Origin: Schizochytrium sp. TIO01
Lineage: Eukaryota; Protista; Bigyra: Labyrinthulomycetes
Direction: 5' to 3'
DNA: 64,000 nt
Assembly (NCBI GenBank): GCA_004764695.1
Contig: SMSO01000031.1
Location: forward strand, 3,200,436 to 3,264,435
This document shows positions 1 to 64,000 of this stretch, piece by piece. Positions within the stretch are counted from its first letter, which is position 1, and each line of letters begins with the position of its first letter. The position numbers and the translations under genes are program-made. The notes under the pieces are model-generated. The model searched no databases, was not told where the DNA came from, and saw only the letters and a program-made list of their open reading frames with translations.

Positions 1-1
1 T

Positions 2-2182
2 CCGAGCTCGTAAAGTAGAGCCCAAAATCGACTGTCGGCGCAATTTCTCTTGAGCTACTAAACGAATACGGTTAAACGCACGGAACTTTGAAAGCTTTCG
101 AAATCTGGCTTCTAGCTGTACGATAAGTACATGAGCAAGCTTTGACTGAAAACGATCCTGCGCATCAAGTCTACTCTCATGTTCAGCAGCACGCAATAAT
201 TTTGTGAAGACATTTCTTAAGACCCGCAAACGCCATCGTTGGTGAATATTCTGTAACATGCGTGCACCTGCTCTGAAGAGACGCACCTGCTCTGAAGAAG
301 GCGGAAACTTTGCTTCAGGCTTTAGAGATTCCAGTGAAGGGTTTGACTGTAATAGAGGCGGTGAAAACAGCGCCACTGAGCGTTGTCGCAATGCCTGGAA
401 CCCTCTGCCAAGCATGCGTCTAGCACGTCGTTCCTCTGCACGAGCTAGCATCTGGGCTCCTGCTTGAATTGCCATTCGTGTTCGCTCTTCTAAAGCGATT
501 TCAATTTGAGATCGCAGTCGATCAGCAACCGCAGCAGCAGCAGAAGCCGTTGCAGCACTAATGGTAGAGTAGGTAGAACCCGTGGTTGAGATGACTGAAC
601 GATTCATACCACTACTTGAAGAGCGACTGCGTATCAAAGAGATAGTCTTCAAACCCTGCCGTTTTCGCTCATGTCGCCTCATCCACGCAAATCTCTTCCA
701 AGCAGCCCATGCGCGGATTAATTCGATTGAGGGGGGGCTAGGGTAGTAATCAAGAGGGGATGTGCTAAGTTCCCCATAGCTTACAGGTGTAGAGGAACTA
801 GTTTCCTCGTCCTCATCCGCATCTTTTACATCGAGGTCCAGATCTGAAAATTGATGTTGTATTGGTTGACTCCCCACAGCAGCTGGTAGCCGTTTTTGAG
901 AGTCTTTATGCACGCGCCCAGTGTGGTCAATATGCATCCAACTCGAATCAGCGGTACCGTAGTCTGCACTACGCGTCCGAGGCTCATTACGTTGCTTGAG
1001 TGGCGATGGAGCAAAAGTGACCTGACCACGTCGATACGACCTATTCATACTCCCCTTGGAAAATAAAAAGTCATTAAAATCTGAGCTTGGTTCTTGTGCT
1101 AAGTCTGATGATGTGTCCGACTCTTGCTCGTGAAGCTTCTCACTGATCGCAGCGCTCACTTTGCTTTCAAACGTACGAGGAGACCCATTCCAGCTGACGC
1201 GATCAATTGCTCTTGCAACAACTGAACCGGGTGATACTGGCGAAGATGATGATGAGGATAGTGGTGATAAAGGAAGTTTAGCGGAGACAAATTCAGCACC
1301 TGAAGGTGTCACAGGATTTAAGCCGAGCTCATATTCTACATCCTTTCGCAGCTGCTCTGCTGCAATTTGCAAAGGGCTCTGGCTCCTTTGACGTCTGCGA
1401 ATTTCACTCTTGCTTGTTCCCATCAGATTAAGCGAGTGTGTTGATGATCTATCATATATTTCATTAGCCTGCTCCATAACATCAACTTGCAGACCATCCT
1501 TCTCCATATTCTTATCCTGATCTGTATTCTGATTGTAGTCTTGATCAAAAGTTGACGCATGAGGTAGTCTTTCATCCGCAGACCTCCCATGAGGTCTCTT
1601 TGAAACTTCATATACACCTTTGCGATGTTGCTGGTCTTTCTGTTGCTGCTGTGTTTGCTGTCGATGTGGCGTTGCGTTTCCCAAAGGTCTAGTTGACTTT
1701 AGTATAGAGCTTTTGTTGGCCATGCCCATGATACCTGTAGAAGCATGAACCTTTCTGCGATCTAAAATTTGAGGCCTACATTGGTCTTCATTTGCATGTG
1801 TGTTTCTGATTCTCAGCGAGCGATTCATCTCCAAATCATCGCTCGCAGATAGGCTCAGAGAAACACGCCTCGGTTCACGAAGACCCGAACTGTCTTTTGA
1901 GGAACGAGGAAAATTAGAGTTGGGAGTTTGCGTTTTCAATAATAAGTTTTCCTCTGACAAGGAGTTTGCTGTTGCATGTGTTGTCGAATTCGTCGCATTA
2001 ATAGTTGCATTTGACAAAGACAACAAGCCCAACGTAGAGGACTTGGCGGGTAAAAACGGATCACTCGAAGTTGATGAGGCGCCAAAGTCCGCCTCGGGCT
2101 GGAACGACACTTTCGGAAGTCGTTCGCGGCCCAGCCCAGTGGCCCATTGATCAAATGACTGCCGCCGAGGTTGCCCAGACAT
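2..2182 (-). CDS. 5' part (>=727 aa) of a large protein that runs off the window edge: disordered S/Q/E-rich N-terminus followed by Sfi1-like (centrin-binding-type) helical repeats
   Basis: Not in the ORF track because it has no stop inside the window. Manual minus-strand translation from ATG at 2182 (MSGQPRRQSFDQWATGLGRERLPKVSF...) stays open to position 2, with an in-frame TAA upstream of the ATG. Distal segments IRAWAAWKRF, RRMLGRGFQALR, WRLRVLRNVFTKL and KLSKFRAFNRIR resemble the Sfi1 pattern (L-x3-F/W-x2-W/L-R/K). The CDS is well supported; the function is tentative. Confidence 0.75.
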   Translation of the reverse strand, partial: MSGQPRRQSFDQWATGLGRERLPKVSFQPEADFGASSTSSDPFLPAKSSTLGLLSLSNATINATNSTTHATANSLSEENLLLKTQTPNSNFPRSSKDSSGLREPRRVSLSLSASDDLEMNRSLRIRNTHANEDQCRPQILDRRKVHASTGIMGMANKSSILKSTRPLGNATPHRQQTQQQQKDQQHRKGVYEVSKRPHGRSADERLPHASTFDQDYNQNTDQDKNMEKDGLQVDVMEQANEIYDRSSTHSLNLMGTSKSEIRRRQRSQSPLQIAAEQLRKDVEYELGLNPVTPSGAEFVSAKLPLSPLSSSSSSPVSPGSVVARAIDRVSWNGSPRTFESKVSAAISEKLHEQESDTSSDLAQEPSSDFNDFLFSKGSMNRSYRRGQVTFAPSPLKQRNEPRTRSADYGTADSSWMHIDHTGRVHKDSQKRLPAAVGSQPIQHQFSDLDLDVKDADEDEETSSSTPVSYGELSTSPLDYYPSPPSIELIRAWAAWKRFAWMRRHERKRQGLKTISLIRSRSSSSGMNRSVISTTGSTYSTISAATASAAAAVADRLRSQIEIALEERTRMAIQAGAQMLARAEERRARRMLGRGFQALRQRSVALFSPPLLQSNPSLESLKPEAKFPPSSEQVRLFRAGARMLQNIHQRWRLRVLRNVFTKLLRAAEHESRLDAQDRFQSKLAHVLIVQLEARFRKLSKFRAFNRIRLVAQEKLRRQSILGSTLRAR

Positions 2183-5100
2183 CACCTCTTCCGCGTAAGG
2201 GCACTCGGACGGGTACTGGGCTTGACTTGGCTCCGTTATTTATTTCACTTGTTTTTTAAATTGATAAAATTTAAAACTTAAAGAAAAACCTTATATTACT
2301 AAATGATACCTTTATCGTTAGCTTTAAGAGCCTGTTCGCCTTTTACCCTATGGGTCCTTGCCAACCCATGTGTTGATATGATCGAGGTACTTAGTTTTGA
2401 ATGTCATCAATATCGAGCGAAGAGCATTTGTATGACCATTTGTGCTCACGCAAACGCTACGTTTAATAAGACTTTTGGTACACTAAGGGGATACAGACTC
2501 ACTGCACAGAGCGTTTTCATTCCAAATCAGAAAATTGGCTAATGAATCTATCATTCAGGCTCTAATATGATAAATCTCAAAGTGTCTACTCTGAAGCTGG
2601 ACATGTTAACTATAATGAGGTGAATCCATCAGTGAAGTTTGAGCACAAGATCTCATTATATTTGAGAGTGAAAGGCTCGGAAAGACCAACATGATTTTCC
2701 AAGAAAGCTTTCTTGAAGTCTGAATTCGATGTAAATAGGCCTAGATACTTCCCTGCAACCCTCGCTTTTAAAGTTACAACAAATCCAAACAAGTAGGCTG
2801 TTTCGCTTGCTCTCGGTTTGAATATATTGTAATAGACTACAAGGTAATGGACGACATCATAGAAAGCGTGTTTTCAACTTGACATTGAGCCGCAAGACTC
2901 TTTTGTACTGAATTGTAATCTTTTTGGAACTGCATTCAAATTTAGCATTCTACCTTAAGAAAGTGACACACGCGTTTGTTTGTATTTGCAGGTACTCCAA
3001 AGAACTAAACGCGCATCATGATCTGAATAACTGTGAATCGTATTTAAGCTACATATGAATTACCTAGCATCTAGTTGCGAAGAATACTAGTACCGAGATA
3101 GTGATCAGATTCAAATCAAAGACATCTGTGAAGCTGTTTTGAATCTTCATCTAGACACCGTGGTCTCCTGGTGTTGCGCGTCTGTACCAACCTTATTTAA
3201 ATAGGAATAATACCGAAAGTGTAGAAACCACTCAGCAAGGGTCAGATCTTCAACTTCATGAGTGAACATACAAAGAGTGTTGAAGTGTAGTCAAGCAAGC
3301 TTTCTTCAACAGTTGTAGTTGTATTTACGTATCATTGGAAGACCCAAATAGCATTGGGCACTTCATGTTAACACCCTGAGCAGATTTATTGAAGAGATTA
3401 AATCAGACGTCTTGTAATATGAGAGTATCTCTGACAATATCGTATGTTTGTGATGATAATTTGCATTCCAAAAACAAACAGGTGCTAGAGTTGGTGAAAT
3501 TACATTTCGAATCATTCATCTTCCAAGACTGAGGGCTCAACCTAAGTCAATATATCCTCATCACTTCGAGAACAAACAAACATAGTTTGGACTAGTAGAA
3601 GACACTATTGATACCTCCGAGTCTGGCCATGTTAATGTATTAGGAAATTGTTCGCTGAATGCGAATATTTGTGATTTAATATATTGTTCTACATAACACT
3701 CAAGAAGTATTCTGGACTTTGGTGTACCGGATATGACAGCTCTGAGTCGCCCTTAATTTTGTCAAGTTCGTAGTCCGGAGGGACTAAGTTGGTAAATTGG
3801 CGAGCAACTCGGCCGTCTTTCTCTGTTTCGCTTGAACTAAGCATGTCAATATTCATTATCGGTTACCCTTTTATTCTACTTAGCACCTCTCTGATTCTTG
3901 GTTACCCTATAAGTACGTAGCAGACAGAAATGAAGGTACTATTGAATAGACACACTAGTTATTATTAAAACCAGCTCGCCGGCTTCCATCCCGTCATTCG
4001 CGTGCTGGGCATTCGATGAGACCATTGAACCTTCGTTGGATACACCTTAGTGTATTCCTAAAATTCTCCTTAGATGGATATAGCTCCCTATACAAAGAAA
4101 ATTCCACAGTCACCACGTGCAGCCATTTGGGCGCAGCACGAGCCTTTTGGTGGAGCACTTGTCCATATCAGCTACTGATCCAGACGCAAATTTGCCCACA
4201 GAGACCTCCGAGGTCTCCCAAAGCTGGCTTCACGCGCATTGGGGTTTTATGCCGTATATGATTTTTTTCTTTCGGGACATTTTCACACCTACGGGTTCCC
4301 TCCACATATAACTTCGTTTTAGAGAAAATAAACTTCTCATTAACCATTTATCCAATTTAGGCTTCTTCAGAGATTTCAATGCAGATTGATTTAACAAAAA
4401 GATAAGCACCGTGGTTGGTAACGCCGCTATAGAGAACGCAGGGATGCTTCTGAAGATTTCGTCCTCAGTTCGAACTTAAAGGACGGGCGTTAGAATTTTC
4501 TGACGTGAGGAAACGGCGGAGTTCGTTGATTGGGGACATCGGGCTCGCGCGGTACTGCACGAATTTGGTCCCCAAAGCTGCCAAACTCTCTATGCCCCTC
4601 ATAAATGGCTTAGCAGCGCGGCAGGAGAGTTAGCCATCGGCTGTTGCAACTTGCACGCGTCAAGAGCAACGCTGTAAAAATGGCTGGCTCGCCCACTATC
4701 CGGCTGGCTCGCTACTGTCTGAATGGCAATGGGCTGGCTACTAACTGTCTACTTTTACTAGGTGTTAACCTCTGTGCTATTTAACTCTTAAAAGAAACAC
4801 TGCCTGAGTCGTCAACTGACTTGATTCTGAGTTAAGGAAATCTAACAATGGGCTAGTTGTAGTAAACTCGTCAGAGTTTCTTTCATATTGTCCAGCCAAT
4901 AGACCTGACGTAAATAGTCTTACAGAAAGTATTGAAAAAGCAGAGTTAGTCTTTTAAAGAATGTAAACCCAACGAACTTAAGCGGGGTTTGGATCTCAGC
5001 AGAACCTCAACTCCACTCGATAGCTTACACCAAGCAATACTCAAAAACAAAATCAAAGCACTGTGTTAAATCAATCCGTCGTGAAGTATAGCATTTATTG

Positions 5101-5208
5101 CCAATTCCTCAAAACTTGATTTAGAAGACATAACTTCAGCTCCATCTGTAACTCATCGTTCATTCACCAAAGAGTTTACCAGACTAAAGTACTAATCTTA
5201 GAAAGAAG

Positions 5209-8200
5209 ATGTCAACCTCCAAGGCATTTGCAGGTGTTGACCCCATTATGCGTCGCACCATTGACCAGCGCGGCGAGGTCGCTGAAGAGTTGACCCGTCG
5301 TGCTAGCTGGAGATCTGCAAAGGAACTGATTGCAGAGGAAGCTCAGCGCCGTGATGTTGAGACGAAGACCACAATTGTGAATGAACAACTTCAGCGCACC
5401 ATGAGCCAGAAAATGGCATCCCGCATGCTTGATGAGGAGAAACAACGTCGAGTTGTACTGGCCATGGCTTCGGATGTGCTTGCCGAGCTCGAGCGTCGTG
5501 CCAACGCTGCTGAAGCTGATCGTGCTATGACCGAAGAGTTTGAGCGTCGTGTAGCCCAGGAGTCTGCCCTTCAGCAACAGGAAAATTCCGAGCGCACCGC
5601 CAACCAGATTCGCGCCAACGAGGACATGGACAATGAGAAGAAGCGTCGTGAATCTGTTGGTCTCCCCACCCAAGAAGCCGCATTTGGCCAGCTCTCTTGG
5701 TTTGCCAACGAAGTTGTTCGCGCAATCAACAAAAGCGCAGCACTTCTTGGCGAAGATGAAGAGCGCCGTCGTCGCATGATGGAAGATCTTCGTTCTCAGG
5801 TCGCTGGTGACCTTCAACGTAAGCTTAATGCTCGTAAGGCAGACCGTGGATCCGAGGCTGAGCGCGTACGGCGCATTGCTAGTGACAAGAAGATTGAGGT
5901 TATGTGCGAGCTTACTTCTCGTGCCGATCGTAAGCTCGCCAGCGAGCTCTCCGAGGCCGAGCGCCGCCGCCTTGTTGCAGCAAATGAGGACTTTCCCTAC
6001 GGACGAACCTCTGAGAACAAGTCTCAGATTCTTGAGAAAATCCATTCACGTCAGAGCCTTCTCACTGCCCTCAAGGCCGAAGAGGACGCCCGCAAGGAAT
6101 ATGCTTTGGCTGATCTATACCATAAGGTTGCTGAGGAGGTTTGCTTCCGGGTTAACAAAGCAGCAGCACTCGTTGCCCAAGAGAACGAGCGCTCTGAACG
6201 TGTGGCCCGTGCTAAGTTTATTGGTAATGTTGTTCCTGAGATTGAGGCACGTGGTCGTTTCAAGAGCATCTTGGAGCAAGTGCGGGCGGCACAAGAGGAT
6301 CTGACCAAGGCTATGCCTGAATCTCTTCGGCTCCGTGCTGAAGACCCCAACGTAGGGTCTTTGCTCGAAGATATTATTCGTCATGGCAATCAACAAAAAG
6401 CTCGCCGTCTTGCTGACGAAGAGAAAACTCGCCGTACGGCTGAGAACAGAAAGCTTGATGTTCTTGACGACCTACAGCGTGTTATCGCGCAAAAGAACGT
6501 CTCAAGCGAGGTCTCTCTTGAATCTGCACGTGCAAACCACATGCGTAAGTTCGAATTGGCGCGTGAGCAGGCTGCTGCGGAGGCCCGTTGGAAGGATCTT
6601 AGCTGCTTCATTGCTCGCGAGCAGTCTGAGGAAAAGAACGATGCTCCTCACTCTCCCACGCTCAAAGAAATCCTTGAATATGTTCGTTCCGATGTGGAAC
6701 GTCTTGGAGCGCGTCGTGAAGTTGCTCAGGCCGTCAAAGAGGAACAAGAGCGCCGCACGCAGGCTGCTCGTGGCGAGGACGTCTTCCCTGGTGTGATTCG
6801 CGCCGTGAACCAGCGCGAAGCCACTCGTGCATGCATCTTAGAACAGCACCAGCGTGTTGCACGTCTTAAAGGTGAAGAGGTCCTCTCAGAGTTGTCTCGA
6901 CGTGCTCTCCAGAACGCTGTTCGCGCACAGACTGAAACAGAGAGATCTTACCGTGAGGCCGGCATGAAGGACGAGCTTCTTCGTCGATCCAACTCAGCCA
7001 ACTTTCGCGAGGTCTTGGACGAAATTCAACGTGAGAGTTTACGCAACGAGGTACTTCGCCAGATGGATCTTGAACAATCTGAGCGGGTCAATCGTGACCG
7101 TCTCGGATGGGTTATAAGTGACTTGGAGCGACACTTGAACCGTCTGCGCGCTGCCAACGATGCCGAAATGGAGCGATGCCGCCGCGTTGGAGCCAACAAA
7201 ACTCGTGCAGTACTTGACGAACTCGTTCGCTACCATAACCGAATGATTGCCGATGGGCTTGTTTGTAATGAGCAAGCTCGTCGTGTCCGTGACATGGATG
7301 TGGAGCGGAACCGTCGTGCATCTTTCCTTCAATTTTACGACATTCTTGAACAGGTTGAGCGCAAGTATGCGCAGCAAGTCGCAATTCGTGACGCTGAACT
7401 CGAGCGCGACGCTCGTATGACTCAGGAGACCTTTGCCAAGGTGCTTACCCAGCTCATTCGCACAGCTGCTCAAAAGGACGCGGACTTTGCAATGGATGCC
7501 GAGCGTGTTCTTCGAATGGCTCAGGAAGCTTTTGAAGCAGTCAACGTAGAGTTTAAACGCCGTGTTAATGCACAGGCTGCTGACAAAGCTGCTGACCAGG
7601 AGCGTCTTGATCGCATTCGTCGTTTGAGTGAGGATGCTTCAGTGCTTGTGAACGTGATGGCGTCTCCGATTCCAATGGTTCACGAACAGCTTCGCCGTAA
7701 GGCCTCGTGGAAGCAATCTAAGGCAGCTTACGAAGAGGAGCAGACCCAGGCCGAGGTCCGTGAGCGCGGAGTATCAGTTCGCGAGGAGCTTCTTCGAATT
7801 GCAGCTGTCAAAGAAGTCGAGGCTGCAATCGAGCTTGAGCGCCAGCGACTTCTGCACATTGAGCGTACTCGCGCTGTCCATGAGGAAATGGCACGTGCGC
7901 GCAGCGTCAAACTCATTCATGCTGCCATTGAGCAGGAACGTAAGGAACGCATTGCGACTGCAGCAACGACTGCTATGAAGTTTGCCCTTACTGCAGCTAA
8001 CTACCAAAGGGATATTCCTTGTGCAGCAGCAACCCTGAGACGCCAGCGTGAAGAACGGCAACTCATCTACGAGGAGCAAAATCAGCAACAGGTTTCCTCG
8101 CCAGTGTCTAGGGCAAAGGTATCATCGTTGGAGCGCCTTTTGACTCAGTCAGAAAACAATGCAGTTCCCATTGTTGAGGAGCAGCACCGCCGCATGATGA

Positions 8201-9108
8201 AAGATCTCGATCAGGGAAGCGATGAGCATATCGCACGTCTCATGAACAGGCATTTGGCAAGCATGCTTTCTGATGAAGAGAAGTCTCGCAGGGTCTCTGA
8301 GATGCTAGAGGAGGACTCAGCTGCCGAGTTTGAGCGCCACCGTGCACAGCTAGAGGCTGCTTTCGAGATCAGCGTCGAGAAGCATGCTCGAACTCAGGCT
8401 GTTGCAGAAAGTTCAGAGAACCTCGATGAGGAGCGCCGTATCCGCCAGGAGTGGGCCAAATATGTATCAGACGAAGAACGTCGTCGCCGTATTTATGAGG
8501 CAGACCTTGGATTCACGAACACTCGTCCTCGCCCTGGTCACCTTGTTGCTTTGCTTTCTGCTGACTGCGATCTCTTTGACTTTACTCTGGTGGATGGCAG
8601 TGACACCAACGAACTCGACCAGGACTGGTCTGAGCTGTCTAACAACCTTTGCGTATCTCCCCGTGAGATCCGTCTCGAGAACGATCTCACATCAAGCATG
8701 CGATCTGCATTGGAGTTCTACCAGGAGCAGCAACGCCGGCGCATTGAGGATAAGGAGTGTGAGCTTGCTATTGACCTTGAGCGTAGCTTTAACAAAAGGC
8801 GCGCGCAGCATGAGCAAGACCTGGAGCGATTTAGCCGTGTCGAGCATGCTAAGCTGCAAGAGAGCATTAGCTCTCTTGAGCGCATGCATGCAGTAAACAG
8901 CGCAAAACGTATGGCTGATCTTGAGCGTGATCGCCGCATGCTTGAACGCACTTACGTTGAGAAGATGACTGCTGACACCAAGCGTGTAAACCAGCAAAAG
9001 GCAATTCGTGATATGGAAGAGGAACGCACCCGCCGTATTAATGAGAGTACTGAATTTCAGGAGGCCTTACAACGTGCTATTCGTGCCGAATTTGAGAGTT
9101 CCAAGTAA
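5209..9108 (+). CDS. 1299-aa E/R/A-rich alpha-helical protein with a recurring 33-aa repeat; probably cytoskeletal or flagellar-apparatus structural protein
   Basis: Long ATG-started ORF with strong codon bias (CGT/CGC, GAG, GCT). Units such as EEKQRRVVLAMASDVLAELERRANAAEADRAMT and AERVRRIASDKKIEVMCELTSRADRKLASELSE are each 33 aa. No catalytic motifs seen. Confidence 0.85.
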   Translation: MSTSKAFAGVDPIMRRTIDQRGEVAEELTRRASWRSAKELIAEEAQRRDVETKTTIVNEQLQRTMSQKMASRMLDEEKQRRVVLAMASDVLAELERRANAAEADRAMTEEFERRVAQESALQQQENSERTANQIRANEDMDNEKKRRESVGLPTQEAAFGQLSWFANEVVRAINKSAALLGEDEERRRRMMEDLRSQVAGDLQRKLNARKADRGSEAERVRRIASDKKIEVMCELTSRADRKLASELSEAERRRLVAANEDFPYGRTSENKSQILEKIHSRQSLLTALKAEEDARKEYALADLYHKVAEEVCFRVNKAAALVAQENERSERVARAKFIGNVVPEIEARGRFKSILEQVRAAQEDLTKAMPESLRLRAEDPNVGSLLEDIIRHGNQQKARRLADEEKTRRTAENRKLDVLDDLQRVIAQKNVSSEVSLESARANHMRKFELAREQAAAEARWKDLSCFIAREQSEEKNDAPHSPTLKEILEYVRSDVERLGARREVAQAVKEEQERRTQAARGEDVFPGVIRAVNQREATRACILEQHQRVARLKGEEVLSELSRRALQNAVRAQTETERSYREAGMKDELLRRSNSANFREVLDEIQRESLRNEVLRQMDLEQSERVNRDRLGWVISDLERHLNRLRAANDAEMERCRRVGANKTRAVLDELVRYHNRMIADGLVCNEQARRVRDMDVERNRRASFLQFYDILEQVERKYAQQVAIRDAELERDARMTQETFAKVLTQLIRTAAQKDADFAMDAERVLRMAQEAFEAVNVEFKRRVNAQAADKAADQERLDRIRRLSEDASVLVNVMASPIPMVHEQLRRKASWKQSKAAYEEEQTQAEVRERGVSVREELLRIAAVKEVEAAIELERQRLLHIERTRAVHEEMARARSVKLIHAAIEQERKERIATAATTAMKFALTAANYQRDIPCAAATLRRQREERQLIYEEQNQQQVSSPVSRAKVSSLERLLTQSENNAVPIVEEQHRRMMKDLDQGSDEHIARLMNRHLASMLSDEEKSRRVSEMLEEDSAAEFERHRAQLEAAFEISVEKHARTQAVAESSENLDEERRIRQEWAKYVSDEERRRRIYEADLGFTNTRPRPGHLVALLSADCDLFDFTLVDGSDTNELDQDWSELSNNLCVSPREIRLENDLTSSMRSALEFYQEQQRRRIEDKECELAIDLERSFNKRRAQHEQDLERFSRVEHAKLQESISSLERMHAVNSAKRMADLERDRRMLERTYVEKMTADTKRVNQQKAIRDMEEERTRRINESTEFQEALQRAIRAEFESSK

Positions 9109-9436
9109 CTTGAGTCTTAAACACTTGCGCGCATACATGTATACCCATATAACAACACATTTTATTTTCATATGTTTGCACTCTCTCCGATGAAATTTAA
9201 GACATCACCCATAGCTCATTCACCAATTCCCTTCTTCACAAAGCATGTAAAATTCAGTCTGAGGCAAAGCATGGCCACCACAACAGCATAGCAAGACAAT
9301 CAACGCGTTTTGAAGGAAACTATATAAAAAAACAAAAATGTTACTTTTTATGTAAACAAAACAAAACAAAACAGCAGAACTTATGAAAAGGTAGGACATC
9401 CATCTCACCCTTCACAGCAAACATATACTATCGCAT

Positions 9437-12400
9437 CTACAAAGAGGGTTGCGGTGAGTCTGGTCGATCTACAGAAGCACTGATGCTACGCGCAGCATTG
9501 CGTTGTATTGCTGCAACATCTGTGGCATCCATGAAAGCAACAGCAGCATTTGAACCTTTACGATGAGATATCGTTCCATGGTCAGATGATGGATCAGAAT
9601 CAGTACGCACCTTGCCATCCTTGCCGATTGCAAATCCTGCCGAAGCAAGAACTTGCTCAAAGGTGGCTTCACGTACAGCCCAATCCTTCATTATTTCCTC
9701 GCGAGCCTCGTCGTTGAGACCTTCGCGAGTATATACTTCGTCCTCAAGAAGCCGCATCCAGTTATCACGATTCGTAGCAATCTGAATACATGGGTCTGAG
9801 GAGTTTGGGAGTAGGGTAGACATAGCAAAGAAAAGCGGTGCCACGATAAAGTCAATAAAGTTAATTGACATCTCTGCCTGGCTAGTTGTATCCCGATCCA
9901 TATTAGGAGAAACTTCCCAGCCGTTGGCGCGTTCAAGGTCACCTTGTGCATAAAATTCTTCGCAGACAAGATCTTGCCAGCGCTTAGAGCACGCCCAAGA
10001 TCTTGTAGGGTTACTAATATCGGAGCAGTGTAAGATTGACTTTGCAATCAAGCTACGCTCTTCTATATTCATGGAAGAGGTTGGCTCATCCATATGACGC
10101 ACGATGCAGTCTCTTAATTCGCCTGTTAGGTCGAAATGGCAAGTCATGTCTGTGGCGAGAATGCAATCTAGTACAATTTGACGAACACGCGTAACGCTTG
10201 CTTCGTCTAGATTGCACAAAATGTTCGTTGTATTGCTCTCAAACATACTGAACGTGCAGGCACAATGGTGGCTTTCTAGAACAGACCTACCTTCATAAAG
10301 CATAGCCAATTCTGTTTTAGCCTTCACTTGAAACGCATTGTTAAGACCAGGGTGTTCAAGGTCGTGGCAAAACGCTGCAATAGTAAGTGCGAACGCGTGC
10401 AAGTCGTCTAAGAACTCGCAACCGCGCATAGTAGTTAGCATACAGAAGGTACCTTGCAAGACATCACAAGCATGATCGTAATTGTGGTATGGATTGTGAT
10501 GCATCGTCATGCCTGCCTCCACACGCTCGACAAAGGCGACGAGCCTATCAGCAGGGACAGAAAACTTCGAGTCGGCGCCCATGGTGCGGAACATAAAGGA
10601 CACAAGGCTTGTGCGCATCTCAAGGGGAACCATCTGTAGATTGAAGTACCAAGACCCAGGGTCTAGCTCGCGCGGATCCTCAAGCTTCTGCTTATTCACA
10701 AATTTGTGATATCGAGTAACCACGCTATTCCAAGAGTCTGTTTTCTTCTTCATGATGGCAGGGCGCTTCACGCTAAAGCGTTTGCGAGCAGTAGCCGCGG
10801 CAGCTACAGCTGCCATTGTTGCTGCAGATGATGACGCCATGCTGTTATTCCGAGTATGTCCAAGAAGAGCAGAGGATGATGCTGAGCGTCCTAAAGCAAT
10901 CTCGCTTGTTCCACGTTCACTTGGTCCATCACCCTGGACACGTTGGTCAACTGCGGCGCGGGCAGCTTCAAGAGCTTGAGTACGTAGTTCATCGACATAA
11001 GTTGCAAGAGGAAGCTCATCAACTGCACCACGATCAACATTATTGTCTTCATCAGAGGTATCATCCTCCCCCTCCTCAGGAATAATGTTTGCCATTTCTT
11101 CTTCGGTACGATGAACACGAACTAGGGTCATAAGTGAAATACCTTTGCCAACATGAGCAAGCACAGCCCCAAGTGGTACAGGTCCAACTTCCACAGAAGA
11201 CTCCTCATCAGTGTAGCTAATAAGACGAGCACACGCCTGGATATAAGCATTTGCAAGAAACTCTGGAGAGTCTTGGTCGTCTGGAAACACAACGTCTTCG
11301 GCGGTTGAGCCAATACTTGCCATCGAAAGTCGCCGTGCAGCACCTGCTAGAGCATCATCAACGCTCTGTCGTCGCACCTCTGCACGTGTGAATTGAGAGC
11401 CAAGCCAGCGACGAGATTTTTCATCCAAACTTACAGGACTTACTAGCTCTGCAAAGGATCGCGTAAGCAAAAGTCGTTTGAGAACACCAAGAAGATCACG
11501 CTCGCCACGTGTCCGAGCTGCTTTAGCAACAAAATCAAGGTGCGCTAATGGAGCAGCCAAAGGGCCTTTATTTGCATCTGTTGTGAGAGTTCCACGACGG
11601 GAGCTTGGTACAGCAGTTGATGACGCAATTCGAGATCGCGTTCGTGTCAGAGTGCTGCTCCTCTGAAGTGGCTCTTGCAGAACTACAGGACTCTCAATTT
11701 CAGGTACCTTTTGAGAAAGATCGATTCGCATTGACTTGATCGGCTTTTTCTTCTTTGGTTGACGTTTGAGTGTTTCGCCACGACCGGCACCTGTTGGATC
11801 CACAAAGCTACCACCGCGTGTTCCTGTCTCGTTCCTCATGTTCATCTCCATATTATCTTGAAACATATCATCGGCAATCTCGCGTTGCTCAGAGAGGCTC
11901 GAATCTTCTGATGCCTTCGGGGAGCTGGCGACTGTCTCTTGCATTTGTTCTATATACTCCTCGTCAGCATCACGAACAATAAGTTGGAGGCCAACACTGA
12001 AGATGGTATGCTGGGTCTGGACTTCTGCGTACGGTTCATGGATATGAAGGTCCATGTCAAGGCGTGGAGAAACAATACGCCGTGCATATACATCCGCAAG
12101 TTGGACTGCACAATAGCCTAGCATGATATCAAAACCTAGAGCTGTGTCTGCTTGTCGCCAAAGGACAATTTCGAGTTTTGAGTTCCGGAGTGGCTGGCTT
12201 GCCCAGTCCACAAGGAGTTCTGGCGCAAGCTTAAACACAAAGCTTTCATTGAATTCTAAAAGTTCGGAGTGCACGGGAGCGGTCAGCATTGTTTGCTTGC
12301 GCACAAGTCGAGTTCCGTTGTAGATATTGATGAAAGCAGATGCATAGATCTCGGTCATTGGATTATTCGCTGATGCAGCAAGATGTCCGGAGCCAGGCTT

Positions 12401-15400
12401 TGAGCTCGTCAAAGAGGGGAGTCTATCTCCGAGTGTATGACTCACACCACGTAAAGTAATGATCAGACCTGATTCCTCGTCTGTTAGAACCTCTCCGAAG
12501 TCACATTTTGTTCGGCGACGGACAGGAAGCAGTTCGTTAATACTAGATGTGAGTGAGTTTCTAGCACCTACAAAGCGTGCTCCAAGCTTGTGACGGTTTA
12601 ATGTCATTGAGACACGTGAGAACCAGCGTCGAGTCTCTGTATCATCAGCCTCAGCAAAAGTAAAGTCCTTGTAGGTAAAATGCATTTCGCCACGACGAGA
12701 CCATTCTTCTGTTTTAACCTTAAATGCAAGACTGTGAACTCGATCTGAAGTGTCCTGAACCATCTCCACAGTAGCATCGTTTAGGTAAATGACCACATGG
12801 GCATCCACTGCTGTCATACGTCGAGGATCACGCTTCTTGAACAGCAGCATACAATCCTGCCGAAGAATGACGAAGCGTTCCTTCCAATCTGAAAAAATCT
12901 TCTTATTTCCTCCCGCAGGGCTTTGCTTTCTGATAGAGAGAAAGCCCTCCTTCTCCACCCGTGTTTGCCGAGGATCGCTGCTTTGGCGTAGCATTAAGGA
13001 TGCAGGCCGGGGTTGTAAATATGCTTTATCCTCCTTCTGAAGCTTCTCGAGCTCTAAGGCTGCCTTGAACTGATTCCTTGCACGCGTAATACTTGCAGCC
13101 AGTGATAATTTATGGCGTTTGAGAAGTCGATGGCGCAAAGTGCTCACGAGAAGAGTGTCTGCAAAGCGATATACATACTCATCATTGAAGGCATTTGCTC
13201 GAATCTTGTGGACAATTCCATGCTGATCAGCGAGATTCTCACAAGCAGCTTTTACTAGAGCTGCGGTGTAATCTTTGTGAAGGGAGTTTTGTGGATACAC
13301 ATCTTGAATCAGACGAAGAGAAAAGGTTGTACCAATCATGCAGGCAATTCGAAGAACCATTTGTTCAATAGAGCCTAATCGGTCAACAATTTCCCCAAGA
13401 ACACCCGCTGCGGTTCGGGGCGGAGCAACCTCGGTTGGGGGATAGTAATCAGCAGGAAATTTCATTGTTTCCATCTCATCCTCATTGATACCATCAGTTC
13501 CTGCGCTACTATGGTTCGCCGTACCTCCACTACCGTCATTCCCCGCGGCGTTCAAGAAAGCAGCTTGTTTACTTAAAGCTGCACGGTGTGCTGCATGCAG
13601 GGTCCATGCGGGTTCATCCAGATGTTGCACTGCGATACGCAGCGAGGCCATATACTTCAGGTTAGGGTCATATCCGCCAGCTCCCCGACGTACTTGCTTC
13701 TTGCCAGAACTAATCGGTGTAAATCTTACAAGTTTCGGTTTACGAGCTTCGCGGATCTCATGGGCAAACTCTTTGATAAGGAGAGGGTTATTGAAGCAGC
13801 GAGGTTCGCAAACTTGCCATAGGTCGGCGCTGATAACCTCAATATTTTCACCAACATTTTTGCGGAAGATGTCAATAGCCATCGCACGGGATAAAGGGCC
13901 TAGGGCGAGAATGTCAACACCATCGATCGAACACATTTCCCGAAAAGCCGGTAACGCGTTACGTGTACGAGATTCAACGAGGCGCGGTCGCAAACCCATG
14001 GTTCGATCCGCATACCCTTCAAATGGACGGAGAGCAATTACAAGCATTAGCTCAAGAGCATCACTGCATACTAAACTGGCTAGTTTAGAGGCAATTCGCC
14101 ATGAATGTTCATCAAGTCGCAAAGCATCGTCGAAGAGTATAATAAGACCGCCAAACTTGATGGTGACCTTGGAGATGATATCACAAATCATGTCTGAAAT
14201 GAGGTCATTAATATGAGCCTTGTATTGGGCAGGTGCAAGCTTCTCCAATGCTTGAGCAGCGTCACCGGAGGGAGGTGCAAAATTAGTACCAAGGTCTTCA
14301 TTGAGAAGGCTAGCGTACTCAATTAAGTTCTCGTCCAACACTCCTTGAAGAATTTGGGTTCGCACTTTGCTAGGATTTTTCCTTAAGGTTGACTTTGCAA
14401 GACTTGAAGCCTCAAAGAAGATCCACTGTGAAATAATATCAAACCAGACATGGTAATTCCGTTCGGCGTTACGAAATTTGAGGAACTGTGCTGTGCCATT
14501 CTCAGACTCAAAGAGTTGTTCAAACTGAGATGTGGTGTGTTCCCATTGTTCGGACGATCCCAAAACAGGCACGCTGTTTGGAAGAAAACCATAACCAAAC
14601 CGTTTAAGCATGTGAGTTTTGCCTGAACCAGGCTCTCCAGAAATAACAACAACAGATCCTTTGCCACATTCAACAAGTTCAATTTTTCGAGCCATGAGAG
14701 ACTGCAGAACGAAGGAGCTTGCAGATTGTATAACTTCTACGTCTTTCCGAGGGACTGCCACTAGTTTAAGAGTTGTTCCTCCATTACCAGACATGTCATT
14801 ATATACGCTCGCGTTGCTCCCCCCAAGTGATGGGACCTTGCGCAGAGAAGGGTCATCGTGCGACTTTAAACCTTTTGTTGGTACTAGTTCGATGGTGGAG
14901 TTCCAAATTTCACCAAAGCCCAGCGCCTCATTGACTACAGCCTCAAGGTATTTAAAGGGAACACCCATTGCCTCGGGACGTGGTGCATCAGTACCTTCAC
15001 CTAGGGAGTCGATGCGTTCCCGATTTGTTGCCCAAATGTCCATATTTAACACTACTTCAGTACCCTGGATCATGAGAGCTACATCCGATGTAGACACACC
15101 ATGTCGCATGAGACCAACGTTTTTACAATACTCCGTTACGTTCCGCAGTAGCGACTTTGTTTCGTCCTGACCTTGGTCGTGACGATCCACCGAGGCAACG
15201 CAATAGAGATCCCCTGCACCAACAGCAACTTGACTACATGTGATGAGGTATTCCGGATCGACCTTTTCGCCTGAAGTTGACAGATGAGAGGAGGTACGGT
15301 TCGCATTATTGTAAAAGATGAGACTCTTTCGTGGACTAGTGGATCTTGGGCCATAGCTACTTTGCCCTGATGATGTGTGATTACTAGGCGTGCTGTGTAG

Positions 15401-17353
15401 CTCGTAGGCAAACTCTCCATCCAATGAATCACCTTGTGAATCTGAGTCTAAAACCTCCTGTACGGTGCCCTTGCGAGCAGCCTTTGATTTGCTGCCAGAA
15501 AACAAGGCTTTAAGTCGTTGACTAGATCGTTGATGTACTCGACCCAGGCTGTTATGAGGCTTCCGACGCTGAGCGCCGCTCCGAGCCCCGAGAAGTGTGT
15601 TGGGTACACGAAAGTACATGCGGAGATTTTCATTTTTCTGTTCACTTGTTTCCTCAATTTCAAGGAGGCGTGTAGTACCTAATATATCAAAAGATATGAA
15701 GCGTTCAGAAGAATGAGCTAACATCGCAGCAGTTGCAGCTTGTCCTTTGATAGGAAATCGAGGCCCAAGTAAGTGCATTGTGGGAGCATGAACAAGGTTT
15801 GATGCCGTGCTATCAGAGCGAGCTTTGGAGCTACTCCGTGTAATTGCATGGCCTAGTAGGGTACCACGGTTTTTCTTCTTTTTCTCTATCGCTTCGCCCT
15901 TTCTGTTTGCTGAGGAGTATGCCAAAGCGTCCAAACTTGTTAATGGTTCAAAAACAACAATTGGGGCGGCTTTTCCTTTCACCTTGACCGGTGCCAGCGC
16001 TCGAAAAGGGATATCACGACTGCAGGTGATATAAGTAGCTTCATCGCAAATAATCGTCGATCCACCCTCAGATTTCATACTTACGATAGCTGCACCCATC
16101 AAACGCGCAGAAAGATTAACAATGTCGCCCAAAACAGAGTACTCTTTGCGTGTCTGGCTGCCAAGTACACCACAGAAAGCTGTTCCAGAGGTTATTCCAA
16201 CAGCAGGGTTCATGTTGAGCTTTTCTCGCAACTCTGTAGCTGCATGCAACGAAGAGGAGACAGCGCGCTTTGCATCATTTTCATGACTGTAGGGCGGCAA
16301 GCCAAAAAGTACAATTATGGTTGCTCCCTTGTCATCAACGATGAATTTATTTAGCGCACCTTCATATTTGTAAGCAGACGTCTGGACAATACGCATAGCT
16401 TCGTGCAACACAAGCATTTCATCACCACCCTTTGCGGCTTCTTGTACCTCAGATTCTGAGAGACCAAGACTTATAAAAACCACAGAAACATGACGCAACT
16501 CTGAGCTAAAGTATTCAAATTCAGGATGTTCAGAATCAATTGACTGGAGTGCGGCAGCAGGGATAAGTTGACGGATCCGACGCTCGGTCAACCCGGTATA
16601 TGAGTCAAAAAGATTAAGGCCAAATTGCTTGTTACGGGCCCGGCCTGTCGCCGTAACAGAGTCTAAATCGATTCGCACAAAACTACCATGTCGAGCGCGC
16701 TTAGGGCTTGGCATTTTAATCCCCTTGAAGAACTTTGAGATTTGTTTCCATGCAGGAGGAGATGCAATCACTTCTCCTGCTGAGGCCATACCTTCAGCGG
16801 CAAATGCCTGGCTCATAGGTTCGCCTACAGCAATGTATTCTGTCCTTCCTTTGACACCTCCTAGATGAAGAATGGCTAAAGAGCCTACGCCAACTCCAAT
16901 CTTAATACTTAGCGATACAGAGTCGTCATCAAAGGCAAGGCCTTGGCCAAGGCCTTGAATGCGTACTGCACTCTGGGTTGCTCTACGAGCGCGGTCGCCA
17001 ATGCTCTCTTCATCGCTTGTGGGAGGCCAAAGCACAATCATTGCATCACCTGCAAATTTGAAGACATCGCCACCTTCTGAGTTGATAATTTTCACGAGCT
17101 GACTAAAATACGAGTTCAACTGTTTGGCAAGATGCTCCGCGCCAGCGTGAGGGCCATACTGAATTGACATACTTTCACTGAGTTTGGTAAACCCACTGAC
17201 ATCAGCAAAAAGACATGCTGCATCATACGTTGCAAGGCGAGGCTTTGTGGCATCATGTTTCACTCCAGTTTGGTTTTCCTCCTCTTCGAGCTGAAGGATT
17301 TCCTCGACGACCAACGAAGGTAAGTAGCTCGCAAGTAGCTCAATATACCTCAT
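9437..17353 (-). CDS. Soluble adenylyl cyclase (ADCY10/sAC-like, tandem class III domains) - STAND/AAA P-loop - PH - C2 - class I cyclic nucleotide phosphodiesterase fusion, ~2638 aa
   Basis: Cyclase C1: LFADVSGFTKLSE and GGDVFKFAGDA. Cyclase C2: NKFIVDDKG, GITSGTAFCG and EYSVLGDIVNLSARLM. Walker A GEPGSGKT (~14615-14640) and Walker B LIILFDD. PH: EKEGFLSIRK...WKERFVILR...RRWFSRV. C2-like: FNESFVF...LEIVLW...MLGYCAVQL. PDEase_I: PYHNYDHACDV, HDLEHPGLNN, LESHH, LATDM, CSDISNP, EEFYAQGDLE. The ORF track starts at TTG 17377; the first ATG is at 17353. Confidence 0.92.
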   Translation of the reverse strand: MRYIELLASYLPSLVVEEILQLEEEENQTGVKHDATKPRLATYDAACLFADVSGFTKLSESMSIQYGPHAGAEHLAKQLNSYFSQLVKIINSEGGDVFKFAGDAMIVLWPPTSDEESIGDRARRATQSAVRIQGLGQGLAFDDDSVSLSIKIGVGVGSLAILHLGGVKGRTEYIAVGEPMSQAFAAEGMASAGEVIASPPAWKQISKFFKGIKMPSPKRARHGSFVRIDLDSVTATGRARNKQFGLNLFDSYTGLTERRIRQLIPAAALQSIDSEHPEFEYFSSELRHVSVVFISLGLSESEVQEAAKGGDEMLVLHEAMRIVQTSAYKYEGALNKFIVDDKGATIIVLFGLPPYSHENDAKRAVSSSLHAATELREKLNMNPAVGITSGTAFCGVLGSQTRKEYSVLGDIVNLSARLMGAAIVSMKSEGGSTIICDEATYITCSRDIPFRALAPVKVKGKAAPIVVFEPLTSLDALAYSSANRKGEAIEKKKKNRGTLLGHAITRSSSKARSDSTASNLVHAPTMHLLGPRFPIKGQAATAAMLAHSSERFISFDILGTTRLLEIEETSEQKNENLRMYFRVPNTLLGARSGAQRRKPHNSLGRVHQRSSQRLKALFSGSKSKAARKGTVQEVLDSDSQGDSLDGEFAYELHSTPSNHTSSGQSSYGPRSTSPRKSLIFYNNANRTSSHLSTSGEKVDPEYLITCSQVAVGAGDLYCVASVDRHDQGQDETKSLLRNVTEYCKNVGLMRHGVSTSDVALMIQGTEVVLNMDIWATNRERIDSLGEGTDAPRPEAMGVPFKYLEAVVNEALGFGEIWNSTIELVPTKGLKSHDDPSLRKVPSLGGSNASVYNDMSGNGGTTLKLVAVPRKDVEVIQSASSFVLQSLMARKIELVECGKGSVVVISGEPGSGKTHMLKRFGYGFLPNSVPVLGSSEQWEHTTSQFEQLFESENGTAQFLKFRNAERNYHVWFDIISQWIFFEASSLAKSTLRKNPSKVRTQILQGVLDENLIEYASLLNEDLGTNFAPPSGDAAQALEKLAPAQYKAHINDLISDMICDIISKVTIKFGGLIILFDDALRLDEHSWRIASKLASLVCSDALELMLVIALRPFEGYADRTMGLRPRLVESRTRNALPAFREMCSIDGVDILALGPLSRAMAIDIFRKNVGENIEVISADLWQVCEPRCFNNPLLIKEFAHEIREARKPKLVRFTPISSGKKQVRRGAGGYDPNLKYMASLRIAVQHLDEPAWTLHAAHRAALSKQAAFLNAAGNDGSGGTANHSSAGTDGINEDEMETMKFPADYYPPTEVAPPRTAAGVLGEIVDRLGSIEQMVLRIACMIGTTFSLRLIQDVYPQNSLHKDYTAALVKAACENLADQHGIVHKIRANAFNDEYVYRFADTLLVSTLRHRLLKRHKLSLAASITRARNQFKAALELEKLQKEDKAYLQPRPASLMLRQSSDPRQTRVEKEGFLSIRKQSPAGGNKKIFSDWKERFVILRQDCMLLFKKRDPRRMTAVDAHVVIYLNDATVEMVQDTSDRVHSLAFKVKTEEWSRRGEMHFTYKDFTFAEADDTETRRWFSRVSMTLNRHKLGARFVGARNSLTSSINELLPVRRRTKCDFGEVLTDEESGLIITLRGVSHTLGDRLPSLTSSKPGSGHLAASANNPMTEIYASAFINIYNGTRLVRKQTMLTAPVHSELLEFNESFVFKLAPELLVDWASQPLRNSKLEIVLWRQADTALGFDIMLGYCAVQLADVYARRIVSPRLDMDLHIHEPYAEVQTQHTIFSVGLQLIVRDADEEYIEQMQETVASSPKASEDSSLSEQREIADDMFQDNMEMNMRNETGTRGGSFVDPTGAGRGETLKRQPKKKKPIKSMRIDLSQKVPEIESPVVLQEPLQRSSTLTRTRSRIASSTAVPSSRRGTLTTDANKGPLAAPLAHLDFVAKAARTRGERDLLGVLKRLLLTRSFAELVSPVSLDEKSRRWLGSQFTRAEVRRQSVDDALAGAARRLSMASIGSTAEDVVFPDDQDSPEFLANAYIQACARLISYTDEESSVEVGPVPLGAVLAHVGKGISLMTLVRVHRTEEEMANIIPEEGEDDTSDEDNNVDRGAVDELPLATYVDELRTQALEAARAAVDQRVQGDGPSERGTSEIALGRSASSSALLGHTRNNSMASSSAATMAAVAAAATARKRFSVKRPAIMKKKTDSWNSVVTRYHKFVNKQKLEDPRELDPGSWYFNLQMVPLEMRTSLVSFMFRTMGADSKFSVPADRLVAFVERVEAGMTMHHNPYHNYDHACDVLQGTFCMLTTMRGCEFLDDLHAFALTIAAFCHDLEHPGLNNAFQVKAKTELAMLYEGRSVLESHHCACTFSMFESNTTNILCNLDEASVTRVRQIVLDCILATDMTCHFDLTGELRDCIVRHMDEPTSSMNIEERSLIAKSILHCSDISNPTRSWACSKRWQDLVCEEFYAQGDLERANGWEVSPNMDRDTTSQAEMSINFIDFIVAPLFFAMSTLLPNSSDPCIQIATNRDNWMRLLEDEVYTREGLNDEAREEIMKDWAVREATFEQVLASAGFAIGKDGKVRTDSDPSSDHGTISHRKGSNAAVAFMDATDVAAIQRNAARSISASVDRPDSPQPSL

Positions 17354-17809
17354 GTTCACGTGTTCACGCCTTTTCAATACTTATAAATCCCTTTCTGCGT
17401 TGGATCACTCCAGAAACGCTTCGTATTCGCCCTCTCCCACGTCCAAGAGATAAGCTGTATCAAGCGGCACGTGCAGCTCTAACTAAAGTGTGCCAGCGCG
17501 TGAATCCTTTCACGAGCTGGCCGTCGCGGTCGCCTCAGCTGAGACTTGCGCCTCCGCAGCGGCGAGCGTCAGGAAGCGGGTAGACCCTTGACCCACTCAG
17601 TTCTCGCTCGCGTTCTCTGGGCTCTTTCGGCAGCCACCACGTAAATGGCTAGCTACGTGAACCTCAACAAACGAAAAAATTAGCCTTTACCTAACCAAGC
17701 AAGCAATGTCCAACGCAGATCCAGCAGAGAGGGAGAAAGTAGAGGACGGCAAGCCGCGTAATCAACCACAAGTTGTCCACAACGTCGCAGCTATCCCTGC
17801 CGCTATCTT

Positions 17810-17878
17810 CGCTGTTGTCGTTGCCGTTGCTGCTGCTGCTGCTGCTGCTGTTGCTGTTGATGTTATAGTTGTTGTTGG
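17810..17878. repeat. Imperfect GCT/GTT trinucleotide microsatellite, including (GCT)7 at 17829-17849
   Basis: Directly visible, ~470 bp upstream of the cyclase-PDE start codon. Confidence 0.85.
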
Positions 17879-20800
17879 AGTACTAAGTTGGTCCTTGTCC
17901 ACAACCGCGGCGACTCCTATTCCTCTCGTCCAAAGTGAAAAAACAAAACAAAAAACTCTTTGCGCCCCACATAGGAGGACTCTCTACCATCAACTCTAGA
18001 CATCCCTCTACCTCCTCCCTCGAAGGAAGAAGCACGAAAGAATTCCAAAAGCGAGAGATGTATGTTGATAAGCTCATAGATTGCTCAAGTCAGTGATTGA
18101 TTCTTTTCGCAAGTCTTGATTGTGCTAACTCCTGCAAATAATAGCTACAGCTACATCCATACGTTGTAGACGAAGAACCATCGTCATTTACGAGTGAGTG
18201 CTATGAATTATGATATGTTTTTTTATTTCACTTCATTTTCTTTACCGCTCGTACACACGCGCTTACACACCCAATCGAACGAAGCATTGCTGGACTCTGA
18301 ACCGCTGTCATCTTGAACTGCGCGTCGCAGATACAAACAAGTCGAATTTACTACATCAATTCTCGCCAGATGCTTTCAATCGCACGGGAGGGGTATGCAT
18401 TAATTCCATTGAATGCAAACTTTCATCATGTTCTAGCTCATCCTTCGAAGGTGCGAAGAATCAATTTATAGAAAAAGTTAAAAAAGAAAAGAAAAAGGTA
18501 TTCGACCAAAAGAAGCTCTCTTAAAGTTAATTAAAACTTAGTTTATTATTACTATATATAATATTATATATATTCATTATGTTTGTTCCTTTAACAAACC
18601 AAAATTAATAATAATAATATTACTAAACAACGACGGTCATTAAAACATGGAGCTTCAAAGAGCCCGCGCAAGGCCTTTATAATTAAGTTCTTCCTCCCAG
18701 TCACAACAACCCAACGTGGCTGACGAGGTCGCAGCGACTCTCAGCACAGGTCCCCCCTCCCGCTCTGCGTGAAGACCTTGGTCTAACCACCCTCGCCCCT
18801 CTCTGATAAGCGTCGGAGTCCGGCTCGGCAGAATGGACCCGCGCGATCGACGTCCTGGAAATCAGGAGTAAAAACAAAGAGTTCTCAAAGAAAACGAAAG
18901 AGCTTGGTAGAGAAGGTTATATTGACGTGAAACTCAGGGTGATTTCGTTAATTGGGGACGCCAGCTCGCGGGGGAGGCGAGGGAAGGCCGGGCTCAAGAA
19001 CTTCGCATGCTGCCGCGTGAATTTTCATCATTAGTTCTTCTTTCCGTAGGTCTAAAAAGGATATAAACGAAAGTTTTTTTCTTCTAAAAATGAAGAAAAT
19101 GAAAATTGATTGTGGCCCGGAGAATCGAAAGAAAAAGAAGGTCCTAAAGGGGGGCACAGAGCACGTCCTGGGCATGTGTTTGCTCCACACACTAACAAGT
19201 AGATCGAGAGCGCGGCATGTGCATCCTTAATAACGTTCAGACAAACCCCCGTCTTTTCCCGCCTGGATTCTTTGACGATATGGGTATGAATGTCGGTATT
19301 TCAATAGTGCGCGCGCGCGCAATTCTCGACAAGGCAGTCAAATCCTCACGATCGCTCGCATCCTTGCCATCCCGTATTGCCAGGTTCTCCCTGGAGTCGT
19401 GGTTCTTGTTTTCAGCTTGCATCAGTCTTTATATAATTGTTTGTGTACGACCACAAGTACCTAGGAGCAGCCTGCCGCGCTGGCCAGGCCTCTGCTCTTG
19501 CTGAGCCTTCTCGCTCGTTTGTCATCACGAAGTCGCATTCTTCTTAACCGGATTTATTCATTTCTAGTTGCACCATAACTCGAAGGATATTACTGATTTG
19601 CCGTGGCAAAATTGAGCGAAGAGTCCAACGTTATCATCGTACTGCTGCTGCTGCTGCTGTTGGAATCCAAACTCTATCATTAATTTCGCCTTGGTGTGTA
19701 AAACCCATTCTTCAAAGACTTTTGCTGTGTTTCCTTACTAGAAAGACAACGAGCCCTTACTTCTAAGGCAAAATACTATTTTATTTCCTGTTCGGACAGA
19801 ATCTTGTGAATCTTGTGCTGCTAATCAGCTCGGAACACTGTAAGGCAAAACTTAGTTCCTAGCATTAGTTGACTCACTTTGTTATGCTCTCTCAGACTTC
19901 GTACATTTTTTGTCTCTCATACTACGCGCTAATTATTATTGATTGTAAATGATCTACTAGTATGACTAGTTGTACTTGATTACAGCAAATTACCATCTCT
20001 TATCAAAAGGCAAGCATCAATTTGAAGTTGAGTGTGGCACTGGAACGAGTTTACAAAGAGCTTCGTGATCAACCAAACTTGGAAACAGCAATGATTGGTG
20101 CCATGCTACAGCACTTACTCCTAAATTAGCTTTGTACTACTAGAGTAGCCGTAATATACTATAGGTGCTATGACGATCTTGAGTTTCCTGTGCACACCAC
20201 AATCCAAATTAAAGTTGAAGAGAACCACCTTCAGCGAAAGGCGTTGCTCGCGTGCAGTGCTACTAATAACTGAGTACCCGCGCTCGGCAGCGGACTCAGG
20301 ATTTGCCTGATATTGGGAACCTTGTTGTTAGTTATGGTTTGTAGTTCGGAACTTCACATGAGATGATCATTATCTACGTGCAGGGTGTGCAAGGGTGTAG
20401 CCACGCTTGCGGCGAAAAGATTACCATATTATGGGCTGCTTCATGACTTTGACAATGTTTTCGTCTCACGATGGACACTAGGAGGTAACATGTATGAGGC
20501 AAGGTGTAAGGTCAAAGCTTGAAGGGTAAAGTATCTCTATATAAAATAGAATTGCGAATAAAACTAGAGTTGTCTTGGAATTATAACTTCAGCAAGCCTA
20601 ATGTCGCAATTAATCTATGGTAGCTACTAAGAGCGAAGTACCTAGCGAGACTGACTCGAATCATATATCAGTGCTGTAAGGTTCACAGGCTCATTAACGC
20701 TTTTCAGGATTGCCCTAATAGAAAAGGAGTTCGAAACCTGCAAATAATGTGCAGCCCTTCACTATTATGGGTGATGAGGGGCAGCCTGGTGCAAACAAGA

Positions 20801-21052
20801 AAAGGAAAAAAATACAAAAGAACTGAGGCGTGTTTCTCCACAAGATTGTTAGAGTTCTGGAGACCACATTCAACTGACATTTTTGAATGGTGTGAATACA
20901 CGTTTGCTCAGTATTTAAAAACTTAAGAAGAGAATAAAAGAGTTTCTAATCCGGTCAGAAAATGAATAAACAACAAAGAGTAATGAAATGTTAGGAAGGA
21001 CGAAAAGAAAATGAGGTGGGTCGAGGAAAGATCCCAGGAAACGCTACTACTA

Positions 21053-21985
21053 TTACGGAAAGAGCTTGCGAATATTTGATGGTGCCCTATTAAAAGACCG
21101 AGATGAGTACTGCAGTGTGCTAAGGGCAGCAGAGCTGTTTTCACCATTCCATGCACGAAGCGCTTGCACAAGGCGTTTCATGGAAACAGCACTTCCCTTG
21201 ACAAAGGCGCCCTCTTGATCGATTTTATCATAGAGCACAGCAGCAATGACAGAGGAGAGCAAAATTGTTTGCAAGGCGTCTGGATCCGGTGCTGTCCCCT
21301 TGCTTGTGTAGCGCGAGGCGCTAAATGCTGTAAGGTTGGCGAAATCGGCCAGGAAAGGAACAAGTCCGCGCACGCTCTTGACCAAGTTTGATAAATCATT
21401 CGTGAGCGTAGAGAGCAGCGGGCTACCTTGTGCCACAAACATAGAAATGGCCGAGGCCTGTGAGTCATTAACTGGGGCCCTTGGGTTACTTGTGTTCCGT
21501 GAGAGCTCACGCCTGTAAAAACTAAAATCATTTTGCACAGCAGGTTTGGACATTTTGGCCCAGTCAAAGAGAAAAACAGCCTCAAAGAGAGCCGCGAGCT
21601 TGACCACAAGCGCTTGGTAGTTACTGTTGCCAACACCACCATGGGGGCTTGCAACAATTCGTAAGATATCACACACAGCAGCGTTCAAATTTGCTGAAAG
21701 ATCGTAGAAGGAGCGAATGCCATCCACATTAGGGAACATGCCCTCAAAGGCTTCCTGGCGAATTTTTTGGTCATTCGGGTTTGCCAAAGCCTGCTGGACA
21801 AGTTTACTGTTTGCTTGATAGTTCTTGAGAAACTGGATACAATGTTCATACTCCTGCAGAGCAACCTCAGCACGTTCGTACGCAGCACGCGCCGAGTTAT
21901 CGCTCGGTGCTTCTGCGTTACGAAGCTCCAATACATCCCCAGAGTATGAGGAGGAAGGAGAAAGTGACGAAAGTAATGAACCCAT
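21053..21985 (-). CDS. CYRI: CYRI / FAM49 (CYFIP-related Rac1 interactor, DUF1394) homolog, 310 aa
   Basis: Signature FDWAKMSKPAVQNDFSFYRRELSR matches FAM49 FDELKMxNPAIQNDFSYYRRTLSR, including the Rac-binding RR. N-terminal MGSLLS fits N-myristoylation. The C-terminal LYDKIDQEGAF and LQYSS segments and the length also fit the family. Confidence 0.93.
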   Translation of the reverse strand: MGSLLSSLSPSSSYSGDVLELRNAEAPSDNSARAAYERAEVALQEYEHCIQFLKNYQANSKLVQQALANPNDQKIRQEAFEGMFPNVDGIRSFYDLSANLNAAVCDILRIVASPHGGVGNSNYQALVVKLAALFEAVFLFDWAKMSKPAVQNDFSFYRRELSRNTSNPRAPVNDSQASAISMFVAQGSPLLSTLTNDLSNLVKSVRGLVPFLADFANLTAFSASRYTSKGTAPDPDALQTILLSSVIAAVLYDKIDQEGAFVKGSAVSMKRLVQALRAWNGENSSAALSTLQYSSRSFNRAPSNIRKLFP

Positions 21986-22814
21986 GATGTCCTTCGGTTT
22001 CTTTCTTTGTTGATTTGCTGATGTCTGCCAAAATCCGACTCAAGAAGCTTTTGATACAGCCAGTCCGAGCTTTTTGTCTCGCTAGTACCCCACACGAGCC
22101 CTGCCTTCAAGTGGTACTCTTGCACACAAGTTTTGCGAAATCTTTATCCAAGCAGTCTCCACCGCCTGCAATGCTTTTCGTTTATTGTCACGCTCTTACG
22201 CACGCAGCCGCGCCTGCAGGTAGTCAAAGCAAGTGAGCAAGGTATCCAGCTAGCTTGTTTTCAAGCAAGTAGTCAGTCTAGGCTCGTAGCACCACACCTC
22301 TGCAATCTCTTCGCAAGCAGTGTGGCTTTTCTGCAACTGCCCACGACCTATGCGGCCTGTTGAAACTATAAAGTTCTGCCTAGTGTTGGCTCACGTCCAA
22401 ACTCAAAGCGGGCTTGCGCACAGCAAAGCGCCCTCGCTCGCTGAGTGTTTCGCTGTGGAAGTAGTAATGGAGAGACTACTAGGAACAACAGGTACTACCT
22501 CTAGATTATGATCTATCAGTATGAGCGTACAAAGAAAGGAAGGAATGTACAAAAGAAGATGGATGTATGAATGTGCGAATAAATGTGCGACTGCCCAAAT
22601 TAAATCTCCTCAGAGGTGTCTCGATGCTCTCCAAACTTCGCTAACGCGTTTCGGTAGACCCTTGGCTTCCCTTGCTTCGCAAGATCCGTCAAGACTATTT
22701 GCTCGGCCTCGAGTGAGTGAATTATCGAATTCGCCGACTCACTGAATGAACAAGCAGCCACAATCTATCTATTATCCACACAGAAACGCAAGCTACGATG
22801 CACCCTACGTACCC

Positions 22815-22869
22815 GCAAGCAAGCGAACCTGCTTGCTTGCCTGCCTGCCTGCCTGCCTGCCTGCCTGCC
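22815..22869. repeat. (CCTG)n/(CTTG)n tetranucleotide repeat with an overlapping 10-bp perfect inverted repeat
   Basis: GCAAGCAAGC-gaacct-GCTTGCTTGC followed by a CCTG run. Confidence 0.85.
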
Positions 22870-24200
22870 ACCCGAGCTTCTCTTGCACCCGCGCACCGAC
22901 GACCTGCGAGAACCTCGTTTGTAACCGGAGTCGGCGGAAGAAGACGAAGGAGAAGTAAGTAGTAAAGAAGGCCTCCTCGACGGCCTCTTTTTCTCAGTAC
23001 AAGTCCTCGCTAGCTATCACCTATCCACTCCTACTGCCCCTTAGAACTATGGCTCTCCACAGTCGATCGCGAGGCCTAGCTGTGGCCTATCGTTTCCCCT
23101 ATTCGCCAGCCCAACAGATCAATGAATCAATTTTGTACTAGGCCCCCTTAGGAGTAGTAGTTAGGTAGGTAGGTATTCAATTCAAAAGTGAAATAGCTCA
23201 CTTTGTTTTTGTTCGCACGAAAAAGAAATTTCAAATCGTTCCTTTTCGATTTTCAAATTTGAAGGCAGAAAGACAGAAAGAAAGAGGATTTAAGCGACCC
23301 TTTGGCCTATATGGGGCTATGCGACTCCTACTCTCTTCTCTCGCAGAAGCACGAGGGATCGATCGAGGGGACCAAGTGCTCGAGCGGCGACAACTCCAGC
23401 TACACCTCCGGCGGCAACAGCGCGAGTGAAGCGAGGTGACAAAAACCTTCGACAGACCGCGCTATCGGCCACAAAACTGGGTCTTGGCGGCCCGGCAGCT
23501 CTCTCCTCGATCAGCGGCCGCTCAAACAGTCGCTCCCAGTCTTTCTATCCAATCTTAGATTCAAGCTGGTGTGCGACGTGGATCAAGTTCTACCTCGAGA
23601 CTGCAGAGAATGGGCTCCGCTACAGGGCGGAGGGCTCGGGCGTGCTGCGACACCGTGCGCAATACCCGGTGCGATGGATGTGCGCCTGATGACAGACCCT
23701 GAGGAGGTCCGGATGCGCCTTTGGTTGGACGAACTTGAAGAACGGTGCACTGAAGAGCAACAAACTAAAAGAAAGACTTTAACAAACCAAACCAAACCAA
23801 AAAAACACTTTTGAACTAAGGACTAAACTAAAGCTTTCAAAAGAACGAAAGAACGAAAGAGAGAACGGCTGAAGATCATGAAGAACTCCCTCTTTGCTCT
23901 TCTCTTCGTGTGTCTGTGTCTGTGTCTGTGGCTGACCGGCTAGCCGTGGACTGGTCATCGCTGCGTAGGAGAGGAGCCAAGGCAAATGCAAAGGTTGGGA
24001 TTAAGACGGACGATTCTCTCTCTTTCTGCTGTAGCTTCTTCTTCAGTCGATCAATCGATCACTTCATCAATTGCTTTGTTTTCCTCAGACTGTTTTTTCT
24101 TCGTCTTTCTTTTCTGTCTGTGATCTTTTTACTAAGTCCATAGGTAACTTCTATCTGCCTACCTTTAGCATTAGCATAGTAGGCAGTAGTGCTTGCTATG

Positions 24201-24316
24201 TACTACTACTACTACTACTACTAATTTCTACTATTTTTTTTTACCGATTCTCTGTTCTGTCTGTCTGTCTGTCTTTCTGACTGACTGACTGACTGACTGA
24301 CTTTCTGACTTTCTGA
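24201..24316. repeat. Microsatellite cluster: (TAC)7 followed by compound (CTGT)n(CTGA)n
   Basis: tactactac... at 24201-24223 and ctgtctgt...ctgactgactga at ~24257-24316. Confidence 0.9.
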
Positions 24317-27215
24317 TTGCTTTGCGTTGCCTCTGCATGCCACCGGAGAACATATGGTTGGATGCCTGACTCGCTCACGTTCTTCGATCCTTGTCTTCAA
24401 AATACGCTTCACAAGGGCTTAAGAAGAGACCTTCGAGGCTGGTTCTTGCTGCTTGCTTCGAGTTGCATACCTTCATGTGTTTTTTATAACTTTTTTTATT
24501 TTAAATTCTACTACTGATTAAAATACGTCCTACCTACGGAAGAAGGAGGCCTTTTACTTAGCTATGACTCTACTAACACTGTTACGCCTGTAATAAAGTA
24601 CGCCGCGTCTTATCATAGTAGGAGTACTGAGACACCCCTCGTTTTAGTCTGTCTCTCTTAATTGACTGAGCCTGCAAAGACCTTGAAGTCTATGAAGGGA
24701 GGCGACGATGAACCTGGGGGCTTTACGGCCATGATAGCAGTTCACCAGACCGCTGTAGAGCTCGTCAATCCAAGTTTGATCGATTTGCAAGATATGTTTT
24801 TCTTGAAGTTGAGTGATGATGATGTGAAAAACTAAAATAAAAAATAAACTAAGCAAAGGCGGACGACCGACTTTGAATTCCTGCATATTGAGATTGAATA
24901 CTAGTTTGTAAGATCGCAAATACTTGGCTTGTTGTAATTAAAAAGTATGAGCGGGGCAAGCGCTGGCTAGCGAAATTGCCCACTTCACCAATGAGAAATT
25001 GTCTTATATTAAGAAAAAGGCAGTCAGACTATCAAATTGCCTGCCATACGGTCATGAAGATGTATAAATGAAGGCGTGGCTAGGTCAAATCAGCTTAGAA
25101 GAAAGTGTGGCCTCAAAGTTTGTCGAACTGGACATCGCTGTTACGGTCTGTGATGTGGTCTAGCTGTTATTTTTCGTTTTACCATGATGGAGACTTTCAG
25201 TATTATTACTGAGGGGCAGTTTTTTATGAATACTGTGCTTGAGTCATAGGAATTTCGATTGCTGATGACTGAGAGTTTGCAAAATGAAAGGAAATGGTAT
25301 GTGGATTAGAGTTCAAAAGTTAGCACCTACCCAAGCGCAGCATCATGATGGACTGTTGATATTTCAACCTCTGAACATAAAAGCAGAACACCTCCAGGTG
25401 CACCTTGGTCACCTTGAACTCCTTATATAATATGGTCTGTCGTATCTGCCATGTTCAGCATTCTATTTATGAAAATGGAAGACATAGGGTAACCTGCGAT
25501 GAATTGAGTCCTTGAGAATAAGCCTGTCGGTTGATCTTCTTGATTGACAAGCTGTTCACTTTAGAAGCACTGTATCATTCAATTCGACTTCGCTTTATCA
25601 AATTAATGTTCATCATGGATGCCTAAATAAATTCACTTTATCCGTCGATTCGTAAAGTACAAACACAAACATAATTTTGGCATTACTTCGTCGAACTACC
25701 TGAAGATGTCTAGAAGCAGTCCAGTCTCTTGAACATTTGAAGAAAGACTTGCTGGCTTCTCAGTTAAAGTCAGCATGATAAATCTTGTTGTTGAGAGTCT
25801 TTTTTGAGAAATGGGCTGGTGGTCACATCAATGTATGTTAACGTTCGTATTGATTTTACGCAGAGTATTGAAGAGCCTTATGAACAATGACCACTGCTTT
25901 AAAATACATGCTCCAATTCAGTATTTTAGCTACTTCTAGATTCTTCTCAATAATGCAGCCTCTTTTATTTCCTCAGATGTACTGCTTGCTAGGCAATATA
26001 GAGCAAGCAAAATAGCTGATATCATATGTTGGTCTTTATGCAGTTAAGAAACTTATTCGAGCTGAGCTTAATCACTTGTCATGAATCAATATTACCTAAA
26101 AAGAAGTCAAGGCTGTTCTCCTTGCATACCGGCCCCATTGCATGTAATAATATTTGCACGATTGACCTGTTCAAATGGTATTTAGGTTTGGAAAGGTCAA
26201 GCTTATGTGACGTAAGTGGCTCTTGACTCTGCCTCTTACGGGCTTGAACGATGTAGAAGGCGCGCCACTATCTTGAATCGCAGGATACTATATAATAAGT
26301 TCGCCATCGAAGCTAGTATATTTAAGAGCGAAGGAGCAACTAGTCAAGTCTTTTTCACCTTTTTCTTTTCCCTATTTTAAAAGTTTAAATTATATTCTTT
26401 TAAAATTTAAAGAATGTCTTTTCATAAATGTATAGGCCTAAAAAGACACTTGTGATGACCTCCACTAGTTTCTGGCTTTCGAGGAGCTACAAGGGGTTTC
26501 AGCATCTAAGTTACGCAACAGGTAAACAGAGCTTCTATTCGTAAATTCGGACAGAACTTACTATATATATAGGAAAAATAAAATATTGACAGTATGACGT
26601 TCGCCTTTAACTTTCGTATTACAATTTTATCCTAATTATAGATCCGTTTAAGGTGTGTACCCTTTTCAAAGTTGCAAAAAAAGGAGAAGATTGTACTAGG
26701 TCTAACTCATTGATCCGGCGTGAGCGAACCTTACTAACTTATCAGGTTCTCGAATTGATAATCAAATAGAGCATGTAATATTGACAGCACCCAAATGGTG
26801 TGTATCCAGTTGCGTTTGAGCAGGCTCGTTAGCATATTCGCAGAGATAATTCGAAAAGAATACAAACCCTTACGAGAACAGCCTCAATCAACGGGAACTG
26901 CAAGCTTTCTTCTAAAAAGAGAATATATTTTTGCATTGCGTATTTAAAGCAGACGACAAAGCCAAGTGCAAACAGGCATTGGAAAGCTTTTGACGCACGG
27001 ACAGCGACAAGCGCGAAGCTTGAGCGCGTTCGGTTATTTGCGCCAAGTGTCTTTGCTCGAGCGCAAGCCGTGCTGCATACTGGGTTGCAGCAAAGGTTAA
27101 AAAAACTAATCTGAAGCATTCATTGCTTTAGTCGCTGACGTCGTCGCCATTGATTTGGTGTAAATTTTCTGGTTTGAAACAGTGCAAGAATAATCGTACA
27201 AGTTTTGCAGACACA

Positions 27216-28682
27216 ATGACCTCCATGAAAAAGGAGGACGTTCTTGCCAACAAGCTTGCTGAGCGCTACGCAAATGGCGACCCAGAGGCGACGGAGTTCA
27301 TTGTTAAGGAGACACGTAAATTTCTTGCATCTAAGTCTGGCCGTAAGCTTTGCGCCTCGGACATTCAACAGCTGGAACGTAAGCTAGAGGCTGGCATTAA
27401 GGATCTGAAGCGGGTCAACGAGGCACGTGCCCGTGGCGAGGCTGTCAAGGAAGATGTCGTTCTCCACAACGAGCGAACTCAGCAACAAAAAGAGTCTACT
27501 GCCGAAGAGAAGAGTGACATTCCTCTCGACAGCTATTTGGTCTTCGCCACTGCATCCGAGTACGAGCACCAGAAGGCAGAGCGAGAGAGGATTCGTCGTA
27601 CTCGCGAGAAGCAGCGCAAGATGAAGGAAGAACTTGATCAGCAAGTTGAGGCATCGCGTAACAAGAATGGGGAAACAATTCGTATTGAGGAGGAATATGC
27701 GCAACATGTTCGTCAGCAATACTCTTCCTACTTGGAAACTGAACGTAACAAGCGTGTAAATGAAATTGAGCGTCAGCATGCCATTAAAGAGGAGCGCGAT
27801 CGCCAACTTGGAGAGCTCATAGCTCGTCGTGAGCGCGCTGCTCAGCGTGAACGGGACCAAGAAGCTGCGCTAATTCAGCGCGCTCTCGAGGGAATTAAGC
27901 ACGACGAAGAAAACCAACGCAAGAAGCTTCGCGAGCAGCGTGAATACATGGAGAGAGTTCAGGCAGCAAATCTGAAGAACAAGGCCATGCGTGCTCAGGA
28001 GCGATCGCGCGAGCAAGAAGAAGAAAAACGTCTTCAGCAAGAGTATGCTCGCCGTCTGGATGAACAGGAACGAATGCGTGCCGAAACTTATGCTCGTATG
28101 AAGGCTAAATCCTCTAATAACCAAGCAATGTACGTTGCCGCTACTGCTGCTAAAGACGCACATGATCGTGAAGTCGAGGCCCGGGCCCTAGCCTACCAAG
28201 AACAGCTAGCTCGTGAAGCCGAGGAGCGTCATCAAGCAGAACTTGCTCGCCGAGAACATGAAAAGGTCAAGCTTAATGAAGCGCTTGCTGAGCAAATTCG
28301 TAGGGCTAAGACAAAGGAGGAACAAGAAAAGAAAGCCCAAGAGATATTTGCAGAAGCGTACAAGGCTGACGCAGAAAATGCCCTTGCCGAGGAAAAGCGC
28401 CAGCAACGCATTCGCCAGCAAAAGGCTCTTGAACATAAGGCTGAGCTCCAACGCCAGATGCAAGAAAAGCTTAACCGAACAGCTGAGACTGACCCGACGG
28501 CTATGAGTCCACAGGAGAAGCTCATTAATTTGCCACACATCCGCAAGCTTGTATCTGATGACGATGTTGTTGGTGCTATCCAGCAGAGAATGGAAAAGAG
28601 CAAGATTGCTGCTGAAGCCAAGAAACGCACCAAACTCGGCATTCGCGGAGGGCCCGCTGACCTGCAAGACGAGGATTTCTAA
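27216..28682 (+). CDS. Trichohyalin-plectin-homology (TPH)-like coiled-coil protein, ~488 aa; candidate axonemal/basal-body protein
   Basis: E/R/Q/K-rich helical ORF with KMKEELDQQV, LAEQIR, HKAELQRQM and C-terminal MSPQEKLIN motifs, as seen in TPH-type flagellar proteins. The ORF track starts at TTG 27150; the first ATG is at 27216 (a second at 27225). Confidence 0.75.
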   Translation: MTSMKKEDVLANKLAERYANGDPEATEFIVKETRKFLASKSGRKLCASDIQQLERKLEAGIKDLKRVNEARARGEAVKEDVVLHNERTQQQKESTAEEKSDIPLDSYLVFATASEYEHQKAERERIRRTREKQRKMKEELDQQVEASRNKNGETIRIEEEYAQHVRQQYSSYLETERNKRVNEIERQHAIKEERDRQLGELIARRERAAQRERDQEAALIQRALEGIKHDEENQRKKLREQREYMERVQAANLKNKAMRAQERSREQEEEKRLQQEYARRLDEQERMRAETYARMKAKSSNNQAMYVAATAAKDAHDREVEARALAYQEQLAREAEERHQAELARREHEKVKLNEALAEQIRRAKTKEEQEKKAQEIFAEAYKADAENALAEEKRQQRIRQQKALEHKAELQRQMQEKLNRTAETDPTAMSPQEKLINLPHIRKLVSDDDVVGAIQQRMEKSKIAAEAKKRTKLGIRGGPADLQDEDF

Positions 28683-29384
28683 TGATCACAGGTATTTTAT
28701 CTCTAAGAGAAGTACTTTTCCAAAGAATCCTTTGTTGTAGAAACTTCTTTCGTGTCATTGCGAAGATGCCAAACCTTTTGACATCCTCAACTCAGTCAGG
28801 AACTTTTCTCAACATTGCGCCAAAGTTATGAGATCTCTAATATATATTTTTTAAAAGAGTGCTACATCCTAAGCGCTGTGTCTCCCTTCTCAATGTCAAT
28901 GTCATGGCATATCCCATCTTGACTAAATAACTTTGCAAGGCAAAGTTGAATAGAAAACAAAAACTTTAAAGTGAGTCTTCAACAAGTACGATAAAAACCT
29001 AACTTCTAAAACATTTCTTGCTTTCTTCTTATTTTGGCATTTACATTTTAAAAAAAGAGAATAGCGTCATGTTTAGTCGGCCCAGGGTTATTTGAAATTT
29101 TTGAAAAAGATTTGAGGTTTAGGTCTCATGACTTCAACAATCTGATCAAGAACAATAGACTCTGGAGATTGAGCATACGCGATTTCTTTTTTTTTTCGAT
29201 ATACCTTTTGGGGTATGAATTATTATGATAAAGAAATAAAAAATAAGTGAGTAAAAATATGAAAATAGGAAGAACTTTTTTTAATTCTCAAGCTGAGAGG
29301 AGCGCCAGTCACCTGGGCCATCCTTCCGTAGCACAGATATTGATTTGCATCACAAGGGCCGCGAGCGATCCTTATCTCGCAGCC

Positions 29385-31373
29385 ATGTCTTCAGACGCGC
29401 TCCTTTCTCAGGTCTTTCCTGGGAACTTCTTTGTTGCACGTGTCAGTGCACTCAGTGATGCTGCTGGTAGCCACGAGTTCGTAGCTGATCAAGGTCCTTT
29501 GGACAAAAGCAAGGACGACGACCGAGCAAACGACAACGTGAAGCTTGCGGCGAGGTGCAAATACTGCTCTTCTTCAAGACTCGAACACAACCTTTCAATT
29601 CGATGGGCGTCTCGCAAAGGCCAGTTCAACGCAGTTGAGTCTATATTGGCTCTTCTGCAAGCAACGCGTCTCTTCTCCAGTGTTACTGAAGGAAAATCTT
29701 GGTTTGTGCAGCTCGTAAAACAATGTTGGAGCAGTCTCCCAGCTCTGTCACAACTTGATCTCGCAAAATTACGTAAAGCAGAATTGGTTGTTCAGTCCTC
29801 TTCTAGAAAAACAGAGAAAATATCTAGCGATTTGGAGCTTGCCGCCGCACTTGACGAAGCCTACTTCAGTCTCTATTATGAAGCACGTGTTTCTTGCGCA
29901 TCATTCAATGTTCGGCGTTGGGCCCCAGCAGCAGTATTTGATCGCCTCGAGTTAAAGTGGTGTGCAACACTAGAGTTGCGGCACTTAAGTCCAAGGTGCA
30001 GTGCGATCCTGGCCAGGTTTGAAACTAATCTATCTCAAGAGAATGAGTTGTATCGTCTTTGGCTGGCTCGCATCAAAGAAAATTTGAGAAGAGGAAATCA
30101 AATAGCAGATTTAGATATTTTCAATTCTCAGAGGCGTGTCTCATCAGCTGACTGGGCAGGTCGAGGCGAAGCACCCTTTAGTTCTGCATCTTCAGAACAA
30201 TGGTTTGATACGTTGAGAGACTGGCCAGCACATCTGTATGCTTACGCCGTCCCTACGAATGAAGCCATTCGTATTATTACTCAACTTGGATCAATTGTTG
30301 AAATTGGGGCGGGTACAGGATTCTGGGCTTCTCTCATGCGTAAAAATGGTGCAGATTTAGTTGCTGCTGATATCGCTCCGCTTCTTCAACAGCGTGATCA
30401 ATCAGGAACAAAACGAGGCAAAAATAGAAGCAAACAATCCTCACGAGGCCGGATGAATGAATATCATGGGCAATTTTCTGCGTATACTTATATTGAGCCT
30501 ATGGCGAAGGGTACCCACGGTCCGTGTATGGATTCTCAGTGGGCAAATCGAGATGTACTTTTTCTATGTTACCCACCGCCTGGAACACCAATGGCAGAAA
30601 AAACTCTCGGCGAATTTCGAGGAAAGTACGTCGCTTTGGTTGGTGAATGGAATGGTACGACGGCTACCCAAAATTTTGAAGTAGCTCTGCATAAGTCATT
30701 TGACCTCTATAAGAGGTGCACACTACCAAATTGGCCCAATACAGCTAACGACTTAACAATTTGGCAACGCAAAAATGAGATCAAGAGCAAAAGTAATGAA
30801 AATATGGCGCACCAAGTTTTGAAATGTGCCACATGTGAACGGTCGTTGGGCCAGGTCCCTGATCTTCGCCGATGTGCTCTTACGCGGGCTATATGTTTCT
30901 GTTCTCTCGACTGTTTCGAAATTGGCAAGGTCCTTTGGGTGGATGAATTGGCCATTCGTGGCATTTGCCAACCCGAGCAAGCTCTTGATGATATCTTTGA
31001 GAACGCCTTCGACCTGTTATCATGGCCTTTTAAACTTCCGGTTGCGCCTAGGCCTGGTCTCTGTCAGCTGAGAGAAAAGATGCTTGCTCAAACGGAAATT
31101 TTGCAAGTGCAATCGGAAGCTACCCCTCCCTGTGGCAAGGTGGGAAAGTCAATCCAGCTGATGCAAACAAAGAGCAAAAGAAAGCAAAAAACAACTGCCC
31201 CTATTCAAGAACCACAACATCAATCTTCCCTGCCTCATCAGCCTAAAAAGCGTGCCCTGGTCCTTGAACTTGAGGACTCTGGACGGAAATCTAAGAAAAA
31301 AAATAAAAAACAAAAGTTCACGGCAAATTCGAACCAACAGAGTAAAACTGCAACAAAAAAAAAATCAAAATAG
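29385..31373 (+). CDS. Uncharacterised class I SAM-dependent methyltransferase-fold protein with a C-terminal MYND-like zinc finger and a Lys-rich tail
   Basis: Motif I IVEIGAGTGFWA, post-I LVAAD, then VLFLCYPP and YVALVGE, preceded by YAYAVP. CATC...RRC...FCSLDC is MYND-like. The basic C-terminus (RKSKKKNKKQK) is NLS-like. Start placed at ATG 29385; ATG 29259 is an alternative. Confidence 0.8.
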   Translation: MSSDALLSQVFPGNFFVARVSALSDAAGSHEFVADQGPLDKSKDDDRANDNVKLAARCKYCSSSRLEHNLSIRWASRKGQFNAVESILALLQATRLFSSVTEGKSWFVQLVKQCWSSLPALSQLDLAKLRKAELVVQSSSRKTEKISSDLELAAALDEAYFSLYYEARVSCASFNVRRWAPAAVFDRLELKWCATLELRHLSPRCSAILARFETNLSQENELYRLWLARIKENLRRGNQIADLDIFNSQRRVSSADWAGRGEAPFSSASSEQWFDTLRDWPAHLYAYAVPTNEAIRIITQLGSIVEIGAGTGFWASLMRKNGADLVAADIAPLLQQRDQSGTKRGKNRSKQSSRGRMNEYHGQFSAYTYIEPMAKGTHGPCMDSQWANRDVLFLCYPPPGTPMAEKTLGEFRGKYVALVGEWNGTTATQNFEVALHKSFDLYKRCTLPNWPNTANDLTIWQRKNEIKSKSNENMAHQVLKCATCERSLGQVPDLRRCALTRAICFCSLDCFEIGKVLWVDELAIRGICQPEQALDDIFENAFDLLSWPFKLPVAPRPGLCQLREKMLAQTEILQVQSEATPPCGKVGKSIQLMQTKSKRKQKTTAPIQEPQHQSSLPHQPKKRALVLELEDSGRKSKKKNKKQKFTANSNQQSKTATKKKSK

Positions 31374-32243
31374 GCAAAAACTACCAAGGAAGCTACATTT
31401 CCCTGTAATTATTACTATCTCCCATTTCTTTCTCTACTAATACAAACATTCAAGGGGTTTGAAATAGAGAGGCCGTATTTAGGGCTTCATATTCAAGATG
31501 ACAAATTAAAACAAAATTTAGTGTCGAATGAAATCACAACCGTAGAACAACCCTGCGTGTTACTTGAAATTGTTACCACCGCTCTCTCGGAACTAATATT
31601 CTCACTTTTTCCCTCAACAACATGCTAAGAACATCTCTACAATCAGACAGCAGATACTCAGAACCCCCCAACATCCATTTATTAGCTATAAAGATTATCA
31701 GAGCTGACTCTATTTCACCGGCAATAAAGCAAAGGTCCACAAACTAGGAGGTGATAAGGGAAACCAAGCCATCTCAGCTTCTAAAACAGTGCTGGCCTCA
31801 ACGGATCAATGGGGTATATTACCAAGGAATGCCTTATACAATTTTTTCTTATATAGACTCTCGAATAGTTGTATTGGGGACACAAGTACTTAGTTACAAC
31901 ACATACTTCTATAATACCCCTTTAACATACATGTGACGGTCTTAATGGTGTGAGAAGAGCTCAGTTGCAATTGCAGACCTTCCTGTAAAAGGGGTTATAG
32001 TTTTTTGGGCACTTAGTTGTCTGGACAATCGCATTCGAAAGAATAATTGCAAACAAGCAAACCATTGACTGGTTGATCCACCTCGTCGGGTTGACCAGCT
32101 TATTTGTTTCTAGTTTGCGTGGCTGGTTGGCCAAGACGACTAGAGCTCTCGCGTCGTCGCGTTTCGTTTGATCTCGGAAGGTTGACTCCAATAGTGTCAT
32201 TGTTTGATTGTAGTAGGTGCAAGTAAGGCTTGGATACCTGCTC

Positions 32244-34469
32244 ATGGCGACCGAAATCAGCGAAACCTTCTCTGACCGAGAGGAGGATGTTTCGCCCAGC
32301 AAGTCTTCGAAAAAGAAGTCTTCCTCTAGCAAAGATGGACTTGGCGAGCACTCCTCCAAGCACTCTAGCCGAAGCAAGAAACACAACCATGGTTCCGAAG
32401 ATGACTTAGATGGACACTCGCGTTCTCATAGCAAAAGTGGAGACGACAAAAAGAAGAAGAAGAAGAAGCATCACAAAAAGTCCTCACACACCGACAAAAT
32501 TGACGAAGAAGACGGTGAGTGCAGTGATCCCGAAAATGCCAAAAAGGAAAAGAAGAAGAAATCATCCAAGAAATCCAAGCAATCAGAAAATGAGGACGTG
32601 GATGATGAAGAGGCTGCTAAGCGACGAGAGAAACGCCGCGAGGAGCGTAGACAGAGGCGCAAGTCAGCACACTCAGACGACGAAGCTAGCAACGAAAATG
32701 GTGAGGAGGCTGGCGAGGCCAAAGAGAAACATCGCAAGTCTAAGAGTAAACATTCATCATCAAAGTCAAAAAAGGAGAAATCCCACCGACACCGGCACCA
32801 TGACAGCGACAACGAAGAATCCCTGGAGGAAGATCAAAGGCTCCAGGAGGAGACTAAAGATGAGGGTCTGAGTGATGATGGGGGAGAGACTCGGCATCGC
32901 CATCATGATAAAAAATCCAAGAAGAAGAAGAAGGACAAGGATAAGGACAAGGACAAGGACAAGGACAAGGCAAAGAAAGAAAAGAAATCTAAAAACAGAG
33001 ACGAGTCTTCTTCAAAGCATAAGAAAAAGTCATCATCTCGAGACAAGAATGGCATTAGTGGTCAGGAAAATGAAGATGACACTGGCAGTATTTCCGACCC
33101 CTATGAACGACAAGATCTTGATCGTAAATCTGAAGATCACGTGAATGACGAGGACGAAGAAGAGGAAAACGACGATGTTGGCTTCGGCGTAAGAACTCGA
33201 GACGCATTTGACGTCTTCAATGCATATTCCCCCAGTGCTAAGGACAGCTATGAGGGCAAAAGTAATTGCAGCAGTGCAAGATCAAAAAATATGGATGATC
33301 TTGAAGAGCACGACTTAGACGAGGATGCTATTGAGGAAGAGGGTGATGATGGCTCCGATGACGACGAGGGAGCACACCACAGTGGTGGATATTCACACCA
33401 TGTAGCATCTCACCTTTTCTCGGGCATGGACGATGTAGAGCAGTCTGCATGGAACAAGACGCTACCTACTGAAACTCGTGATGATTTGTATGTCGACGAG
33501 TTTTCCAGTGTTCAGGACCCGTCTCAAGAAATGACACAACGGATTCTCAAGCTGCGCAAGCTACTGTATGGCCCTGTTCCAGAGGGAGTGACACTAAAAG
33601 CCCAAATTGATCGTCACTACGATAACTCTGGAAACGTCTATTATTCATTTATTCTTCCTGTTGAAAGAGGAGATGGACTTCGCGATAAGCGTATGACGCT
33701 CATGATTGCAAAATGTCGATCTGGGTTTAGTCTCAAGCCGACGTATGTCATTTCTCTTGAGCCGATCGACTTTAAGAAACGGTGCTCAAATCGTTCTGAG
33801 AGGTACTTTGGAAAAGTGCAGCTTATCAAAGGGGCTGATGCTCTTGGACTTGCCGGGCCTATGCAATACGTTCTTTATGATGACGGATACAACCCTAATC
33901 GAGTTGGTGGTCTAAGGGGCGAACCGCCTGTAGGCTTTGGCCGAAAAATGCTCGCCTCAGTCATTTTCGAAGATACTAAAGGTATTTCTGAAGACATGAA
34001 CATGACTGTCGCTATTCCCAAAATCTCTCATCTTGAGGAAAAGGATATCGAACCCTCCATGGATCCTATAAAAACTCAGTTTAAGACTTTGGCAAGGTGC
34101 CACAACTTCTCAGTTCAGGAGAGGGTCATGGAAAGCGAAGAGGATTTGGAACACCACCCATTCCTGGATACAGCAGAAAACACCTTTATATCGGTAAATA
34201 AAATTCCAATGGGCTCCAAGAAGCGTTTGGCAATTTCAAATGAGTCAAGATTTCCTGTTGCACCCAGTATCAAAAATTTTGAAGTAAGTAGGGCTCCAGT
34301 AGCAGCAACTTCAAACCCTGAGCTTGGTCTTGCAAGAATTGGAAAGGAGCGCTTCTTTGTCTTAGCCCGTTATCCATTCTCTCCGTTCGAGGCCTTTGGC
34401 ATTTGCATTGCCAAATTCGATGCTGCAAACTCCTATCGTTCTAAGTTGGGGCGCCGATTCTCTCTCTGA
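32244..34469 (+). CDS. Tubby-like (TULP) protein with a long K/D/E/H-rich disordered N-terminus and a C-terminal Tubby domain, ~741 aa
   Basis: Tubby motifs YVISL, YFGKV, YVLYDDGYNP, MTVAIP, PSIKNF and RIGKERF...YPFSPFEAFGICIAKFD. First ATG is at 32244; the ORF track used GTG 32217. Confidence 0.88.
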   Translation: MATEISETFSDREEDVSPSKSSKKKSSSSKDGLGEHSSKHSSRSKKHNHGSEDDLDGHSRSHSKSGDDKKKKKKKHHKKSSHTDKIDEEDGECSDPENAKKEKKKKSSKKSKQSENEDVDDEEAAKRREKRREERRQRRKSAHSDDEASNENGEEAGEAKEKHRKSKSKHSSSKSKKEKSHRHRHHDSDNEESLEEDQRLQEETKDEGLSDDGGETRHRHHDKKSKKKKKDKDKDKDKDKDKAKKEKKSKNRDESSSKHKKKSSSRDKNGISGQENEDDTGSISDPYERQDLDRKSEDHVNDEDEEEENDDVGFGVRTRDAFDVFNAYSPSAKDSYEGKSNCSSARSKNMDDLEEHDLDEDAIEEEGDDGSDDDEGAHHSGGYSHHVASHLFSGMDDVEQSAWNKTLPTETRDDLYVDEFSSVQDPSQEMTQRILKLRKLLYGPVPEGVTLKAQIDRHYDNSGNVYYSFILPVERGDGLRDKRMTLMIAKCRSGFSLKPTYVISLEPIDFKKRCSNRSERYFGKVQLIKGADALGLAGPMQYVLYDDGYNPNRVGGLRGEPPVGFGRKMLASVIFEDTKGISEDMNMTVAIPKISHLEEKDIEPSMDPIKTQFKTLARCHNFSVQERVMESEEDLEHHPFLDTAENTFISVNKIPMGSKKRLAISNESRFPVAPSIKNFEVSRAPVAATSNPELGLARIGKERFFVLARYPFSPFEAFGICIAKFDAANSYRSKLGRRFSL
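32931..32970 (+). repeat. Coding hexanucleotide repeat (AAGGAC)n encoding a KD dipeptide run in the Tubby-like protein
   Basis: aaggacaaggataaggacaaggac... translates as KDKDKDKDKDKDK. Confidence 0.85.
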
Positions 34470-34947
34470 TTGTCGGGCAAAGTCTTCTAACTTTAATATA
34501 TCACCTATGTGCGTTTGAACGAACACATCGACTGCAAAGTATCCACTAATATTAATGAAGATATACTTTCTAAAATATTGTTTGAGTAATGAATCGAATG
34601 ACTTGTACTACGTATCAGGAATTAGATTTTGTAAACATAAGGCGAATGACGGAATACCTACCTATCTGGTATAAATATCTTTAATTTTAAAAAAGGAAAC
34701 GAAAAAAAGTTTATTATTTTAATTTTTAATTAAAGTAATGTTTTAATTTTATAATTTAAACAAAATTAATTTTGGATAATCTCATTTTATAATTCTGAGT
34801 CCTAAAATTTATACCTCGTTTGACTGTATCGTTCTAGGTTGTAATTGAGAATATAGTACCGGTATGACCAGACGCCATTGCATAAGGCAGCAGGTTCATA
34901 TCGTCGCAGAACAGCAATAATGACTACAGGGGGAATGCAAGTTCAGC

Positions 34948-35922
34948 TTATAGATCATGATCCGACATGCCCTTCACACGAAGCAGGAACTTAGAGGGGT
35001 TATACTCAAATTGTAAAGGGGCGCCGACAGAGAGTCTTAAAGGGTGGTTGTGAACTGAGCGGCGAATATCAGTCTCTTTGCATTCGAGTGTATCCATGCA
35101 AGAAGCTTCGTAGGTAATAACTTGTCCCTTTCGAGAGAATGTACGAAGCATAGGATCATCTGGGCTACCGACAAATGAAGCAAACACTTCGGGCAGGACC
35201 AGCGTGGCCTCTGCCTGTACCATTTGCGGATGTCCACTAACGGTGACTGAAAGGCTATTCCGAAGCATGCGGCGAATCTGGATACGAAGAGACTTAACCA
35301 AGTTTGCACGAGTGCTAGCTTTGAGCTCATATTCATCAGCTTGTTGATTGGCTTGGATTTTTGCTTCTACTCCCTGCCCTGAACGTGAGCTCATAAGCGC
35401 AGATGCATACGAAGAAGATGAAGACGACGATGAAGAGGAGGATGTCATCGTCCCAGAAGCACTAAGGTGTTGACCAGAGTAACCTATCGGTTGAACAGGC
35501 GCGGGTCTGGCAACAACCCCCCTAACGTTCTCGCTAGTGCTCACTCCAAGTGCTGGGCGATCTGGTTGGTCTACCACTGTACGGCGGACCTTTGTTCTTG
35601 GGTTTTCCTTCCCTTGAAGTGAGCGTTTGGCAAGGACCTCTTCACGAGCACGTTTAGTTGCTATTTCGACAGCTTCTTTCATTTCACGCTCCCGTTGCAT
35701 TCGTCTCTTACGTTTTTCCACCTTGGCATGATAGACGTCTGCACCATGCACACTAATGGCAAGCTTCTCAAGATCCTGCTTGCGATAGAAAGTTACGCCT
35801 CGACCAATGCCAAACATTGACATTTGCTGCTCACAGGGTTGAATCTGCTTCAGGTGCTTGCTGTCAAGAAAATACTCCTTTCGCGCGTCCATTGTGGAAA
35901 GCATATCGTCAAATAAGTTCAT
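34948..35922 (-). CDS. 324-aa protein with an N-terminal XPA C-terminal-like (putative DNA-binding) module, a Ser-rich linker and an unknown C-terminal domain
   Basis: ARKEYFLDSKHL...FYRKQDLEKLAISVHG...KVEKRKRR fits the XPA-C pattern AKxxYxLxxxDL...LY...A..xWG/HG plus a basic helix. No C4 zinc finger is present, so it is not called XPA. Confidence 0.65.
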   Translation of the reverse strand: MNLFDDMLSTMDARKEYFLDSKHLKQIQPCEQQMSMFGIGRGVTFYRKQDLEKLAISVHGADVYHAKVEKRKRRMQREREMKEAVEIATKRAREEVLAKRSLQGKENPRTKVRRTVVDQPDRPALGVSTSENVRGVVARPAPVQPIGYSGQHLSASGTMTSSSSSSSSSSSYASALMSSRSGQGVEAKIQANQQADEYELKASTRANLVKSLRIQIRRMLRNSLSVTVSGHPQMVQAEATLVLPEVFASFVGSPDDPMLRTFSRKGQVITYEASCMDTLECKETDIRRSVHNHPLRLSVGAPLQFEYNPSKFLLRVKGMSDHDL

Positions 35923-37323
35923 GATGTCTAGTTAATCTTCTGAATTATGTAATCCAGATTAAGCTTTTAGGTGCTCACTAGCTTCAAGACGTTTTGCCTG
36001 CACCTATCACAAGCAAGGTCCTTCAAACCCCTCAAACAGAGCGCTACTACGCTTTTAAAAAAAGGTTAGGCGATGCCCGATGCCCTAAGGATGGCTTCCT
36101 CCCCCTGTTGACAGCCGCCAACAGGAGCTTTACGAGGCCTCTGTAGATGCCAAAGACTTAGCAATAATGCAAATCCTGAGACCTTCCCTGCACAGGGCCA
36201 TCGATTCGTTTCGTATCCGCTGTGTGTAGTTGTACGTTGTTGCTGCTTATTCTCTGTCTTCCTGGCTCGCCAAAAGTTCTTCTAAGAGTTATTTATAACG
36301 AATAGGATGCCTATGGAAAAATACGCAGTCTAGTTTAAGTCCTATAAAACAGTACCAAGCAGAGTACTTTACTACGTTTTAAGGGGGTATTAAACAATTT
36401 TAGACAAGTCTTCGCGACACATTTACACTATTCCATTGGTAATTTATATTTATACACAGTTATTGCCATTGTTTATAAATATAAAGTGTTAATATACACC
36501 CTGTTTGTATTGAAGTAAAAAAGTTGAGGTACTAATACTCAGGACCGAGACCTCCATCATCATCCATAAACTTGTAAAATAAAAAGCTCAAACAAACGTT
36601 CACAAAGCCTTAAGTTTCATGCGCGAATCCTTTCGGTCACTCCATGGATGAAGGGTTATGATTCAATCTTTGACAGAAGGAGCTGCATCTGAATATCTTA
36701 ACTCATGGACTCCTCGCAAAGCACTGCAAGAAGAGTTGGTGAAGGAAAGGCAGCCAAAAGTCCAGGGACGAGCAAGCAAAATGGATATGCAAAAGGTGAA
36801 ACTGCTGGGAGCGCCATGAGTTTGTTTGGTTAGTCCTAATTGTTACTAATACGGATAGTAGTTATGCTCTCGCGTTGTTCTGATTATTGTTTTGGAACAT
36901 CAAAATATATCGAGTACTATATAAAGCACTAATAAAGAGCCTTATCGCGCGGTTGTAGTAGAGATGAACAGAAGATGGAGAGATGAAAAGAGAAGCAGGA
37001 AAGTAGATGGATCTAAATTCAAATTCAAATCGTCATCCACCTTCTTCACGTTCGCGCTCAGCGCGAGGCAGCATACCTGCCAGGTGTTGCAGGTTATCTC
37101 TTTCTCTTCGCTTTCTCGGACCTTTACGCTCTTCCCTTGCGACGTGGCGCGGCTCCGCTGGGATCCTTTTGTTTCGTTGGCGTCCTTTGATCCGTGATCG
37201 AGTGGCACCTCAGTTTTTGAGGGCCTTTCTTCGTTTAGATTTTAGACAAACTTAAGACCTCTCCGTCTTTTCTTCTTTTTCTTCTCTTTTGGAGAGGTTA
37301 GTCTGATCTGAAAACTTGAGAGT

Positions 37324-40300
37324 ATGGCGACCTTTGGAGATAACTCAGGCATGGCAAGCCATGTGCAGGACCCTTCAATGCTCGTACAAGCACTGCAAAC
37401 AGTCTATGATAAAAATACACGCTCGGATATTCGCCAGCAGGCTCAAGCTGTCTTAGATCAGTTTGCGAATCAACCTCGGACCTCGCTAGATGGACTTATG
37501 CTTTATGTGATGGCATCGAGGGGAAACCAACCGGATTATGTCCGCATGTACTCGCTAAGTGCGGCACTCCGCTCACTGACAACGCACTGGAAAGATCTCG
37601 CACAACCAGACCAGGAGCGCGTAAAGGAGGCCGCTCTGGAAATTCTTTGGGAGGGGTTGCAGGACCAAGAAGCTATTTTCATCAAGACAAAACTTGCCTC
37701 TATCCTGGTGGAACTCGCCAAACGATCCTGGCCACAACAGTGGCCTAACTTCCTCAACGCGCTCGAGAAAGCAGCTGCCAAAAGTATTACGCGAGCGGAA
37801 CTTGTTCTCAGTGTTTTGAGGGAACTTACGGAGGACTGCACTAACTCTGATTTTAATGCTTCGCTTTCAACCGAACGACGCTCCGATATCATGCAAGGCC
37901 TACGCGGATCCTTGGAGGACCTTCTTCAAATGATTTTCCGACTCTTAGAGAGCGCCCATGCTGGTGCTCGTGATGCTGTTGGACAAGCTAATGTAGCGGT
38001 TTTAGACAGCAATCTTGCTCTTGCCAAAGCAGGTCTTGGCGCTCTGGAACTCTTGGCTGATCTCGCGCCTGTTCAGTCGCTGATCAGTCACAATCTCGTG
38101 GGTGCTGTAAATGCGTTTGCCCAATCTATTCCGGGTGTTCCAGAAGGAGATGGAAGCCGCCAAGTTCAGAAGGCAGCATGGCTCTGCATCACCTCCTTGG
38201 CCCAAAAATCTACATCAGATAGAAACACTTCAGTAGATATGCTCGGTTTTGCTTGCTCCATGACAAATGTTGTAGCGGGCTCGTTCAAGCTCGCTCCTTT
38301 GCGAGGGCTGGTTTCCACTCAACGAGAATGTGCTTCTTTGGACGCAATATGGCCTCTATACTCACTGCCTAATGATGACAGTACCGACCAAGTAGAATCT
38401 GCTCTTCTTGACATGGAAGAGGTACATGTTGCCCTTGCTCAGGCAGTTACACAAATGACGAATCAATACTTTGCACAACTTTTGAGCGAGGCTGATGCAA
38501 ATAGGGCAGGTGATGGTCCTCGTGCACGCGAAGCTTTGGCTAATCTATTGCAAATGTTGATGCAATTACTTTGCCAGCCTAGTGTCAGAGTGCGAAGCGC
38601 TTCAATCAATGGCTGGCTCTTCCTTTCACGAACATGGCAATCAGAAGAAGAGAAGCGTGCGCCCTCGGTGTCTACACCTGAAGGATGCGCATTGCTTGAA
38701 AGGCAAATTGTTCTGATCTGGCGTTGCCTTGCTGATCATATCCTCACGCTTGGTGCTCCTGATTCCCCATCTTCTCCACTTTGGCCTGCAGCCGCATTTG
38801 CCTTGGAAGCATATGATGACCATAGTGATTTTATCGCCGCAATGGATGCAACGAGAGCCCAGACTTTGCTTGTGATGCAGGCTCTGACCAAACTTTCTCC
38901 TGTTAATGCTTTGCGCTTTCTTCGTTTACGGATTGCGTTAGTTCGCTCTCCACCTTCTTCTCCGCCTGATGATGCTTCTCTGGGCCAGGGGGTACGGGCT
39001 TTGCACGTGGAGCTAGACGACTCCAGGTTCTTCTCCAATGACGACTCCTTCCCCGAAGGCGTGGAGCTCGAAAGCCCACGCCAGGCCTATGTTACAGGTT
39101 CTCTAGTATGGCTCGTTGACGGAATAGTGCGCGACGTTGCAAATGATATTTTTGCTCAATTTGGTCAACTCAACCAACTTGGACAACAAGCCAACAACAC
39201 AAGTGCTGGCCAGGCTGCGATTGAACTTCGTCTGGTTCTTGAGGAAGTTCTCAGTTTCAATGAGCGTGCTGTCGGCGACGCACTAGGCGTTTTGCACGTT
39301 CTCTCGCGCCTGAGCAAGTGTTATGGATCGACTCCAGATGGTCCTTCTACATTTTTGTTTCCTGTTCTGAACAAAATGTTTTCTTGTGCTACTTTTCACA
39401 AACCAAATGAGCAAGGTGATGTACCATACTCTGCTGATACATTGAGTATTCGTAAGCGTGCTGGCAGCGCCTTGCTGGAGATCTGTACTCAACTTGCTGA
39501 AGGCAACGCATCTTCCCCGGAAATCCGTGCTCACATGGCTTCGCTTTTGCCAGCATTTTGCGAAAATGTGCTGAATGTGCTAAATGCAAGCGGTGCAAGG
39601 ATAGAGAATCAGGAGAAGATTGTTTTGCATGAGGTTCTTGTAGTTGTAAGCAACACTCTCCCAAGCGGCGAGGAACAGGATCGTTTTATTGGGGAACTCG
39701 TTGCTCAGCCCCTGCGGACCTGGACATCGCCTGAAATGACTCAAATAGGCTCGTCTCCAGAAAATTTGGCTGCTGCTTTGAGACGATGCGAACGTGACCA
39801 AACACTACAAGAAGGACGGCGTTCACTTTCTCTTTTACTTGCAATGGCGCGGCGCACGAAGGGTCGCACAGGTTATGTGCGCCCATTTGCACGATATTGG
39901 GCAGATATCCTCCCGAACATGTTTAACTTTGTTCGCTCATTGCATGCCCTATCTCGGGAGCGTGCTAAATATCAAGATTTGCTTTTCGTTCATCCTGACG
40001 AAATGCGCGTTATGATGGGCAAGTTTGGAGGAACTAATACAACATGGCCAGACAGCGCGAACAATATCTATGTACTACATGCATTGAACCAGCTCCGTGA
40101 AGTTTTGTATTCTGGTATTGGTCGGGCTGCGCGGTACCAAATGGTAGGCGCCTTTGGTTTTCCGCAAGCCAAGGAGTTGCTCAGCGAAGTACTTCTTTCC
40201 AACCTGGAGTACTTGGAAAATCGCTTTATCTATCGTTTGATTCAAGGACTTGTCGTGCCTTGTATCATGTCTTGCCCCACAGACTTCATTGACCCGTTTC

Positions 40301-41394
40301 TACTGCCTGTCATGCAACGCTTTGTAAGCCATCTGTTTATGCGACTTGATCGCTCATGGCCTTTACTACGTGGCGAGCAGCCTCGCCAGCAATTGGATGG
40401 CCGACACTGGCATAGCACATTGGATATCACAATCGATTTCACAACGGAATCTTCTGATGGATCTCCTTCTGGACAGTCACGGCCGGTGTGCTCTTCACAC
40501 GAGTGTGGAGCATGCCCGCGTTGCCAACAAACTGACATATTCCGGGACATCACTATCCGCTCCCTCTCGACTGGACTGGTTGATATTCTTGGCGTGTTGC
40601 TGAAGACTGAGCCAAATAAGCCAACCGAGGACCCCCGCAAGGTCATTGCATCTGACATTGCTTGCCGCGTTCTGGACAATGATGCGGTTGCTGCACCAAT
40701 ACTCCTCTCGTTGGCTGGCTGCCTCGGTAGCACCCATGCCGCCTGTTGTTCACGTGCCGCAACAGTTTTGAGGCAAATTTTTTATGCTTGTCTGGTCCCG
40801 CGCCAACGTTTGCACAGATTTGTTGCTAATGAGCTGTTCTGTGCATGCTTTGGCGCCCTATTTCGTCCACGAACTTTGGTAGTTGAATCTGCAGCCCAAG
40901 TTATTCTGCAGGTCTTAACAAACACATGGGTGTTAGCGGGCGCGCCCGGAGGCAAAATGCCAGATGAGTTCCAAGAAACCTCGTTTGACTATGGCCGAGA
41001 ATATCTGCAGAGCATTCATCAGCATTTGTTTGCCGGCGTTCCAAATTTGCAGCAAGAGCACATCCAACATACCGAGGCTGCTATGGCAAAAGCAACCACA
41101 GACAAGACTCGCCGTCAACGCTGTAAGGACTTTGTATGGAAGTGCATCTTTGAAATTCAGCCTGAGTCGATGCGGCCACTGCCTTCACAAAACCCCTTCA
41201 ATTCGAAGACCCACGGAAAAGCAGAAATTGAGGGCTTGTCGAATCAGAATGACAACGAAATGAGCGGAGACGCAACCGGATGGCAGCGTGCCGAGAGAAA
41301 GATGAACGAACAGCATGCATTCTTTGATCGCGCTTCTCAATGGGTGAATGCCTCGGATGCAAATGATATGGGCGTCCAGTCTTTGTTCTCATAA
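37324..41394 (+). CDS. XPO5: Exportin-5 (XPO5/HASTY/MSN5-like), importin-beta family HEAT-repeat protein, 1356 aa
   Basis: IBN_N-like start (LVQALQTVYD...RQQAQAVLDQF) and Xpo1-domain signature FIKTKLASILVELAKRSWPQQWPNFL. The segments VLRELTED, LFPVLNKMF, IRKRAGSAL and LHEVLVVVSN are characteristic of exportin-5. Confidence 0.85.
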   Translation: MATFGDNSGMASHVQDPSMLVQALQTVYDKNTRSDIRQQAQAVLDQFANQPRTSLDGLMLYVMASRGNQPDYVRMYSLSAALRSLTTHWKDLAQPDQERVKEAALEILWEGLQDQEAIFIKTKLASILVELAKRSWPQQWPNFLNALEKAAAKSITRAELVLSVLRELTEDCTNSDFNASLSTERRSDIMQGLRGSLEDLLQMIFRLLESAHAGARDAVGQANVAVLDSNLALAKAGLGALELLADLAPVQSLISHNLVGAVNAFAQSIPGVPEGDGSRQVQKAAWLCITSLAQKSTSDRNTSVDMLGFACSMTNVVAGSFKLAPLRGLVSTQRECASLDAIWPLYSLPNDDSTDQVESALLDMEEVHVALAQAVTQMTNQYFAQLLSEADANRAGDGPRAREALANLLQMLMQLLCQPSVRVRSASINGWLFLSRTWQSEEEKRAPSVSTPEGCALLERQIVLIWRCLADHILTLGAPDSPSSPLWPAAAFALEAYDDHSDFIAAMDATRAQTLLVMQALTKLSPVNALRFLRLRIALVRSPPSSPPDDASLGQGVRALHVELDDSRFFSNDDSFPEGVELESPRQAYVTGSLVWLVDGIVRDVANDIFAQFGQLNQLGQQANNTSAGQAAIELRLVLEEVLSFNERAVGDALGVLHVLSRLSKCYGSTPDGPSTFLFPVLNKMFSCATFHKPNEQGDVPYSADTLSIRKRAGSALLEICTQLAEGNASSPEIRAHMASLLPAFCENVLNVLNASGARIENQEKIVLHEVLVVVSNTLPSGEEQDRFIGELVAQPLRTWTSPEMTQIGSSPENLAAALRRCERDQTLQEGRRSLSLLLAMARRTKGRTGYVRPFARYWADILPNMFNFVRSLHALSRERAKYQDLLFVHPDEMRVMMGKFGGTNTTWPDSANNIYVLHALNQLREVLYSGIGRAARYQMVGAFGFPQAKELLSEVLLSNLEYLENRFIYRLIQGLVVPCIMSCPTDFIDPFLLPVMQRFVSHLFMRLDRSWPLLRGEQPRQQLDGRHWHSTLDITIDFTTESSDGSPSGQSRPVCSSHECGACPRCQQTDIFRDITIRSLSTGLVDILGVLLKTEPNKPTEDPRKVIASDIACRVLDNDAVAAPILLSLAGCLGSTHAACCSRAATVLRQIFYACLVPRQRLHRFVANELFCACFGALFRPRTLVVESAAQVILQVLTNTWVLAGAPGGKMPDEFQETSFDYGREYLQSIHQHLFAGVPNLQQEHIQHTEAAMAKATTDKTRRQRCKDFVWKCIFEIQPESMRPLPSQNPFNSKTHGKAEIEGLSNQNDNEMSGDATGWQRAERKMNEQHAFFDRASQWVNASDANDMGVQSLFS

Positions 41395-42407
41395 GATGCG
41401 TGCCACAGTAAACAAGATTTTCCACTTCATATTGTCCATGCGATGTTTTCCAGAAGAGCGAAACGGTGGCATGCATGTTGGCTACACATTCAGATATTGT
41501 CCCGATTCACTAACTAAATATTTATCATGGATTTCCTCCTTCTCAATCTAGTTGACGAGTTGCAATTATAGATAATAATAATAATGAAGTGTGTTATATT
41601 GACCATCACTGCAATGCATTTATCTCCTTTAGAAAGGACCTCTACACGCTGCCAAGGATAAAAGTAATGAAGTATATTTGTTTTTCCAAGGTAACGAGGA
41701 AGCGTGATTTTTTTTTCCCTGTGATTGTATATCTTGCACATTCTATTGGTGGAAGCAAACCTTTTGCAACTATTTCATGGAGACAACGATGAAAGGTAAA
41801 GTATTCTATATTTCTCGATTTAAAAGGTGTAAAAAAGTATTTTCTTGTTGTGATAAGCTTTCGCGTTTGCAAACTGTTGTGCATCGATAAGGGGTAGGGG
41901 CGCCACAAGTCTCTAACGATTTGATTGACTGGGCTGCCACATCACAACTTGGAATTGAAATGGTCATATATTGTATCTTGCCGATGATTCGAAGATCGGA
42001 CTGCTGGGCTAAGGACGTGGGATTGCATGTAGTCGGTGTAGATACGAGAATGGGGTGGATAGTCTTCAGTTGTCTCGCTCTATTATTGAGCGATGCAAGG
42101 TAAAAATTCTGTAGTCTTCTGTCGTAGTTTCTTCAGAATCCAGCAAGCTTTCAAGGTGGAAGAAGCAGCCGCCATGTGAAAACGGAGCCACCAAGGTAAC
42201 AAGCATGCTACGCGAACGTGAGAAGCTCTCGCAGGCTATCAAACATTTAGACAGACATACAGGCAGGCTCATGATGAATAATTGAAATGGAGCTATAGCT
42301 GGCTGGCAGGTTGGCTTGAAAAAAGAAAATTGCATAGAAAGCACAAACACAGATAACAGAGACACAGGGTGGGAAGAAGAATTGGAGAGAACATCGACAC
42401 GCATGCA

Positions 42408-43475
42408 TTACATGAGGACGCCGGAGCCGCGCAAATTCATTCGAAGTACATGCTGACTGGAGAGGCGCATGACAGTGTCGACTTGTTGAGTGTCAGTAGC
42501 ACAAGTCACGTGCGTGAAAATCTCGCGATGGGGGTCCTCGCATTGCTCCTTAAAAATATCCTGGAACCATTCCAGAGCAGCGTCGATGTCCTTGTTGTCA
42601 GTAGGAGCGGTAGGAAAGAGACCAGAGTCATTGAGGGGAATGCCGCGCTCCAGAAATTTCTCGCGAAAGAGATCCACCTTGTTGAGAAAGAGAATCATAG
42701 CTGAGGAGGTAAACCACTCAGAGTTGACAATCTCATGGAACAACTCGAGAGACTCCTCCAGACGGTTTTTACCTGCATCTTCGAAAAGGGTCTGATCATA
42801 TTCAGAGAGACTAGCCACGAAGATGACCGATGTGACACCCTCGAAGCAGTGAATCCACTTGCGGCGCTCGTTACGTTGACCACCAACGTCTAACATACGG
42901 AGCTTGATATCCTTTACCACAAACTGTTCATCGACAACACCAGTTGTACGGACGCGAGATTTGAGAATATCATCCTTGGAAGGGACCCAGTCCGGGCCAC
43001 CCCATGTAGGGTAGTTTCTAAGTTCCTCGGCGTACTCGTGCCAGGTGTCTTGGAGCTGGAAGTGGCTACGTTGATCCCAGATTTCCTTGAACTGAGGATC
43101 ATCCCAAAGGTGCACAATTGCAGCTGCAATTTCATCTGTCATGGAGCGCTTGTCGTCAAGATCAAGGATAAGCTCAGCATCTCTGACGGCTTCAGGCTCT
43201 GTAATTTTAATCTGAAGCGCCTCACCAGCATGAAGGATATCCATGCAACCCTCAATAACGTTTCCGATGAGAAATGGGCGAAGCTTAGCGCACTCCTCCT
43301 CGGAGTAGCCAGCGCCGTAGATAAGGCGCATTTGCTTGAAGAGAGTGGACTTGCCAGATTCACCAGCACCGAGCAGAAGCAATTTAATCTGCTTCTGATT
43401 CTGCTTCTGGGACCGCATAAGGTTCAAGCTCACGCGCTTGGAGCGCGCCTGATCTACGGAGGTCTTGTTGCCCAT
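42408..43475 (-). CDS. Heterotrimeric G-protein alpha subunit, 355 aa
   Basis: All five G boxes are present: LLLLGAGESGKST, RVRTTG, DVGGQRNERRKW, LFLNKVD and TCATD. N-terminal MGNKTS is a myristoylation motif. Confidence 0.97.
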   Translation of the reverse strand: MGNKTSVDQARSKRVSLNLMRSQKQNQKQIKLLLLGAGESGKSTLFKQMRLIYGAGYSEEECAKLRPFLIGNVIEGCMDILHAGEALQIKITEPEAVRDAELILDLDDKRSMTDEIAAAIVHLWDDPQFKEIWDQRSHFQLQDTWHEYAEELRNYPTWGGPDWVPSKDDILKSRVRTTGVVDEQFVVKDIKLRMLDVGGQRNERRKWIHCFEGVTSVIFVASLSEYDQTLFEDAGKNRLEESLELFHEIVNSEWFTSSAMILFLNKVDLFREKFLERGIPLNDSGLFPTAPTDNKDIDAALEWFQDIFKEQCEDPHREIFTHVTCATDTQQVDTVMRLSSQHVLRMNLRGSGVLM

Positions 43476-46242
43476 GTTGCCTTTTCTTAGACGACAAAGA
43501 GACCTCCCGCGTTAATCTAAACAGCAATAGAGTGTATGCGAGAATATATCGAGACTGCACGCGCTTCAGCAAGTGCGGAGACTCTTGCAGATCAATCAAT
43601 CAGCCCAGCGCCAATCGATCGAAAGAACCTGAGTGTATACTTTCCGAGCTCTTGCGTCGGCTGAGATAGGTTTTTGTTGCACCAGCGCGAGGTGCAGGGA
43701 GAGGAGCAGGTATTCTCAGGGAAGAAGGTCCAAGTTGTCCTTTGTGTGTGTGTTGTCTATTATTACTTTGCACGCGCAAGAAGGAACCGCTGATATCTCA
43801 ATCAGATCAGGAAGAGGGTAGCAAAAAAGCTAGGCGAAGAGTAACAACTGTGCAGGAGGGAGAGAGCCTAGACCGATAGCACTCCTCGCGAAGGGCTTCA
43901 AGATCTCGGACACCAAAAGCTCGTCAAGTCGAGGGTTTTGGCGCTTCCGTCGTTGTTCTTTTGCTGTCGGTGTTGCAAATGCTTTTCTTCTTCTTCTTCA
44001 CGTTTTCTCTTCCTTTCCTTTCCAGCAGGTTTTCTATTTTATTTGTTTTCTGCGGTGTGTTGGTACCTTTGGCTCTTAGCAATTTCAATAAGAGTTATAT
44101 ATTAAATGGAAGAAAGGTTATGATGACTTGAAAAGAAAGAAGAAAGAAAAGAGAAAGCAACAATTCAAGTTTAAATATGTTATTTTATAATATATTTAGG
44201 TTTAAAATGTATAACTTTTAAAAATGGCTCTCGCAATTCCCTTCCTCCTCCGAATCAGCTCAAAAGGGCAAAACCTAGAAAAACTCGATCTTGATGATAC
44301 TGGCAAGCTGATTGAAGCAATAGAAGGCATGATGAAGATGAGATGAAACCAGAGTAACATAGGCTTTGATGCGAGAGAGCTTTTTTTCGACCTGTATTCT
44401 GATTTTAAAATTATAAAATAGAAAAATGGTCCTGGTTTCAATGTATATTTAAAAACTGACTATTTTTACCGTGCACGGGACCAGATATTACCTAGTAGAC
44501 GCCAATTGTTTTCTGTCGCCGGGTGGACACCAGCTTACCTAAGATGGTTGCATAACCCTTGGTGATATAAAACCTGCCACAGGAGGTCATAGGATAGACT
44601 ACACCTGGTTTCTGCCTGGGGGCTCTGCTTCTCTAATCTTCAATCTCAAGAATTATTTTCTTATTTTACTGAAAATTATAGTGATGATTTATTTATGAAT
44701 TTTGCTTTCATCAATCCCCCTTATTTAATCATACGTAATGCCTTTATAAACTAAATCCATGTTTTCTTTTTTAAGTGTCGTGGAATAAACCACTTAGACT
44801 ACACCCTCCTCCTTCTTTGATGTCTGTCGGAAAGACTGCAAGCCACAAGAACGGGAAGAACCACCAATTCAACGGGTTCCACTCCCAGACTAACAGAGCA
44901 CATGCAGATTCGCTGTTTTTGCTCTTCTGCTTTCTGTTCTACTAATCTTCATGCTCTCTTCGAACAAAAGCTAGGAGTGTCTCCATCAAGAAATTAATTT
45001 GATTTTTGTTTTCAATTAATATATTTTTTGATTCATTGATTCAACTACAATACAGCTTTTAGTTATATTTATAGAATTAAAAGGAAATGCAGTAAATAGA
45101 TTAGTGTACGAAATAATGATGTTCCACCGCGGCCGAAAAATGAGAAAAGCTTACAGAACTGGACTCGGCCCAGCCAGCTTGAAGGCTGACTTAAAGTTTG
45201 GGCATCTCTCGGCGGTTGCCATCCATCCAGAATACCTAATGAACTAAGGAACTTGGTACAACCCAAGCTTGCTATCAGCTTGCTATCAGCAGAATGCTTA
45301 AGAAGTCCCATAGAAACTAGATGCAATTTTGCGAAATACTGTTGTTAGAGTTCTTATAAGGAGTTTACATAATATCAATTACTAAGCGAAGGGGGGGGGG
45401 GTGTGCACGCGTGGGAAAAGAGAAGACTCTGATTTAAAGGATTTGTGCTCAACAGAAATGATTCTACGCAAGCCTCTACTACTTCAGCCTACTGGACAGG
45501 CTTGGGGGCAAGCAGATGAGAGAAAAGGAAAGTTTCTGCTTCAAAACATATATGATTTGTTGCCAAGCAGAAGGTATTAATTTATCAAACCCTTTTCTTC
45601 AATGCTTGCACCATGGTGTAAAGATTCCGAGCAGTCAGCCTATCAGAGTCAAATTCAGACAATCTAAGAATCGTTGGCTTCTTTGATGTAAATGCCAAGG
45701 GAACTAGGTAGCTAGCTATGAAGTTCCCCATAAGTCTCAATAATTATATAATGAGTTCCCACTGGGTCGATGACTCTGTTCTAACTCTATTTAGTTTGTC
45801 AGCGTCATCACAACAACAATAGAAGAACTCTAGGCTATATGTTGGTAGTACTAGTGATTATTACTACTCAAGCTCTGCAGCTATTATAATGTGCTTCTTA
45901 GTATCCACTCAAATGATGGTCTCGGCAAGGTCACGATGATCGTGGTTTCTTTGCAGTGCGCACACCTTTCCTCGAATATTTCTGTGTTTTCTTTCCTTTT
46001 AAAGTTTAGCTTTGCTCAATATACTGTCATACTGTCCCTCGCATGTTGCCTGTGCTACTCTACCACTGCCTCACATACCCTGCCCTCACATACCCTGAAA
46101 CACCATCCCTACTACTCTACATCTTTGACTACTATACTACCTATGTGGGGCCGACTCCGCGCGTGCACAGGGGAAAAGAGTGCTAAAAAAGTTTACCTAT
46201 CGATATCTATAATGAATTCTCAGTGCCAGCACACCCTTTGAC

Positions 46243-46402
46243 GCACTCATTCATTCATTAACTCACTCACACACTCACACACTCACACACTCAATCACTT
46301 ATTCCCTCATTCCCTCACTCACTCACTCACTCACTCACTCACTCACTCACTCACTCACTCACTCACTCACTCACTCACTCACTCATTCAAACACACACAC
46401 TC
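46243..46402. repeat. (ACTC)n tetranucleotide microsatellite with ~17 perfect units at 46317-46384 and degenerate ATTC/ACAC flanks
   Basis: Directly visible. Confidence 0.95.
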
Positions 46403-49207
46403 AATCAGTTTAGGTTTTTAGTAGATGCCTATTTGCTTGAAGTCTCCTCCTGCGTTTGAAGACAGCCTCAAAATTGGCAGAACAGCGGAGAGACAAACTT
46501 ACCGAGTGCCTGTCTCTTCTTCGCTTGAAATCTCGATGCTTTATTGATGTGTACAATGACCCAAAGCTTGCTTTCTTTGTTCTTTACAGGCCTCAACTAA
46601 TTTTTTAACTTTGAAAATATTTTTAAAAATAACAATTATAATATTTTTTAACTTTAATTTAATTCTAATTAAAGTTAGAAAGAATAAAAAAGTGTTTCCC
46701 AAGTTATCATAGCATGAAGAAATAGTCTTCTCGTCCTCTCGTCTTCTTGTCTTTGTCTTTTTTTTTCAATTCAATTCAATTAAAGAGTCATCATTGTGGT
46801 GATGATACAAGCTTTAGCAACTTGAGATTCGCCCACTGCAGCCACACCTAGGGTTGTCTGGCTAAAAATTAGCCTAGAGGCAGTCGTTTTGTCGTCTTTC
46901 AAGCTCTTCTATGCAATTGCTTATTATGATACGAATCCTGTTACCGCGCCCTTTCATCTTCCTTTCGAAATTCAAGTTATTGCAATAAGTAAAGCAACTA
47001 TCAAAATCATGCTGGAAGGAGAGATGATGCCGTGATATTCATTAAAATTTTAATAAAAAAACAGTGCTGAAGAAAGGCATTGATGATGTTCAAGTTTGGC
47101 AGCTTTGGACCAGCCTAGGATGTTCAATAAACACCGTTCGCTAATGAATGGAAAGCGCCAAGACGACGTGTACCAACATTGCTTCAACTCAAATCATATC
47201 ATCTAGTTTTCATCATCTGCGGTCTTGGTGCAATGAATAAGTAGGCCTAGTATCATTGTGCGTTTTTTTTATGTATAGGTACAACATTACACTGAGTTAT
47301 ATGGACCGTCCAATGTTGGTAGCACATCACCAAAAAAACTTTTCCCTCATAAATTAAAATCAGAGTCGTTGCACCCAGCAAAGCATGTTAGTCAGCTAGT
47401 CTGTTCCTCCGCTTTTCCAATTTAAGAAGAGAGACCATTGGCCAGGTTCCACACTATTTCTATGGCTGTGAAGTCTCAAAGCCAGGTAGCCCAAAGCGCT
47501 AGCTGGCTCGCGCATATTCTTCAGCGTGAACCTCCGCAATCATGTCGGTGCATAGGCGACACGCCAACGAGGTGGCTGCGACTCTCGACAGAAATGACCT
47601 AGGCTAATAAATTGCCGTCCCAAGGTTTGTTAGAAGCAAGAGATTCGTATTTTGGTATCAGATTATTTTGAATCAACAATCGTGAACTAAAGCTGGTAAG
47701 CTTGAGTTAGGATGTCAGTGGCATGTTTAGAAATTTCCGGTTTTGTAAGTTTCTTTTTCGATAAGTGGAATGAATACATTTTGCTACAAACACGCAAATG
47801 GTTCAGAAATCAAAACATCTATGATGGTGGTTGATATGACACATTTGAGACCAAATCAAAATAGCAAAGTGCGGTGTTATCTATGGTAGTTAGCTACTCA
47901 ATTTATTGGACTTTGAGTAGAGTATCGGACTCCAAAGTTTGTCGAGAAGAAAATCAAAGAAAACACACTTGTTCCAGGATTTCAATGTAGAGCAATATGA
48001 AATTCTAAACGACATTTGACTATGCGAGAGACTATACCTCGGCGACTTTCTAAATGGTTTGTAACTACCTTGGAATAGCTGCCTAGAACTATCCAAAGAC
48101 CGAATGCCATGGAAAAGGATTGAAGCTTGACAAGTGAAATCAGATCATTTCTGATTTATTTATTTTCGCAGAAGATAGATAGATAGTGAGAATGCGCACA
48201 GTCACTAGCTTAATTGCCTTAAGTTCGCTTAACTACTCGTAAATTAGATTGACATATTGCAGATCCATGCGTTGATTTTAGTATCGTCCGAGATCAAACC
48301 AACGTTGGTTTGTATTATGCTCCGATAGAATAAGGGTAATCAACGTGGAAATCTCATCAAAACTGTTCAAGCAAGATGTACCAGATTTATAACATTTTTA
48401 TTCATCAAAATCTCCTTGTTTCTGCGAAGGCAAGCGCTTGACCGACTAAAACGAAGCTGGTACTTGTGTCGAATTTGAAAAGGTGTCATTGAGAATTAGG
48501 AAATGTTAAGCCCGGTAACAGTCAAAGAATCATAGATGCATTGCGCTGCACTATTGCAATGTCAGGGACGTTAAGATCAGTAGTTGGATGAATCGAATCT
48601 AGCTCAACGTGTTGGTTTGAACCTTCGCAGGAACAACGGAGCAAGACATAAAAACATAGAAGATTAGAACAGTTGCTATCACAAACTCTAGCTAGAAAAT
48701 ATAATTTTCCTCTTACGAAGATAAGGTACAGCATATTTCGCTGCCACTGGAATATAGAGATACCGGCCTAGGCATCTTCCAAAACACAATCACTGTAGCA
48801 TTTGACAAAAACAACATTTTGCAATTTCAGTGGTGTCACTTTTATTGTTGTATTTATTGTGTATATATATAATTAGGTTACCTCGTCTTATGTTAAGCGA
48901 TGAGCAGCAGGCAATTTCACATTTGATCCTTAAAAAAGCATTCGAACATTGAGCAAATGAAGTGGTATCAAGTAAAATAAGAACCATATTTATAACTTCG
49001 CAGAATAATTATCTCAATTTGGGGGACTTGGAAACAAGAAATTAATAAAAAGATAGAACCTTTTAGTTTGCTGCTCACAGAAAGATGCAATTCTCAAGTT
49101 CACAGCAAACCACCCTTTTTTTTCTTCGCTTTAAGACTTTAAGAAGTTAAATTTAATTTAATTTAAAATTAAAATACAGACCCGCGAAGGGAAAAAGAAA
49201 AAGAAAA

Positions 49208-49264
49208 GAAGAAGAAGAAGAAGAAGAAGAAGAAGAAGAAGAAGAAGAAGAAGAAGAAGAAGAA
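49208..49264. repeat. (GAA)19 trinucleotide microsatellite
   Basis: Perfect run within a purine tract that begins at ~49186. Confidence 0.95.
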
Positions 49265-52000
49265 AAACATGAGTTGGCAGCAGGGCATAATTTGGGCGTA
49301 CGCACATTTTTATATTCACTTCTGCATAATTTTGCCACGACTTGAAAACTTGAAGGTGTATTATGTGCTAAAATCAGCTGACTTCCTACACATCTTTCTA
49401 TAAAGCAACGTGACATAAGAGTAACTTGAGAGCTCAAATTGAAGAGTAGGATCCTATACCATACATTTTCTCGCGTGCGCACTCTCTCGCTCACTCAGTT
49501 TCGTTCAAATTAATAATAAATTCTGTCCTTATTCATAAAGAAATACGCACACATACGCACGCGGGTAACTTGAGGTTTCATTATGTGAAGCAATTTCAAG
49601 TCGGACGTACAGAAAAGCACACACCCTCATTTGTTGCGTTCTATCTTCACATATGTGCAGCTAGAGAATGTTACACGCTAACATCAATGCCATCATAGCA
49701 AACGGAGCCACCTACTACGTAGAATATGTTTCCCTGTAAAGATCTTGAATGAATGACGACTACTTGAGATTATTTTAAAGATGATCATTTCGAAGAACAT
49801 GCACTCAAGTGAGATGGGCTTGACGTTGGTAGTCATGAGGATCGTGACGGTCTCACAGTAGAGAATGAGAGCAATTCCAGTAAATTTCGGATAGGATGCT
49901 AGGTAACTAACTCTCTGTTCCATTTTTTTTGTTCGCCACGGTCCTAATAAAGTCCAGAAATGCACAAACATCCGGTCCCATGAGTGTTTAGAAGAAGGTA
50001 TACGCGGGTCCATCTTCATTCACTATCTTTATTTTATTCCCTCTTTTTAATTGAAAATCGGGAAATTGCCAACCATGGTTCAAATAACCTTTGACATTGT
50101 CCTCACTCAACTGACTGAGCAATTGGTGAAGCGGGGTAGCAGCATCTACTTATTTTTGGATTTACCACACGATTTTAACTTTGCGGGATGGCAAATCCAC
50201 CTACAAAAGATACCACAAAAGGGAGGCTAATAGAGATCTTTCGCAAGCTCTTTGGGAGCTATGATGAGTTTCGTAAAATTGTGACATCATGTAAAGCTAC
50301 CAAGCTGAGCATATAACTAGGCTATGTGTTAATCTCTGTTTTTATTCTACATCCTTTCATATAGCAATGTTTAGGGTCGATGGGCTGCATGCAGAAGCGT
50401 GCGCACTAATAATGTTACGACATAGAACTCATAGCATTCAAGTTAAGAGGTACCGCCGCGTGCTTCAGTGCACACGTTTCTTAAGATCATAAACTCCATA
50501 CATTAGTATTAGGTACCCCTTCTCTTGTTGCTACTATTGGAAACTTGAGTTTGCACGGATCGGAACTGACGCGGAGCAAAGGGGGCTTAAGTCTTGCACA
50601 CCTCTTTCACACCTTCCTCTCTATACTGTCAGGGTTCCTTTTTTATTGATTTTTTAAATTCTAGCTGCAGCTCCAACAGTTAGTTATAATCTACAGCTAA
50701 CATGAAGGGTTGACTTAGCAGAACAGCCAAAGGGGGTATGACGTGTCTCTAGATATATAAATGGTCCAACGTGCGCCATCAATCTCAGCGACTTCAATAC
50801 TACGAAACAAATAAACATCACAATAAATAATAGGAAGCATGAACACTAACGTCCAGGTTATTCAATGTTGGGTTCCCTTGTTAGTAACAATCAAGGTATC
50901 TCAACGTCAGGCCTAAAGTTAACTCAGGCTGTCACGCCACTGAAAAAGTTGTGTAGGAAATTTTATGATTGTGCTGTTGGCACGCACTTATGCTTTAAAT
51001 TGAAAGTTCACCAAACTAAACATGTGATCATCACACCCTGCTTCTTTGGACCTATTGACTTTCATAATTGTTTCTCTAGCAATAGTACTGCAATTGTTTA
51101 GGAGCCCTAGATGTAGCGATTTATATTCAAAAATTCAAAGGTAGCCCTCTAGTGAGTCGCGATGCTGATAAATATTTGACTTTGCCCAAATCTATAGCTC
51201 TGGCTTGATCAATTTCTTACTTTCAAGAAAAGAATAGGAAAAACGCGCTTCATCTACAATATTCTACCATCATACATTTGGCTTTATTTTTCTTTATTTA
51301 TATATTGTGCAATCCTCTCCCTCGTGTAAAGTTTGATCTGCAGCTTCAAGTGAACTCTAAAGTTTGCATTGATCCGATGTAGAGACCACATCGACTCCAA
51401 TTTGCATATCTAGTGGAGATATGCAACAAAGGAGTATTCAGAAATCTAAACATCTTAAGATTTAAATTTAGTCAGTTAAACCATAGTGCTAGGCACTGTT
51501 AGGTTCCTGGTTTTGCACCAAAACTTGAATCATGGCGGAATGTTGTGGAGACAGTTTTCAAACTCAAAGCTATTTGTTTGTACTATATTTAAATGCTCTT
51601 GCTGTTATTGAGCGTTCCTAATGTTTTATTTCAACCTGTACACCCACACGTGTCAGTACTACTTTAAACAGTATATATGAATAGAAATCCCAACAGCCAG
51701 CTGTAAGTTAAGGCAGTGCCATGCTGCATAATTAAAAGTGAATTATGATTTGATAGCAAGTGCATGTAGCATCAGCTCTTACTCTAATATAACAATTACT
51801 TGCTCTGTATGCAAGACGAAGCTCAGGTTAGTTTCAAGAACTTAGGCCAAATCTCTCACTTCTTGAAAGAACTGCCACTTGATAGTTCTGCATCATTGAC
51901 CAGAAGTAGGAGGTGGACACAACAATTCGGTCGAGAGAAAGGAAATTATTCAGTAACTACAATATGCCCTTTCACGGCATTCAAAAAACGTCCATCTCAA

Positions 52001-55000
52001 TTAAGAGGCTTTTTCGAGCATACGTTCAACTACTCGTGTTAAAGATATGCGTAAAATATCTTGAAAGTCTTCGTCTTTCAATATTTCGGCCACAAGCTCC
52101 GTGGGATCCAGCTCAAGGAGCTGATTGAGCAGCTGATCCTCTTTGTAGCCTGTTTCTTTTGAGGATTTGGAATTCAAACTCTCTAAGCTTTTTGCCTCGA
52201 CATCGCTATTACCTTTCGATTGTGTCTGAGACGAGGCAGAGGCAGAGGAGGCAGAGGAACTACCACTAGCGTCTGATGTCTGCGTAGGTAAATTTGTTTC
52301 TTTTTTCTGGTTGGATTGACTAATAGAACTAGCACCGTTCATCCTTGTTTCAATATTTGTATGTTTGGCCTCAAGTGAACTACTCATCTCCTCCTGTTCG
52401 TCAGCCGGAGCCTCCATCACTGGACATTCTTCGTCATGTTTCAAAAAGATTTTGTTCAAGAACCGATTCGAAACTCCCCGACGAAAAGTAATGATCAGTT
52501 CAGTACGCCCAGAACCATACGAGCGTAACTGATCTAATAGCCCTGCCTCATGCCTAATTTGAATACCATCAACCTTTACCAGTATATCTCCTCTTTTGAG
52601 CCCAATGTCAGCTGCATCAGGCTCCAGAGATTCAATTGCTAAGTAATCCACAGCAGCCCAAGAAAATGCATCCTCAACACGCATTGCCTGTGTATCAACT
52701 TTAATATCGAAATCAAGAACACGATCCAGCTCTGTTTGAACTTCGATGCTTCGACTGAATTCAATCATTATAGGGTCCATAGAAGATTGCAATGCCTCCT
52801 TGAGAGATGCTGCATCCAAAACTGTTTTATCATTGATTTTTTCAATGAAATCACCCAGCTCTACACCAGCTTCAAGCCAAATATCGTTGAGAATTTCCTT
52901 GACGAAAAATCCATCTTTACTCTTCCCTTTCCCCATTCTCAGTCCCAGCGGGTCATTTTGACACTTGTTAAAGATTGATATTATAAATGAACTCGGAAAA
53001 TGCTCGACAAGCTCCATACTATCATCCTTCTCCACCTCTCCCGCTAATTCCTCATTCTCACCTACATCTTGATCTGCATTATCGTCGTCGGCATCGGCAT
53101 CCTCCTCCTCGTCCTCATCATCGACATCCGTATCATCGTCCTCGTCTTCATTTCCGTAAAGATCATTCTTTTTTGCTTCAATATCATCATCCACGCGAAT
53201 TTCTTGTTCTTCAAATCCATTGCCATGTTTAACTTGCGAATTTGAAGTCTCCCAATCTGCGAGTTCTCCTCCAGGAGAACTTAGCTTTTCTGTGATCATG
53301 CCAATCTCTTCCTCGCTACTAGGTCGCACAGAAAGATCCACCGTGAGATTGTGGTTTTCTCTTGCCTCAGAGGCTGGCAGAACTGGTGTTACATAAGAAT
53401 TCACATTGGAATCAACTTCTGCACTATTTTCAGTTTGTGTAGTCTCACTAATTTGTGAGTCAGAAACAGCCTCATCTTGAGTGATCTGCTGATTTTGAGA
53501 AGTGTTACTTCTCTCTATCGATTTCTCATATTCTTTATCTACGTCATTTTGAGTTAAGTTCTTGGTGTAAGATGCATCAACATCCAACAGTGAACTTCTT
53601 TGCTCAAAGTCTTCTGATATGAAAGAAGCCTTTTCCTGAAGATCTCCTTCCTTGGCATTACCAGACGTATCCAAATCCCCGTTGCTTCCCAAAATTTTCT
53701 CTACTCCATCGGCACCAATGCCATGAGAGAGTTGATAGCTGCTATCATTAGGTTCGTTTCCAATGCTAAGTTTATCCCCATTATCCTCAGCCTCAAGCGA
53801 TATGCTTGATATTGCCTCGGTATTGTTAACGTCGACTTTGCGTTCAGTATCATTCTCTAAAAAATCAGGTGATTCGTTTGGAAACTGGTCTGTAGATTCA
53901 TTAACATGATCATTGAGCCCAGCCGCAGCATCCGCATCATTTTGGGGGGACTCAACTTCCAAGTTATATAGCGGCACTCCTTTGTCCATAGATGTATCCA
54001 TGGAAGAGGTGTCGGAATGGGACGGAGAACTCCCTGGTGTAACAATAGAAGATTTTTTCAGGTGATCCGCAGCAGAGAGCGACTCGCTTTCAAGTCTCTC
54101 AACCGATTTGAACTGCTCTCCATTTGCTTTAATTTCATTGTCCGCAAGGGAGCTTTCTGTTGGTGCGCCCTCCAGACTATCTTCAATAGGCAATAGCGAG
54201 GACCTAGTGTCATTACTATCTCTAGCATTTGCATCAATACTGTCTATCCCATCAACTGGATTGTCATGTGATGAAGGAATGGATTCTGTAGTTTTTTCAT
54301 GAATTGAATTTTCATATTCAGGCTCAATCCCTTTGAGCGTATTCTTTTGAAGTACGTCTCCCTTAATGTTCTGTGCACTCTCCTCGGCTTCAGGCTCCTC
54401 GTGATGTCTAAACTTGGCACGAATACTCGCCTTGACATCTGAGGTGTGCTCTGGGCAGGTTTTCGCTACCTTCAAGTTGATGCTCTGACCAAACTGATGT
54501 GGGTTGCCTCGAAGAACAAGTACATTCATCACATCTCCATGTTCTACTTTTTCCAGGACTGTGTCAAACGAAAGCAACGCTTCACTCCCTTTCTGCTCCT
54601 CCAACTGTAGTATAAAATCTCCTTGTTGTAATCCCGATTCTTGAGAGAAAACAGAGGGGTCTATCACCCGGAGACACCCCTGCCAGCTTTCAAATATGCT
54701 TTTCTGCTGTAAATCACTTAGACGTAGACTCACCTGTGTCGTAAACATAAACTCTTGAGGAGGGTGTGAGCCTCGGGTTGGATTTCTTGTAAAAATGACT
54801 CTTACATGTTGAGGACTCATGGCAAGAGCAGTTTGCAAAGTCTGTGCAGAATCAATCTCAACCCCATTAACAGACGCAATGATGTCCTCCACAGTAATAC
54901 TTGTCGCAGCCCAAGCGGCCATTTTAATTGCTTTCACCATAAGACGTCCTTCTTGTTGGTTCTTTCCCACTTTTAAGCCCAAAGAATCATCTGCACATTT

Positions 55001-55723
55001 GTCAATAGTCACCATATACTCATAACTTATTCTGGATTTGTGATACCTCTGGAAGGAAGTTAGAATACCTTTCAAAGGGAAGTCTCCCGATTGTATTAAC
55101 ACCGGGCGATGCACCTTGAGAGGCACGCTTTCTTTTTGTGGTGACCCCATATCCTGCTCCTTGTATTCATAATCAGAGTTTGCTGGTAGCTCGCCAGCAG
55201 GATCAAGCTCTTCAACATCTCCACTGGCTTGCTCAAATGGAAGATCAGCTTTCAGGTCTGGCTCAAGCTCAAGTTCATTGATCTCTTCCCTCTGAAGATC
55301 GTGGTCGTCCTGCATGGAAGGCGTCGGGCATTCAATGTAAAACTCAAACGTAGCTCTACCATTATTCTCGGCGCGTTCGTGCCGCAAAATCGAGGTAATT
55401 TCGTCCATACGCATCCCATATACAGACTTCCCGCCAATAGTAGCAACTTCGTAGTTAACACGGATGCCCAACTTAGATGCAGCTTTGCGAGGTTTCACGT
55501 GCTGCACAATGACACGACTATCTGGGAGAGACTTGAGTCTCATTCCGAGTCCAAATCTAAGTGGCTCGTTAAACACGACCCTTTCAGTGCACCTTGTCTC
55601 CTGTGCTTCTGTGGCCAGTCCCAGCTTCGACGCCATCAAGGCCAGCGCCATGACAATTGCAGCCAGTCGCGCCCAGAGCAACCTGCCGCCGTCGACGCGG
55701 CGTCTAAATGCTGCACGTCGCAT
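52001..55723 (-). CDS. Multi-PDZ protein (about five PDZ/PDZ-like domains) with an N-terminal signal peptide or anchor and long acidic disordered linkers, 1240 aa
   Basis: Basic n-region plus hydrophobic LLWARLAAIVMALALMASKLGLATEA. PDZ motifs: FGLGMRL...YEVATIGGKSV; SLGLKVGK...EDIIASVNG; GLQQGDFILQLE; PLGLRMGK...GVELGDFIEKIND; GLKRGDILVKVDG. Confidence 0.85.
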   Translation of the reverse strand: MRRAAFRRRVDGGRLLWARLAAIVMALALMASKLGLATEAQETRCTERVVFNEPLRFGLGMRLKSLPDSRVIVQHVKPRKAASKLGIRVNYEVATIGGKSVYGMRMDEITSILRHERAENNGRATFEFYIECPTPSMQDDHDLQREEINELELEPDLKADLPFEQASGDVEELDPAGELPANSDYEYKEQDMGSPQKESVPLKVHRPVLIQSGDFPLKGILTSFQRYHKSRISYEYMVTIDKCADDSLGLKVGKNQQEGRLMVKAIKMAAWAATSITVEDIIASVNGVEIDSAQTLQTALAMSPQHVRVIFTRNPTRGSHPPQEFMFTTQVSLRLSDLQQKSIFESWQGCLRVIDPSVFSQESGLQQGDFILQLEEQKGSEALLSFDTVLEKVEHGDVMNVLVLRGNPHQFGQSINLKVAKTCPEHTSDVKASIRAKFRHHEEPEAEESAQNIKGDVLQKNTLKGIEPEYENSIHEKTTESIPSSHDNPVDGIDSIDANARDSNDTRSSLLPIEDSLEGAPTESSLADNEIKANGEQFKSVERLESESLSAADHLKKSSIVTPGSSPSHSDTSSMDTSMDKGVPLYNLEVESPQNDADAAAGLNDHVNESTDQFPNESPDFLENDTERKVDVNNTEAISSISLEAEDNGDKLSIGNEPNDSSYQLSHGIGADGVEKILGSNGDLDTSGNAKEGDLQEKASFISEDFEQRSSLLDVDASYTKNLTQNDVDKEYEKSIERSNTSQNQQITQDEAVSDSQISETTQTENSAEVDSNVNSYVTPVLPASEARENHNLTVDLSVRPSSEEEIGMITEKLSSPGGELADWETSNSQVKHGNGFEEQEIRVDDDIEAKKNDLYGNEDEDDDTDVDDEDEEEDADADDDNADQDVGENEELAGEVEKDDSMELVEHFPSSFIISIFNKCQNDPLGLRMGKGKSKDGFFVKEILNDIWLEAGVELGDFIEKINDKTVLDAASLKEALQSSMDPIMIEFSRSIEVQTELDRVLDFDIKVDTQAMRVEDAFSWAAVDYLAIESLEPDAADIGLKRGDILVKVDGIQIRHEAGLLDQLRSYGSGRTELIITFRRGVSNRFLNKIFLKHDEECPVMEAPADEQEEMSSSLEAKHTNIETRMNGASSISQSNQKKETNLPTQTSDASGSSSASSASASSQTQSKGNSDVEAKSLESLNSKSSKETGYKEDQLLNQLLELDPTELVAEILKDEDFQDILRISLTRVVERMLEKAS

Positions 55724-56892
55724 TTCTGGTCAGCTCGTGCCACCTGGCCCTGTCAACTCCGCTCACGACACAGATTTGCATTAAGGATGGGGCTCGAGCC
55801 CAGGAGATTTTTTTCCAATTTTTATGAGGGAAGTAATAAGATAGAGTTTAAAATGACCTAACCGCAAAAAAGAGGCTTAAAGAGCCGTTCACAGACTGCC
55901 CTAACTTTGCAGGACCCTTCATCGCTGAAAGCTGTTTAAAGGAGAATCTCAGTCAAAGTAGCTTATAAGGGCCTATTAATTCGCAGCACAATTTTATGGA
56001 CAGTTATAGCGCATGAAAAAGAGTCTCTCCGAAGATACTATCCTGAAATAGGAGGAGGAGGCTTGGGAAGCACACCGCTTAAGATGTGAGCTTCTGTTCC
56101 TGAGGATCGCGCCGATGCTGGAAAAGTAGGTTTCCTTCTTTGTGATTTTTATTAGAATGTTACTTAGCCACTGTCTTTGGGGAAATAGCAAACTGCGCAA
56201 AGTAACTTTCATTCATTAAAAGAGAAAAGTTGCCAATTGTCAATAGCTGACTATCAGGGAAGAAAAAGGGTGTGTGCTGGAATGAGAGGAGTTGCTTCGA
56301 GCCGAGGTTACCCCGCTTCCGTTTGCGAATTGCTCCTTTTCAGAAACTAATAAAAGGATAGGTTCTGCCCTCTTGAGGTGCACGTATATATAATTTGTAG
56401 CATAAGAGCTGGCGTTCTTGTAAAGTTGCTTAAGGGTGAGATGCTGATACACCGCTCTGCTGGGTTCTCAAGTTCAAGTTGAAATTGCTCTTATTTAAGA
56501 AGAGGAAATAACAGCAATAAAAGCGAAGCAAGCTGATTGAGAGTGGCTCGGAGGACAAAACCTTATTTGGAAGCTGCAAGGTTTTAAGTAATATATATAG
56601 TGAGTGTTTAGGAATACAAGGATCACCTACATTCTCATTACTGCAACAGAGTTGAAAGGCAACTCAAGTTTGCTAGAGCAAAGTGAATTTGTTGTTTTGA
56701 GGCAGTAGCAGTTGTGGCCTTCTTCACGGTTCTAGCAAATCTATTTTCCTTCGATCTCTCGCAGCTCCCTCCTACTGAAGCGTGGACCTTGGCGTATGCG
56801 GAAGCAACCTGCTGTTTGCTTGATTCTTGTACAGTAAACAGAACTTTGGTGCCACTATCTCATCGGTGTATGAGACGCTCCCATCTCCTCGA

Positions 56893-59800
56893 ATGACTAC
56901 CCAGGGCATTGTACAAGCACAGGAAGCTCATTCTCACGACGTTCATCATGCTCGTGTCCCTCCCATTGACCTGGCGCCAGCTTCTGGAACAACAGTTCAT
57001 CCAGCAAGTTCCCCGCGTAGCGCTTTGCGTGATCGATTCGACAGTGCACGGAGGGTGGATGCCCAGGTGAATGTGCCTGCTCGCCATTCGAATGATGATC
57101 AGCAGAGTAAGTCTTCAAAGTCTACAGATAAATTAACGCATGTGACTTTGGAACGGGAAATATTAAAGAATGTACGAAATGCTGGACTCCGAACAGAGCT
57201 TGCTGAGCTATTACGCAAGGGCCTCATCGGTCGAAAGACTGAAAGCTGCAATCTCGGTCCGGAAGTTAACTCGCCAACAGACCTTGAATCAGACCCTGCT
57301 ACTTGCCAGCTTGTTACTCGTGTTGCGCGTGTTGAAATTCGAGGAGGAGTCAACTCCACACGATTGCTCACTCCATCCCATATGATTCTCCCGAGCGGTA
57401 ACATCGAACCTTGGAATGAGAGTTTGGGCATATCTTTCATAATGCCTGTCTCTGTACAGAGCTGGGACGATGCACAAGATTTTGTCGAAGAGAGCTTGCA
57501 TAAATGGTTGGTTGAAGATCTACATTATCGTTTGCGTCCTACCAGAGGACGAAATCGAACATCTACACTTGAATCAAACCAAATTATGGAAGAACCCTCT
57601 GCAGTAGACTCTGAGGGTCTTAATGAAGAAAATTCAGATGAAAACGATATTCCGATGCCTGTCATGCCGATATCTCGCGAGGTGAGAATACCTAAATCAA
57701 CGTCTTTTCGAGAGAGTCGTATGAGAGGGCCTCAAACTACTATTAGCTTTTCGAGTCTTGCCACAAATCGCACGCGCCATCCCAGTGATGCCACTGCACT
57801 GGGAGTAAATAAGATTGATGAAATTGATGAGAGTAGGCTCCCTGAAGATGATGAAACATCCTTTGAAAGTTCATCCCTGAATGATGCCAATAGCTTTTCA
57901 GAACACAAGTCAATGCATGAATATAGTCAGGGTAACTTAGATGGAGCTGATGACGTACAAATTTATGATGATGTCGGAAGCGTGGATGAAAGCGATGATG
58001 AAGATGCGGACGTCGCATTCGACAGCGATAGCGAAGTTGCAAGTATTTCCTCTTCGAGTGGTGATGAACAAAGTGTTTCGTTCGAACAGCTTTCACTCGC
58101 AGTATCAGTCGATTCTAAGGAACCTCAGATTGAAATAAAGCAAGAAGACTCTTCAAGGTTTGTTCCATACGAAGAATTGATTTGTACTTACTCGTTTACA
58201 GCAAATATTACAGAGGCCAACATTGAGTTTTATGCAGAAAATATTCGTTCGAGTGTCCATCATGTGAAAGAGTCGCCAACCCTTGCGATGTACAGGACCC
58301 AAACCGATCGATGTCCAAGTAGATTACGGCTGTGCTGGGAGTGGATATCCAAAGAACAAATAGATAAGCGTAGACTCAAAGAATTGAACAAGGCAGAAGG
58401 CGAAATAAACTCCACCGCGCTTGGGTCGGCACGGAGCCTTGATAGCAAATCATCAGATTCATCTTCGTCCTTTTCCTTTCTGCCATTCTTATTACACGAA
58501 CTCAAGGCCCAAGAAAGTGACACTGAGTTCCGATTGGATGTTTTACGAAAGCTTTTAGCATATCGATGCAGATTTCGAACTTCCCAGATAGAGGAAGCAC
58601 TGTTACGTAGCGATATTGACAGTAGCAAATACACAGTATCAATTGATGAGTTGCGATGGCTCGCAAGTGTCCTTGAAGAAGTAATGGTTGCATGGGAAAA
58701 TGAGAGAGAAAGTGATATACTCTGTGATGCAGATCTTCGTGTTATCCGAGGGCTATTTCCAAATTGTTATTCTATTCGCCTACGCAAGTTACATGGTGGG
58801 TTTTCAGGCTCACTTGTTTTGCAAGCTACAAGTGTTGATGTTGAGGGTCGAATGCAAGATGCTACTGTAGTCAAATTAGACAAAGTCGAGTCGATCCAGC
58901 AGGAGGAATCACGTCATCGCATGATGTTGACTCACCTCGGTGATCATGCTCCATTTTTGTTAGGAAAATTCATATGTCCTGATAGTAATCGAGGTGGTAT
59001 TAAAATTTCACTTGCTGGTAGTAACCAAGTTGCATTCTGGAGTGCAGCTAATACGAGCAATCCGTTGATCACCCTAAAAGAGTTATATCTCTTTGAACAG
59101 CAAGAAATAGAGAGTCACAATGAGCCCCGCTTGAAAACAATCTGTCTTGATAGTGTGCAACGTCAAGAGAAAGCTGCAAATCTTCTTTCTGATATGCAGC
59201 AGAACACTCGCAAAGGCCGTAACACTTGGACTGGAACGTCAAAGAATGTTTGCGCGATGCACTCGGTTCATAATGCATTGTTAGAATGCTTCGGAGAGAT
59301 TTTTGAAAAGTGCACTGTGCAGAGCTCGCTTGTGGAAGGTGGAAAGTGTGTAGGTGATGTGCGTCGAGATTTGTATGACCTTGAAGGAGTGATGCGCAAA
59401 TATATACTTGACCCGGACCATGCTAAGACCATCGCTGAAAACATATGGGATCCTTTCACTGTAGTTAGCTCGGCACAGCTTTGGCACCTGCTTGGTCTTC
59501 GTGAAGCACCGCGGGTGCATGCTAAATCTAGTGATACTGCAGGTGCTTTGTATGATTATTTACTCAAATTTTCAGGCTGGCTAGCAGATGATGATATAAG
59601 TAAAGACAATGCAATTGAGTATTACGAGGGTATGGGGCATGGAGACTTGAATGCTGCTAATATTGTTATTGATGTACAAAGCATTCTTTGGGTGATTGAC
59701 TTTGCTCAAAGCGGGCGGGCACATGTTTTAAGGGATATTTGCAAACTCACTTCATGCATTCTTTTCGAATACCTTGCTTTAGAAAGCTCAGCAGAGGTGC

Positions 59801-62800
59801 AAGCAGCTGTTCTTCTACTAGATTTTATGACCGTTCACACAGAAAATTTGAGCGATTCCCTTCCAGATGATCTCAAAAAGGATGTGTTTGATCCTGTGGA
59901 AAAATCACCTGAAGGTTATAGCGATTTACAAAGACTTAAAGGTACAATATGGAGAATACAATTTGCATGGCAATGCTGCCGACTTCTGCGTGGATACTGT
60001 AAAAAGTATGTGCGCGATGCAAATGATATGCGTCAATACCACGCTGGCATGGTTTTCTATGCAGCTCGCGCAATTTGCTTTCGTGACACTAGCCTGGGCA
60101 GCAAGCAATTCGCTCTTGCAGCGCTCTTATTACACTCAGGGGAACTAATGGGACTGCGCAATCACAAGGTCAATCGACTACCTTCCTTTCATCCTCAAGG
60201 TGAAGGCATTGCAAAGGGCCCAGTCATTACGGATAGATTGCGAGATGATGTACATATGCGATCTTACCTCAATCGATTGGCGGTTAAATGTAGTCATCAT
60301 TATGATCCTACCTCAGGCGAGGTGTTCAATATAAAAGAATCCTTGGACCTAGAAGTTCAGCCTGGAAGTACAAAAAATGTAAACAAAAAACGTATGCAGC
60401 AACATCTTCAGCAAGAGACGCAGCAGGAAGAAAATAAATCGAATGAAAAAGCAGCCGAAGTGTTTCATAGCATGTCTAGTGCGGGTATACACGAAAATAC
60501 CGATGGGAAACCTCCACTCAGATCGAGGCGATCCATTGTACGTAACATGAGACCTCCACCATTGCAACTTGGATCAACCTGTACAAACGTTGATATCAAC
60601 GAGCATAGCACTCGGTTTTTTGATTCGGTAGAGCACCGACTCGGTGTAAGTTTATTACAGATGAAACGCATCGCAATTTGCGGCGAAAGTTCTTCTGGGA
60701 AGACAACAATCCTGAAAAAGCTTGTTGTCAGCGCTCTAGCTGACCAGAATTATTTTGTACCAGTTTATGTAGAAGCTCTTGACGTCTGCAAACTTTTGCG
60801 CCGCCGTGTAGAAGTAGGGCGCGTCATGCGAAATGAGTCATTTCACCCAGCCACTGGTGATGATTACCTTGAATACATGCTTCGTGTTGACAGTGAAGAT
60901 TCAGAGTATTCTGCGAGTGCTGCAAATGGGTATCCCATGAATCGTGCAAAATCCAAGCAAGTATTCACTTTTAATGATTCGCATCATATGTTTGAGTCCG
61001 CCAATGCTCGACCTGTAAGCACAATTGCTCGAGCTGCGCATTTTTTTGTAGATCAACAACACGACTCTCCAAACGGACTTGGTACTGGTCACTCACTGCG
61101 AAACACTCCTTCGTCTAAGCGTCACAGCATCAGTAAAAGGTATTACCGAAGTAATACCCGAGATTCTATCCGGGTTACTGGGTTACAACAAAGAGATCTT
61201 TTACGTCTTCATCAGCAGGAGCTCCTCGGCGGAAGCTCACAAACTCGTCCGAGAGATGAGAGTTCATCACCAGAGCCAAAGACTGGGTCGCCTCAAAATA
61301 ACGTGAATAAGGCCAGGGTGGACTACAAGTCTCGGCGTCGCTTCCGCAGTCCCAAACACACAAATGTATCAGTTAGTTCTATCGCTACGACTCATTTGGC
61401 ATCGCCTGTTAATTTATCTTTTGGTGTCATGGAGCTTTTCTGGGCAGATCTTTATGGCGAGGGTTCCCCAATGTTCAACAGACTTCTCAAAACTTTAGAA
61501 AACGGGCATATTATTCTCTTCCTTGACGGCCTTGATGAGATGAGGCCTGAAACACGTGCTGATCTACTTGAATGGATTGATAGCCATCCTAATATATTTG
61601 TGATACTTACAACACGACGAGAAAAGGACCTTAAAAGCTGTTTGCAAGAGATCTCATTTGTGCATGTTCAACCAATGTCAAATGATAATGTTACAAACAT
61701 TGTTAAACTACATGCTAAGCAAATGTCACGTCTTGGCCCTGAAGGTGAATACAATATCTTAGAGCTAGAACGCTTCCTTCTTAACGAATTGAGAAGATCC
61801 ATTTTTCGCGAAATTATTAGAAAAACGCCAATTTTTGTGAAAATGCTGCTTTTTGCATTGACGAACCACTGGATCAGCGTTAGAGAAACCCAGATGCAAG
61901 TCTCAGGGCCATTGCTAGACATAAGTTCTACTAAGACTTTGGAAGAACAAGAGGTTGACATGGATTGGGGCGTGCCAAAGATCATGTCATATGCCACGAG
62001 GCATTTGATGAAGTCTCCTTTCATGATGCAATCATCTCAGCATCTTGCTGCATGTTCAAAAATTTGTGAAAGTGATGAGGGGCAGGCCTTTCTCGAATGC
62101 ATGGCTCTTGTTCTTCACCTTCGCCGCCTGAGTCGGCGTGCGCTTGGAGCGTGGTGTTCCGAAGCTCTGCAAATCTATGCAGCAGGCTTAACATCCCAGA
62201 AGAAGTCATTCAACAAGGGGATTGAAGTAGCTAATGCTGTGATTACTTTAGTACGGAGTGAAAGTCTACCTTTGATTCAAGCGGATAATGCAGATCACGG
62301 AAAGGCCTGGATTGACCGCCATGCTCGTTTTGCAATTCACGTAATCCAAGAGTATCTAGTGGCTGCATATGTCTTTCGGGAAATTCAAAGTATTGAGCCA
62401 GAAAATATCATTGACTTCATTTTCGAGTTAAATCTTACGGCGAAAGATCATGTACATTTAAGATCTGAAGATGTATTGATTCCATTGTACGCGGCTGGCT
62501 ATGATACAGATGCTGCCAATTGTGAGGATGGTGATGCTGGTGACGAGCAAAGTTATTCTGATGCATACAAATCTTCAGAAGAAATATATACAGACAATGC
62601 AGGGGACTTCTCTGAAATTTATATGCACAACCGGAAAGACATGCGCTCTGAAAGTTCATTAAGTAGTACTGAAGACGATCTAGATGATGGAGAGACTCTG
62701 AGTGTTGTTTCTGATGTTCGCCACGCTAGTCGATATCGTGTGCGGAAGATCAAGTTGCTAAATGACGTTCGTTGGCGACCTGTTCTTTACTTCTTGCAAA

Positions 62801-63540
62801 AAATGCTACCACCGGTTGATGTTTTTGGAAACCTTTCTAGCAAGTTACTTATCAGCTTTGCAAAACTCTTAGGTCCAACACGGTTTCCCATTCAATTTGC
62901 AAAGTATACTCGCTACGTTGCTAGAAATAAAGATGATGTGCTACTAAGACAACTCTTTACGATGCTACAAGAACATCAGCAAGAGATGGGAATCACCCTA
63001 GATCTGGTGAGCGTTCCAATTTTTGCACGCATCGAATCAGATAAAGTCTCTCTTCTATCGCAAGTCGCTGGTGATGGCTTAGTTTCTATTCTCGCAATAG
63101 TCCTCGATATTATAAAGAAAACATCCCCAGGAATTCGCAAAACAATTTTGAATAACACTAATGCAGGTGAAACTGCTCTGTGTGTAGCTGCTACCAATGG
63201 CCATGCTGAGTGTATAACTCTATTATTAGAACATGGCGCAAGCATAAACGGGAATGATCCTGAGCTTTGTGGTGATGCAGTTTTCCTCGCAGCATATGAG
63301 CAAAAGCTAGACTGTGTAAAGATTCTTCTAGAGAACGGGGCTAATCCAAACGCATCATACGATGGTACATCATGTCTATTTAATGCTGCATATGATGGGA
63401 ATTATAAACTTTGCGAATTACTGATTCAGCATGGTGCAAGCCGTGAGATGCCATCCTCGTCTGGACATTTGCCTATCGATGTGGCGAGGCAGGAGAATTA
63501 CACTTCTCTCTATGATCTCCTTGAGCCAAGAAGCCCATAA
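56893..63540 (+). CDS. NLR-like STAND protein: APH/TCAD9-like kinase domain + NACHT-like NTPase + C-terminal ankyrin repeats, ~2215 aa
   Basis: Kinase-like: LHGGFSGSLVL, VVKLD...E, HGDLNAANI, WVIDFA, RDICKL. NACHT: IAICGESSSGKTT, VPVYV, IILFLDGLDEM, VILTTR, KTPIFVKML, FAIHVIQEYLVA, RWRPVLYFL. Ankyrin: GETALCVAATNGHAECITLLLEHGASIN and following repeats. The ORF track starts at TTG 56827; the first ATG is at 56893. Confidence 0.88.
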   Translation: MTTQGIVQAQEAHSHDVHHARVPPIDLAPASGTTVHPASSPRSALRDRFDSARRVDAQVNVPARHSNDDQQSKSSKSTDKLTHVTLEREILKNVRNAGLRTELAELLRKGLIGRKTESCNLGPEVNSPTDLESDPATCQLVTRVARVEIRGGVNSTRLLTPSHMILPSGNIEPWNESLGISFIMPVSVQSWDDAQDFVEESLHKWLVEDLHYRLRPTRGRNRTSTLESNQIMEEPSAVDSEGLNEENSDENDIPMPVMPISREVRIPKSTSFRESRMRGPQTTISFSSLATNRTRHPSDATALGVNKIDEIDESRLPEDDETSFESSSLNDANSFSEHKSMHEYSQGNLDGADDVQIYDDVGSVDESDDEDADVAFDSDSEVASISSSSGDEQSVSFEQLSLAVSVDSKEPQIEIKQEDSSRFVPYEELICTYSFTANITEANIEFYAENIRSSVHHVKESPTLAMYRTQTDRCPSRLRLCWEWISKEQIDKRRLKELNKAEGEINSTALGSARSLDSKSSDSSSSFSFLPFLLHELKAQESDTEFRLDVLRKLLAYRCRFRTSQIEEALLRSDIDSSKYTVSIDELRWLASVLEEVMVAWENERESDILCDADLRVIRGLFPNCYSIRLRKLHGGFSGSLVLQATSVDVEGRMQDATVVKLDKVESIQQEESRHRMMLTHLGDHAPFLLGKFICPDSNRGGIKISLAGSNQVAFWSAANTSNPLITLKELYLFEQQEIESHNEPRLKTICLDSVQRQEKAANLLSDMQQNTRKGRNTWTGTSKNVCAMHSVHNALLECFGEIFEKCTVQSSLVEGGKCVGDVRRDLYDLEGVMRKYILDPDHAKTIAENIWDPFTVVSSAQLWHLLGLREAPRVHAKSSDTAGALYDYLLKFSGWLADDDISKDNAIEYYEGMGHGDLNAANIVIDVQSILWVIDFAQSGRAHVLRDICKLTSCILFEYLALESSAEVQAAVLLLDFMTVHTENLSDSLPDDLKKDVFDPVEKSPEGYSDLQRLKGTIWRIQFAWQCCRLLRGYCKKYVRDANDMRQYHAGMVFYAARAICFRDTSLGSKQFALAALLLHSGELMGLRNHKVNRLPSFHPQGEGIAKGPVITDRLRDDVHMRSYLNRLAVKCSHHYDPTSGEVFNIKESLDLEVQPGSTKNVNKKRMQQHLQQETQQEENKSNEKAAEVFHSMSSAGIHENTDGKPPLRSRRSIVRNMRPPPLQLGSTCTNVDINEHSTRFFDSVEHRLGVSLLQMKRIAICGESSSGKTTILKKLVVSALADQNYFVPVYVEALDVCKLLRRRVEVGRVMRNESFHPATGDDYLEYMLRVDSEDSEYSASAANGYPMNRAKSKQVFTFNDSHHMFESANARPVSTIARAAHFFVDQQHDSPNGLGTGHSLRNTPSSKRHSISKRYYRSNTRDSIRVTGLQQRDLLRLHQQELLGGSSQTRPRDESSSPEPKTGSPQNNVNKARVDYKSRRRFRSPKHTNVSVSSIATTHLASPVNLSFGVMELFWADLYGEGSPMFNRLLKTLENGHIILFLDGLDEMRPETRADLLEWIDSHPNIFVILTTRREKDLKSCLQEISFVHVQPMSNDNVTNIVKLHAKQMSRLGPEGEYNILELERFLLNELRRSIFREIIRKTPIFVKMLLFALTNHWISVRETQMQVSGPLLDISSTKTLEEQEVDMDWGVPKIMSYATRHLMKSPFMMQSSQHLAACSKICESDEGQAFLECMALVLHLRRLSRRALGAWCSEALQIYAAGLTSQKKSFNKGIEVANAVITLVRSESLPLIQADNADHGKAWIDRHARFAIHVIQEYLVAAYVFREIQSIEPENIIDFIFELNLTAKDHVHLRSEDVLIPLYAAGYDTDAANCEDGDAGDEQSYSDAYKSSEEIYTDNAGDFSEIYMHNRKDMRSESSLSSTEDDLDDGETLSVVSDVRHASRYRVRKIKLLNDVRWRPVLYFLQKMLPPVDVFGNLSSKLLISFAKLLGPTRFPIQFAKYTRYVARNKDDVLLRQLFTMLQEHQQEMGITLDLVSVPIFARIESDKVSLLSQVAGDGLVSILAIVLDIIKKTSPGIRKTILNNTNAGETALCVAATNGHAECITLLLEHGASINGNDPELCGDAVFLAAYEQKLDCVKILLENGANPNASYDGTSCLFNAAYDGNYKLCELLIQHGASREMPSSSGHLPIDVARQENYTSLYDLLEPRSP

Positions 63541-64000
63541 TAATTGTTTTATCGAAAGTGATCGTTTTTATAAATGAAAATGTATTTTAATTCACTCTAC
63601 GAATGCTGATTCTCTTTTGTCCTAGGCACTATTTCTCCCTACCATACATGAAAGAATTTGTTCTAAGATTCTGGGTAGTTAATCTGATACGTGATGAAGA
63701 CGATACTTCCTATCTTCTCTGCTCATTTCCTCTACTAGAATTTTTTTTTCTTTTTTTTCCTGCGAAGAATTGAAAAATCCTCATGGAAAAAGAAAAGGAA
63801 AAAGCCCGTTTGCAGGGTATGTTGAATAGCCGAAAAGGAGAGCAAAAGTAGGTAAAACGTTTCCTTCGTTCTATTCTACATTAGTGTCTTTCTTCTGAGA
63901 ATTGTGTGCTGAGAAGCGCGTGGCGGGACTACAAAACGCTTAGTTAGCCACACATCATGCGCGAAGAAGCCCTTCTAAATTGCTCTATATTCTTGACGCA

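What the first reader, a model, noticed from the sequence alone, without database searches (positions are those of the whole stretch)
9437..17353. One polypeptide that both makes and destroys cAMP: sAC cyclase - STAND ATPase - PH - C2 - phosphodiesterase
Seen: one uninterrupted ORF holds tandem class III cyclase domains, Walker A/B, PH and C2-like domains, and a class I PDE with its metal-binding motifs (HNxxH, HDxxHxGxxN, ExHH, TDM, SDISN). No transmembrane helix is evident. Known: animal ADCY10 and Dictyostelium sGC have cyclase+STAND followed by helical repeats, not a PDE. The plant CAPE enzyme combines PDE and AC in the opposite order, is membrane-bound and is linked to sperm motility. Inference: this is an independently evolved, soluble source-plus-sink that is gated by the STAND switch and recruited to membranes through PH/C2. 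It could generate very local or pulsed cAMP, possibly in flagellated cells. I know of no characterised protein with this architecture.
Basis: partly seen in the sequence, partly recalled or inferred. Interest (0 to 1): 0.88.

Follow-up and report, generated by a model that had tools for sequence, protein, structure and literature searches.

The report
Soluble cyclase fused to a phosphodiesterase
A marine protist (thraustochytrid) gene encodes one 2,638-residue soluble protein that joins a cAMP-making enzyme of the 'soluble adenylyl cyclase' type, an NTP-driven switch, two membrane-binding domains and a cyclic-nucleotide-destroying enzyme; the combination is real, is shared by other stramenopiles, and is not described in any paper I could search.

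Summary
Window 9437-17353 (minus strand) is one uninterrupted ORF of 2,638 codons from its first ATG. It contains:
- a tandem sAC-type class III cyclase (best PDB match human ADCY10, 6.5e-38);
- a STAND-type P-loop module (Walker A GEPGSGKT, Walker B LIILFDD; the model's best fold matches are CED-4, NRC3 and Apaf-1);
- a PH domain (Pfam 8e-9) and a C2 domain (no Pfam hit here; fold match TM 0.73);
- a class I phosphodiesterase (Pfam 1.7e-80).

No transmembrane helix is evident. Every catalytic and metal-binding residue of both enzymes is present.

It differs from the textbook enzymes in two ways. The bicarbonate-site arginine of human sAC is a family-invariant Phe. The purine-reading glutamine of PDEs is Ser, with a conserved Gln one helical turn earlier.

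Both ends match the Hondaea fermentalgiana ortholog (60% identity, 2,639 aa). About 30 colinear relatives exist, including Cafeteria, Paraphysomonas and complete transcriptome-derived ORFs. The fusion is therefore a conserved stramenopile gene, not an artefact.

It arose independently of plant CAPE, which has the opposite order, transmembrane helices and a single cyclase domain.

Verdict: new variant of a known kind. The scan had noted a sister gene (sAC-STAND-PH-GNAT) in this genome before.

The parts
9437..17353 (-). Complete single-exon coding sequence (2,638 codons plus stop at 9437-9439)
   Evidence: The N-terminus MRYIELLASYLPS and the C-terminus SPQPSL both match the Hondaea ortholog P0002. 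The alignment to it covers 100% of the query.
16688..17233 (-). Cyclase domain C1 (residues 41-222): metal Asp51 and Asp103, Lys99; Phe184 in place of human sAC Arg176
   Evidence: Aligned to human ADCY10 residues 33-214. Residues tabulated over 23 family members.
15944..16576 (-). Cyclase domain C2 (residues 260-470): Lys336, Ser406, Asn413, Arg417
   Evidence: Aligned to human ADCY10 residues 265-432. These columns are conserved in 21 of the 23 family members tabulated and invariant in A1.
14717..15943 (-). Residues 471-879. Residues 480-680 are poorly conserved, basic and Ser-rich. Residues 680-880 are moderately conserved within the Hondaea-like clade. Fold unknown.
   Evidence: Per-window identity profile. 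No Pfam hit.
13034..14716 (-). STAND-type nucleotide-binding oligomerisation module (residues 880-1440)
   Evidence: Pfam AAA_16 and nSTAND3 give weak hits here, and AAA_16 hits all 10 aligned members. The AlphaFold model (pLDDT 74.9) has CED-4, NRC3 and Apaf-1 as best Foldseek matches, followed by ORC/Cdc6.
14615..14638 (-). Walker A, GEPGSGKT (residues 906-913)
   Evidence: G-x-G-K-[ST] is conserved in all 23 members.
14126..14146 (-). Walker B, LIILFDD (residues 1070-1076)
   Evidence: Asp1075 is invariant in A1.
12605..12958 (-). PH domain (residues 1466-1583), with conserved basic residues Lys1491 and Arg1493 on strand beta-2
   Evidence: Pfam PH 36.4 bits against a cut-off of 25.1. Fold match to GRP1 PH, TM 0.69. 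W1490, K1491 and R1493 are invariant.
11969..12472 (-). C2 domain (residues 1628-1795), with a long low-confidence first loop and few acidic loop residues
   Evidence: AlphaFold model plus Foldseek. Pfam C2 hits in four orthologs. Alignment block.
11381..11548 (-). Conserved linker motif (residues 1936-1991): HLDF...LLTRSF...LDExSRxWLGSQFTR. Function unknown.
   Evidence: The local HMM for this motif finds it in the majority of family members.
11099..11266 (-). Degenerate GYF-like segment (residues 2030-2085). Only the Gly-Pro core is kept.
   Evidence: It aligns to the GYF domains of the ochrophyte and bicosoecid orthologs.
9677..10663 (-). Class I cyclic-nucleotide phosphodiesterase catalytic domain (residues 2231-2559): His2290, His2294, His2330, Asp2331, His2334, Glu2360, His2362/2363, Thr2401, Asp2402, Asp2445; Ser2496 at the canonical glutamine position and Gln2492 four residues before it
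   Evidence: Pfam PDEase_I 1.7e-80. Alignment to PDE1B 5b25, 2.4e-54. Residue tables.

Best explanation
This is a genuine, intron-less nuclear gene of a thraustochytrid. It encodes a soluble, multi-domain cyclic-nucleotide enzyme. Its N-terminal sAC-type C1-C2 pair most likely converts ATP to cAMP. Its C-terminal class I PDE most likely hydrolyses a 3',5'-cyclic nucleotide. The product therefore carries its own sink.

Between the two enzymes sit three modules:
- a STAND NTPase, inferred to be an NTP-dependent conformational or oligomerisation switch, as in other STAND proteins;
- a PH domain with the basic motif typical of phosphoinositide binders;
- a C2 domain that probably does not bind calcium.
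These are inferred to place the enzyme on membranes and to set the balance between synthesis and breakdown, giving local or self-terminating signals.

Shown here: the domain composition, intact catalytic residues in both halves, colinear conservation across stramenopiles, and a likely single origin inside an expanded sAC-STAND-PH family.

Inferred only: the activities, the nucleotide, the gating and the localisation.
For: Gene model: a single ORF whose two ends match the Hondaea ortholog.

Cyclase: the best PDB matches are human ADCY10 catalytic cores, with both C1 and C2 aligned. The metal Asp pair, Lys336/Ser406 (human Lys334/Thr405), Asn413 and Arg417 are all present and are conserved in 21 of 23 relatives.

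PDE: 270 bits to PDEase_I, with all metal and acid-base residues aligned to PDE1B.

Selection: identity to the four closest orthologs is 0.6-0.84 in the cyclase, 0.56-0.79 in the PDE core and 0.1-0.3 in the linkers. Both enzymes are therefore under purifying selection.

Switch and targeting domains: STAND fold; PH and C2 folds.

Distribution: about 30 colinear cyclase-NOD-PH-(C2)-PDE proteins. They include complete ORFs from MMETSP transcriptome assemblies (P0019 and P0051), so orthologs are transcribed as one mRNA.

Origin: in a quick ML tree, the cyclase regions of all PDE-bearing members that also have the NOD fall in one group. The PH-GNAT paralog of this genome is a close neighbour.
Against: - No enzymatic, expression or localisation data exist for any member.
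- The PDE has Ser instead of the canonical purine-reading Gln, so neither affinity nor cAMP/cGMP preference can be read from the sequence.
- The bicarbonate-site Arg of human sAC is Phe, so sAC-style regulation is unlikely.
- AAA_16 scores below its Pfam cut-off in this protein.
- Foldseek TM-scores for the NOD are low (about 0.3), although STAND proteins lead the ranking.
- Some relatives have lost catalytic residues in one half (cyclase in P0020 and P0021; PDE partly in Cafeteria P0010). Dual activity is therefore not obligatory in the family.
- The group that unites the PDE-bearing cyclases has only SH-aLRT 82, and the tree was a quick search.
Confidence: 0.6

Rival explanations
1. Cross-talk enzyme. 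The two halves act on different nucleotides: the cyclase makes cAMP while the PDE removes cGMP, or the cyclase is a guanylyl cyclase as in Dictyostelium sGC. The protein would then couple two messenger pools rather than make and destroy one.
For: PDB matches to the PDE span the dual-specificity PDE1B (2.4e-54), cAMP-specific PDE4 (about 1e-51) and cGMP-specific PDE9 (about 5e-45), with no clear preference. The specificity glutamine is replaced. A sAC-topology enzyme in Dictyostelium is a guanylyl cyclase (PMC8684759).
Against: The Lys336/Ser406 pair corresponds to the adenine-recognising Lys334/Thr405 of human sAC (the residue roles are from established sAC structural work, recalled from memory). 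Nothing in the sequence points positively to cGMP.
Confidence: 0.2
2. One half is regulatory rather than catalytic in vivo. For example, the PDE domain could act mainly as a product-binding sensor or autoinhibitory module, or the cyclase could serve as a scaffold. This would resemble the many GGDEF-EAL proteins in which one domain is silent.
For: Family members exist with a degenerate cyclase (P0020 and P0021: metal Asp to Arg, Asn to Lys, Arg to Gln) or a partly degenerate PDE (Cafeteria P0010; the in-genome paralog L001 has TSV for TDM). In Dictyostelium, the sGC protein has a function that does not need catalysis (PMC8684759).
Against: In this protein and in 21 of 23 relatives, every catalytic residue of both halves is kept. 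Both cores are the most conserved parts of the protein.
Confidence: 0.15
3. Gene-model or assembly artefact: two neighbouring genes that only appear joined.
For: No direct read-level RNA evidence could be obtained for this locus.
Against: There is no stop codon in 7.9 kb. The Hondaea ortholog is colinear over its full length (2,639 aa) with matching termini. About 30 independent colinear sequences exist from genomes, metagenomes and transcriptomes.
Confidence: 0.03

Closest known systems
Mammalian soluble adenylyl cyclase (ADCY10, full-length sAC) and Dictyostelium sGC
   Same: All have an N-terminal tandem C1-C2 class III cyclase in one chain, with the same catalytic residues and a conserved N-terminal 'A-x-(Y/H)-L-P-x-L-(V/I)-V' lead-in. 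A P-loop STAND/AAA-type module follows the cyclase. All are soluble.
   Different: No TPR or helical-repeat tail follows the NOD; PH, C2 and a PDE follow instead. The bicarbonate-site Arg176 is Phe in the whole family. The product nucleotide is untested.
CAPE (COMBINED AC with PDE) of Marchantia and other streptophytes, and the 'CAPE-like' proteins of Saprolegniales (PMC5159850, PMC8115329)
   Same: A class III cyclase and a class I PDE in one polypeptide. MpCAPE has both activities in vitro.
   Different: [quoted passage not shown] It has no STAND, PH or C2. Here the order is reversed, the cyclase is a sAC-type tandem pair, and no transmembrane helix exists. The Saprolegniales proteins are listed with a single AC domain in that paper's tables. 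I could not fetch their sequences.
Class I PDEs (closest solved structures: PDE1B, PDE4A/B/D, PDE9A)
   Same: Full catalytic fold and all metal-binding and acid-base residues; 270 bits to Pfam PDEase_I.
   Different: The invariant purine-scanning glutamine is Ser2496, with a conserved Gln four residues upstream. Many other PDE sequences recovered with this query share this variant (49 Ser against 45 Gln among 132 non-fusion hits).
Bifunctional second-messenger enzymes with opposing activities (bacterial GGDEF-EAL proteins, Rel/SpoT)
   Same: Synthesis and degradation domains on one chain. Some family members carry one degenerate half, a pattern well known for GGDEF-EAL proteins (comparison from general knowledge).
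   Different: The folds, the messengers and the kingdom are all unrelated. This is an analogy only.
The sAC-STAND-PH-GNAT paralog of the same genome (earlier scan note s1-821849; L007 here)
   Same: Same cyclase-AAA_16-PH core. It is the neighbour of the PDE-bearing group in the cyclase tree.
   Different: It ends in a GNAT acetyltransferase-like domain rather than C2-PDE. One metagenomic relative (P0033) carries both GNAT and PDE.

Membership tests
sAC-type (ADCY10-like) class III cyclase | Two cyclase homology domains (C1, C2) in tandem on one chain, most similar to sAC | tested here: met
   phmmer against PDB: ADCY10 is the top match at 6.5e-38, with two stretches (query 37-222 and 260-441).
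sAC-type (ADCY10-like) class III cyclase | Catalytic residues: two metal Asp in C1; Lys and Thr (purine), Asn and Arg (transition state) in C2 | tested here: met
   D51, D103, K336, S406 (Thr to Ser), N413 and R417.
sAC-type (ADCY10-like) class III cyclase | Bicarbonate-binding pair Lys95/Arg176 | tested here: not met
   The Lys is kept (K99), but Arg176 aligns to Phe184. This position is Phe in 21 of the 23 relatives tabulated.
sAC-type (ADCY10-like) class III cyclase | C-terminal P-loop module followed by TPR-like repeats | tested here: inconclusive
   The P-loop/STAND module is present. No TPR hit was found; PH, C2 and a PDE follow instead.
Class I 3',5'-cyclic nucleotide phosphodiesterase (PF00233) | Profile score above the curated cut-off | tested here: met
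   270.6 bits against a cut-off of 24.8.
Class I 3',5'-cyclic nucleotide phosphodiesterase (PF00233) | His/Asp metal ligands and general-acid His (HNxxH, HDxxH, ExHH, TDM, D of DISN) | tested here: met
Class I 3',5'-cyclic nucleotide phosphodiesterase (PF00233) | Invariant purine-scanning glutamine ('glutamine switch') | tested here: not met
   Ser2496 occupies the position aligned to the Gln of PDE1B. A conserved Gln sits at position -4.
Class I 3',5'-cyclic nucleotide phosphodiesterase (PF00233) | Hydrolytic activity on cAMP or cGMP | not testable with these tools
   Needs an enzyme assay.
STAND NTPase | Walker A and Walker B (hhhhDD/E) motifs | tested here: met
   GEPGSGKT at 906-913 and LIILFDD at 1070-1076, conserved across the family.
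STAND NTPase | NBD-helical-winged-helix fold resembling known STAND proteins | tested here: met
   Model of residues 880-1445 (pLDDT 74.9). Foldseek ranks 1-11 are CED-4, NRC3 and Apaf-1 (5e-7 to 4e-5), though TM-scores are only about 0.3.
STAND NTPase | Pfam AAA_16 above the gathering score | tested here: not met
   26.1 bits against a cut-off of 32.6 in this protein. All 10 aligned members hit at E<0.01, best 7e-10.
CAPE | N-terminal PDE, transmembrane helices, single C-terminal cyclase domain | tested here: not met
   The order is reversed, the cyclase is a tandem pair, and there is no transmembrane helix. The CAPE layout is taken from PMC5159850.
PH domain | Profile score above cut-off, and the fold | tested here: met
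   36.4 bits against 25.1. GRP1 PH, TM 0.69.
C2 domain | Eight-stranded beta-sandwich fold | tested here: met
   Foldseek: 3jzy TM 0.73, 7jof and 3l9b about 0.70. There is no Pfam C2 hit in this protein itself.
C2 domain | Cluster of Asp residues in the calcium-binding loops | tested here: inconclusive
   The aligned loops hold few acidic residues. This was judged by eye from the sequence only; no coordinates were inspected.

The most novel reading that the evidence does not exclude
The STAND module acts as a reciprocal switch. Its NTP state or its oligomerisation on PH/C2-bound membranes would turn the cyclase on and the PDE off, and then the reverse. One protein would then emit self-terminating, spatially confined cAMP pulses. 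That would make it a eukaryotic analogue of Rel/SpoT-type reciprocal control, and it would give the first assignable function to the enigmatic P-loop region of sAC-family cyclases.
Probability: 0.15. Interest if true: 0.85.

Novelty: new variant of a known kind. Interest (0 to 1): 0.6.

Why it matters
Cells usually shape cAMP signals by placing separate cyclases and phosphodiesterases near each other. Here evolution has welded the two together, with a STAND switch and two lipid-binding domains in between, and has kept that arrangement across deep stramenopile lineages.

The family is a natural test bed for three questions:
- How does a source-plus-sink enzyme shape local second-messenger signals?
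- What does the poorly understood P-loop/STAND region of soluble adenylyl cyclases do?
- What happens to PDE substrate recognition when the canonical glutamine is moved one helical turn?

Thraustochytrids such as Aurantiochytrium are described as genetically tractable (PMC12221091), so the predictions can be tested. The compact soluble architecture could also interest people who build synthetic cAMP circuits.

Tried and rejected
No direct transcript evidence exists for this locus.
- The protein-atlas search gave only weak leads (cyclase/AAA_16 clusters, scores 0.79 or less).
- Nine full-text literature searches found no description of this architecture. They found only CAPE and the Saprolegniales 'CAPE-like' proteins.
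- The Roelofs 2001 paper on Dictyostelium sGC is not held, so its specificity residues could not be compared.
- The Aurantiochytrium zoospore proteome paper and its supplements list no cyclase or PDE of this kind.
- Transmembrane anchoring is rejected.
- CAPE membership is rejected: order, topology and cyclase type all differ.
- Bicarbonate regulation through the sAC Arg176 site is judged unlikely (Phe184).
- The exhaustive representative search with residues 1440-2638 was dominated by stand-alone PDEs and added few new full-length members.
- The careful ML tree did not finish in the time allowed. Only the quick tree is reported.
Full report
**The sequence.** The finding sits on the minus strand. 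The ORF listing gives one ORF, 9437..17377, of 2,646 codons from a TTG. The first ATG is at 17353, giving 2,638 residues. The first residues, MRYIELLASYLPS, and the last, SPQPSL, both match the Hondaea fermentalgiana protein P0002 (2,639 aa, 60% identity, 100% coverage). Start, stop and the absence of introns are therefore well supported. The genome is 64 Mb in 37 contigs. The neighbouring ORFs are ordinary eukaryotic genes: CYRI, Tubby, exportin-5, a G-alpha subunit and a multi-PDZ protein. The organism is a thraustochytrid-like labyrinthulomycete.

**Domains.** Pfam finds four families:
- Guanylate_cyc, two stretches
- AAA_16, residues 897-1102, 26.1 bits, below its 32.6-bit cut-off
- PH, residues 1466-1583
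- PDEase_I, residues 2289-2520, 270.6 bits

The first 490 residues match human ADCY10 catalytic cores best (6.5e-38), with separate alignments for C1 (37-222) and C2 (260-441).

An AlphaFold model of residues 880-1445 was built on a 24-sequence alignment (pLDDT 74.9). Its best Foldseek matches are the STAND proteins CED-4, NRC3 and Apaf-1, followed by ORC/Cdc6. Together with Walker A GEPGSGKT and Walker B LIILFDD, this supports a STAND module.

A model of residues 1455-1800 (pLDDT 72.5) matches both PH domains (GRP1, TM 0.69) and C2 domains (intersectin-2, TM 0.73; dysferlin and otoferlin C2A). Four orthologs also hit Pfam C2.

Hydrophobicity peaks all lie inside domain cores, so the protein is soluble by sequence.

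**Catalytic competence.** In the cyclase, these positions align to human sAC D47, D99, K95, K334, T405, N412 and R416:
- the two metal aspartates, D51 and D103
- Lys99
- the purine-contact pair, K336 and S406
- N413 and R417

They are conserved in 21 of 23 relatives. The roles of the human residues are established knowledge, recalled from memory rather than tested here. Human Arg176, which binds bicarbonate, aligns to Phe184. That position is Phe in 21 of the 23 relatives, so sAC-style bicarbonate activation is unlikely.

In the PDE, the general-acid His and all metal ligands are in place: H2290, H2294, H2330, D2331, H2334, E2360, H2362/3, T2401, D2402 and D2445. The one departure is the purine-scanning glutamine. 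It is Ser2496 here, and Ser in 34 of 41 family PDE domains, with a conserved Gln four residues upstream. Many other PDE hits share this variant. Substrate preference therefore cannot be read from the sequence. The closest solved structures include dual-specificity, cAMP-specific and cGMP-specific enzymes.

**Conservation.** Per-window identity to the four closest orthologs is 0.6-0.84 in the cyclase, 0.44-0.72 in the NOD, 0.56-0.79 in the PDE core and 0.1-0.3 in the linkers. Both enzymes are under constraint.

Two searches of the 5.8-billion-protein collection returned about 30 clusters carrying both PF00211 and PF00233 at lengths of 2,000-3,600 aa. Local HMMs cut from alignment A1 show that these are colinear: cyclase, NOD, PH, usually C2, a conserved linker motif, then PDE.

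Named sources are:
- Hondaea (Labyrinthulomycetes)
- Cafeteria roenbergensis (Bicosoecida)
- Paraphysomonas (Chrysophyceae)
- an entry labelled Durusdinium trenchii that groups with the Hondaea-like clade

P0019 and P0051 are complete ORFs from MMETSP transcriptome assemblies. In relatives, the whole architecture is therefore on one mRNA. Ochrophyte and bicosoecid members also carry a GYF domain before the PDE, which is degenerate in this protein.

**Family context.** This genome holds at least nine sAC-type cyclase plus AAA_16 paralogs. One of them (L007) ends in PH plus GNAT.

Only one other locus combines cyclase and PDE. It lies at contig 30, 5.678-5.685 Mb (L001). Its cyclase, NOD remnant (no Walker A) and PDE lie in three successive reading frames, and its PDE has TSV in place of TDM.

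A quick ML tree of the cyclase regions puts all 29 PDE-bearing, NOD-containing sequences in one group (SH-aLRT 82). That group sits inside a well-supported clade (98) together with the PH-GNAT paralog. This fits a single fusion inside a sAC-STAND-PH lineage whose C-terminal output domain varies. The careful tree did not finish, so this conclusion is provisional.

Two metagenomic members (P0020 and P0021) have a degenerate cyclase on a very long branch but an intact PDE. Cafeteria's PDE is partly degenerate. This resembles the pattern seen in bacterial GGDEF-EAL proteins.

**Mechanism.** The best-supported reading is a soluble enzyme that makes a cyclic nucleotide, most likely cAMP given the Lys/Ser pair, and carries its own hydrolase. 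The STAND module is inferred to be the regulatory switch, and PH and C2 the membrane-targeting devices. The PH basic motif K1491/R1493 is invariant. The C2 loops are poor in acidic residues, which suggests calcium-independent binding (sequence inspection only).

None of these steps has been measured. The main rivals are:
- different nucleotides for the two halves. A sAC-topology enzyme is a guanylyl cyclase in Dictyostelium (PMC8684759);
- a regulatory, non-catalytic role for one half;
- an artefactual gene model, which is effectively excluded.

**Comparison with what is known.** CAPE of streptophytes (PMC5159850) also joins a class III cyclase and a class I PDE, and MpCAPE has both activities. 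However, CAPE runs PDE, transmembrane helices, then a single cyclase domain, with no STAND, PH or C2. The 2021 CAPE survey (PMC8115329) mentions independently evolved 'CAPE-like' proteins in Saprolegniales. Its tables list these with one AC domain. My searches did not recover them, and I could not fetch them.

Nine full-text searches found no paper describing the sAC-STAND-PH-C2-PDE layout. Database names are generic: 'cAMP-specific phosphodiesterase' or 'class 3 adenylate cyclase'.

I rate it a new variant of a known kind: a sAC-family cyclase and a bifunctional cyclase/PDE. It is real and conserved, and it is of clear interest to cyclic-nucleotide specialists. It is not a new category.

**Limits.**
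No reads were laid on the locus.
- Taxon labels are missing for most relatives.
- Both structure models are of moderate confidence.

Noticed in passing
L001:3271-9788 (G000 contig 30, about 5,678,270-5,684,790), minus strand: A second cyclase...PDE locus in the same genome. It consists of three consecutive same-strand ORFs (1,186, 666 and 375 aa). They hold an intact sAC-type cyclase, a NOD remnant without Walker A, and a PDE whose domain is split between ORFs 2 and 3 near a C6 homopolymer. TDM is replaced by TSV. It could have tiny introns, assembly indels or be a decaying pseudogene; this is unresolved.
   Followed up: partly
P0020, P0021 (metagenomic relatives); P0010 (Cafeteria roenbergensis): Some family members have one degenerate half. 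P0020 and P0021 have lost the cyclase metal Asp, Asn and Arg but keep an intact PDE. Cafeteria keeps the cyclase but has several PDE motif changes (HT for HN, N for the D of TDM, DVSG for DISN).
   Followed up: partly
P0033 (JGI metagenome protein, 2,951 aa): This relative carries GNAT acetyltransferase domains as well as the PDE. It links the PDE-ending genes to the PH-GNAT-ending paralogs.
   Followed up: no
P0004 (NCBI CAK9060722.1, labelled Durusdinium trenchii): A protein labelled as dinoflagellate is colinear with this one (2,642 aa, 41% identity). In the cyclase tree it nests inside the Hondaea/window clade with full support. It is possibly a labyrinthulomycete contaminant in that assembly, or a gene transfer.
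   Followed up: no
PDE hits P0052-P0190: Many PDE sequences close to this one share the motif Q-x-x-x-[ST]-x-N-F in place of the canonical x-x-x-x-Q-x-G-F. They may form a PDE subclade with a relocated purine-reading glutamine.
   Followed up: partly
G000 loci L003-L010: The genome holds at least nine sAC-type cyclase plus AAA_16 paralogs of 1,200-2,840 aa. Their N- and C-terminal extensions vary. One shows a NACHT-like hit, and one has PH plus GNAT.
   Followed up: partly
window 5209-9105 (+): A 1,299-aa ORF lies convergent with the cyclase-PDE gene, with stops about 330 bp apart. It has no Pfam hit at E<=1e-4.
   Followed up: no
window 42411-43475 (-), 32217-34466 (+), 21056-21985 (-): A heterotrimeric G-alpha subunit, a Tubby-domain protein and a CYRI (Rac1-binding) protein lie within 30 kb. 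There is no evidence that they are functionally linked to the cyclase-PDE gene.
   Followed up: no
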